A DNA stretch of 64,000 nt from Octopus vulgaris (taxonomy: Eukaryota), in the NCBI GenBank assembly GCA_951406725.2, contig OX597816.1:100936001-101000000 (forward strand), read 5' to 3'. How positions within the stretch are numbered: the stretch's first letter is position 1; the number at the start of each line of letters is the position of its first letter. Below the pieces are notes generated by a model that worked only from the letters and a program-made list of their open reading frames with translations, made no database searches and was not told the origin of the DNA. Positions 1-64,000 of this stretch are shown here, piece by piece. Position numbers and translations under genes: made by a program.

Positions 1-43
1 GCACGTATGTATATATATTCATATATGTATGTATGTGTATGTA

Positions 44-108
<65 letters not shown>

Positions 109-148
109 GTATATATATATACATATGTTTATATTATATATATGGTTG

Positions 149-193
<45 letters not shown>

Positions 194-1097
194 CTTCTCA
201 CGCCATGTATCTGTAACTATAAACTCTACTAATCGGTTAATTATTTCATTTTCTCTACCCTATCCATTCTCTCTTTGTCTCTTTCCATTAATCTTCCACG
301 ATGTGTTTCTCTCTTACTTCTCCTTACCTGACTTCCCTCCACCCCTATCAGTTCACTGTTTCCTCATTTAACTTTTCGTCTCAAACATGTAATACACACA
401 ATTAATCTCACTTTATCTGTCACACACGTTGCTTTCCGGATCTTTTTCTCTTCAACTCTTATTCTACCTTTTTCCAAGTTTGTGGCAGCGCAGTGTAGAA
501 CGTTTTCATTCGTTTCCAGAGAGAGAGAGTGGAGGTGCAGAAACAAATTGTTACAACACGTATTTTACATTGAAACCAATGAGTTTTTGTAACCATACAC
601 TCCTCTAGACTCTTATGCCCCACCCCCACTTTTTTCTTTGGCATAATCTGTTCAGATTCCTCTAATTTCTTGCTCTCGTTTTTATTCTCCTATGATCTCT
701 CTCTCTCTCTCTCTCTTTCTCTCTCATTCACTCGCCCATCAATTCTATTTATCATCCACTGTCTTTCCTTCCTTCAAGAAAGTAACAAGCTTTACTTATT
801 CCTTATTCTCTAATATTTTACCCTCTTTCTTAATTTTCACTAACTCTGCGGCCAAATGTTATACACCATTTTGATTTGTATCGTCTGGTCTTCTTTAGTA
901 AGGATTATATAAATCAAGCGCCAAAAAAATAAAAAATAAAAACACATAAGCAAATAGGCGTATGTTCTCCCCTATACCGAATTCTTATGCATGCCTTTCC
1001 CTGCACTTTTACACACCCCCACAGACGCGTGACGCACTTTTACACACCCCCACAAACGAACAGAGAAAGTTGGGAGGAGGAATGGAATTAATGCATG

Positions 1098-1151
<54 letters not shown>

Positions 1152-1314
1152 ATAGTATTGAACAGTGAGAATGAGTACTCAGCACCGCATTTGGTGGGAA
1201 AACATTTATTTGTAGATTAACAATGCCAGCAATGGTTTCATGTGGAGAGATGTCATCCAGCATAGAGACAGATGGCCAACATTCTTGAGTGGAATACTTT
1301 AAAAATTTCAAACA

Positions 1315-1468
1315 CCCATGGCTATGTGGTAAGAAGCTTGCTTCTCAACCACATGGTTCTGGGTTCAGTCCCACTGCATGGCACCTTGAGCAAGCGTTTA
1401 CTATGCCCTCGGACCGATTAATGCTTTGTGAGTGGATTTGGTAGACGGAGACTGAAAGAAGCCTGTCG

Positions 1469-1536
<68 letters not shown>

Positions 1537-1740
1537 AGTGCTTGTCCCCACCACCATCGCTTCACAACCGATGTTGGTGTGCTTACGTCCCCATAACTTA
1601 GCGGTTCGGCAAAAGAAGCCGATAGAATAAGTACTAGGCTTACGAAGAATAAGTCCTGGGGTCTGTTTGTTCGAGTAAAGGCGGTGCTCAGCATGGCTGC
1701 AGTCAAGTGACTGACACAAGTAAAAGAGTAAAAGAGTACC
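1315..1740 (+). mobile_element. tRNA-derived SINE, family B (CORE-like central segment, internal microsatellite)
   Basis: tRNA-like head (tggctatgtggtaagaagc...ggttctgggttcagtcccac), then ggcaccttgagcaag, internal (TA)n(TG)n, and tail aagtaaaagagtaaaagag. Closely matches 4081-4490. Confidence 0.8.
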
Positions 1741-1811
1741 CATATAAAACCTGTAGTAGCAGTGTTAATTCACAACTAAATTATATATACGTATAATATA
1801 TATCTATAAAT

Positions 1812-2030
1812 AGGCGGCGAGCTGGCAGAAACGTTAGCACGCCGGACGAAATGCGTAGCCGTAACGTTCTGAGTTCAAATTCCGCCGAGGTCGACTTTGC
1901 CTTTCATCCTTTCGGGGTCGATAAATTAAGTCCCAGTTACGCACTGGGGCTGAATTAATGGACTTAGTCCCTTTGTCTGCCCTTGTTTGTCCACTCTATG
2001 TTTAGCACTTTGTGGGCAATAAAGAAATAA
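1812..2030 (+). mobile_element. tRNA-derived SINE, family A
   Basis: ggcggcgagctggcagaaacgttagcacgccgg...gagttcaaattcc (B-box-like)...gtcgactttgcctttcatcctttcggggtcgataaattaag...aataaagaaata. Near-identical to 25984-26217. Confidence 0.85.
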
Positions 2031-2275
2031 ATATATATTTATAAATATACATATGCACAGACACGCGTATGTATGTATTCTTCTGTCTTTATCGCCTCTC
2101 TAACTATTCAATACTAGTGCTCACCTTATCTTCTGTTGGGTTAACCGCCACCAGACCATTTCTGCTCTCAATACTGCCTGCGAGGATGTAGCTGTCATTT
2201 CTATTGTTCTCCCATTAACTTATGCTATGACTGTCTTTATCATTACACTCTCTTGTACTGTCTCTCCCATTTCTA

Positions 2276-2841
2276 TTGGGTTTTCTGGAAAGTTTGTGCC
2301 GATTTATAGTAGCTTACCTTTCAACTTATTTTAGTACATGGTTGAGTCCATGAAATAGGATTTGACTACACCTCCATTTAGAGCACAGTTTAAGCTATCT
2401 TTTCGTGGAAGAAGATTTATGTTCCTATAACCTGTGTTAATTCTGTAACCTTTTAAAATGGAAGATAAGAAAGTTTATTTTCGGCACTTGATGCTTTGGG
2501 AACCAGGCAAAAATTGCTACAGCTCGGCTGGGATGTGTTACCCCACCCTCCATATTCACCAGATATTGCACCTTCGGATTTCCACTTATTCAGGTCTCTG
2601 CAGAACAGTCTTAATGGTAAAAATTTTAATTCCTTGGATGACGTAAAAAGATACCTTGATGAATTCTTTGCCATGAAACCACCTCAATTCTGGAAAGAGG
2701 GTATTTTCAAGTTAAAGGACAGATAGAGACGCATTGTGTAACAAAATGGTTCATATTTGATTGCTTAAAAATGTAATGGCAAGTATTTATTGACCATTTT
2801 CTTTCCTTTAAAAATCGGCACGGACTTTCCGGACAACCCAA
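2276..2841 (+). mobile_element. Internally deleted, non-autonomous mariner DNA transposon with TIRs and TA target duplication
   Basis: TIRs ttgggttttctggaaagtttgtgccgattt and aaatcggcacggactttccggacaacccaa are flanked by TA at 2274-2275 and 2842-2843. The transposase start MEDKKVYFRHLMLWE is fused out of frame to C-terminal TRQKLLQLGWDVLPHPPYSPDIAPSDFHLFRSLQN, carrying the mariner YSPDLAPxD motif. Confidence 0.92.
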
Positions 2842-3811
2842 TACTTTCTGTTCTATAGCATTACCCCGATCACACAGCCTCTACCCCATACTCTCTTTTC
2901 TATCTCCTTCTCACTCTCGATCAATGATTCTCGACAATTTTTTACCAATGGACCCCTTTGATTTCTATTCTCTTTGGGTACACCCTCAGCCATTTAAAAA
3001 TCTTTAAAAATCCTATTATATTTTTATAATTTGATATTATTCGGACCTGTATAAAAAAAGGCTGTAAAAATATTTTGTGTATTGTAGAAGTGTAACCAAT
3101 TTATTGCAGATAGATTTTAACAACAAAATCTTGAATAGATCCCCAGGGGCTACATGGATCCCCAAGAACCACTACTCTAGATCATCTTATACAATCGCAC
3201 TCTTTTCTATACACTCTATAGGTTGAGTCGCTCTGAGAGTAAGAAGGTAACATAGAACAATGAATATCTTTTCTGTATGATAGCGTACAAGGCAATCTCA
3301 CTAATGCCGATGCCAAGATAAAATGCAACCAGTACACTTTGTAAAATAATTGGCAAAGATGTGGAGATATCTTTGACATGTTGCGACATATCCTCTCTGG
3401 TACTGTCGCCGTTAGAAAACACACCTAATGCACTCTAGAATGGTTGGTATTAGAAAAGTCAAAGCAAATGACGTGTGCACTCAACCGCGACAACACCTAG
3501 AAGGATAGTAACTCTAAGAATTGATAGATCCAGTAGATGACAGCATTTAAAGCTGAGTGTAAATGTGTTTGTGCGTGCGTGTATGTATATGTCTGTGTGT
3601 TTGTGTGGGCATTATGTTACGTGTACAACATCTCTCTATTGTTTTTTATGTATTTACATGTGATATACTGTCTATTGAAATCAGTTTAAACTTCACAGAC
3701 AAATATGCATACATCGTAATACAAACACAGACATTCTGTACAATTCTGGACACAAGTTACAAATAGTTTTTGTTGGTTCATATATATATATATATATATA
3801 TATATGCAAAT

Positions 3812-4006
3812 ATGGATTGAGGACGTCACCAACTGTGTAAGCAACATGAACTACGTAGACAAACGAGTCAAATACGTAAACAACGAAAGAAAAAATGGAA
3901 AACAGGATAAGTAAACACGGAGAAACGTCTCTTCATCAGTTGTCGGGTGTCTATCTACTCCTCATTTCGAGCATTCAACGACAATATGAGTCTTCAAAGA
4001 CAGTCG
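3812..4006 (-). mobile_element. Short dispersed repeat, probably a Penelope-like terminal-repeat fragment
   Basis: Shares cttcatcagttgtcgg.tgtctatctactcctcatttcga and the adjoining segment with 19080-19232. Flanked by (TA)n. The family assignment is inference. Confidence 0.45.
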
Positions 4007-4007
4007 C

Positions 4008-4066
<59 letters not shown>

Positions 4067-4080
4067 GTATATATATATAT

Positions 4081-4490
4081 AGGCGCAGGAGTGGTTGTGT
4101 GGTAAGTAACTTTTTTGCCAACAACATGGTTCCGGGTTCAGTCCCACTGCGTGGCACCTTGGGCAAGTGTCTTCTACTATAGCCTCGGGCCGACCAAAGC
4201 CTTGTGAGTGGATTGTGTAGACGGAAACTGAAAGAAGCCCGTCGTATATATGTATATATATATATGCGTGTGTGTGTGTTTGTGTGAGTGTGTTTGTCCC
4301 CCTAGCATTGCTTGACAACCGATGCTGGTGTGTTTACGTCCCCGTTACTTAGCGGTTTGGCAAAAGAGACCGATAGAATAAGTACTGGGCTTACAAAAGA
4401 ATAAGTCCCGGGGTCGAGTTGCTCGATTAAAGGCGGTGCTTCAGCATGGCCGCAGTCAAATGACTGAAACAAGTAAAAGAGTAAAAGAAT
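4081..4490 (+). mobile_element. tRNA-derived SINE, family B (full length)
   Basis: aggcgcaggagtggttgtgtggtaag...ggttccgggttcagtcccactgcgtggcaccttgggcaag...aagtaaaagagtaaaagaata. Homologous to 1315-1740. Confidence 0.85.
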
Positions 4491-4869
4491 ATATACATAC
4501 ATACATACATAAATACATACACATACACGTGTGTGTTTGTGTGTGTAGTTATTCATATATATGTGCAAATATAAATGTATATGTATTTTATATTTACCGG
4601 TTTCTACAAGAAGCTACGGCCATGCCAGGGCACCATCTTTAATGTGATTGGTTTCACACTCACCTCCCGACTTCCTCTCCGAAATCGTTTCTGGTGAGCC
4701 ACCGATTTGCGAAACTGAGTAATACCATCTGGTTGATAACTGACAAAGAATTAGTGACCTTTTGTGTCTGTTTCTCGTCCGGTTGTACATTCAGTATACG
4801 TTGTACGTTTTTTTACCTGTGGTTTGTTTACTTATAATACATTTTTTCATTTATCATATGATATGCATA

Positions 4870-4916
<47 letters not shown>

Positions 4917-4920
<4 letters not shown>

Positions 4921-5232
4921 ATCGCCCGGCGTTGCTCAGGTTTGTAAGGAAATAACTATAAAGCATTTTTAGAGAGTTATAGCCAAAAAATAGCAAAAAA
5001 ATGGAAAAAATGATGGTATTTTTTGAGAGTTAAAAAGTTAGAGTTGCGTCCCCTAGACGGTCTGTGTTTGGTTTCTGTGTGTGTCGATTTTTTCAGAACT
5101 GAACTTTTCAAAATTTTCGCTGTTAGTTTTGAATTGTGACATTGGGTGTGTGTCAAGTTTCATCAGTCGGTGAAAGCCGTGGTGTGATACGAGAAAACAG
5201 ACACACAAACACGCACAGACAAACGTTTATAT
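4917..5232 (-). mobile_element. Non-autonomous Helitron-like element (degraded copy)
   Basis: Homologous to 55056-55414 (agtatcgcccggcgttgctc.ggtttgtaagg.aataactataaagcatttttagagagttatagcc). Inserted in (TA)n. The terminal CTAG is lost. Confidence 0.6.
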
Positions 5233-5233
5233 C

Positions 5234-5389
<156 letters not shown>

Positions 5390-6774
5390 TAATATATGTA
5401 TATGGGTTTGTGTGTGTATGTATGTATATTCTAAATATATGTATGTCATATCACATATGTGCTACTGGTAATACGTAACCGACTATAACTTGTCGTGTGG
5501 TCAAGCCATCGGTGACTAAACTGGTCATTAAGCCGGTCACCCTACCAAGCTTGCTTGGTAAGGAGGATGGTTTTCGCTAGACGTCATGCAGGAATAGAAT
5601 TAAAACCTTTTAAAGTGCAAACGAACAGAGTGGAGTCAACGGCCACCCAACAGATGGTATTGAGAGACCCGCCAGACTTTATTTAGTCATCTCTTGGAAT
5701 ACTTTAGCACTACATGTACAATTTCATTTTTGTTTGCAAGCAATGCTACAGATTAGTTCTTCTTTTTCAACAAATGCATACGCTGTTTATAGGGTGGGAT
5801 TGGTTCCTTAGAGATTGAGATTAGCCTGATAGGCCTTTCCTCTCTTTCAAAAGTTTTCAAGCAAAGGCATCGCTTAATTATTAACATCTCCATTTTGTGT
5901 TGCATATTATGACTGCGCGTAACCATAATGGAATGAAGGCATGCGTCGGCGTAGTTGGTAAGCTCTCCGAACACCTGTTGCAAGAGGCTCCCATCATTGT
6001 CACATCTGTGTAAAAGAATGTAGGTCCATAACAGGACTGAAAAGCCACTTCCATGCTGCTCGTGTTAACGGGGAAAATCAAGCGATGGAATTGCTTGAAA
6101 CCGAGTTGCAGCCATCATGTTCTCTCTCACACTCTCTCTTCGCTCCACACTCACTCGCACGCATGCACACACACACACGTATATAATATATACATATAAA
6201 TACACACGCGTACATATATATGTGTAAATATATTTACACATATATATATGTATAGGGAGAGAAAGAGAGAGAGAGAGGGAGAATACATGTATATGAATAT
6301 ATATAGATATAATATTTGCACACACATAGATATATATGCATAACATACATACATACAGATATATATATATATATGATAATTCGTCCATCAAATTTGACAT
6401 TGGACTAGGTCTTGCGAAAATATATGAATAAGTACGAAACAATGAAAAAGACATAACCAAAGAAAGAAAAAACCGAAAATAATGAAGCTATTTCGGTTAT
6501 TGATGGTCAATAAACAGAATGACATAAAACATGCACCACCTTAACATATAGAGCCCAGAGAATCAGAACCGCTCTTCCCTGCATTAAGCTATTACAGTAT
6601 TTGTTTTAACTGCAGTTGTAGTGGCTGGGATCTTTGATATAATGCAATGGCATCCATTTAGGGAGCTGCTATAATTTTGAAGCCCAAATACAAGTGTTAA
6701 ACATTCCACGATCCTTTCTCTCTCTCTTTGTTTCTCTGGATACACACACATACTCATACACATACATACATACA

Positions 6775-6859
<85 letters not shown>

Positions 6860-6862
<3 letters not shown>

Positions 6863-7012
6863 CTTTTCTACTCTAGGCACAAGGCACAAAATTTTGGGGG
6901 AAGGGGCCAGGAAATTAGATCGACCCCAGTACGCAACTGGCACTTAATCTACCGACCCCGAAAGGATGAAAGGCAAAGTCGACCTCGGCGGAATTTGAAC
7001 TCAGAACGTAAA
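6860..7012 (-). mobile_element. SINE family A, 5'-truncated
   Basis: cgaccccgaaaggatgaaaggcaaagtcgacctcggcggaatttgaactcagaacgtaa is the reverse complement of the family A core. Confidence 0.85.
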
Positions 7013-7037
7013 CATTTTTAAGGATTTAAGGATTTAA

Positions 7038-7079
<42 letters not shown>

Positions 7080-7301
7080 CAGTAGTAATATTTCGAAAAC
7101 TGCTTTCAAGCGATATATAATCCTGGCAGTTATCGTGTTGACTCTTAGATCAATTCTCAATGCCAGTTAGCCACAGCGAATGTTGGTGATACTCGAGTTA
7201 ATGATAATTTACTAGAATCAGTTATTATCCTCGTTTGGTGAATCCGAATGTCCTTTTAAGGACTGCGTAGTTCAGTAAAGAAAATAATGAAATTAATAAA
7301 C

Positions 7302-7573
7302 ATCAGGACAACGGGGATTTACACATCCATATTTCATTATACAATTATTTGCAGCATTCTTCCTTTGGACCTACGCGCGTTTCGGCTGCATCTGCAGCTC
7401 ACTGTTATGTGTGCATCTTGGTGTTAATTGTCGGTGCACCTTCTTCAGGATCCGTTGTTTGCTGCACATTACAGTGTTCAGTGGATGCAGCCGAAATGTG
7501 TGGTGTCCAAAGGAAGAATGCTGCAAGTAATTGTATAATGAAATATGGATGTGTAAATCTCCGCTCTCCTGAT
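7302..7573. repeat. Long fold-back inverted repeat (arms about 110 bp, spacer about 45 bp)
   Basis: gatttacacatccatatttcattatacaatta.ttgcagcattcttcctttggac pairs with gtccaaaggaagaatgctgcaagtaattgtataatgaaatatggatgtgtaaatc. Confidence 0.9.
7367..7453 (-). ncRNA. Type I hammerhead ribozyme-like motif (Penelope/retrozyme type)
   Basis: Minus strand: GGATC-CTGAAGA-(stem II region)-GAAA-CGCGCG-TA-GGTCC. Stem I is GGAUC/GGUCC, the core is CUGANGA and GAAA, stem III is palindromic (ACGCGCGT), and the cleavage triplet is GUA. Stem II is mismatched. Confidence 0.6.
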
Positions 7574-7650
7574 CTTTATAAATTTCATTATGTGGGTGTA
7601 CATACATACATGCATATACATATCTATACATATATATATATACACATCAA

Positions 7651-7709
<59 letters not shown>

Positions 7710-7729
7710 TTGTGTGTGTTTAAGTTGAT

Positions 7730-8110
7730 GAATGCTGCCATAATCCTTGCCTACGGTTAAAAGGAGTTTTGTTGATCTCTTGCTCAACTGCGCCCTACAT
7801 ATAATAATCAAGGCGGTTGAAGTCTGGGGAGTTAGGGGTGATGTGGTCGCAGAAATTGTCTGACAGCCATGACTGGGTTCTCCTAATTGTGTGGCATGGT
7901 GCAGATTCCTGTTGCCAGACATAGGATCTTCCAGCAGCCACCCTCTTGACCCAGAGCAGCATTACCTCCTCCAGGCATTTAATGTAAGCCTCCGTGTTGA
8001 GTTTGAGCCCGTGTAGAAAGATGAATGGAAACATAACATCGCCATCATTAGTGATCATTCCAAACACCATGATGTTGACTGGATGTTTGATCTTTAATCA
8101 CTCTTGGTAC
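7730..8110 (-). mobile_element. Tc1/mariner (maT-like) transposase fragment
   Basis: MVFGMITNDGDVMFPFIFLHGLKLNTEAYIKCLEEVMLLWVKRVAAGRSYVWQQESAPCHT...PNSPDFNRLDYY matches the QQDxAPxH and SPDLNPLD catalytic motifs, with the second Asp mutated to Glu. Confidence 0.85.
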
Positions 8111-8582
8111 ATCTAAGATTGCACTGTCTTCAGACTGACACTCAAACACGCTAAAATGTATGTATTGGAGCTTCTGGCCCGAATGTCAAGCAGTCCAGCA
8201 TGTCTTTTCCAAATTTCTGGCAGAGTGAATTGTATCTTGGTGCTGTTTTACTCAGAGATAGTGCCCAACTGACCCTACTATACTGTGTAGTCAAATCGAA
8301 ATATCCTTTATTTCGCATGCACAAAGTAAAAGATATAAAATGGCGACAATTTACCCGTCGCACCTTGTGTGTGTATGTGTGTATGTGTATTTACATTTAT
8401 TTACGGGATACGTTTTGAATATGCAAATGAAGTCTCTATTCTATTATGCCAGGTACAGTCTAATGATGCTGACTGGTGAACCAGATTTTTGGAATTGTAC
8501 TGAGCTGTATCGATGTACAATTTTAATGTATTAAAATATTTATAAACTCTATCCAGGTACCATTCCTATTATTACTTATTAC

Positions 8583-8671
<89 letters not shown>

Positions 8672-8675
<4 letters not shown>

Positions 8676-9063
8676 GAAATAAGTAACGAGGATGCACCAG
8701 GTATTGGTGCATTACGACCGTTGCAAGCGACTCCATTTAATCGATCAATGCAAACATTACATCAATTTGAAATAAAGAAAAATATTTTTCTTCTGCCACT
8801 CTAAATCATAGTAGGCTTTAGGTATTTTTCCTAAATATATATATATATAGCAAGAAGAAATAATGAATTCCAGTCCTAGGGAAATTTTTCTAAAAAATTA
8901 TAATGGGGTATCCTGTATGTTGGAAATCTATATTGTCATACGCATCCGAGGAGAGTGGTTTGTTTGAAATCGATGTAATATTTGCATTGATCGATTAAAT
9001 GGACCCGCTTGAAACAGCCGTAATGTACTAATACCTGGACATCCTTGTTACTTATTTACTTTT
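8672..9063. repeat. Inverted repeat pair (about 105-bp arms, about 180-bp spacer)
   Basis: aaataagtaacgaggatg...catttaatcgatcaatgcaaacattacatc (8672-8776) is the diverged reverse complement of gatgtaatatttgcattgatcgattaaatgg...catccttgttacttattt (8959-9063). Confidence 0.85.
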
Positions 9064-9126
9064 TATTCACTTAACTTCGACAGAATTGGTGCCTCAATTT
9101 AAGTATCTAATTCTGCTGAATCTTAG

Positions 9127-9219
<93 letters not shown>

Positions 9220-9452
9220 TCAAGAGAAAGAGAAAATGGTATTCATAAGATTCTTTATTAATCACTACGATCTTTTCGACCCATCATGCATTGGTCCTTC
9301 GCGATGCACATTGGCTCGAAATGATCGTAGTGATTAATTAAGAAACTCGTAAATTCCGTTTCCTCTTTCTCTCATGTTATATATTCAATGATGAATCAGG
9401 TACCTGAAAAGAGTAAACGTGCTTAAAATAGCATATTACCACGTTGAAATTG

Positions 9453-9496
<44 letters not shown>

Positions 9497-9744
9497 GCAC
9501 ACACACGTATCACTGCATATGTCTTTCGCATCTTCGCTCTGGGGAACGGAGCCTCAGTTCTAAAGCCTCTCTATCACTATATATGTGTGTGTGTACGTAT
9601 ATGTATATGCATATATACATACACTTATATAAAAATAAACAACAATTCTTCCATCCCCATGCGTATATTTCATTATTTAAACTAAAAACACTTCACAAGT
9701 TACATGTACGTGTATGGAAGTGTGCATTCATGCATATGTCGGCA

Positions 9745-9815
<71 letters not shown>

Positions 9816-10219
9816 TTATATGTATGTATCTATGTATGTATATTTGTTCAAAAATTTAATACTACGATAACAACAACAACAACAACCACAGTACAAACCA
9901 ACTATAATCAATAAATATGAAACAAGAATATCAGTTAGGAATTGTTTATTGTTTTCTTCTTTATTATAGCAATTGTTTTCTTTATTGATTTCTTTTGTTC
10001 TTGATCATCTTGGCCGTCACAGATACACCAGTCATGGATTGATGAACCAGACAGCTTCTCTCATCGTCGCTCTTCCCCTACACCTTATCGCACACATTTA
10101 GCAGTGAATGCGAGGATGTATGAATGTGTTTTAATGTTTACAAACTCTGAGGGTATACATGTGTGTGTGTATGTGTGTGTGCGTGCACTCTCGCGTATAT
10201 GTATATTTACGGGTATTAT

Positions 10220-10274
<55 letters not shown>

Positions 10275-10382
10275 CATATGCTTACATATACACACACACC
10301 AATGTATGTAAACGAGTGCATGCGTATGAGTGGAAGTACACATAGTAAGCAAATGTATATATATATATATATATATATATAC

Positions 10383-10428
<46 letters not shown>

Positions 10429-11029
10429 GCACATACGTACATGTATATATGTATATGTATGTATATACAAGCATGCAGGCGCATGCGTAATTGAAAGACT
10501 TGTTTGCAGCTATAAAGAATATATTGATGTTCGTATGTGCGTATGTGTGTGTGTGTGTGTATGTGTGTCACCATATGAGTGATTGGCCACGTTTACTTTG
10601 TAGTGCCAGATTTTGCGTATGCGTGTATGTGTGTATGTGTGTATGTATACACACACATACACACACCTGCAAACACACACATAAACAAACATTCACAAAC
10701 AAAGACGCACACATTGATCAGTTCCTATTATACCTGACATCAGATATTGCTCTGCCTCCTCAGTAATTTATTCTTTCATTTCAGTATATGATTATTTGAT
10801 TATTACTTCTTATTGCTATCTTCATTTTTCTTTAATTCTGTTATTGTCGTTTTTCTCTCTTATGTATTTTTCCTGTTTAAGATATCTACTCTCAGATGCC
10901 AGTTATCTGCAACAGTATTCATAGCAGTGGGGGTGGTAAAAATAGTTCTACTACGAAGTGTATATTGTTTTTATTCTCACGCTTTCGCAGCTAATTTTGC
11001 TCAGTTATTGTTTGTTAGCATTATTTTTA

Positions 11030-11041
11030 CTATTATCATCA

Positions 11042-11120
<79 letters not shown>

Positions 11121-11128
11121 CATTATTA
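11030..11128. repeat. (ATT)n microsatellite
   Basis: Direct inspection. It explains the poly-I, poly-L and poly-N ORFs. Confidence 0.95.
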
Positions 11129-11244
11129 AGGCGGGTTTTGAAATGGCCTTTATTAAAATAATGTTTTAATACTTTGCGCAAATATACAATTTGATAAAAG
11201 GACATTTAAAAATAATATACTGCTAATGTATGCACGAGTGGATG

Positions 11245-11292
<48 letters not shown>

Positions 11293-11525
11293 ACATATAT
11301 ATATACACGCGCACACACAAATATACACAAATATACGTGCGTGTGCGTGCACATGTGCGCGTGTGTATTGATGGGTTTATGTATGTATACTCTTTCTGTA
11401 TTATTATTATTATATAAAGTTCATAATCATAAGAGTTGTGCCCTAGCTAAGAAATAAAGTTTCTGCATTGGTTGTATCTATATTATGTGTAGATATACGT
11501 ATACATGCATATGTATATGTGTGTA

Positions 11526-11578
<53 letters not shown>

Positions 11579-11665
11579 ATATGTATGTATGTATGTATAT
11601 ACATGGTATATATATATATATGTATGTTTATATTTATATGTATGTATGTATATATATATATACAT

Positions 11666-11707
<42 letters not shown>

Positions 11708-12499
11708 ATTTTTATGTATGTATATATATATGGTGTATATATATATATATATATATATGTACATATGTATACATAAACATAATACAGTTTCACACATCTT
11801 AGACACTTATATAGACATGTATACACACAAACATTGTGTGTACAGGTATGTATGTATATACGTGTGCGTGTGTTTAAGTTTGTGGACATATGTATATACG
11901 CATACATACACAAATGTGTGTATTGTGCAGTCTAATTGCCCAATTAAACTGCACAGTGGAAAGGTGTTTACTTAGTTATGTAGCCACTTATATACAAAAA
12001 TATATGAATAAATAAAAGCGACAGAATAAACACTTAATGTTTTAATTAATCAACATTTAACAATTATCAGCGGCTTTCGAAAATAAGTGAAAATGGCGTT
12101 CCTATTCAAATGTAGGTGTAGTTGGTGTTGTTGCTTCTGGCAGGGGGCGCTGGTGGTAAACGTATCTGTTGTGGTGGTGTTTCTGTGATGCTGATGGTAC
12201 GATGGATCTAAGTGATGATGGTGGATTTACTTGTGGTTTGTCGCTGTTTAGCTCCAGGTCAACTCCAAGAGAGCTGACCTGTGATCAAAAAGATTCCAGT
12301 CATGACTATCCATTTGTATTTTTTCTTCTCATTTTGCGATGCGTTACATATATCTTGGGCTACATTATTTAATGTATACCCTTCCTTCTTTTTCTTTAAG
12401 GCGGTGTAGTGTCGTGATTTGAGTGAGATTTGCCTGATATTTCTAGCATGTCGAGCGACCATGTAGAGGCTCCCTTGCTGGCTAGTTAGTAGTGGTATC

Positions 12500-12925
12500 T
12501 GATTATGGTAATAGTGACAGTGGTAATGACATTGGTGGTAGTGTTGTTGTTATTGTTGGTGAGTGTGTAATGAAAGTAATGGTGATGATCATAATGATAT
12601 TGTAGTTGGTAGTAGCGTCGGTAGCTGGTGTTGTTTCTAGTATTAATAGTGTTAATAATGATGATTTTGATGTTGGCGGCGGCGGTGGTAGTGGCGGTAA
12701 TATAGTAGTGGTGTTGAAAGTAATAGCATGTACCAACTGCAATAGCACTAGTTGTTGTTGTTGCTGTGGTGGTGGTGGTGGTTGTGGTGGTGGTGGTTGT
12801 GGTGGTGGTGGTAGTGGTAGTTTTACATCCAGCAAACTAGTATATAGTAGTAAAGTAGTGTTCTTGTTGGTATGTATCAGTTGCGATAACCTTACTAGCA
12901 GCGGTAGTAGTAGTAGTGGTGGTAA

Positions 12926-12957
<32 letters not shown>

Positions 12958-13055
12958 CTGGTGTTGGGGGGATGCCAGGGTGATGATAAATAGAATGTCG
13001 ACGATTCATGACAATTTGGTATAATAGTGATAACAGTAATGTATTGATGAGGAAA

Positions 13056-13130
<75 letters not shown>

Positions 13131-13145
13131 CAGTAGAAGTAGTAT
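12500..13145. repeat. Low-complexity triplet mosaic (GGT/GTT/AGT) ending in (TAG)n
   Basis: Direct inspection. It explains the 260-aa and 125-aa low-complexity ORFs. Confidence 0.9.
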
Positions 13146-13288
13146 TTTGACAGAAGTTGATTAAGGGTGCAAAATGGGATACTTGATGACATTTGTTTTG
13201 TTCTTTGTTGGTTTTTGTTTTTCTTAAGGGGGAGGGGAGATTTCTCTTTATTTTTGATTTGCTTTTTTTCTTTCAGGTTGCACATTTA

Positions 13289-13346
<58 letters not shown>

Positions 13347-14801
13347 ATATGGATGTTGCTACCAGGACAACAACGGGTGATGGTTGCTATGAGACAAGCA
13401 TCAGGTCGCATAACCAGCTTAGGTTTGGCAGGGTAATGATGCATAACTTGCACAACCGGCTTGTCATCTTGATTTGTAAGTAGTGTAAGCGTATTTATCT
13501 CTTGAAGGACATCGACTCAGAGAGCATACCAGGTGCTTTGTGAGGGTGGAAGGAGGTAAGAGGGATGCGTAAAGGTGCTGTTGGTGAAAGTGCTGCGAGT
13601 AGGCTGAGCACAGAAAATACTTTTTTGAGAACGGCAGATATCTAGCGATCGTTGAAGGAAAAACGAAAGCAAAAAACAAAAAAATAGAAAGAAATGTGTT
13701 AAAGAAAGAAAGAGTGAAAGAAAGAAGGATCGTTGAAGAAAGAAAGGCAAGAAGGAAGCAGAGAAGTTTTGTATAGAATGAAAAGGTTACACAGAAAAAC
13801 AGACAGACAGACAGAGAAAGTAAAAGAGAGAGAAAGAGACAGACAGACAAACAGGGGTGAGGTGATGGTCGTGAAGTTTTGTGTAGTTGATAGTTTTCTC
13901 AATGTTATGCAATATTTAACAAAAGATAGATAGAAAGATAGATAGATAGAGAAAGAGGGGGTAGACAGAAAGTCAATGAAATATATAACAGATTGATAGT
14001 GATAAAGATGTGAAGTGTGTGTATGTGTGTATGTGAGGGAGAGAGAGGGAGAGAGAAAGAGAGAGAGAAAGATAGAGGTAGAAAAGACTGAAATATGTGA
14101 ATTAAAGTAGAAGAGAAGGCAGTAGGGGTGAGAAAAGGTGCGCCGTGGATTTGAGATAAAGTTGATTCAATGCAAGAATATGTCGTCAACATCAAAATGT
14201 CTTACTCAAACAACAATTTCAAGACCAACAACAGCAACAAAAAATATAAATAAAAAAAATAATAATGAAATAAAACAGGAATAAAGAAAAAACACCAAGA
14301 AAACACTTTAGAATTAAATAAAAGTTTATGCTTTGAACAAACAACAACAACAAAAAGAACAACAAAAATAAACCAAATCTATTGCATGCTTGATCTGAAA
14401 CCGTTTGTCTGTTTTGGTGTTTTAACGTTGTAAACGATATTTACATACATCACATAAATATATACCCAAGACATATATATATATATATATATATATATAC
14501 TTGTGTATATATAGATATGTATACTTATATACATACATAGATATTTACATATATATGTATTATACATATATGTATATGTATGTGTATAGTATATAGATAT
14601 ACATGAGAGAGAAAGTGAAAGTGAGAGAGAAAGGTGTGAGTGTGACAAGGAAAGGCTATATATATATATATATATAAGTGAGATGCTTAAACGGACAGAT
14701 AATTACAGGCATATCCTTTGGTGAGAGGGGATGAGGAGATGTCAGCAAAAAAAAATTTAAAAATTAAAAAAAATAATTGTTTGATGGCAGTCTTAGGTGT
14801 T

Positions 14802-15016
14802 TCAAGACTGTTGAACACGGGCCCTGAAATCCCTCGGGTCTTTACAATAGTCAAGAAGTTCTTCAATGGTACAGGTATTGTAGCAACACTCACAAACGAT
14901 CCCACTCCAGTTGCGGTCACGCTTCACCAAGTAGGACTTGGCTTTCTTTTTACTAATGATAATGTCTTTGAGTGTACTACTTCTATGGCGGAGACCTCGG
15001 GATGCATAAGGTGATA
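14802..15016 (-). CDS. Terminal coding exon of a molluscan-type (8-Cys class) insulin-like peptide precursor: C-peptide end, A chain and short tail
   Basis: Translates as [70 protein letters not shown]. It has the insulin A-chain motif CC-x3-C-x8-C with GIV and Y-C, a KR convertase site in front, and an extra Cys in GIVCECC. It is preceded by the acceptor ttttatcttcttcttttgcag, giving a phase-1 junction inside the C-peptide as is typical of insulin genes. Confidence 0.95.
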
Positions 15017-15045
15017 CTGCAAAAGAAGAAGATAAAAGAGATCTT
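15017..15045 (-). promoter_or_regulatory. 3' splice site (polypyrimidine tract and CAG) of the insulin-like exon
   Basis: Minus strand reads ctaagatctcttttatcttcttcttttgcag|TATCACC. The ORF-track extension to 15071 is intronic. Confidence 0.85.
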
Positions 15046-15489
15046 AGCTTGTAAAACATAAAGAAATTCATCAGTTAGGACAGTAACAATATCACCAACA
15101 GCTGTATCTTCATAACCATCAACAATGCCATTGAAAACCCTTCGAAATATAACTGACACGCATATCATCACCAGATCATTTATATTCAACGAATACATTT
15201 TATACATTTATTCTTTTACTGGCACCGGATAATTAAAAACGTTAAAAGAGAATCTACAAACAGCAAGCAAGGTAGTTAACTGGAATAATACTGGATCAGC
15301 TGATATTATGGAACAAGAAGGTTTTGTAATCATGCACAGCATTCACATAGCTGTATGGAAACATTTAGAAAATGTTCTCACTACCAGAACACGTAACTCC
15401 AAGTTTTCCTAATTATATTTAAGTGGGAAGAGACCTACTTTTATAAAGACATACTTTTCAAAAAAAAAAAAAAAGAAAAGAAAAAAGAC

Positions 15490-17200
15490 GGGTATTCCAT
15501 ATGTAAACATAACAATGAACATAAGGTCCATTCAATTTAGTGATGTTCTTCAGTAGATTAAAAGTTATTAAAAAATTGGTCATATTTCGATCATATTTCT
15601 AATCTTGCATTTAGAAATGCAAGAATTATATACATTTTTCGTATCTTTTATCCTGTTCTAATATAGTCCATTTTTCTCAAGGATCTTCCACTTAATATTG
15701 AAATTGATTCCATGTTCTTTTACATACCAGATGTAAGTAGACAACTGCGTTACATTCCTCTTTCTTATATGTTTAAATGATGAAATGTGACCATACCTAC
15801 ATTAAATTTACACACTACGTTAAAGTTTTATTTGTTGGAGGCGACTTCACTTTATATATGATTGCTTCGACAGTGCATGACTGATTAAGGGAGATGCATT
15901 AATATTTTTGCATACATAGTTAGGCTAAGTTTATTTAGTAGGGTAATATGCTGTTAATTTTTTTGTATCAGTAGCACAATTGTAACTCAGTTACAGTTAA
16001 AACTGTTTCTGTAGAATAATTTTTGTACCTGTAGTTAATAGAGAAATTCTAATCCGTTAAGGTTGGGGATTCTTAGTAATGCTAGACTTCCCATATTAAA
16101 ATGAAGATTGTATTAACCAGATATTATTACAGTGTCTTTTCTTAGTGTAGGATAGCAGTACTGGATGGAATAAAAAGATCATATCTTTAAATACACTAGA
16201 TTCAAATGTATTATTATAGTACGAGCCACTGTATCAAAGATATTGTCATTCGATGACAATTTGGATATTTTACTGATAATATTAATGAGATTTTTAAGGT
16301 GGCGAGCTGGCAGAAACGTTAACACGCCGGGCGAAATGCTTAATAGTATTTCGTCTGTCTTTACATTCTGAGTTCAAATTCCGTCGAGGTCGAATTCACC
16401 TTTCGGGGTAGATAAATTAAGTTGCGTAGTGAGGTCGATCTAATCGGCTGCCCCGCCTCCCCAAAAATTTCGGCCCTTGTGCCTAGAGTAGAAAAGAATA
16501 TTAGTGAGATTTTAAAAAGTTATGTTTGGCAGGAGTCTAAATTATTGCAAGTTTTTCAATAGATTTTCAAAAAGTCTTATATAAGTTTGTAGCTAATTTG
16601 ATAGTAACATCTGAGAAATTATTGATGTTTAAATAAGTGATAGTAATTCATTTTAAGCTGAATTCGGTGCAGGTGTTAATAAGGTAATTTTTAAAGTATT
16701 ATATCTGTAGAGTTTGTAGGATACAGGAAAGCTATAATTTTTGCATATGTTTATTGGGGTAAAATTCTTATTTTGCTCATATAGATTATATTTAGGCCAA
16801 GTTCGCATACCTTAACACTATCTTAAGATCTCGTGCATCAAATTAGCCTGCTGAGTTTGATTTTTTGACCCAAGAAAAATTAATATAAAAGGATAGGGTT
16901 TTTCCAAATATGGATAATATCAATTTCATTCTCATCTACATTGATATATATCTTAGCGAATTCTAAAGGAATGATGATGAGAGGTTAGTGATGTAATTCG
17001 TGAATGTCGAATTGGCTGTGAAGATAATATAATTAATAATATCTTTCGAGCAAGCTTGTGACTGTAACACTGCTGTTACCGGAATCTTCATTTGGGCTAG
17101 AGGCAAAATTCGTTTTATAGTCATTCAATGTAACATACTTCTCGCGTTTAGGCAAACATTTTATGCTATTTTCAAATTTATTTTATAAGCTATGTTTTTG
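15490..17200 (-). mobile_element. Degraded Penelope-like retroelement (RT thumb and GIY-YIG endonuclease remnants)
   Basis: Minus-strand translation of 15673-15795 gives YGHISSFKHIRKRNVTQLSTYIWYVKEHGINFNIKWKILEK. About 15845-15898 gives CISLNQSCTVEAIIYKV. Both fit the PLE endonuclease C-terminus. Many stops and frameshifts; boundaries approximate; interrupted by a SINE. Confidence 0.75.
16297..16497 (+). mobile_element. SINE family A with target-site duplication, nested in the Penelope remnant
   Basis: Family A head and core, flanked by aatattaatgagatttt and aatattagtgagatttt. Confidence 0.88.
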
Positions 17201-17221
17201 TCTCAATATTTATATTGATCT

Positions 17222-18269
17222 TAATTTATCCAGTCATATATGGTTCTTAAAAGAAAAAAAGTGTCAATTACAACATCCATTGGAAGATCGTAGCCAAGTG
17301 TAAACCTTACACCAGCAGCAGTGGAAAGTGCGGTCTTTGTGATATGGAAAGATGGTTCATCTGGAAAAGCACCCCGCTGATTGACTAAATTCAAGAACTG
17401 AACTTTTTGGATCAATTCCACATATAGCTAAATATTTGCTATGTTTTTGGTCCCCCAAAGATCACAGATAGAACCTGCTTTTTATATTGTGTCCGCGTAC
17501 AAGCATTTTATCTCTCTATATTTTATATATATATATTTTTACATATTTTTCTGTATATTACCTTTCACCCTGCATTTTTTGTGCATGTGCGTATACAGAT
17601 GTGTATATGAACATATTTGTGCGTGTATGGGCATACATACGTGTGTGTGCGCGCACATGTGTGCGGGTATGTATATGTGTACATGTGTATGGTTGCATAT
17701 ATATGTATACATATAGGTGTGTGTGTGAGTGTGCATGCATGTGTTTCACACGAGTGTGAGTGAGCATATTCATATATAACATATGCGTATTTAGACGTGT
17801 ATATGATTATAATTGTGCGCGTATGGGTATGTGTACGTGTGTGTGTGCGTGTATGCGGATATATGTGTACATGTGTATGGTTGCATATATAAGTGCACAT
17901 ATAGGCGTGTGTGTGGGTGTGTATATGTTTCACGTGAGTGTGAGTGAGCATATGCATATAGGCACATGTACGTAGGTGTGCGTGCGAGCATGTATGTATG
18001 TACATGCGCGCATACGCGATTTCTATGAGCTTTTTTTACTTTCTCTTCGGGTTTTTTTTCCTTTATTTAACGGTCATTCTAATAGCTCTTTCCTTTGTCT
18101 TAATAACGGTCATTTACATTGTAATTTCCTTTTGTTTAACGATCATTTTCATAGCATTTTTGTTTGTCTTAATAACTGACGAGATGCCGGAGCAGATTTT
18201 CCGCCCCGACATCCGAAACTCGGAGTTTTATTATGGCACATATATCATTGTCACATATTATATTACACA

Positions 18270-18290
<21 letters not shown>
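17222..18290 (+). mobile_element. 3' end of a second Penelope-like element (GIY-YIG C-terminus, repetitive 3' region, hammerhead motif)
   Basis: With frameshifts it reads NLSSHIWFLKEK/VNYNIHWKIVAKCKPYTSSSGKCGLCDMERWFIWK/LNSRTELFGS (LSxHIW, CxLC and LNxRxE motifs of PLEs). It is followed by internal tandem duplications and a hammerhead motif at 18170-18233. Confidence 0.75.
18170..18233 (+). ncRNA. Type I hammerhead ribozyme-like motif
   Basis: TAATAA-CTGACGA-GATGCCGGAGC...GCCCCGACATCC-GAAA-CTCGGAG-TT-TTATTA: 6-bp stem I, CUGANGA/GAAA core, imperfect stem II, near-palindromic stem III, GUU triplet. Confidence 0.65.
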
Positions 18291-18326
<36 letters not shown>

Positions 18327-19029
18327 ACACACACACACACATGTATATGTATATATGTATATATATATATATATATATATAATACAGTTTGTATATATGT
18401 TTTTGCTACAGTTAACATGGGAAACACTCAGTAATTAACAAAAACAATTGTAGCAATTTGGATTAATGCCTGTTCATCCTATCTTTTTGTATTATAATTT
18501 TTTGCATGAATTCTGCGGATACGAACAGATTTCCACCTGTATATCCAGTAAAAGGAGAATTCTTGCAATATGAAAACCTAAAACAGCCGATGCCCTTTGG
18601 AAAACGCGTTATAAGATGATATTAAATATTTTTTGCTACACACACAAATGTATATATATATATATATAACGTTGCTACAAATTTACAAGTTCCTCTTGAT
18701 TATTTCATTTTAGTCTGTAGAAGAATGTGCAAAATTGTCTTATTCATCCTAATAAAGATATATAAATTCAGCAAAAATTGCTTATTGTACCGGTTGACTA
18801 ATCGGTTCAGTCAGTGTTTTCAACTAACACGAGATGAGACAAACAATCTCCGAAACAGTTACATGGAAAACAGAGGTCACATTTTGTGGTATATTTGAGG
18901 TCCGTTCTTCTCAGATATTTCATATACACATAAAGTTAAGGCACCAACCACAAGTTGAGACGTTTTGCCATCAGTTATTTTACTTTTTCTCTCGTCTAGT
19001 TTAACTAGATTTGAACTGTCTAGATTCGG

Positions 19030-19064
<35 letters not shown>

Positions 19065-19079
19065 AATGATATATAGTAT

Positions 19080-19232
19080 AAGGACCCTTCATCAGTTGTC
19101 GGCTGTCTATCTACTCCTCATTTCGACCAAGGGTCCTTTCTCTATGTTTACTTGTCCTGTTCTCCATTTTTTCTCGTTGTTTATGTATTTAACCCTTTAA
19201 CCCGTTGATTGAACCGTTGGTGATGTCCTGTA
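19080..19232. mobile_element. Rearranged (internally inverted) copy of the 3812-4006 repeat
   Basis: 19080-19126 has the same orientation as 3925-3970, while 19129-19230 is the reverse complement of 3815-3930. Confidence 0.6.
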
Positions 19233-19678
19233 AATATGTGTGTGTGTGTGTGTGTGCGTGTATGTATGTATGTACGTACGTACGTACGTACGTATGTGTG
19301 TATGTTTGTATATATGTATGTATGTAATTGTTTCAGTCACAGGATTACGGCCATGCTAGAAAACTGCATTGAAGTATAAAATTGATTTAAAGTACTTCCT
19401 CTAAATCTAGAAGTTATTCTCTTAGAGCTGAACCTCTAAATGGGAGGGGGGAGAAACCACTGCAGTTTTTCATGTGGTGAGGGAGAAACACAGAACACAC
19501 CAGCACTTGCATACACACACACATATATGTATATTATTGCATGTACGTATATATGCATGTATGCATATGTTTATATATTTAAATATACGTGTGTGTGCGT
19601 GCGTGCGTGCGTACGCTTGTGTCCGTGTTTTTGTTTAAGAACCTGAAAACCAATGTTTCAAAAAGTTCAGTATATATG

Positions 19679-19737
<59 letters not shown>

Positions 19738-20313
19738 CGATGAATATATATATTGATAAAATATTATATACTAGACTGAACTATTTACTGGGGTCGATAT
19801 AACCCGCGAAGTCAGCGCCTTAGCATAGTCAGGGAGCAATGACTGCATCCAGGAAGGAATAATAGAATTCAGTAACTTTCTTATAAGCATATATATTGAC
19901 TGCAACAACAAGATAGAAACAATAAAACAATAACGACGTCTTCAAAAACAACAGCAACAACTTAATGCGGAAGCATCAAAGCTTCCAACTGCAACAGCAA
20001 CAATAGGAGCGCAAATAACAATAACAATAACATAGCAACTATAACAGCAACATCAAACAGAATAGGCAATACCATCATAGGAAGACTTGCACCTGAAACA
20101 ACGTCAACAATAATATCGTGCATGATCAATGGCAATTACGACAGCAGGTGCAACAGAAATAGTGCTAACTGCAACAACAAAATAAAGGCTGACAGTAGGC
20201 GTGGTTGTGTAGTTAAGAAGTTTCAGGTTGCACTTCAGACAATTGGCTTTGACATAGTCGTGGGTGAAATGGTCTACATGCCACTGTATACACACGCACA
20301 CATGCGCACACAC

Positions 20314-20371
<58 letters not shown>

Positions 20372-21844
20372 ATTCACTCACTCACTCACTCACTCACCCA
20401 TATGGTTGCAAAGCAAGGTTTCTTAGTGCTCTGAAGTAAAATCGCATCTGGTACTCCTAACTGAATAGGTATAGGAAGCCAGAATAAATTTTGCAACCCT
20501 TTACACCTGCGCCTGGGGATGACTACCCACCTTGCCTCTGACTGATACACCTACGTATGTATGTATGTATGTATGTATGTATGTATGTATGTATGTATGT
20601 ATGTATGTATGTATGTATGTATGTATGTATGTATGTATGCAGCATGAAAAAGTATGTATGTAAGTAACAAGAAAAAATACGAGTATTAAAGTGGAGTGAT
20701 AAAATAGATTTGAAGTTGAAAAGTATACAACAGCATAAAACCCGATGAACGGAAGTGTTCGAACAAAACCTCTTTGTTGTATTTATTCTGCCCGAGTTGA
20801 CAGACATCGAAAAGGCAGTGAACTTGTTGATCGGCTAGTTGGAAATAATGAACTACTTGCGCTGTTATTGCTCAAATCCATTATATAAAATACTAACAAA
20901 AAAAATCTCAAGAAAACATTTAAAAGCACCTGCAATGACAACAACGAAATATCGTAATCAACAGCGATAGCAACAAAACATTGTAACAACTGTTGCGTCA
21001 ACAACAGTATCTCTAACAAGCCAATGAGGAGATTTCTAATGGTCACCCGCCCAACTAAAATAGCAGTTAAATTTCCTTCAGATCATTCCATATTGTCTTT
21101 ACGCACTAAAGTTTTTAGTCTTGGGTACGCTATAGCTGTGGAAAAAAGTATGGCTCCGGTAGGAACGCCTCAATCGGAGCTAATTTGTTGTTTAAAATAT
21201 CAGCAGTTACATTAGATATTCAGTGATTTTTTAGTTCACTTCTATTGGATTGAAAGTCGTCGATACTATTAGTGTTTCCGCTGATGTGTACACCCTAATG
21301 AAGCTACTTAGACACTGAAATATGTAAAATTAAGTATCGTGATTAAGGAATAGTGACGATCAGACAGAAATTGCCAACAGATACTTTGATTTTCTGATAC
21401 CCATTCGATTCCTTTAGTCAAAGCTCTCACCATAGTATTACCAACAGCTAAAACAATAACAATCTTAAGTTGCTATTGCATCAATGATTCCATAGTTTTG
21501 AACAAGGAACGTTTGCTCATGTCTGAACAGAAATGAAAAAATAGGCTGGTAAAAATTGCATTAATTGATAAACAAAATAGTATAGATTCTGCAGACATGG
21601 AATTGAATTAACTGTAATACACAGTTAATTTATATATAAAAAAGTGGCTCTCAGGAATAAGGCTGAAGCTAGAAACATGATAAGGTTCTAAGTTCATGAA
21701 AACACCTTATTTGGCAATTGTTAGCAAAGAGCAAGGCTATTTACGAATGAGTTACGCATGAATACAGCCAAGATGCCTAACAAATATGTGTGAGATGAAT
21801 GAGAGAAGGGCTGTTCTTGGTATAAACATAATTATGGTTCTAAT

Positions 21845-22010
21845 TGCTCCAGCAATTTCGAGGTGAGGTATTTAGTCGATATCATCGACCCGATTATTTG
21901 ACTGATGCTTTATTTTATCAACTCCGGAGGAATGAAAGACGACGATGACTTCAATGAGAATGAACCGCAAGATATTTTGTCCAATGCTCTAACGATTCTG
22001 CAAACCCATC
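21845..22010 (-). mobile_element. Degenerate SINE family A
   Basis: ccagcaatttcgagg...tcgacccgattatttgactgatgctttattttatcaactccggaggaatgaaag...taacgattctgc resembles the reverse complement of family A. Confidence 0.6.
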
Positions 22011-22879
22011 ATTCCCTTTGCCTAAACAAAATTATAAATAAACTAATGGACATTCTCCATGCGTGTAAATAATATCTCTTTCATTAATTGGCTCTAATTT
22101 GTTAATTGTTGTTAGATTAATGGGATTAACTCCTTGCTCAGTTGTTGATTATAACAAAATTAACTAGTAAAAGGAATGACATTTTGAGGCCACTTCAGTT
22201 TGTGGAAACCAGTGGCACTTGATAGTGAATCTATGATATGGGTGTCAGTAATGACACACTGTAGCTTTTTAGGTGACATGTATACGATGGGCTTTACAAA
22301 CATTTCCCTGCAGTACCACGTTGCAAAAACCTTATCTCGAAACATTTACCTAAAATTAAAATATATGTAAACATGTAAATAACGCTATAAATGAAATTAA
22401 AATTGTGATGCATCGTCATCACTGTCCTAAACTGTAGTTTGCTTAGCTTAGGTATATGTATAGATCTTGGTTTGGAAGACAATGGTGGATGACAAAATTG
22501 CAGAGTAGCACGACTGCAGAGGTGTACGAAGATGAAGAGAGAGAAAATAATTTTCGACGTCTAACAAACGTCTAGACCGTGAGAAGACTGAGAAGTACAA
22601 AATAACTGGAACTAAATGTACAGAACACACAAAATGCGTTGTTAGATAGAGAAACACCCGAAGTATTATACATTCTTAATTTCTATCATTAACTGCACGA
22701 ACGACTATTTTGGCGGTCAAGTGGATTGACATCTTGACTACTGTAGAATAATGGATGTGGTTGTTGTTTTTAATACAGAACCGATACCTATCTATTTCTC
22801 ATTACAGTTAATGCTTCTTTTTATTGTTTGTTTTTCGTTCCTTTTCATTGGTTTGGTGTGAAGAGGCCCTCTGAAGACA

Positions 22880-23270
22880 GCTGTTTAATATGTAGAGGAT
22901 GATGTTGAACAGCAGCTGCAAGTTGATGGTTATAGGAAAAACATAGACCAGGAGCGAATTCTGGAAACTAGTATTAAGTGGTGGGAAAATTAGACGTTAG
23001 CGGTAAGTGCAGTGCATGTAGTGGGGGTACAATACGAGTGAGAAAAGGCAGTAAGAAGTAGGCCTAAGGGGAGGCGACACGTGATCAAAGAAATCTTGAG
23101 AAGTAGTGGACGCTATTGTAGCTTTAGAAGTGCCAAAGTGGGGAGGCAGTACATCTGTCGACCACAGGTCGGAATGTATTGGGTAACAATTTTCAGCCGG
23201 TTAGATGAGTAGCCGTCTTTGTTTTTTGTTTCTTTTTTGGTGGAGATAGTTGGGATGCATTATATAGAAC
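22880..23270 (-). mobile_element. Degraded CR1/L2-like LINE 3' fragment
   Basis: Minus strand ends ...QNSLLVYVFPITINLQLLFNI, resembling the WNSLP..VFP..YNLQ.FK terminus of these LINEs. Heavily decayed. Confidence 0.45.
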
Positions 23271-23906
23271 ACTGATCCATTACTTTTCCAGAAGAAAGAT
23301 CTATTCACAAGGATAACTTCATGAGTCTTTAAATATAAATCATGCTGTACATTGGGTATTAATTTAATCGTGCATTGTATAAGATGCTCATAAATTTACA
23401 TTTAATTGCTTTAGATTGTTTTATGCAAAATATACAAAAAAAAAAGAGCAGCGATCGCTGTGGTCTTATGAAATTAACTGTGCCTCACCAAATTTTTGCT
23501 ATGAATTACGTTGTGCATCACTGGTCTGAGTTATCTGTGCATACACACATGCTGTTGGCGATTTCATTTCCTACTTTGGACTTTTCCCGTTCTCCTTTCC
23601 ATCGAAGAGCAATGCTCGAAACGTCAAAAACTCTCTCTTTTTACTGAGCGTCAAATTACTACATTCCTGTGCACGTCCTTTTGTTGTCTGTTAGTGTTAA
23701 TTTTATTGCTCGTTTATTTGAATTGACTACACATATTTATACATACATACGTATATGTGTGTGTGTGTGCGTACGCGCGCGTCTGTGTGCGTGTGTATGT
23801 TTATGTTTGCCCATGTGTGCGAGTATATGTTTGCATACCTGTCATCGTGAGCATGCTTAACTAAACGTATACCAATATCGTCTGCGTGTGTGTGTGTATG
23901 TGTGTA

Positions 23907-23945
<39 letters not shown>

Positions 23946-24324
23946 GTTACATGTGGATCCATGTATGTACATACGTTTGTTCTCGACTGTATTTTATGAC
24001 TATAAAGTGTTTTTGGTTTGTGTTTGATGCGTGTATACACTTTTGCTGCATCAGTATTTGTATATGCATCTGTTGCCAGTATCTTTGTATGCCTGCACCA
24101 GAGTTGGCATCTATGCACAGAAGCAAGAGGCGTATGTGCTTGTATGTCGGTGTAAACCATACTGTATGTGTGCGTGTGTGTGTGCGAGTGCATGTGTGCG
24201 TGCATGTGTGTGAGTGTGTGTGAGTTTAGATGTAGCTATTTACATAAAAATGTGTCTGTTTATAAGTTTGTGTATTTGTCTAAAAGTAGGTACCTATATA
24301 GATGTGTACCATATATGTAGATGT

Positions 24325-24361
<37 letters not shown>

Positions 24362-24763
24362 TGTGTATGTATATGTGTATATATATGTGTGTGTGTATGC
24401 GTGTGTTTGCGTGTATGTAAGCGTGTGTGGTAATATCTACATACAACTGAGTTGTTGTTTAATGTGTCTTGTTGTTGAAATTCCATTCATGCATGGCGTG
24501 TTTACCAAATTATTTTCATAACATGTCGGTGCATTTATTCATCCAACTGCACACATTACAACATCAGTGCTACTGCAAGCTGCATTGCAGCGATATCTCT
24601 CTAATTAAATTACTTTTCTAAATTGCATCTACGGCTTCTCTTCATTGTGTATTGGAAAACATATGCATGTGTGTAGGAGGAGTGTGTGTGTGTGTATGTG
24701 TGTGTTTCTGTGTGCATGAAGGAAGTGTTTGCATGAGTGTGTATATGTCTATGTATTAGGGGA

Positions 24764-24805
<42 letters not shown>

Positions 24806-25001
24806 CTGCGTGAGTATATATATATGTATATATATATATGTGTGTGTACCTATATGTCAGGAATTATGTAGGTGATCTAGTTGCTGTATATGAACAAATA
24901 CATTATATTCAAGTATGTGGTATGTGTGTATGCGTGTGTTTATTTGTGTCACTCTTTCTTTATCTGTCTGTATATACGCGCACACACGCACACACACACA
25001 C

Positions 25002-25049
<48 letters not shown>

Positions 25050-25216
25050 CATTCATTATTTATTATGCATGCTCCCATAAGAATTTGTGTGTGCTTGTAT
25101 GCATTTATGTAGGTAGGTTGCTCTCTGTGTGTTCTTGTGTCTGCATTTGTTTGCATACATGAAAACATATCTCCGTACATTCATGCACAAATAAACTTGT
25201 GCATGGGTCTGTCTTA

Positions 25217-25256
<40 letters not shown>

Positions 25257-25983
25257 TGCCTGCTTGCGCACACGCGTCAGGAATGCTGCAAGATAGATAC
25301 GCTTAATTTAATAGACTTCTAACATTGATAAAAAATATGCTCTTTCCAGAAGTTGTAAAAGTAAATAAGAAAGGGTGTCACAAAATATCAAGATGCTAAA
25401 GCTTAGTGGATTTGGTACGCTGCAAAATCTATCCATCTGCTTCAGTCTTTTCGACCAAATTTCATTTTTTCATATATTTTCTTTGGGTGTTTCTTATCAT
25501 TTGATAATCTTTTATACCATAGTAAAGACAAAAAAGAAATATATTATATACTTCCCCAAAAACTTTTCTATCTTCTCTCCTCGTGACAAGAGACAATGCT
25601 CAAACCCTGGTATATTTTAGTAAATAAATATGACCTGTGAAACCCAAAACTTCTTAAGATCAGACACCACATGAGTGGTTCAACTCGACACTGTAAGACG
25701 AGACACTCGTGAATTTTAGTGTTGTTGCTGATGTTGCTTATAACTTCAAACGATCCCACTATATGTCACACTCCTAAAGTTAGGCAAAGTGGCTTTAATT
25801 TCTCTACTGTTTGATCATGGAGGGAAAGTCAGTCCTCGTGATCTTTTATTTTTGTTTTCCAGGGTCTCTGACTATGGTGAGAGCAAGAGAGTATGTTATT
25901 CTCAAATCGGAGACCTGACCTAAATGCAATACAGTGATTCTCACTAAAGGCACCATACAACGGTATTAAATTATTAAATTAAA

Positions 25984-26217
25984 TAGGCGGTGAGCTGGCA
26001 GAAACGTTAGCACGCCGGGCGAAATGCGTAGCCGTATTTCGTCTGTCGTTACGTTCTGAGTTCAAATTCCGCCGAGGTCGACTTTGCCTTTCATCCTTTC
26101 GGGGTCGATAAATTAAGTACCAGTTACGCACTGGGGTCGATGTAATCAACTTAATACCTATGTCTGTCCTTGTTTGTCCCCTCTGTGTTTAGCCCCTTGT
26201 GGGTAATAAAGAAATAG
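25984..26217 (+). mobile_element. SINE family A, full length and young-looking, with target-site duplication
   Basis: Complete head, core and tail. Flanked by ggtattaaattat on both sides. Confidence 0.9.
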
Positions 26218-27262
26218 GTATTAAATTATGACAGATTAAATCTACCACCTAAAAAAATTCACAGCGTGAATAGTCAGAATAAATTCTGCAATGTGTCTCA
26301 TTCAACGTTCTAAAAATTCTGACAATCTCTCAGGATTGGAACTTTATTTTATCGACTCCTAAAGGATGCAAGATAGAGTTGACCTCGACAAGATTTGAAC
26401 TCAGCATGCAGAGAACCGGAACCAGTTATTTTCCTCTACGCTGTAACTGCTGTCAAATTACCGCACACTGATGAAAGACAGGCGTCAGGATCATTATCAC
26501 GATGGACACGTGAGTACAGGTAGCAAGATTTGAAACACTGTCTGACTGTCCACCAAACCTACTGGTCTGACCATCGGTGGTCCTCTATTTTTCATATAGT
26601 AATGCATTACCTAAATCTGAACGTTTACTTTTGCGATAGCCGTACGTATGTGTGCGCACGAGTGCGTATGTGTGTGTGCACGCACGTGTTGTATATGTGT
26701 ATGTGTGTAATTTTTTCGTCTAAATTTGATGAAACTGACATAAAGTGGGACGAGAACCAATATTTTTAGCTTGGCAAGTAAAATAGAATACCTTGTCAGG
26801 AAGAGCATGAATTAAGTAATAGTTGTAGAAAGATTCGAGCCGACTACCATTAATTCGGCAACACAATCCTTCAAACTAATGAACATTAAATATAACTATG
26901 TTAATTTAAATTAAGCAAAGAAAATATTTTAATTAGGAAAATGACAAAAGAAAGCTGAGTGGAAGACACATTTACCATTTAACCTTGATCGAGTAGAGAA
27001 GCATAGAGAGCGAAGAATGCTGTGGAATTGTTTGTGAAACGTGGGCGGTGAAAGAGTTTAACAAACAACAAGAAATATGCCATCTTGATGAAATAAACCA
27101 TTCTAAACAGGTGAAATGTAATTAAGAGCTTTTATTCGTCGAAAAGAGTAATTCAATTTTATTCATGACTTATTTCTATGCTGCTTGAAGTAAACAACCC
27201 CTTTGAAACTTGGGTCTTGCAACAAACGCGGGTACATTAAGTTAGAGAGAATGCGAAAAGTA

Positions 27263-27297
<35 letters not shown>

Positions 27298-27566
27298 GGG
27301 GTGTCCGTGTGTTTAAAAGCAAGCAATCCCGACATGCAGCTGGAGATTCGATTAAAAACAACGAAATAAACAAGTCGACATACATGCTTCGCTAAGAGAA
27401 AACAAAGTATGCGGCTAGATATACTCACATAACTACAATCTAATAACGAACATATAAGTGTACACATCACTTACAAACATATAAACAAAATCACATTTTT
27501 TCAAGACCACATTTACATAGAGGTAGATATGCTGTTTACACCTACTCAAATCATATACACGCATTA

Positions 27567-27626
<60 letters not shown>

Positions 27627-27993
27627 GCAGGTGCATTTTCAGGCATGTGCACATACACATAAAACAGTACAGTGTTCATTATAAATTTATTTCCACGAAA
27701 ACTTCGTTAATGTTTCAATTCGAAACGTGATTATTTTGAAATTAAAGAGAAACATTAAATATTTCACGACTGTGTGGGCGGTTATTTTGGCTGTGAGTTG
27801 GTGAGTCTGGTTTGATTAAACGAAAACATGATGTATAGACTTTTCAAACGAATGCATTCTTCCTATATATTTAAATTAGACTCAGCTTCAATTCTTGGTG
27901 CGCAGTTGAGAAATTAATTAAGCTAAGATCGAACAATTGAATCCTCATCGTTGAACGATGAAGATCTAACACAATACACACACACACACACGA

Positions 27994-28048
<55 letters not shown>

Positions 28049-28103
28049 TCGAATCAATTTCACCTGGGGATAAACAGGGTCTTCAGCAAGTTAGAACTTG
28101 TAA

Positions 28104-28149
28104 CTTGCCTGATGATCTTGTGCACCCGCAGGCGAAACTTAGTTGCAAG
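28104..28149 (+). ncRNA. Minimal type I hammerhead ribozyme-like motif (decayed)
   Basis: CTTGC-CTGATGA-TCTTGTG-CACC-CGCAGGC-GAAA-CTTAG-TT-GCAAG. Stem I CTTGC/GCAAG is perfect and the core is intact. Stem II has wobbles and has lost its closing G-C pair. Confidence 0.6.
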
Positions 28150-30078
28150 AGACACACTCGAGTAAAATTGCTATTAATCTCTACTATGATATCTAGTTCT
28201 CTTTTTTCCGACAGTCAACACTAAACGGATATATGTATATCTCTGAAGGATATATATAGGTATACTGGTGCAAACAAGAAAAGTAGTACTCAAATATGAG
28301 TCACTGTTGTCTAACGATGAGGATTCAGTTTTTCGATCAAACTGGACTGCCTGTTCTTCGAATTAGTATGTAAGTGGGTGAGTATTCCGCAAAAAGGTAT
28401 ATACCCATAACGTACTTCTCAATCAGAATCAGCATGACGGAATGTGACAATGCTGTATCCTTTCAATTACAGTTACAATCCAACCGACTGCCTTCTGGAA
28501 AGTTTCAACTCACCCACTTTTATTAAAACGCTAGGCTATAGAAAGTGACAATTGCCTAAGGAGCCAGGCAGTCGAATCGAAGCCAGGACTTCGTGATTAC
28601 AATGCAAAAGTTTTAGATTTATTGATCTAAGGTACTTTTGACCGAGGAGATAAAAACAGGTCGAAACACCAGTATCTCAAAGTCCCCTTCTCTCAATGAA
28701 TCAGGTATGCTGTGAACACACATTGTTTGAAATGAGAAGTTGTTTTCTGTATACAAAACCCAACAGCAACTAGCAAATTCACTTTGGAATCTGTCAGAAC
28801 GTATTAAGAATGAATAAGTACGTCATTGAATGCTAGACATTTTTCTTGAAATTCTTGATAAGGCTGAAGCCAGATACGGAACTCTCCAGTTAGAATGAGA
28901 CGACTCATTATCAATTGTTTGGTTAAAGACAGCACATCAATTAATAGCTGCAATTTGGGTCTATCCAGTGAACAATGGCAAACTGTCTACTTTATAGTGT
29001 CTATTAAGAAGACTGCTTACAAGCTAGTTTAAAACTGCTGTTATTACTACTACTGCTCTTGCTGCTGCTGCTGTACTGCACAGCTGCTGATGCACTGCTG
29101 TTGTTACTATTGCTGCTTTGGTTGTCGTGTAGCCTCGGTCAGCTCCGAGCCAACAGACGTATACAAAAATCGAGTTGTTGTAGGTCATAAACTGTGTACA
29201 AATACATGTTTTGTTTACATGTAAAAAAAAAAATTGGTCTATGTAGATTGGTGGCGGGAAGGATAGCATTCAAAATGATGGGATGCGGCAGCTGAACATG
29301 CAAAGGAAAAAGAAAAGTGTAAAAAAATAAAAACAAGTAATGACTTTTAGCGATAGGTGAGGGACTGTAGTCAAAATGTAGGGACATTCATGGAACTGAA
29401 GACTATCGGTGGTGAGGTGGTAGGGATGGTGATGGTGAAATCACTTTGCTGCTATATTGATGGCCATGGTAGTGTTGCTGATGCTGCTTATCGTATAAAA
29501 GATGTGATGGTGGTGGTGGTGGGGGTGGGGGTGGGGTGGCGGTGGTGGTATTAGTATTTGAGGTGGTAGCACTTGTGGTTAAGGTAATAATTATGGTAGT
29601 AGAGGATGAAATGATGGATGGTGTGTTGGTAGTGGTGGTAATATTTGCATTTTTGCCGTGACAATAGGGTTAATTAGTTCAGTTCCATTCTTCCACTTAG
29701 GAACAACCAGTGAGAGGCACCCAGGTAATAATAATAATAATAATAATAATAACAACAACAACAACAATCCTCATTTTTTGCTATAGAACAACAACAACAC
29801 ACAAATGAACAACTATGTCCTCCGCAAGGAAACAACATAATTGCACACTTAAGTTTGGGGGTGGAAGAGGTGATAGTGGTGGTCATGGCGGCGGTGTGGA
29901 GGCTTATAGGTCAGAGGGCGTTGTGAATGAGATTTTGGCAAAGTGTTTGCCAAAAGGTCGGTCATAAGTCAGGGCATTGCTCCGTTGCAGGTCAGAACAC
30001 TGACCCGAAAAAGTAAAAGGATAAAAAGGAACTAAATTATATATTAAGGAAGTAATGTGATGTGTGTGTGTGTATGTG

Positions 30079-30134
<56 letters not shown>

Positions 30135-30619
30135 CGTGTGTGTGTGGAAAGTGAAAAGGAAAGTGAAGAGAAAAAAACTAAGGGAGAACATAAACGGTTA
30201 GAGTGAAGACAATTATAAAATAACATATGAAAGCTACTGTAAAAAGATGCCATTTTCAATACTAGATACACCACACACAATGACATACATACACATACAC
30301 ACACGCACACATACATACATACATACATACATACATACATACATACATACATACATACATACATACATACATACATACCCACACACAATAACTGGTGTGG
30401 ATACTCAACTCAGTTTTAGCACATACATGTACATATATGCATGTGTGTATGTGTGTGTAAGAAAGGGAGATGAAAATGAAAGAGGGAGAGAGAATGAGAG
30501 ACAGCGGGTGGGAGAGAGTTGGAGGGAGAGGGGGTGAGAGAAAGCAATTTATCACAGAAGGGTAATTTTATATCCAGTTTTTGATTAATTCTTGATATTA
30601 GTACTCGTACACTCAATCA

Positions 30620-31170
30620 GATCGCAGTCGCTCTAAATGTTAAACCTCACTGTCACCGAGGAACTCTCTTGATATAACTAGGACGACATCTCAAAGACTG
30701 GCACCGCTCTTCAACTTCAGAAAATAATTCAGCACCCCGATCCCCACCCGCCACCAATTGCTAATATTAAACAAAACTCGATGAGGTTTGCAATTGAGTA
30801 CTTACCCATTATCTGTGACGATGTTGTTACACACGCACAAAAATCCTAGATCGCATTCAGAGAATGGTCACTTGAATATTTTGGCATAAACCACTCTCAG
30901 ATAATATCTAGCTTCTGACTATCGGTGTACTGTCAACTCTCCCTATCCTTTCTACCGCTACTATAATGGCTTCTGTTATTCAGAGATAACTGGTCTTGTG
31001 CCATATTCACTCAAGACTCCTGACCCATCATTGTGACTCCCTATCATCGCTTATCTGTCCAACCTCTTAAGTCCATGGAAAACCATTATGCACAGTCATT
31101 TCTCTCTTTCCCAACGCCAGCTTTCTGAAACAACTTCCCTGCCTATACTTTTCTTTCCGGTTAATCACAA
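30620..31170 (+). mobile_element. Degraded CR1/L2-like LINE ORF2 C-terminal fragment
   Basis: Translates in pieces as ILDRIQRM and RCTVNSPYPFYRYYNGFCYSEITGLVP, matching the LDRIQ...FYRYY.G.CS.EL..L.P pattern of these LINEs. Confidence 0.65.
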
Positions 31171-31957
31171 ATGTCAGAGCAGGTTAAAAAAGAGGTCTCC
31201 GTTATGAAGTGCCAAAAGATTTCGTCGTACTTCTGCGATCTATTGTCACTTAAACGCCCTCATTCACACACTCCCAGACACACACGCACACAAACACACA
31301 CACACTCATAAGGAGGTGTACTAAACTCAGGCCCAAATCATTTAGAACAACTCTACCGTCTATGTATGTATATATAATGATAGACAGAGAGAAAGAGAGA
31401 GAGAGAGATTTCACGTTCTCCAGTGCCGAAATCGCTATGACTAGATAAAATCATGGCTGACAAAATGACTTTCTGCATGTCTGTACATGCCTCTCTCTCC
31501 TTCTCTCATTCTCTTTCACACATACACACACACACACACGCTCTCTCTCTTTCTTTCTTTCTCTCACTCTCTCTCACTCTCTCTCTCTCCATATATATAT
31601 ACACACACATACACACACGCGTATATATATGTATGTATATATATATATATATATATATTTACATAAACATACATGTATGTAAGTATATATATGTGCGCGC
31701 GCACGCGTGTTTAATACAATTTGCATATATGGTTTTGCTATATAATTCATTGAGCATAATACAGAAAATATAAACGAACCATGCTGGTTGTAAATGAGAT
31801 TTCAAATTTCACCACAAGCTCTCAGAATCAGCCGAAGTATTGTCATATGGATAATTTCTTGCGACATGTTCACGTTGAAAATGTTTGAATGTGCAGTGTT
31901 ATAGGCAGGGATGCAGATACACTTTGTTATATTCTATATTTAGTATTTAACTCCATT

Positions 31958-32168
31958 AAGGCGGCGGGCTGGCAGAATCATTAGTATGCCGGGCAAAATG
32001 CTTAGCATTTCATCTGTCTTTACGTTATGAGTTCAAATTCTGCAGAGGTCAACTTTGTCTTTATTCCTTTCAGGGTCGATAAAATAAGTGCCAGTTGAGC
32101 ATCGAGGTCCACGTAATCGAATTATTCCCTTCCTCGAAATTGCTGGCCTTGTTCCAAAATTTGAAACC
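31958..32168 (+). mobile_element. SINE family A with a long target-site duplication
   Basis: Flanked by agtatttaactccattaag on both sides. Confidence 0.9.
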
Positions 32169-33891
32169 AGTATTTAACTCCATTAAGTAAACAAATTATA
32201 TACATTTATGTGTGCCTGTCTGTGTTATGATGAACTTCTGTATAATTTCTGTAAACCAAGCTGCGTTCATTTAGTCAGCAGAAGATAAACAAAGAATACT
32301 TGGCCAAATTACTGCGCAGCAAGAACGAACCCAGAGCCAGGTGTTTGCGAAGCGAGCGTTTCTCATGCGTTTAATGCCATTCTAACACACGTGCAAGTGA
32401 CGTATTGAAGTAGATTCAGTTGTACCTTGTTATAATTGCTTTACATCATTTTAACCTGTTTAATTGTTGTTATATAAATTTTGGCCAACTGTGTAAATCT
32501 TCAATTTTTTTTTAGTTTTCTTAGATTTCATCGGCATTTTGTGTAAGACTTGTCACAACTGTGAAAATATGTCACATTATAACTATAATTTCAACAGCCT
32601 TAAAAATGAATTCTATTTCAGGAAATGTTTAAGTTAGGTGATATAACATCCTTCTTAATATGTTTATATGTCTGACAGTTGATTTATTAGCAAATGATTC
32701 TTGACAAAAATAGATGGAATTAAGTGTTATTTAAATGAACTTCTTGCTTAAACCATGCGTAGTAACTGACTTTTTTTTGCCTTTAGAATGATCGACAGTG
32801 CCTTACATTCCACAGAGTTGTCAAATGTAAACCACCAAAGCTATGTTAATCTATTACAGTCTAAACACGAAGAAAAAGGTACTCCTAAAATAAAACTGTT
32901 GGAATTCGTTCGCTTTTCTATCGTACAGCAGACAAAATAGATATCTTTAAAATAACCTGTTTGACAAACCACTCAAGTTTACTGAAGTGATTAGTTTTTA
33001 AAATCTTCAGTCTAATATCAAAATGTAAGAGAGGATAGCAATAGAGTTAAAGTAAATGAAGAAAAGAAAGAAAGAAATCAGTAAATTTTTTCTTCATCAA
33101 AAATGTTATGAAATCCAACAATACAGAATGGTTTCAGAATGTCAATCTTTGATTTTATATTATCTGGCCTCTAACTGGGACGAATCATTACCAGCAACAT
33201 GTACTTCCTCTATGATGTTATACTCAATTGCATGAAACCGAAGCTGAAAAATCTACGCCTCAGTCGGAGAAGTGCAAAACCATGACTGTATTCATTAGAC
33301 CCCAATATTTCTTTTAGCCATACCCAAGGAAGAGGTTGAACTTATTAAGTAGGCAGTTCTGATAATTACTGTCCCTACTAACAGATGGGAAGTGTAATAG
33401 TATTTGTCATGGTATTTATAGCTACATTTGTCTGGATATGAACCAACGACTATTTATTCGCTCTAATCTACCGGCTCAACCATCTGGGATTACAAAATTA
33501 CTTTATAACAATGTATCCTGACGTCAGCTGCCGTGTTGTTTTGCTTAGCCCTGTGGTCCGTGGTGGGAATATCTATTTAATTGTTGAAAGGGTTTCTCTA
33601 GGATCTGAGTCATCAAATACGTATATCCGAAATATAAAGCGAAAAGTGTGAGGTTCGGTACAGAAACTTGGGGAGCACCCCACTAGGATTACTAATTAGA
33701 TATAATATGGTCTCTCTTCCTCTCTCTCTCTCTGTCTGCACGCATATATTGTTACATAAATATGTGTCCCACAAACCCACAGCGACAAATAGAAAGTGCA
33801 ATATAATTATATATAATCATAAGCTAACTCACACTCTCACATACAATTTTACGTACTCAATGATATCGAGAAACACACACACACGCACACA

Positions 33892-33928
<37 letters not shown>

Positions 33929-34299
33929 GCGCGCGCATACACAGACAAATACACACACATAATGACATATTTACACACATTTATAGTACTGAAGCTCTGT
34001 CCAGGGACCGAAACCTAAGTATTTTCCTTGGAAACTATAAGTTGCTCTGACATCAGAATATTTCCATCAGTCATGATAATGCAATTGAATGATATTAAGT
34101 ACTTGATGGTTGCAGGCTGCAGAAGTGACCGAGAAACAGAATAATAGGCAGTTTGATTACCTCAGTGGGGCAAGTATGGATGGAACTCACGATGCACATT
34201 CATTTTACTAACAGCAAGCCATTCCACACTGAACTGTCCGTGGCTCCGTTGATATCTCTTACACCAGTTGTTTCGTTTAAAAATAGTAGATTCTCGTTA

Positions 34300-34632
34300 A
34301 GGCGGAATCGATTAAAATAAGTACCAATTGAGCACTGAGGTGGATGTAATTGACTTATTCCGCCCCCGAAATTGCTGGCCCTGTGCCAAAACTTGAAATC
34401 AATATATTAGATTCTTGTAAGGCAGTGAGCTGACAGAATCGTTAGCACGCCGGGGGAAATGCTTAGTAGCATTTCGTCCATCTTTACATTCTGAGTTCAA
34501 ATTCTGCCGAGATTGAGTTTGCCTGTCATCCTTTCGGGGTCGACAAAATAAGTACCAGTTGAGCACTGGTGTCGATGTAATCGACTCATCCCATCCCCCG
34601 AAATTGCTGGCTTTGTGCAAAAATTTTAAATC
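34300..34632 (+). mobile_element. Two tandem SINE family A copies (3' half plus full copy)
   Basis: aaaataagtacca.ttgagcactg...cccccgaaattgctggc occurs twice. The full copy (about 34419-34632) is flanked by tatattagattctt. Confidence 0.85.
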
Positions 34633-36156
34633 CCTATATTAGATTCTTATGATTAGATAGAAATGGATCGCTTAGAGCGTAGAATACAAGAAAGGAAATA
34701 TTTTGCTGGTTGTGCACCTCCCAATCACATTAACAGCGTAAGTGAACTGCCATGGCTTCATAAAAATCGAAATTTGTTTCACAGTGTTCTAAATTGCTAA
34801 TAAATAGATAACTATGTTTTTGGAGTAAGTAAAAAGTCAAATTCTGTGCAAGAGATTATAGCCAATTGAATTTAACCCAGTACCCATTTAACAACCCTGA
34901 CGTGTTGAAATTTGAGCTAGTAACTGTGAAATAAAGAACTCATAATGAAACGTAACATTCAACTCTTTTCCTGCTACATTGTGAGAAATAGATAATGATT
35001 TCCTTTTATTAAAGATAAAGCGAACCCTTACATGGAAGAGGCTACAGTCGACGAAATCCACTTGTATTTATTCTATCGATATAAGAGGAAAATTAAATTA
35101 AATACTATAAGGCATTTAGTTTGATACTCCACTATTTTTACTAACTAGTTATAATACTGTTGTCGATAATATTATTCTGTTTGACATGAAGTTGGAGTGT
35201 TACGCTTTAAAGAAACTTAACTATTGAATGAAAGCAACGGTCTATAAATTTAAGCATCAAATGAGAAATAAGATTATAGAGTGGTAGTTTTCATTATAAG
35301 TATCAATTCAGTTGATAAATAGCTCAGCGATAGGTGGCAAAATCGATAGAAGCCATGCAGTATTTAGTTACATCGACAATCCTTTACATAATTTTAGAGC
35401 CGATAAAATAAAATAGAATTGATGTATTATATTGTTCTCTTCCTTACAACTTGTACCTTGTGCAGGCTATGAAACGCTCTTATTTAGTTTTGGAGAGAGA
35501 CAGTCACCAAAATATTTCAGGCCGTTATCAAACTGGTGAGATTTATGTTAGTAAAGATCACTTAAAACTTCTGCTAGATAAGAAAACGGTGTGCTAAATT
35601 TTTGAAGGAAGAATTGGGTAAAATTGTGGAGATTTGAGGGATTACACACAGTAGAAATAATAAAATAACAACGAAAAGTCATGGGTTAGATTAGTGACTT
35701 TGATGTCTGGAAGCCATGCAGCAGAATAGTTAGTGTCAGAGTTAGTAAACTCTAAATGGGCGGGTGTCTGTTTTAGCCTTTAATTAAAACACATGGGTCA
35801 TATATGGTAGGGGGTAGACTGTGGGACCAAATCTTATTCCTAGGTTTCAGTGACATTGGCACATCTTTTATTGAAACGTAGCGTCAAAGAAATCGCTGCA
35901 GCATGCAGACACAATTGCAATAATCGTGTGCACCACCACTGCAAAATATATCACAGTCTACCCAAAACCTTCTTATTGTTTCTTGTTGTTATTGCTCATG
36001 TTGTTCTTGTTCTTGTTCTTGGTATTATTGTTTTTCTTGTCCTCATTTCGCTTGCTCTTGTTCTACTTTTTGCATCCCAATCTCTTTAGACCACACACCC
36101 ATGCGTATGCATGCGTATATAGTGAACTATATATAATACGCACATACACACAACCA

Positions 36157-36213
<57 letters not shown>

Positions 36214-36632
36214 TGTGTGTGTGTGTGCATGCTTATGTATGTTCATGTTTATATATACGCATAGACGTACACAGTTCATACATGTGTGTGTGCGTGTATG
36301 TATGAAAACGCACACACTCATACACGCATGCACATACATCACAAACGCAGACATAGATGTAGGACAATGATCTCAGACACCGGCCCACCGCAAGGATAAT
36401 CTGTCACCGCCACCATTTTGCCCTCAGCCATACCACTCATACCGCTACTACTATCGCTATCACCATCATCATCATCATCATGCTTTTTTTTATTTTTATA
36501 AGGTTATACAAAAGTGGGGCAGTATTTATAAGTGATACAGAACGCCATGTAAACATTTTCTTGACAAAAATTCAAACAGATGTGGTAATAGTGTGATAAA
36601 TTTGTTGTAATAGTGTGTGTGTGAGCGCGCGC

Positions 36633-36673
<41 letters not shown>

Positions 36674-37369
36674 TGTGTATGTGTATGTGTGTGTGTGTCT
36701 GTGTGTGTGTGTGTATGTGTCTGTCTGTGTGTGTGTGTGGTAGATAGTAGCATGAGATAATTGCGTGGTAATAAAGAGAGGGGCTAAGTTGTTGTTTCAC
36801 CCTAGATCACTTGATAGAGCAGACCTATGTTCAAAGGCGGTTCGAAACTGCACATCGAGAACGAACGAGATTTTATCTACGTGGACGTTGGAAATAGCAG
36901 CAAAAATCTTTCTCAAATCAGACTCTGCCGTCGTAATACAAGAACACACTTGTGGGATGGGGTAATTAAAGTATACAATAATAATGAGAATGATGAATCT
37001 AAGTGTTAATTTGTCATAACTATACGACAGTAACGTGATAAATGTTTGGTTATGGACAAAAGAATGTGATAAATTTAAGAGATATTGGTGGTTAACGAAT
37101 ATAGAATAATATACAATAAATTCATGTGATGATAAATAGCATATAAGGGACACTTGTGATAAAATGTATTGTGATTATGTCTAAGCTGAAACCACAGTCG
37201 ACCCTCATCTGCTGATGTTCGTTACAACTGTATGCAATGATCATGAAGTACAAATGTACGATGCAATGTGCATAATAATACTCAGTACCTCATTAAGGCA
37301 ATAAGCTAAACAAGGTACAGCCTGGGCTTCATAATCCGCTGGATCCTTAAAATATTTAAAAGGTATAAG

Positions 37370-37467
37370 GCGTCGACAAATTAAGTACCAGTTGCGTACT
37401 GGGGTCGATTTAATCGACTGGTCTCCTTCCCCAAACTTTCGGGCCTTGTGCCTAGAGTAGAAAAGAA
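37370..37467 (+). mobile_element. 5'-truncated SINE family A with target-site duplication
   Basis: gtcgacaaattaagtaccagttgcgtactggggtcgat...gcctagagtagaaaag, flanked by aatatttaaaagg. Confidence 0.8.
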
Positions 37468-39177
37468 TATTTAAAAGGCATATATGTTAGTGAGACGTTT
37501 TGCGATATATATATCCAGGCTTCATATAGTTTATGTTTCACTAAGTGTAAAATGAGTGCTGGAAATAATGCTTGTTGTAATGATACTTTTGAATTGGCAC
37601 ATAGCTCAAACAGAGAGAAAGGATCATATTCGTTTGAATCGACTACAACATTTCCAGTATCTATTCAATTCTTTGATCTTGGATATATGAATGACGAAAC
37701 TGTTCCCGGTGGGATCTGAACTCCAAAAGTGGAGGTGTGAATCTAAATATTTCTAAATATCTAAACTTCTCCACTAGTGCTTTTATGAAAATATTTCGTC
37801 ACTTTGGTTCTCTTGAACGATTGTCTGGCATATTGAAGCCTCCATCTCGAAACTAGCTCCCGCCAAAAGATACATTATACTACTTTACTTATAGGAGAAA
37901 CACTTTGCGTTTTATACATATCACTTGTTTAATTCAGGGAAATCGTCTTGAAGCTAATCTATTCGTTAACAAGCAACAATAAAGAAAGCAGTAACTGTGT
38001 AGCTTAATTTACGTTTGGAAAGCTGAACAAAGTGTGAAGGGAAAATATAGAGAAAAAAAAACATGCTTAAAACCGACAATAAAAACGATGTCATAAACTT
38101 TTGGCGAATCTGACAGCTGTTCTCATCTTGAAGTGTTTAATTATCTTCCATCACAATCAGTGTTGAGTGCATGGCTACTAGATTGGGCTGTAAGTGGCAA
38201 ATTACGCTGCTCTTCAAGACTAAAAGCTGTATTGTACTACTTTCGATTGAAAAAATTTAATTTTTAAAGGGAAGGGCCCTATTAGATGTTATATTAGATT
38301 GTCAACTAAGCAAATTAGATTTGTCCCACAGGTAATCGTTTTGGATTGCTTCCTAAAATTCGCTACTTTTGAGAATTTAATGCTACTTTTTATAAAATTG
38401 AACAGGTAACAAATGTCTAGTTGGCCATAAAAGCCTTAAACCACGACAGATGTTCGCAACACTTACCTGCAAGATATAGTATCCAAATTTACAACATTAC
38501 ATGTTATGTAAGATCAATTAATACTAAGTAACCTATGTGGTCATGAATCCTTTTAATCAAAAGTATTCTCGTTCAGTGTTGATCTGGGACTAAAACAACA
38601 ATAACAATATTGCTACAAGTCCTTGACACTTCAGTGAAGGTGTCCGCTAACCTCATCAGAAAAAAAATGTGAGATATGATCTCCTGTAAAATTACAACGG
38701 TAACAACAATAGCAAACACTAAGATCAAGAACGACGACGATACCACAATTACAACTAACAAAAGAAATATTAGAAATAACTTCTACGATACTAACAACAA
38801 TTAAAAACAGAGAAACTCAATTTTGCTAGGTATAGAAAAGTGTCGTTGAAAAGTGAACTAAAGGAAATAGCATTTCGCAAAACGAGGGTCAGTGAATAGA
38901 TAAATAATTGGTTTCAATTGCTATCAACTTTCAATATCCAACATACCTACCACTTTCACCATTTGCATTAGTACTGTTAATGGTCCAACGAATCACTAAC
39001 AACATCGTTATCACAACATTGTCACTGATATTTCTCACATCTCTGATTGTTAGAATGATAACAGAAGCAATAATATAATGCTTGCCTTCTATCCCTGCCT
39101 TCACCTATATCGCTATATTATCGCAATACTATAGCTATGGCCGCAACTTCAAATAACTAATACTATAGCTCTGACGC

Positions 39178-39292
<115 letters not shown>

Positions 39293-42200
39293 GCGAGGGC
39301 AGAACAACCCCGAATTGCTAACTTAAAATGTCTTTATTCTCTACGTGTGGTTTTGAGAGGAAATACACAGTGTTTACGCAAAATTGCTTAAGATCAGTTA
39401 TAACCACCATGTATATTCATTTCGGTCTAGATATAGAGCTAATTCCATCCTTCTATTCCAGCATGCCAGGAAATTAAGAAGCAGTAGAACAGAAAGCGTT
39501 TTCGAAATCTGGAATAATGTAAACAAAGTATCCTCGTACAATAACTAAAGAAGATTCACTCTGTGCTTATCTGCGTATTTATCTATTCTGAAACATCTGT
39601 CAAGAACGTTTCACAAAGGATACGCAATGTTATCTTTTATCAAAGTACAGTAAGAACGATAATTCTAGTAGAACAATTTTGTTCGATCGGTCTTCTTTGA
39701 GTAATATTTGTATCTAATTCGTAATAATTTGATCTCTGCTTATTACTTCACGTTACGTACCCCATTACGCATTATATATTGTTAAAGATTAGTCTGCGTG
39801 AAAGATATGTTCTCATTTTCTTCTCTTCCACTCCCACGTATACACATTTATGCATTAAGTTATGGCACACACTTTATTGACGGAGAACTTTTGAAGAAAT
39901 CCAATGTTTCTGCGTCTGCAGTTCCCATTTCTCATCTGCTCCAAGTCAGAAATTAGATCCCGGAAATAGTTTCTACTTAGAAACGCATAATCTAGAGATG
40001 CTTGTCTTATAGTACCGGGACGTTTTCATGTGACATCTAAGAATTGATTATTCATTTATAGTACTACTGAAGATTTGTATAAAAGCGGGTAGGACGGAAG
40101 TTCATTTGAATGAAGAAGGCGTTTTAAAAGTGTTTTATTTGAAAAATTCATTTCGGTATCTTAACCTTTCGAAAAACTTATCGTAGAATTTTATGGGACT
40201 TGATTAAGATTTCCATGTCATGAGGCTTATAGTTACTAGCTGTATCCTGCATATGTAGAGTAAATGTTACGGTGTGATACAATGATTATACACACATATA
40301 CACACAAACGTACGTGCCTGCTCATGTTTGTGGGAAGATATAAGTATATATATAACATTACTTTAGCTACATGACTCATGTCACTCTGAGACCGTCTTTC
40401 TATTTCCTTCGTGCCAATCTCTGGTCAGCTTTATAAAACATCACTTTAGATTTGTGATCAATTACACCTGAGCAAGCCAACTCACATTCAAGTATTCCGT
40501 TAGCTTTTTGAGGCTAAGACCTAGCAGTCAAATTCCTGTATGACGCTTATTCCTTTCCCCTACCCATCAATCAAGCCGTCTTTATATGGCACTATGTACG
40601 TATTATTTATTCTGTGTGTGTGTGTGTGTGTGTGTGTGTCTACACTTTTGTTATGCTAGTTCTCTTTTTCTAGGACATCTCTTTACAGATTGTATTTTAG
40701 ACTACCACTTTTAACACCACTACCGTTACTAAAACTGCTACCATTATCAGTTTCAATTTCAGTGATGGCAATTTAACTTACCCGCTATTCTTGAGAAAAT
40801 GACGTCATAACATCGCCCCCTAAAAGCAATAGGGCTGATTATACACAAATGGGAATGATCTCGGAGGAGGGGATTAAATAACTGACTTTATTTCATACAT
40901 CAGTTTAGTAGTTCCTCTCTTTCAAATTTGAATTTACTACGAAACACTCTCTCTATGCTTTTAGCTACAGTCATATTTTGTCAAGTAAAGACGATTTGAT
41001 TATCCTGTTGAAATATGAAAACATCACTGCTGAGAGGGTTCAACTATCCTGACCAACTCATGCCCTTATACGTTGAACCAATATTTATTTATTTGAAATA
41101 GCATACATTATAAAGCAGTTGTTAGAACTCTACTAGCGACTTTTTATCAGTAGCTCAAAAGATTAGCGATCGTATTCCTCTATTTGAATTAATAAAGGCG
41201 CTTGGCATTCATTGCTAAGCTTTTTAGGTTGTTTGCATTTTGTTTCATTTCAGTTCTGATCGAACAGATCTATAACCAAAGCTGCTTTAGGCTTGATCAT
41301 CCAATTTTTCTTTCAAACACAATATATAAAGCATATAAATGTTTTAAACATTAAGCAGATTTTCATATAGTGAAATGAATATTTATGCATTCTTTGAAAT
41401 GTCACAGAGATTAGACAAATGTGGTTAGAGAACAGAAGTTCTATGTTTAACAATTATTAGAAACATGAATGTACAATGTCTGTTTTCTGAATTTTTTTTT
41501 TTTTTTTAGTTACTGTTGTGTCTCCGACAGAGATGCTTCATCTTGAGTAAGGTACTCAGCTCTACATGAATAGATATATAGCTAGAGATCACACTACTTA
41601 AGCGAAAGGTCGATAGCTCAGACAAGAAGCAAATAGCTCCCGGGTTCTGAATTCGAATTTTGCCTTCGTAAAAATGATAATAAGATACGGTAGAGAACTC
41701 TCATTTGCATTGATTTTGCGAATTTTTCTTTGTAACCAAATTAGACACCAAATCTGCAATTAGACATTGATCTAGTGGACAGACTTGAAAAATATCACAA
41801 TAGAAGAAATCCAAGTATCTAAAATATGTCATTAGAGAAGAAGCCTGTTGGGAAGAGGAACGCGGTGTAACAGAAGATGACACATTGTTCAGTGTCCAAG
41901 CAATCGGCCTTTCGTCACTTTCACGAATTTAACGCTAGGTATATTGAAGCAAGCGGAGTTGAGCGTCTTGCTAAAGATACAGCAATACTGATAAGGACAC
42001 ACTAGTAACTGAAGAGAACCTGATAAAGGATTTTCTCAGGAAAATGTTTGTGATAATTCAATGACACATAAGGTATTTTATTCATTTCATTTTCAACAAT
42101 GCTAAAGTTGTGTCCTTTCTTTCTATCCAAATATATCACTTTCAATTGGTGTGTTGCTCTGAGAACTGTATATCACGGATATAATAGTCAAGTGGTTAAA

Positions 42201-43632
42201 TAGTTGTATTGGCCAAACCTGTTCCGGCATTACACACTTCAAATATCTTTATATCTGCAGTGATCTATATCAGCTGAAGTAACTTAATTTCTTTTTTCAT
42301 GACAAACGAATATTAGTAGACAGATTCTAACCAACAGAATATGCAGTCCGATTTCGATTCCTAGATACCACCAGCCATTTTATTAATGTTAATTATTTTC
42401 GCTAATGCTAAAAAAATACTAAGAACGCTAGCTCATAGCAGTGTAGTGCATAGCTAATAACAGTCCTTCCTGTGAATAACAATTCATATTAGACTTCAAG
42501 AGACCTTTTATGTTGCCGTTTGATCGGCTGGAAATATCAGCCAAAACTTACTCAAATCACACTATTGTCTTAAAGATGAATAAACTTGATAGTGTAATTT
42601 TTGTTAAGGTATGCCAGCAAAATAGCATGGTCAGGAGTAAAATAGGTCTATTTGATCAAGACTGACAACTTCTTTACAAGCAGATGACTAAGTCGTGGAT
42701 GATATACGAATACAAATCGTAAACCTTTCGATTAACATAATAGTATCCTTAGACAGATGTGATTTCCCATAAAAATAGATTTATTAAGACAAAATTTATA
42801 TTATTATTATACTTATACATTGTAACTGTATTATATTATATCTGGGTAAACAAATATAAAATTGTTCTGTGGCCAATCTAAGAAAATGGCAGTTGGGTGT
42901 TAATGAGGTCAGGAACACTGAATTTCTTGTAATTGTTGAGTGTGGTGCTTAAAAGTTATCCGCTCCAAGGAAGTGTTGATCTTGTGATTGTTTCGTACAA
43001 CTGGCACTCCCAAATACAATGATCCAGCCAACATATTTTCTTTGAGTAGTTACGAAAAAAGAACTTATGATGCGGATATACGTCAAAGCTATGAAAAATA
43101 ACAAACTTCCCAAGTGTTTTCAAAAAAGTTAATAGCGAGTGATACTGAGAAGTTATAATGTGAACTAATTCAATCAGCTGCAGCTTTCCCCCGTCATTTA
43201 AGCTGCTAATGCTTTTAAGAATAAGTGACTGTCTAACTACCCAGTTCTCTTTTGTTGATGTCAATGAGTTGAATACCAATGACATCAAAAATAACCACAT
43301 ACATATTTCAGCTGTACGTCAAATAAATACAGTTAGATATCAATATATTTGGTCACGTTAAGCAGAAAGTTCGACGATCAATAAGCTGAAGAATGAAAAG
43401 AGAAACGAAACACACGGGATGGTAAAAATAGTTACTGACTAGATGCTTTCAGGTATTTATTTCAGTGTTTTCAGTCTCTAAGTCGTATCCAGCCGAAATC
43501 TACGGAATAAAATATCAGTTATCTAATAAGTCGTTCCCATCGAATACATCTCGCCACAAAAATTAGTTTTCTGCTTCAATAATAGATCAATTTATTTGCA
43601 ACAAGTGATATCAGTTGCATGGCCAATGATTC

Positions 43633-43752
43633 GACTATGAGGACTTCCATGAAGCCTTCACGAAGCGGCTGGAGCGCAACAGGTGCAGTGAAGTCAGAGA
43701 ATCCTACTTTCAAAGAGATTAAAGTCTGAAAACCTCTGGAATGTATCTTGTA
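43633..43752 (+). mobile_element. Mariner transposase C-terminal remnant with a probable right TIR
   Basis: Reads DYEDFHEAFTKRLERNRCSEVRESYFQRD*, like the mariner terminus ...F.KW.ER..KCIE..G.YFE. Followed by the TIR-like aagtctgaaaacctctggaatgtatcttg-ta. Confidence 0.55.
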
Positions 43753-44352
43753 TATCACAACTTCAGTAGTATACAGTGAGATTTTCAGTTTTATGAAAAT
43801 ACAGCTAAAGACTACTCAGATATCTGAGACAAATTTTACAGACGGGTTCTGATCATAGCATGTAGATGCTGACAAATGTAAGGAAAGGAACCCATTATGT
43901 AGCAGCTTTATTCATGTTAAGAGTAGTAAATATATTTATTTTAATCATAGAAATTGTCATTTCTACAATGCAAGACGAGTATTTTGTTTCAGTTTGTTAC
44001 TCCACCAAGGATAGAATTTTTAAATAAATTATCTCCTAAAATATTAAAGTACTAATTTGAGTAGTTAGAATGGAAGACGCTCTATTTGTGTAATAGATCA
44101 TGTAATCAATAAGCAGCTTCGATTTAAAAACAAACTTATAAACGAAGCAAAACAAAACAATTTTCCGAAGAAAGATATTACAGTGGATCACAAAATCCGT
44201 TATCATACACATCTCACATACTCAAACCAGATTGTGTTATTCCACTAATATGTGCTATTTAAATTCACCATAGACTAAACCGGTAAGAGTGGAAATCTAT
44301 CTAAGGATTTTTTACGAAGTATTTAGAAATGTCGAGAGTCCTTCATCAATCG

Positions 44353-44436
44353 TGTTTCCCCAGTCACTAGAAACAAGAATGCATCCAGTGCATTCCTGTA
44401 TCTAGTGATTAGAGAAACATGTACTGGATACATTCC
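44353..44436. repeat. Imperfect palindrome (31-bp arms, 5-nt loop) plus an extra inverted copy of its centre
   Basis: tgtttccccagtcactagaaacaagaatgca-tccag-tgcattcctgtatctagtgattagagaaaca, then tgtactggatacattc. Confidence 0.8.
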
Positions 44437-45244
44437 CTATCCTATCTTAGTTTCAGACTTTCTGAACTATGGTTTCAAAGTCATAAGAAAATTCATAAAA
44501 TTCGAATTTAAAAATGCATAGAAACAAACGAAACAGGTAGAGAAATTTTATGATGGCGTTAGACATAGTTGCTTGGTAATAAGAAATAATTCTGGTAGAT
44601 AAATTGGAGAAAGGGACAACGGAAGAACAGCTAGCAGGGTTTTCTCAACAGTTATCCTTAAAATGTGGCAGGATATATATGCATCCAATTCGCTACTTCA
44701 AGTCTAAATTGAAACAACATCGACGACAGCAAATATAGAAATTCTATATGATAAAACTAGATTACGTTATCCAGTCATAAAGAGAAACAAAGCCAGGAAC
44801 ATCAATGCAGAGTGGAAAACTGTCTTTTAACGAAGAATGTCTATATTGAAGGTGCATAGCAGCAGTAGCTAAGGACAAGACGCTAAAAGATTTGTTAAAA
44901 ATAAATGTACTTTAAATAGTGGATCATGGTAGAAATAGAACTAAAGGAGGAAAAGAGAAGCTGTGTATAATTAGTTGATTTGTAAGGTAGTGGGGTGCGT
45001 GTTGTCTTTAGTTATCACACTGAAGGATCTGCAACCATTTCTTTGGAAATGAATAAAGAGAGAATAAAACCGATTTGTAAGTAACGAGGATAGGTCACAA
45101 AACTTATAGAGAGTGGGCTGTCGATTCAAACGATTATACCATTTGATGTGTACGTATTTTATCTACTCAGAAAGGGTTAAAAGTATGACAACCGCAGCGG
45201 GATTTGAACGCAGGCGATAAAGAAACGACACTATATATTATATG

Positions 45245-45600
45245 TTCTTTTATCTTTTACCTGTTTTAATCATTGGCCTACAGCTATGCTGGGGCACCAC
45301 CTTGAGGAGTTTTAGTCGAACAAATCGGCCCAGTATGTATTTTTAAGTCTAGTACTTATCTTATCGGCCTCTTTTACTGTACTACTTAGTTAGCTCACGT
45401 AAGCAAACCAACACCGTTTGTGAAGTGGTGGTGAAGGTGTACAAAAGCAGACACAAAGACAGACACATTTGCACATATATACACGACGGTCTTCCACAGA
45501 GTTTCCGTCTACCAAATTTACTTACAAGGCATTGGTCAGCCCGTAGCTATAGAAGACATCCAAGGTGTCGTGCAGTGGGATTGAACTGGAAACCATGAGA
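45245..45600 (-). mobile_element. SINE family B, diverged
   Basis: Reverse complement of the 4081-4490 family (ttccgtctaccaaattt...caaggtgtcgtgcagtgggattgaac). Confidence 0.8.
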
Positions 45601-45846
45601 GTTTTTTTGAAATAAATACAAAGGTAAATTAATTGCATTCAATGCGAAATAATTCCATGTAAAACATAAAGTAAGCCATGTCATGTACAAGGAAGTCAAT
45701 TAAAATATAACTGTTATTGATACACTGTTATGTAAACATACATACAATTACATACACATACAGACGTTCATACATTTAGATACACATACACAGAAATACA
45801 AATATGCTTATCTTTACATACACATACAGACATGTAAATATTCATT

Positions 45847-45906
<60 letters not shown>

Positions 45907-45949
45907 TACAAATATAGGCAAAATTGTTGGTTAACTAAGACTAAGGCCT

Positions 45950-46212
45950 ACCTCGAGTCTATAGTGTCATGAGGGGACTGGCTTATCCATGTTGCTGGGG
46001 CTGTCAGGGAAATAAAATTACAAGACTCATCCCTGAATGGGATGCCAATCAGTCGTAGTGTTATCTCCTGTGCTACTGGCTGAGGGAACTGGAGTAACAT
46101 GAAATGAAGAACCTTGCTTAAGGACATGATACACTGCCTGTTCCAAGAATGGAATTCACCATCTGATGATTGCGGACTCAACTGAGTAATCACTAAGCCA
46201 TCCGCCTTCACA
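45950..46212 (-). mobile_element. CORE-like SINE, family C
   Basis: actggagtaacatgaaatgaagaaccttgcttaaggacat...cactaagccatccgcct. Homologous to 46860-47062. Confidence 0.65.
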
Positions 46213-46724
46213 ATTAGTGATATTTAGGTTTTTAACAACTGAAACAGTTTGAAGAATTTTCTAGAGGTGTGTTAGAGTTCAAAAATGTTGTGACTGCCAA
46301 GCCATAGTTTAGTAACAAGAAATAACCTGGTTTTTAAATATAGCTTCAATAATTTTTATTAGCATAGGGAAAAGTTCTTCTAAATATAAAGAATATTAAA
46401 CGATTTGAATTTATAAACAAAAAATCTATGACATTAGCAATGAAACGACTAACCTATCCATTAGTCTAATAAACTGTAAAGTGAATTTTAGATGAAGCGT
46501 ATGCAGATCTGTGCTAAGATAATGTTTCTTTCAATTAAATATATCTAGTCTAATTACAGAGATAGAACATTCTCAATTTGCCTGTGGTTCACAGTAAGCG
46601 GGAAAAACTTTGCTCGCATCTAATGAGCACCGCTAACAAGTTTATATTGTTTAAAATTTGCATAAATTTCAATTTGCTATTCTAAATTAAGTACGTTGCA
46701 TTGATTTTTCTTCACACTCACTTC

Positions 46725-46821
<97 letters not shown>

Positions 46822-46859
46822 CGAGAGAGATAGTTCACTTTACTCAATACGACGCATAG

Positions 46860-47062
46860 GGCAGGGTTTCCGGTGTATATAATCCACCCTGGATGAGACG
46901 CCAGTCTGTCACAGAATTACTAAGTTTTACTTGCTGAGTGGACTGGAACAATGTGAAATGAAGTGTTTTGCTCAAGAACACAACACATCACCCAGTCCAG
47001 GATTCGAAACCACAATTTTACGATCATGAGGCCATTACCCTAACCACTAAGTCATGCGCCTA
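46860..47062 (-). mobile_element. CORE-like SINE, family C
   Basis: ggactggaacaatgtgaaatgaagtgttttgctcaagaacac...ggattcgaaacc (reverse B-box)...taaccactaagtcatgcgcct (reverse A-box). Confidence 0.7.
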
Positions 47063-48583
47063 CACATACGCGCGCATGTAAATCGTTGGCAATGGATCGA
47101 ATTTGACATGAAATGTTCAACATTGTCTTACATCATCTTTATGGATTATGGCTCAGAGTTGTTTTAGAGCAAAGTTAGAAATACATCTTTTCTGTATATT
47201 CAATTAATTCATATGATGTAAGTAGATTGTGTAACGTCACAAGATAAAATTATAATTTCTTTTTCAATCAATATTAAATACCTAACTTTAGTAGATATGG
47301 ATATAATAATTTTGTAGGACTGTGTTATACTGTGTTGGCAATTCTGTACCTCTTACAGATCGGCCTCAATTCTCTCATCATATCCCCCTTCCCACCTGTT
47401 TTTGAAATACCATCTGTTTCTGTTGAATATGATACTCCAATGTTGACCTACTTCTTAGTTTTAGCGTCTAGCAACAATACATACACCTCAGTCAAATGGT
47501 GCTAGTTCAGCAAAAGACCAAATTCCAGCCCAGACAGCGACTGCAGGTTCAACGGGACACCGCGGAGAAAATAATGATTGAAATAGATTTTTGTTCTGAC
47601 CGACACCTGATACCCAGCAATGGGTCTCACAGGCTTTGAAACATGTGGTATCTTTATTGCTTGGTTTATATTTCAAGAGACGCAGGATGATCTTAATTCT
47701 CCACCCCCTACAGTGAAAAGCGATATCTGTAGCAAACAATTCCCACCCCACACATCTTTATTTTTGTTCGTTTTCCCTTCATTTTTCTTTTTCCTTTATT
47801 TTTGTATTTTCTTTATCAAACACGATTCTTCAACAACCGTTTTACACCCGCTGGATTTGTTCAGGTGCTTCCATAAGCATATAACAAACTCACAGTTCAT
47901 TATTTTCGCATTAATTTCCGCGACTGATAAGGGCGCTTTGTTAATGTTAGAAAGTCATTGTCTAACCGACAAGTATCAGACAGTATTTCCCCCTCAGAAG
48001 ATGGAGCTAGTCAATTAAAGATACGAATGTCCACACACACACAAACAAAAAAAAAAAAAAGAGAGAGAGAATCTGTAGTTAAGTTTAGTTCAATCTGATT
48101 AATAAATGTAATTATTGATTTCTTAAAAGTGAGACAAAACATCTAATTTATAGAAGGAAATTAGATTATTCCAGGTTCATGCTGTTTATAATTTCCGCAT
48201 TTTCATTAGTCATAATATTTTATATGTTAATACATAGTCCCAGATCGACATTATTCTATCAGACCTATGACGTTTCTGCGATTAGGACAACAGTATCTGA
48301 TGTATCCTCAATTCTAAAGACGGTAGAGTGAAATTTGAGCAAGATGTAGCAATTATTTCAAGAAAGTCGGGCGATTACGTGTAGTTCCCCTTGTTGGTGT
48401 TATTTGAAATATAAAGGTCCCTAGTACTGTTGAGTTGAGGTTGTAACGTACTTTCGATTCTTAGCTGAAGTGCGTTCCCTCTACGCACACTGATACTATC
48501 TTAGGAAAAAGTTTGAACACTACTTTCTATAAGGCCATTGTGAAATAACTGGCTAGAAAATAGGAAAAAACTTACATGACCTA

Positions 48584-48632
<49 letters not shown>

Positions 48633-48636
48633 TATA

Positions 48637-48684
<48 letters not shown>

Positions 48685-48688
<4 letters not shown>

Positions 48689-48822
48689 ACACAACTTGAC
48701 TTAAACAGGATTTAGATAATCCTATCAGGTGGTGCTATAAAGTTAAACCTGGCCTGGACCAATCTTTGGTCAAAACATATCTAAGTTTTATACATATGTA
48801 TTGAATTGAACCAGTTTCAGCT
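48685..48822 (+). repeat. Direct duplicate of 49348-49484 (LINE 3' end plus flank)
   Basis: About 137 bp with three differences. Confidence 0.9.
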
Positions 48823-48872
48823 AGGTGTGGTCATATATATATACATACATACATATATATATACATATATAT

Positions 48873-48905
<33 letters not shown>

Positions 48906-48926
48906 ATAATAATATATATATATATA

Positions 48927-48957
<31 letters not shown>

Positions 48958-48967
48958 TGTATGTATG

Positions 48968-49015
<48 letters not shown>

Positions 49016-49029
49016 ATATTAGGGAGTTA

Positions 49030-49452
49030 TATATATACATCATTTGCACGATGTGGAGAATATACCGCTAGCATTGCCCAAACGACCTGAACATTAGCTT
49101 CAAAATTCATCCAAGGTTACGACCGCGGGCCATTCTGGATCACAACATATAGGTACACTGCAATACAATTTCTTTTCCTCAACAGGCCCTGTCCTATTTA
49201 ATATTGTCCCAAAACTGATCAAAGAGGAAAAGGATCTCATCACCTTTAAACGGAATCGGAAAAAATTTCTTCAAGGAATACCAGATAACCCACCTATACC
49301 TAGATACAACTCAATCAGCAAGAACTCCCTACTCGGATGGACCATGGTACCACACAACTTGACTTAAAAGGATTTAGATAATCCTATCAGGTGGTGCTAT
49401 AAAGTTAAACCTGGTCTGGACCAATCTTTGGTCGAAACATATCTAAGTTTTA
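49030..49452 (+). mobile_element. CR1/L2-like LINE 3' end (5'-truncated)
   Basis: [27 protein letters not shown], then QYNFFSSTGPVLFNIVPKLIKEEKDLITFKRNRKKFLQGIPDNPPIPRYNSISKNSLLGW. This is the GP.LFN..P / FK..LD.FL..IPD.P / NSL..W ORF2 terminus. Confidence 0.8.
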
Positions 49453-49624
49453 TACATATGTATTGAATTGAACCAGTTTCAGCTCACCAGCTGTGGTCAT
49501 ACTGAAGCACTGCTGTTTGGTGTTGCTGCATAATTTTTACTTCACTAATTCATTTTAGAACTTGATATTTGGTGCATGTGGAGTTTGACGCCGCTGCCCG
49601 CATTTGCACTTCCTACTGTGAATT

Positions 49625-49692
49625 TGGATTAAAACCGTAAAAACAGGCTTTTTTCCTTCGTCAACACAGCCTGTTTTCATGGTTTTAATCCA
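49625..49692. other. 68-nt stem-loop (25-bp arms, 18-nt loop); candidate pre-miRNA or MITE remnant
   Basis: tggattaaaaccgtaaaaacaggct and agcctgttttcatggttttaatcca give 23 Watson-Crick pairs, one G-U pair and one mismatch. Confidence 0.5.
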
Positions 49693-52600
49693 GAAATTGG
49701 AACCAATTCACAATTAACGTGAAGTCTTTTTAATATTCTTTCACTAGCCCGTTTTCAGTTACGTGTATATTTAATCTGAAATTTTCGGTAGCTTTTTGAA
49801 TGTTTCGGCAATTCAAGTATGTTGGAGTTAGGTCGTTTTCACAAAGTACACAAGAGTGAAAAAAGAAAACCAAAAGAAACTATCGTTGTATGTACAAAAT
49901 TATTACTTCTGTTGCTACTTCAGAATTATCTTGGTTAAATATTTCTTTCGAGAACGTTCTTAAGTTCAGATATATTGTTCTTTTTACTTGTTTTTTTTTT
50001 TTATTTATTATGCGCTAATTTTCAAGGGTCATTCACCAGAATAAATATACATTTAAAAAAATATATATGACGTCTCAGACTACAATTTTTTTTATTCACA
50101 ATCACGTATACGGTAATACATACGAAGGGAAGCTAAGTTTCATAATCGAGATTTCAGCAAATTTTGAGAATTTGTTAGTAGGTTGACGATAGTGATATAT
50201 AGTAATCGTAATCAAGAGGGATGTTTTGTCAGCTGCCTATCCTTTAAAAACGAGGGGATTAATGCTATAGGTTTTCGATGGGGAGGGGGCGTTTTATTTA
50301 TTTATTTATTTTGTGTGTCATATTTTATTAAATTGCAGGAAGAGACATGGTTGAAAGTTTTTATGAATGGAAGAATTTCATTGGAAGAAATGAATCGCGG
50401 ACAAGAATTACTAGCATCTAATATAAACTAAATTTCAATTATAAAAATGAGTAGGAAAGTGTTATTTTGATAAAAACTAAGGAGTGTTTGGTGTTTGTGA
50501 CGATTGACAAAAATGTCATTCAAAAACTTACGGATCCTCGAAAAAGAGACGGTGAGTAGAAAACGTCAATGAATTTAGCAGAACCAAAGCAAAATTTGAA
50601 TCCGGATTGTCTATTGTCATCCTCCGAATAAGAAAATAGAACACAAGTGGCTAAAATGATGGAGGGTGAATGGGGAGGAATAGACAGAAAAAAGGAAACA
50701 GAGAAGAGAGGAAGGGCGAGAAACAACGGAGAATAGGGAGATATACTGTTAACAGATATTGAAGACAGTTGATTGAGGGAGAGAATGAAAAAAGATACAC
50801 AGACGGCTGTAAATAAGTAAAGTGAATAAGAGAGTGGGTTCACTTGTAGGTAATTTCCCCCCATACTCCTAGAGTTATTAATGATATAAAGCAACAATTA
50901 AAAAAGTTGAGAATATCTTTTCTCGAAGATAGAGCTACACCACTAGTTTCAAAGAGATCAATGCCTTCGCCGTTGTAACTTTCTACTAATGAAGCGTACT
51001 GAAATATCTTTCTATGATAGAAGTGGAAACTGTACAGACGTTCAATATCTTTAGATAGGAGCTCACTCTGAGATATACATCATTGCGAAGTAACAACGAA
51101 ATAGCCAATTGGACCCTTGGAATTAAATTCTGTTTAAGGAAAAGGGAGAATAAAGCAGGTGTCGGAAATTTAAACCCCACTCAGATAAAAGTGTAAGTTT
51201 TGGAAAATTGAAAGTTTCTGGGTAAAGTGAAAAGGTCACGTTCAGCGTCCGAAATTAGGGTTTGGGGGCTAACAATTATCTTCTAGACAATATTGCTTAG
51301 AGAGCTAGGGAAACATCCATTCTAGATAACCTCGTTTTGGATGTCGGTGACTATCTTTTCAATGGCACTAAGAATACTTGACAAACACCCGGAACTGTCC
51401 ATCAAATGGTGATATACGTGCTAGATAAACATCCAGAGACAGTAGCGTTTTCTAGACAATGGAGTTTAAGGAGTTTTGGTAAATAATTTGGAGAATGAAG
51501 TAGTTCCTCTCTTAGGATCAGAGATGGCCATAGTAAGAGATGGTATTAATGGAGCTATGCATCCGTTTCTTGCTTAACGCCGTCGTAGCTGGAAGAAAGA
51601 ACGCTTACGTCATAATGCTTACAAATGAATATTGAGAATTTAAGACAGTGAAATCCGAGAAGGATCTGTGGGGAGTCAAGGCGAATAAGTACTTCAGGAA
51701 TATTTAATCATGTAATTTTTATTTATTGTTTAATTTTACTAAGATATTAATATCAATTTTGATTTTATTCACCAGTATAACAATTTTATAAAAATAACGC
51801 GACGCTTTCACTATACTCAGAAACTCAGTTTTTGGAAAGTTTTCACGTTTGTAGTGAGATGAGCTAAATTCCCGATGTTGTACAGAAAATTATATAAAGA
51901 TTAATTTCCTTCTTTTGGATGATCAGTTCAGTAAAGCTATAAAACCTGGCTAAGGAGTTTGCTTTTGTGGTGTAGATATTACTTGAAAGAGTCATCGGTA
52001 TTAGACAGAAGAGGATAGGAAGGTTAATCCCAGTTAGATGATGTGCTTAGTAATAAACTAGAATAAATAATTGCAATTTGGCGGAGGGGAGATATTTTAA
52101 CTGCGTGACAAATGTAACATGGCAACAAAATATTGTCATTGTCAATTTTCAGCAAGTCCTCATTCTTCACGCTTACATCATATCAGCTGGTTAAGCATTC
52201 TAAAGTGTTAGGTTTCCAACAATTGAAAGATGGAAGACATCAATTGATATTATTCCTGTTGAATTTTTAAATGCCGATTCTATATGCAATATATTCAGAC
52301 ACTTCAGTATGGTTAGCAGTAAAGATAGTTCATTGCCAGATGTAATCTATTCAGAGTTGGCGAAATTCCGATCTACTGGAACAATGGCCAAGAAGCTCAA
52401 ACTGCATGAAGATGAAGCTTTGAAGTTAGTTGCAATGTAGGTTATGGCATTAGATAGGGATATAATCTATCAATGTTAGCAAAGGGAGAATGACAGAGGA
52501 AAACTTTTGAGTTTGGAATTAAGGTCAATGTATTTATGCATTTCATTAGGAATATCAAATATTTAATCTGCTGGAAGTAATATGAAAGATCTTACTTAAT

Positions 52601-52999
52601 TATGGGGACAGAATACATTACGTAAAATTATTATTCAAAGTTCAAATCTCGTAGGAATGGCTTTATCGTGTCGCACATCTCTTACAACTAAGTGGTCAGA
52701 AACAAAGACGTTATAGTTTCATCACCATGTGACATTTGGATAACGTTGTCATCCACATCAAATCCTGGTCAACAAATGTAACAACAACGGGAACAGTAGC
52801 AAGTAAAACTTAAAATTACTACTCAAATGCAACAAAAACAGTAACGCAAATATCACTTGATAACCCAAAATTGACGTATTATCAGCAAAATTACAATCAT
52901 TATCATCATTACGATCATCATCGCTATTATCGAATTTGAGACTTAAGGAGAAAACAGTCATCCCTACATTGTAAACTCCAAGCCGTATCTCAACAAAGG

Positions 53000-54400
53000 T
53001 TAAACATGTTACATAGGAAGTAATGACAGCGTCGTGGGCGGTTGTAGTTGTCAGCTCTGCTCAAGTTGTACTATGTATAGTATACAATCAGCTGAATGAT
53101 AAGGTCCAACCTATCGATCCATCTTCCCAGCTACAGCATAATTTCGCATATCTGAGGACCATACTGCACTATTTGTCTTGCATTGATGTATAGTATAGGA
53201 TTCATTGTGATAGGTTGAAAATATTGTACACTCTCCATTGACGATGTTGTAGATCCGCAGAATTAGATGACTGCTACACTGGAGGCGGACAAGCTGAACT
53301 CAGAATGAAGCATTGCTGTTCCTCAATAATTAGTATGTTGGTGGTCTGCATCCCAGCGCTGTGTTCGAGTACCAGTGATATTATTGCTTCTGTGTTTGTT
53401 CTTTATGCTTTGGGCTGAGTGAGAGAGAGTTTTTAGGTTGATGCCAAGGTAGTATTAATAGGTGTTGCATACGTGGCTGTATGTTAGGACGTAGATTTTT
53501 CATCTAATGACAAAGATTGCGCTGACTGAAACTTACTGCCATGCAAACTAAGCTCATCGCATGTCCACATGGCTTTTCATACTTAGTTTGTCGTGTATTT
53601 TTCTAAGTGGTGTGTGTACTTGTCATGATGTGTAGAGAGACGTTTGTGCATTTTACAGATCAATAAGAGAAGACTAAAGCCTTAGATAGATATGGTATAA
53701 TCTACGATGAATCCAATGTATTCTTTTGATACCATAGTTGTTATTCCTTTCGGTTGACCAATTATGATACACAACATTGTTCTATGTATGTCTATGCTGT
53801 TTCTTTTTTTCTTTACTATACTTACTATGTGTATTTGCTATAGAATTATGATTTCACTCATCTCCTAGGTTCTGGGCATTTGACAGTGCTGACGCGAAAA
53901 GTTGACAGTTGTTGGTGAGTACCGTGATCCTTCAGCCTTAGGTATTTAGGATTTCGACAAGTAAAAGTTATTTTTAGTTTAGATTTTTCATTGGGTATCT
54001 AATAAGAAGGAAATGTCAAAGTCAAGGCCCAAATGCGAAATCGGAGATTGCTATAAGAAGTTAATGTCGTTTTGCCTCCTGTATATCTAGTATATCTAGT
54101 GTGTTATGAAGCGTATGAAGGAATAGTATGTTAGCCCTAGTATTTTTGTCTTTTGTATAAAAGGTATGTTTGTGTTACTGAATGTGACGGTTGGTTATAT
54201 TTGATAGTCTCTGATAATACCAGTATGATGAAATTGTATTTGGTAGATGTAATTCTAAGAGTCAGTTTTGTAAATCATTTATGTAGTTGTGAGAAGAATG
54301 GTAGAATATGAGTGAGATGACATCTATGCATAACGCTGTCTGTAATAAGTTATTACTTTTCTGATGTCTGCATGAAAAAAAGGGTCATGTTCCGTGAAAA
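53000..54400 (-). mobile_element. Highly degraded LINE (reverse transcriptase C-terminal region)
   Basis: Fragmentary minus-strand translations (LSLHGSKFQSA, KNSLSLSPKHKEQ, SLVLEHSAG) resemble the Y.LHG..L / RNL...P..KE..Y.SLVRP.LEY region of CR1/L2-like ORF2. Many stops; boundaries approximate. Confidence 0.4.
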
Positions 54401-54614
54401 TCGTATTTCTCTTCCGTTTTTTTTCTTTTAGTGGTTGATATTCGAGGAATGTCTAAGAACTTTTGCTTAGGGTAACAGAATGGGTATATTAATTGAAGGT
54501 GCTACTGTGAGTTTGGATGTGATATCACTGTGGTTGAAGATGATGCTAATTACTGTTTGCAGTATTTTTCTATTTGTTAATACAAATATATTCCAGTTGT
54601 TTTGTTTTTCTATT

Positions 54615-54648
54615 TCATTATTATTGTTGTTGTTGATGTTGTTGTTGT

Positions 54649-54719
<71 letters not shown>

Positions 54720-54748
54720 ATAGCAGCAGCAGCAGTAGCAGTAGTAGT
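54615..54748. repeat. (TTG)n(TAG)n(CAG)n triplet microsatellite
   Basis: Direct inspection. Confidence 0.95.
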
Positions 54749-55055
54749 AAAAGCTCTACCACTTTCTAAACTGCAAAATTGAATTGTGCATTGAAGAATG
54801 TCTTTGTACACTGTGCATCGTGAATGTCTCCTTCTCGATTAGTTCATTTTGACAGACATTGACCTCTCTTTGTTTTCCTTGTCAATGACTTTTCTTATCA
54901 CTGATAAAGTAAATCTTGGAGCCACATCACCATTTAGTAGTTTTATAAATTAAATTGTTAATGCCGATTCTTATCTTAGTTTTTGTTGTTTGTTACAAAC
55001 ACTTCCCCCCACCACATTTTTTAGTTTATCCTTCGGGGATATATATATATATATA

Positions 55056-55414
55056 CTAGCAGTATCGCCCGGCGTTGCTCGGGTTTGTAAGGGAAATAAC
55101 TATAAAGCATTTTTAGAGAGTTATAGCCAAAAAATGGAAAAAAAATGATGGTAAATTTTTTTTTTAGTTAAAAAGGTCGAGTTGCGTCCCCTAGACAGTC
55201 TGTGGTTTGTGTTTCTGATTCTCGACCCCATGTCGAATTTATCGATTTTTTTTCAGAACTGGGGGAACTTTTCAAAATTTTCACTGCGTTAGTTTTGAAT
55301 TATGATATTGGGCTATGTGTGTGTCAAGTTTCATCAGAATCGGTTGAAAGCCGTGGTCAGGGTGAGGGTACAACCTGACAGACACACAGAAACACACACA
55401 GACAAACTGCCGTT
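55056..55414 (-). mobile_element. Non-autonomous Helitron-like element
   Basis: Minus-strand 3' end reads CCCGAGCAACGCCGGG-CGATACTG-CTAG-T, a GC-rich subterminal hairpin followed by a CTAG terminus. It has no TIRs, is inserted in (TA)n, and has a second copy at 4917-5232. Confidence 0.75.
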
Positions 55415-55852
55415 TATATATATATATATATATATATATATCGTTTCCAATATTGGAGAAACTCTCGAAATTGTTTCGCCACCAACGTGATCTATTCACT
55501 TCAATTGGATAGAGTCTATGTGGCATATTTTCAGAACTTTTTTGCTGTAGTTTTTGTAGGTTTTTTTCAGCCTATCATGAAAAGCTGATCAACAGCAACT
55601 TCGCCGTGCAGAAATTATTCTTGGTACCCTACCTTCAAGTATTCTGATGTCTTAATCACTAAAACTATAATTCCAAAATGAATACCTCATCACTATTGGT
55701 ATTCACTCTTATATAATGAAGTCAAATCAAGTCATGATATTTTGAAAGCATTTAATTTGTACATTTTGTCAAATTTCCCGTCCGTTAAGTTTTCATCTAG
55801 TTTGCTTTGCTTTCGTCTAACTTCTCCTTGTATTTTTTCTGTTCAACCCTTG

Positions 55853-55925
<73 letters not shown>

Positions 55926-57747
55926 GGGGGGGGATGTATAGGACAGTGAAGTTACAATTTTGTATGAAGCCGGGACGTCCTCGCAGTCGAGCCAAATTTT
56001 TCAACAATCTTTTAAGTAATTTCATTCATACAAATCCTCTACGTTAACGTATTGTAGCTGCCACACTCCGGATAACATTAAATGCTAGTCTGCTGAAATT
56101 GCTTTTGGCTTGTAAATTTTAGAAAACAGTTGCTGAATTGGAACCAGATTTGCTGTCCCTAGGACAAAACAAAAATATTTCCTTGTGATACTAAAAAATG
56201 ACTATATGAAATAAGTTTCACTATGAGTCATTTTCAACAACATCCAGATAAAATCCTCAAAGTATGCTCCCTCCACCCTCTGTGTTTGTGTTTGGGCTGA
56301 AAGTCTTAGAAATTCTTGCAGGTTCGTGGATCACCGGTTGTATTTGTAGTATTTGTTTTATATTTCCCCTTAAGATAATCGTGTTGTCATAATAATTGTA
56401 AACGAAATACCAATGTCACAACAATATGATTAATGTTGATGACTAATATTTTATATAGAAGAAAATGCTGATGAGAACTCGAGCCAATGAGTGACCCAAC
56501 TTCTGTATGCGGAAGCTCAAATTGTTAGAAATAGCAGCTAAATATTTCTCAAAACAGACCACACCAGCTTGAAAAAATGAATAAATAAATAAAATAATAA
56601 AAAGCAAGCAGAGAGAAAAGGAGAAAAAATTGAAATTTTGCTAATATAGTTTCATATATACGAAAAGTCACAGGGGTTCTGGTAACAGCCCCTTTGATCA
56701 TGTCTGTTTGATCATGATTGACGTAGAGCTTAAACTGCAACAACACTTACAAAGTGATGAATAGCTCATGGTTTGTTGTGTTCATGTGTATGTGCATGTG
56801 TACATTTGGTGCCAATGCAGTAATGACTGCTGTTATTGCTGTGAGCTGCATAACATCGCATTGCTGAAATAAATATGAAGCAAGCGTGAAAATATGTAAA
56901 CAATGGCTGAGATGAAGAAGAGAAAGTGAGTGAGAGTGAGGGGTGAGTTACTGTTGCCTAGCCTCAGGTCAACCCTAATTGAAGAGACATGTGATCATCC
57001 AACCATGAAATTCGGCTATTATTTTAGCAGGTTAAACGACCATGGAAAGGCTTCCTTTTGCAGTTGGTAGCAGCTGTTATCTAGCCCTAGGACAACCCTA
57101 ATCAAGCAGACCTATGATCAAAAGTATTCCAGCAATAACTATCTCATCTTTTCTCTATTTGCAAAGAATCCAGGGCCATATTTTTCAACTTGCTCTTTTC
57201 TAAGACAGTGAAATATATTTAATAGAGATTGGTCGAGCACGTTGAGGTTCCTTCGTTGGTTTGTCGTGGTGGGATGGTATTCACCACTATACTAATTATA
57301 AACAGTAGTGATTACTAGTAGTAAGGATTACTAAAACAATCAGTGATGATGGATAATGTGGCTGCCACATTGGTAGTTATTGTGGTGATTGTAATGACAG
57401 CTCGGTGAGGTCTAATAGTGATTGATGAGTGACATGTTGAAAGTTGATTGATGATGGCCAGAAGAGTTGTGCTGGGCGTAAAACTAATTGTAATGACAGT
57501 AGTGATAATAGTTTTACAGGATGTTGTTTATACCCAAACCTATGATCAAAGGCTCACTAACGTGACAATCATGATTTGTGGTATCGCTCTTTATTAAAGG
57601 CTATGGTGCGAAGGAAAATTAGCTGCTATTTCTTTTTGGTCGAACACCACGAAGAGGTGGTTCTCTTGTAAGTTCGTTGGCGGACTTATTGTTGTTCTTA
57701 TTTTTGCTTTTGCACTATTTCAGTTCTAACTGAGCAGACCAATAAGG

Positions 57748-57942
57748 ATTTCAGATTTTGGTACAGGGGAGGGTGGAGTCAATTACTTCGACCCGAGTAC
57801 TTGACTGGTACTAGTCTTATCAACCCCGAAATATTGAAAGGCAAAGTCGATCTCAGTAGTATTTGAATTCAAAACATGTAAACGAACGAAATGTGGCTAA
57901 GCATTTTGTCCGGCGTGCTAACGATTCTGCCAGCCTACCGCA
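57748..57942 (-). mobile_element. SINE family A
   Basis: gaaaggcaaagtcgatctc...atttgaattc...cggcgtgctaacgattctgccagcctaccg is the reverse complement of the family A head and core. Confidence 0.8.
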
Positions 57943-58089
57943 TTGAGCAAACCCATAATGAAAAGTGCTTCCTCCGTAACCATCTCACCATTCCTTTTAT
58001 AGCTAACATTAAATTTTGTATATCTAGGATTTTATAAATGTATATTATATGATATATGTGTGCCCCCCCCCCACACACACACACTCACG

Positions 58090-58159
<70 letters not shown>

Positions 58160-58359
58160 AACGTGCCCTTCTTTTTTAAGACGTAGGGTGTGGTGTGAGG
58201 GGATTTTACTGTGAGTTCAAGCAGGTCGAACCTCTCTCGTTGGCGCGTTGTTGATGATGATGATGATGTTGTAACTAATGCTTCGTCCGAGATCAGTTCT
58301 TAGTGACCAGGTCTATAGTCTAAAACGTCCCAACTGTGACTATTCTGGGAATAATATAT

Positions 58360-58406
58360 ACGAAATAATATAGTCCCAGACATTATCTGGGACTATATTA
58401 TTTCGT
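58360..58406. repeat. Perfect 21-bp inverted repeat with a 5-nt loop
   Basis: acgaaataatatagtcccaga-catta-tctgggactatattatttcgt. Confidence 0.95.
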
Positions 58407-58486
58407 TCATTTCATAAGTTGGATAGTGTGAGATTTAAATGAAGTTTGTTGTTATTTCTTGATGGTTGGGCTCATTATATCAGGTC

Positions 58487-58840
58487 AGGCTTGATTGATA
58501 ATAACAATTTAAGGCACTCCATCCGTGACCATTGCATCTTATCACCAACTACGTTATGCAGTACGGTCTTTCTGTTGTTGATGATGGCTTAAGTATTGAC
58601 AATAACAAGGCTTGATAGTTAATAACAATTTAAGGCACTCCATCCGTGACCATTGCATCTTATCACCAACTACGTTATGCAGTATGGTCTTTCTGTTGTT
58701 GATGATGGCTTAAGTATTGATAATAACAAGGCTTGATTGATAATAACAACTTAAGGCAATCCATCCGTGACCATTGCATCTTATCACCAACTACGTTACG
58801 CAGTACGGTCTTTCTGTTGTTAATGATGGCTTAAGTATTG
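58487..58840 (+). repeat. Tandem repeat, 121-bp unit, about 2.9 copies
   Basis: Units start aggcttgat at 58487, 58608 and 58729 and differ at only a few bases. Confidence 0.95.
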
Positions 58841-59023
58841 TTGGTGCTGTTTAGCTCCAGGGTAGCCTTAATTAAAGACTTTCCAGTCGTGATCCTCCTG
58901 TTTATTTATCTAGAACTATATATTATGTAACGTATCGTGCCAATGTCGTCGACAGTGTTTCTTGATAGTGTTTACTGACGATGGCAGTGTGACAGTAGCA
59001 GAAAATGCTAGGCTGGCGACGAA

Positions 59024-59204
59024 GCGGCGGCGGCGGCGGCGGCGGTGGTGGTGGTGGTGGTGGCGGCGGCGGCGGTGGTGGTGGTGGTGGTGGTGGTGGT
59101 GGTGGTGGTGGTGGTGGTGGTGGTGGCGGTAGTGGTGGTGGTGATGGTGGTGGTGGTGGTGGTGATGGTGGCGGCGGCGGCGGCGGTGGTGGTGGCGGTG
59201 GTGG
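59024..59204. repeat. (GGC/GGT)n triplet repeat
   Basis: Direct inspection. It explains the poly-Gly ORF. Confidence 0.95.
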
Positions 59205-59532
59205 TTATATGTTGATTAGAGTGATGCTGATAGTGCTGACGTGGTAGTGTTGGTGGTGATGATGTTGGTGGTGGTGGTCTGGGTATGCTGTTAGTAGTAG
59301 GCGGGTGGATATCATTGGAATGTCAGGGATTAAGTGCAGATCAAAATATCAGGATCAGTATCTATTATTCCTTTTCCTTCTAATTTAGAATATTCCAAGA
59401 TGGAATGTGTGGAGCGGGGTGGTGAAGGTGGTGGTAGTAGTGGTGATAGTTTTGAAGAGTGTGATGGTTTATATTTCTGGAAAGGGTAAATGCGCACAAA
59501 TACAGACATTTAGACACAGAAAAAAAACTGAT

Positions 59533-60017
<485 letters not shown>

Positions 60018-60737
60018 ACATGTGGGAAGACAAGCTAGCAGATGGAAGGTAAGTGGACGGACGGACGGATGAATAAATGAAGAGGCATACTTTTTCTTCA
60101 CAATGAAAATATCAACTCCTTCTATCAGTTGTAGGTAGGGATGGAAGCAGAAGAAAGCAGACAAACCGATAGACAATGATACACAGGTAGTCAGAAACAC
60201 AGAGGGTGAGAGAGAAGCGAGAAAAGAATGATTCGTCGTGTGGTGTGGGGTAATTTTAGCCGCTATCATACAACTCTTGTCTCCTACTCACTTTTTTTTT
60301 CTCTCTACCCCTCTCTCCCTAAATCTCAAGTATTCCCAAAGGATTAAGGGAAATGAAAGCAAGAGCCAACAGAGCATTTGCAGGTGTTCTGATGCTACCT
60401 CAGTCCACCCTCCGTTAGCATTCCACCCACCAACATAATTACCATCTACCCTCCCTCTGTCTATTTTAATATCACTGTCTAGTTCTCTTCCTATCTTTCG
60501 CTATCACTCCTTCGCTACCAATACGTTCTTCATCTCTCTCTCTCTCTCTCTCTCTGAACTTCACTCCTCCCACCTCTTTATTCGGCCTCTCCTCTTTCCT
60601 CACATCTCCAACACTCCCTTCCTCCTTCTGTCCTAGTCTATCTCATCAATAGACAAGTCTGGTTGTTACGGTAAAAAAGGTGGTTTGTTGTGACATAATG
60701 TTGAGTAGTGGGAGGTTATTACTGACATTCTATAAAT

Positions 60738-60779
<42 letters not shown>

Positions 60780-60946
60780 GTTTGCGTGCGTGTGTGTGCA
60801 TGTGTTTGTGTGTATGTGTGCGCGTGTGTGTGTACGTGTATTTATGTATATATATATCTATTTATGTATGTATACACACATGTGCGTGATTCTATATATG
60901 TGTGTATATCTCCACACACATACACACACATATATATATATATACA

Positions 60947-61001
<55 letters not shown>

Positions 61002-61609
61002 CAGTCCAGTGATCTCAAGTTCATTGCAAGATAGTGATGACTCATCTACTCAGACAGCGTGTGCAGTAAAATATACATACATATACATTCGCACAAACAG
61101 ACGTGCACACACACACACACACATACACACAGACATGCATACACACACTTGCTCACACAAACATTTGTGTTTGATGCTAAAAACAATATAACATAGCATC
61201 AAACGTTGTTGTGAAGATAGTTTGAATTCTTAGTGGATATTTCACCGCAGCAGCACTGATCACAGTGTATTGAAATTATGTATACGTACACACATAGACA
61301 TTGACAAACACACGCATGAGTTCGCACACGACCACGTTCCACAAGAAACGTACATGATTACAAATATACATAGACACACATATAAACCTGTGTACATACA
61401 ATGGGAAACGTATCTAAATTTATGCATGTAATCATCTTAAGCAAATTGCTTTCACCAACAGATTCGCGCGTGCACATAAAGCAATTGCATTAAATTTACC
61501 CTTTTCAGAGAATCGCGCGAAGAATGGTTCAATGTGCACCTGCGTCACTATCAATAACACTCCTCAGATGAAATTTTAAAACAGGTTTTCTCTCTCCACC
61601 ACTCAGCAC

Positions 61610-62760
61610 AAGGCCATAACAACACGACACTACACAACATATTCTCTCGTTTTCTCACAAGGACACATAGTTACACACACATACACACACATAAAGAGTC
61701 ACACACTCAAACATAGACATTATCCCACACTCAGACATAGGCATTACATACAACACACACACACGAATATAAACTAGCCAACAAACACAAGCAACAGAAA
61801 ATTACAAATAATACTTCAACACACAATACTCCATAATATATACAATCAGCACAACACTGGTGACATCACAACCACACTTTATCAGCGGCAGTTGTAGTAG
61901 AACATAGCTTAGACAACACGTTGAAACAATGCCACTTCGACAATACACATGTCACAACAATAACACGTTATGTAGGAAAAAATATCAACGTTTTACATGA
62001 TAGCACATGACAGGACATACAACAAATCGTGACAACAAAATAACTCAATGCATTATGATAACACAGCAACAAATCGTGGTAACACAATCACAGTTGAGAG
62101 CGCAGCAAAATAACACGATCTGCATATGACAACGTAGCAACACAACACAAACACAACGTGGCAACATAAAGTAGCGGCAAAACTTGATAACACAACATCA
62201 CCGGTAGTCACTCGAATGACAACCAAATCTCTCTCAAATCCGCTTTACTGTTTTGACAGACTGGATTATGTAGCCAGGTAACAGTATAGGAAAATGGTTG
62301 TGTTGGTCATGGCTGGAATGTATTTTGTTATATATCTACATCTGCTTAGTTGATAAAACAAAGCAACTGTCAACATCGCGACTTGTCAACACAGCAACAT
62401 AACACGGTAAAACAACACACTTCAACACAACACATGTCTATACTGCATGCCCATGGCAATATAGCATCACAACACACAGCAACACAGCACATAACGTAGC
62501 AGCATAACAACAAACTAATACAACATATCACATCACAATACAACACACAGCAACACAACACGCAGCAACACAAATAACTACATTGCAGAACAAAACATAT
62601 CAATACAGCAAGAAAACATGTCAACACCACAGTAAATGACAACCTAGGAACACAATGCATAACCGGACAATACAACCCATGACTACACAGTACATTGAAA
62701 GTATTAAAAACAGTGACGCGACACACTTCATTACAGTAGCACAAGAGACATATGATTCAG
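61610..62760. repeat. Degenerate CAACA/AACAC-rich low-complexity region
   Basis: Recurrent acaacac and gcaaca units with strong C/A strand skew. It explains the Cys/Val-rich minus-strand ORFs. Confidence 0.75.
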
Positions 62761-63415
62761 TAATACAACCAAGATAACTCAGCCAAGTTCTCTCTGATAA
62801 CAACCTGTGTTTATTTTGTTTACATAAAATTGAGCTAAGGGAAACAACTCAATCACTTTAATTAAACATGGCGATTACTGTTATCAACGAACCTCATTTT
62901 TCAATCTAGTATTTACTACGTCAGTCAGTTTTTACTGCAACTGTTATATAATGACCATGGCAATGAAAGGCAGAATCCAGCAGTATTTATCTTTATAAGA
63001 ATTAGTGAATCAACGATAGAAACTTCTATGGTGCGACTCAAATGCTAGAAATATCAGCCAGATTTTCTTCGAAGCAAGCATTACCATCTCAAAGACGGAA
63101 GTACATATACTCTCTGGAAAATAAGATGAGTGAAATGTTTGCTCGAGCAGGGCTGACATGTGTAGGACGAGGGGAAGGTAAACGACGACAATAAATACTA
63201 TAGAATATAAGCAATTATGTTTACCACATCAAAAACTAGTGTTTGCTATTTTAAGCACAAGTGTTTACTACATCGAAACCAGATTAGTGTTTCTTACAGC
63301 AAATAATATTTATTCACACAGCAACCAGTGCTAATACAGAAAGATAACAGTTGTGCGCGCGCGCGTGTGTGTGTGTGTGTTCGTGAGAGAGAGAGAGAGA
63401 GAGTGTGTGTGTGTA

Positions 63416-63465
<50 letters not shown>

Positions 63466-64000
63466 GGTGTTCATTGTGATTGACTCAGTAAAGAACCAGT
63501 GTTGGCTCTGGTAATGATCGTTGTTCCTTACCTGGATCGAGCAACTAAAAACCAAAGCACCGTAGACGAGTAAATTTCGTCCTAACCATGTTCTTTCTTT
63601 AAATCTCGTTCAAAACAGAGTTTTCCTTCCACAGGATGAGAAAAATCGATAAAGTCTACATACTGATCATAGTTCATTAAATTAAATATGTTCTCTCTGA
63701 CAAAAGGAATCTTTTATTAATAATAATGTAATCGACCAGCGTGAAAAAGAAAACCTGTAACTATCAAGAGGGCTGAAGATCGACAACAACTGATTGGAAG
63801 TGCCCATGACCATTCACAGACCCTCTGGTACCAGTGGGCGGAAGGAAGGTATCCTCAAAAGAGAAACTTGGCCCGAATGCTTTGCAAGAGAGTTAACTCC
63901 GCTAAAGGCATCCAACGTAGCAGGTGATGGTGTTAAATTTGGCAACGGATTAAGTCTATCACCCAAATAGGCCACAATGAGATTTGAACTCAGAATGCAA

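What the first reader, a model, noticed from the sequence alone, without database searches (positions are those of the whole stretch)
14802..15016. Octopus-type insulin-like peptide exon with an extra A-chain cysteine
Seen: KR followed by [25 protein letters not shown], with five Cys instead of the four in vertebrate A chains. Established: molluscan insulin-related peptides (Lymnaea MIPs, Aplysia insulin, many Conus insulins) use an extra A-chain Cys and an extra N-terminal B-chain Cys for a fourth disulfide. Inference: this is one member of a cephalopod ILP paralog set. It is easily missed by annotation because it is a 215-bp exon in a sea of repeats. Its tissue of expression (brain, optic gland, gut or posterior salivary/venom gland) cannot be read from the sequence.
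Basis: partly seen in the sequence, partly recalled or inferred. Interest (0 to 1): 0.8.

Follow-up and report, generated by a model that had tools for sequence, protein, structure and literature searches.

The report
Known octopus insulin-like hormone exon
This is the last coding exon of an already annotated octopus insulin-like peptide gene of the ordinary eight-cysteine mollusc type, already reported as expressed in the octopus gut ganglion and likely an internal signal for feeding, growth and reproduction rather than a venom.

Summary
The 215-bp minus-strand exon (15016-14802, phase 1, after a pyrimidine tract and AG) encodes the end of a C-peptide, KR, and an A chain with five cysteines. 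It is 100% identical to annotated proteins of Octopus sinensis (XP_036357072, XP_029634273) and O. vulgaris (CAI9719717), whose B chain has the third cysteine. Both qPCR primers for Ov-Mirp in PMC5736919 match here exactly, so this gene is already reported in the gastric ganglion. Its cuttlefish orthologue SjILP (62% identical) was cloned and knocked down (PMC9221753). The extra cysteine is the family norm (124 of 148 non-seed hits). The name 'con-Ins Im1' also labels limpet, abalone, clam and chiton proteins, so it does not imply venom. The B-chain exon lies outside the window (intron about 49 kb or more). My read test of the splice was uninformative. One small lead: all 9 coleoid rows carry an N-glycosylation sequon at the A-chain start, against 0 of 137 other relatives.

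The parts
14802..15016 (-). Last coding exon (phase 1) of the octopus MIP-type insulin-related peptide gene (Ov-Mirp; RefSeq name 'con-Ins Im1')
   Evidence: 100% identical to residues 83-153 of XP_036357072
15017..15040 (-). Splice acceptor: pyrimidine tract and AG (15018-15017)
   Evidence: junction agrees with the O. sinensis, O. vulgaris and O. bimaculoides models
14925..15016 (-). C-terminal part of the C-peptide
14919..14924 (-). KR, predicted convertase site between C-peptide and A chain
   Evidence: K108 nearly invariant in 48 aligned relatives; cleavage itself is inferred
14844..14918 (-). A-chain core, 25 residues, five Cys; the extra Cys codon is 14894-14892
   Evidence: all eight mature Cys invariant in the 48 rows of A2
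14904..14912 (-). N-x-S sequon at A-chain residues 3-5 (occupancy untested)
   Evidence: 9 of 9 coleoid rows, 0 of 137 other eight-Cys-type A chains
14802..14843 (-). 13-residue A-chain tail and TGA stop
   Evidence: tails of 10 or more residues in 81 of 124 relatives
14722..14912 (.). Published Ov-Mirp RT-qPCR amplicon (191 bp here, 190 stated); covers at least 80 bp of 3' UTR (14722-14801)
   Evidence: both primers match with 0 mismatches, once each; 0 of 100 shuffles match
15019..64000 (-). Intron, inferred to run past the end of the window; the signal-peptide/B-chain exon is not in the window
   Evidence: residues 1-82 of the identical protein have no hit better than E 7; window has no N

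Best explanation
This exon encodes the C-peptide end and five-cysteine A chain of the annotated octopus MIP-type preproinsulin, which is likely cut into a two-chain hormone predicted to carry four disulfides and likely signals inside the animal through its insulin-receptor tyrosine kinase on feeding, growth and gonad maturation. Shown here: the exon, its identity with the annotated 147-residue precursor (signal peptide, three-Cys B chain, RR, C-peptide, KR, A chain) and the match of the published Ov-Mirp primers. Shown in print: transcript in the O. vulgaris gastric ganglion; for the cuttlefish orthologue, expression highest in ovary and lower vitellogenin transcripts after RNAi. Inferred: splicing to a B-chain exon about 49 kb or more upstream, cleavage at RR and KR, the pairing C34-C118, C49-C121, C61-C134, C120-C125, and receptor activation.
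For: 100% identity to O. sinensis and O. vulgaris proteins. Pfam Insulin above its cut-off. Eight Cys invariant in the 48 rows of A2. Primers of PMC5736919 match exactly; that paper reports 100-1,000 CPM in gastric ganglion and lower expression in heavily Aggregata-infected animals. SjILP is 62% identical (90/145); its paper reports a RACE cDNA, the motif C(1X)CC(3X)C(8X)C, the predicted four bonds, expression ovary > pancreas > liver > brain, and RNAi lowering Vg1, Vg2, CtsL1-like and follistatin. Silencing the cuttlefish receptor lowers the same four genes (abstract). Against cuttlefish the A chain is 21/25 identical and the C-peptide 17/33, which fits a constrained signalling insulin (PMC5062327). 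The AlphaFold model has helices at 52-60, 116-122 and 127-131, mean pLDDT 75.2. Phase-1 intron in the C domain, typical of insulin genes (PMC8286064).
Against: No spliced read over the acceptor was obtained; the only contig laid ran unspliced across it at depth 2.3. I found no report of the mature peptide, its bonds or receptor activation in octopus; PMC5736919 says nothing is known of its function in cephalopods. The functional data come from cuttlefish and a clam, not octopus. Foldseek gave no match at E <= 0.001, although the top rows were IGF and insulin chains. The B exon could not be seen because no genome is held.
Confidence: 0.9

Rival explanations
1. The peptide works mainly as a local neuromodulator of gut motility released in the gastric ganglion, not as a circulating hormone. 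This is the same gene with a different range of action.
For: High transcript counts in the gastric ganglion; the authors of PMC5736919 favour a transmitter role there.
Against: The cuttlefish orthologue is expressed in all eight tissues tested, highest in ovary, and its knockdown changes ovarian genes. Knockdown of a clam ILP placed in the same MILP3 clade slows growth (PMC13198591).
Confidence: 0.2
2. It is a venom insulin of the posterior salivary gland, as the database name 'con-Ins Im1' suggests.
For: The annotation name only. Con-Ins Im1 is 35% identical (50/141).
Against: The same name labels proteins of Patella, Haliotis, Mya, Liolophura, Littorina, Babylonia and Lineus; that several of these are non-venomous grazers or filter feeders is my own knowledge. 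An abalone protein is about as close (43/111, 39%). The mature chains are conserved, unlike fast-evolving venom insulins. A 2026 cephalopod venom-gland survey lists five kinds of hormone mimic and no insulin; its models included chordate but not molluscan insulin, so this is partial evidence.
Confidence: 0.03
3. It is processed like IGF and stays a single chain with a D-domain-like tail.
For: Best PDB sequence and fold rows are IGF-I and IGF-II chains; 13-residue tail after the last Cys.
Against: Those matches are weak (E 0.014 or worse by sequence, 0.07 or worse by fold). The C-peptide has 33 residues, is flanked by RR and KR and is modelled with low confidence at 75-93. Tails of 10 or more residues occur in 81 of 124 MIP-type relatives.
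Confidence: 0.04
4. It is an orphan or pseudo-exon with no B-chain partner.
For: No B exon in the 49 kb upstream; one O. bimaculoides model lacks the B chain.
Against: Full-length models exist in O. sinensis, O. vulgaris and Argonauta, and a cloned cDNA exists in Sepiella. The frame is intact, and the exon was amplified from O. vulgaris cDNA.
Confidence: 0.02

Closest known systems
O. sinensis XP_029634273 / XP_036357072 ('con-Ins Im1'), O. vulgaris CAI9719717, and Ov-Mirp of PMC5736919
   Same: 100% identical over all 70 full codons; both published primers match exactly. It is the same gene.
   Different: Nothing at protein level. The amplicon is 191 bp here against 190 stated. O. sinensis and O. 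vulgaris cannot be told apart by this exon.
Sepiella japonica SjILP (QHI00145; PMC9221753) and Sepia latimanus ILP (QHI00148)
   Same: 62% identity, same eight Cys and spacing, same length of A-chain tail, sequon at the same place
   Different: C-peptide diverged (17/33); T instead of S in the sequon. Function tested in cuttlefish only.
Molluscan insulin-related peptides (MIP / MILP3 clade), with annelid and nemertean relatives
   Same: A-chain C-x-C-C-x3-C-x8-C, three-Cys B chain, dibasic sites, conserved C-peptide end
   Different: About 25-39% identity across the non-cephalopod rows of A2; none of 137 has a sequon in the A-chain N-terminal arm
Conus imperialis Con-Ins Im1 and Im2
   Same: Eight-Cys framework, 14-residue spacing of the extra B Cys, 35% identity to Im1
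   Different: Not closer than non-venomous molluscs; not grouped with the octopus protein in a poorly resolved quick tree; no A-chain tail
Vertebrate insulin and IGF
   Same: Core CC-x3-C-x8-C and CG-x11-type B motif; predicted three-helix fold
   Different: Six rather than eight Cys; weak scores only

Membership tests
Insulin/IGF/relaxin superfamily (PF00049) | Score above Pfam gathering cut-off | tested here: met
   28.7 bits against 23 for the exon alone
Insulin/IGF/relaxin superfamily (PF00049) | Phase-1 intron within the C domain | tested here: met
   Exon opens with 2 nt that complete Val83; feature stated in PMC8286064
Insulin/IGF/relaxin superfamily (PF00049) | Three-helix insulin fold | tested here: inconclusive
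   Model has the expected helices, pTM 0.52; Foldseek top rows are IGF/insulin but none at E <= 0.001
Molluscan insulin-related peptides (MIP type) | A chain C-x-C-C-x3-C-x8-C (five Cys) | tested here: met
   motif as given in PMC9221753
Molluscan insulin-related peptides (MIP type) | B chain with a third, N-terminal Cys | tested here: met
   C34, C49, C61 in the identical annotated precursor; the B exon itself is outside the window
Molluscan insulin-related peptides (MIP type) | Signal peptide-B-C-A precursor with dibasic sites around the C-peptide | tested here: met
   Hydrophobic N-terminal helix, RR at 73-74 and KR at 108-109; no signal-peptide predictor was run
Molluscan insulin-related peptides (MIP type) | Four disulfides in a cleaved two-chain peptide | not testable with these tools
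   The structure tool returns no bond geometry; the pairing is transferred from the prediction for SjILP
Molluscan insulin-related peptides (MIP type) | Activates the insulin-receptor tyrosine kinase | not testable with these tools
   Indirect only: ligand and receptor RNAi lower the same four genes in cuttlefish
Conus venom insulins | Venom-gland expression | not testable with these tools
   No tissue-labelled RNA run was offered; published expression is in gastric ganglion
Conus venom insulins | Rapid divergence of the mature A and B chains | tested here: not met
   A chain 21/25 and B core 19/28 identical between octopus and cuttlefish; residues 1-147 identical between O. sinensis and O. 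vulgaris

The most novel reading that the evidence does not exclude
Coleoid cephalopods have gained an N-linked glycan on the third residue of the insulin A chain, next to the extra disulfide, making this a glycosylated mollusc insulin whose sugar tunes half-life or receptor and binding-protein contact. The N-x-S/T site is kept in octopuses, argonaut and cuttlefish (with an S-to-T swap that preserves it) and is absent from all 137 other eight-cysteine-type relatives examined. Against this: the whole A chain is conserved among coleoids anyway, S or T stands at that position in 33 of the 137 others, and Trp in the middle position is recalled to lower occupancy.
Probability: 0.2. Interest if true: 0.4.

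Novelty: already known. Interest (0 to 1): 0.1.

Why it matters
Little as a discovery: the gene is annotated, its transcript has been measured in octopus, and its cuttlefish orthologue has been knocked down. Three practical points remain. First, the work ties the RefSeq entry misleadingly named 'con-Ins Im1' to the Ov-Mirp of the gastric-ganglion paper and to SjILP, so the name should not be read as venom. Second, it gives the likely ligand for testing insulin signalling in octopus feeding and post-brooding decline, where an insulin-binding protein rises in the optic gland (10.1101/340984). Third, the coleoid-specific sequon is cheap to test by glycopeptide mass spectrometry.

Tried and rejected
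B exon in the window: a pattern scan and tblastn found none. Sequencing runs: no RNA holder listed (20 of 24 rows hold half the words or more, none on record as RNA). Laying 4 of those runs on 14605-15400 gave one 202-base unspliced contig (14995-15196, depth 2.3) in X1 and nothing in X5, X9 or X15; no joint and no loose end, so it says nothing for or against splicing. Tree of 117 rows, 85 columns: the careful search did not finish and only the quick tree was read; 59 of 108 inner branches are open, and the four coleoid rows share a branch with two long-branched coral peptides, probably an artefact. I use it only to say that no link to the Con-Ins Im1 or Im2 groups appeared. Foldseek: no match at E <= 0.001. 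Rfam: 0 matches in the window. The 33 stop-to-stop frames of 120 aa or more read mostly as microsatellite translations; they were not searched further. Earlier scan findings: none. Literature: no paper on this gene under 'Octopus sinensis' + 'insulin' (9 listed) or 'cephalopod' + 'con-Ins' + 'insulin' (1 listed); a five-term glycosylation search gave 0 papers. The octopus brain atlas PMC9712504 has no insulin-peptide passage in its main text. PMC6425005 and PMC13311285 added nothing specific. Rejected: 'octopus-specific cysteine', 'unannotated', and venom role inferred from the name.

Full report
Observation. The feature is in the sequence as described. On the minus strand, 15016-14802 reads as two bases, 70 codons and TGA. 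The frame from 15014 gives the end of a C-peptide, KR (14924-14919), a 25-residue A-chain core with five cysteines (C-x-C-C-x3-C-x8-C) and a 13-residue tail; the other two frames are closed. An AG at 15018-15017 follows a pyrimidine tract. The exon alone passes the Pfam Insulin cut-off (28.7 bits against 23). The motif occurs once in the window; 2 of 200 Markov controls had it and 0 of 200 had it behind a dibasic site. The window is about 36% GC and has 119 tandem-repeat rows.

Identity. The 70-residue peptide is 100% identical to O. sinensis 'con-Ins Im1'. That cluster has 3 members: XP_036357072 (153 aa), XP_029634273 (147 aa) and O. vulgaris CAI9719717 (203 aa), all identical over the exon. 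Orthologues are Argonauta hians (82%), Sepia latimanus (62%), Sepiella japonica (62%) and a partial O. bimaculoides model that differs by one residue. The full precursor has a hydrophobic N-terminus, a B chain with Cys at 34, 49 and 61, RR, a 33-residue C-peptide, KR and the A chain with Cys at 118, 120, 121, 125 and 134. tblastn of the full protein hits only this exon; residues 1-82 have no hit better than E 7, so the B exon lies beyond 64000 and the intron is about 49 kb or longer (inferred; no genome is held).

The gene is already in print. [quoted passage not shown] Both match this window without mismatch, at 14722-14741 and 14893-14912, spanning 191 bp, with 0 of 100 shuffles matching. 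That paper reports 100-1,000 CPM in the gastric ganglion, lower expression under heavy than under light Aggregata infection (P < 0.001), and says the function in cephalopods is unknown. PMC9221753 (parts 1-2 of 5 and passages read) cloned the Sepiella orthologue, gave the same A-chain motif and predicted four disulfides, found expression highest in ovary, then pancreas, liver and brain, and saw Vg1, Vg2, CtsL1-like and follistatin fall after RNAi. The abstract of PMC9654127 reports the same four genes down after silencing the receptor. PMC13198591 (one section and passages) places an O. bimaculoides homologue in the MILP3 clade with a clam ILP whose knockdown slows growth.

The extra cysteine is ordinary. 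A profile search of 1.84 billion representatives gave 159 hits, 150 listed. Of the 148 that were not seeds, 124 have the extra A-chain Cys, 16 have the four-Cys form and 8 have no A motif. In an alignment of 48 selected relatives all eight cysteines are invariant. I looked up 19 of the 148: 18 carry names, from gastropods, a bivalve, a chiton, annelids, a nemertean and a coral, and none is a cephalopod. Four searches gave one MIP-type protein per cephalopod species. Most hits remain unnamed and the word-based searches are insensitive, so further paralogues are not excluded.

The venom reading. The name 'con-Ins Im1/Im2' also stands on proteins of Patella, Haliotis, Mya, Liolophura, Littorina, Babylonia and Lineus, so it looks like best-hit naming (inference). 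The octopus protein is 35% identical to Con-Ins Im1 (50/141) and 39% to an abalone protein (43/111). PMC5062327 (passages) contrasts conserved signalling insulins with rapidly diverging venom insulins; the octopus A chain is 21/25 identical to cuttlefish. A 2026 preprint on cephalopod venom glands (10.64898/2026.02.02.703354, passages; supplements closed) lists mimics of stanniocalcin, luqin, myosuppressin, tachykinin and neurotensin and no insulin, but its molluscan model list has no insulin, so this is partial evidence and its supplements may bear on it. PMC12343078 (passages) sees no apparent similarity between MIP-like conoinsulins and octopus insulin. My own tree was a quick, poorly resolved one and adds little.

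Mechanism. Most likely the exon is spliced in phase 1 to the distant B exon (the typical insulin intron, PMC8286064 passages). The precursor would enter the secretory pathway, fold with four disulfides (C34-C118, C49-C121, C61-C134, C120-C125, transferred from the SjILP prediction), lose its C-peptide at RR and KR, and act on the insulin-receptor tyrosine kinase. Shown here: sequence, identity and primer match. Shown in print: transcript in octopus, knockdown effects in cuttlefish. Inferred: cleavage, bonds and receptor. The AlphaFold model (mean pLDDT 75.2, pTM 0.52) has the B helix and two A helices and a low-confidence C-peptide; Foldseek ranks IGF and insulin chains first but none at E <= 0.001. 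Against full certainty: my read test found no spliced record, only one unspliced low-depth contig in 1 of 4 runs, and no run was on record as RNA.

One lead. All 9 coleoid rows (six named species and one unnamed record, not independent) carry N-W-S or N-W-T at A-chain positions 3-5. None of the other 137 eight-cysteine-type A chains examined has a sequon in that arm. It is the only sequon in the 147-residue octopus precursor. The text search of PMC9221753 shows no mention of it. Glycosylated insulin-like hormones have a precedent in crustacean androgenic gland hormones; I saw this only as reference titles in PMC7511715 and as a predicted site in PMC5325528 (passages), and that the isopod glycan sits on the A chain is recalled. 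The signal is weak: the coleoid A chain is conserved throughout, and S or T occupies the third position in 33 of the 137 others. I give it 0.2.

Verdict. Observation confirmed, interpretation right as to family, novelty refuted. Already known; interest 0.1.

Noticed in passing
window 15165-15109 (-): The first 19 residues of the O. bimaculoides UniRef model A0A0L8GK08 map to intron DNA 93 bp upstream of the acceptor (18 of 19 identical). In this window the start reads ATA and no GT donor follows, so that model's first exon is probably an annotation artefact standing in for the distant B exon.
   Followed up: partly
window 14997-14996 (-): The Argonauta model lacks exactly 7 residues at the exon junction. 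An in-frame AG lies 21 nt inside the exon here, so Argonauta may use a shifted acceptor or its model may be off. Argonauta DNA was not seen.
   Followed up: partly
window 14912-14904 (-): N-glycosylation sequon at the start of the A chain in all 9 coleoid rows and in 0 of 137 other relatives.
   Followed up: partly
window 13247-13252 (-): The only AATAAA or ATTAAA on the minus strand within 2 kb after the stop lies about 1.55 kb downstream; the 3' end of the mRNA is not established.
   Followed up: no
window 14964-14919 (-): The last residues of the C-peptide before KR are conserved from octopus to annelids (A102 invariant, L106 and K108 nearly so in 48 rows) and are modelled as a helix at 99-108, unlike the rest of the C-peptide.
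   Followed up: no
window 58487-58840: Tandem repeat of a 121-bp unit, 2.9 copies, 95% matched, inside the inferred intron.
   Followed up: no
window 1-64000: No other evident gene: 0 Rfam matches, and the 33 frames of 120 aa or more read mostly as microsatellite translations. Short exons of other genes would have been missed.
   Followed up: partly
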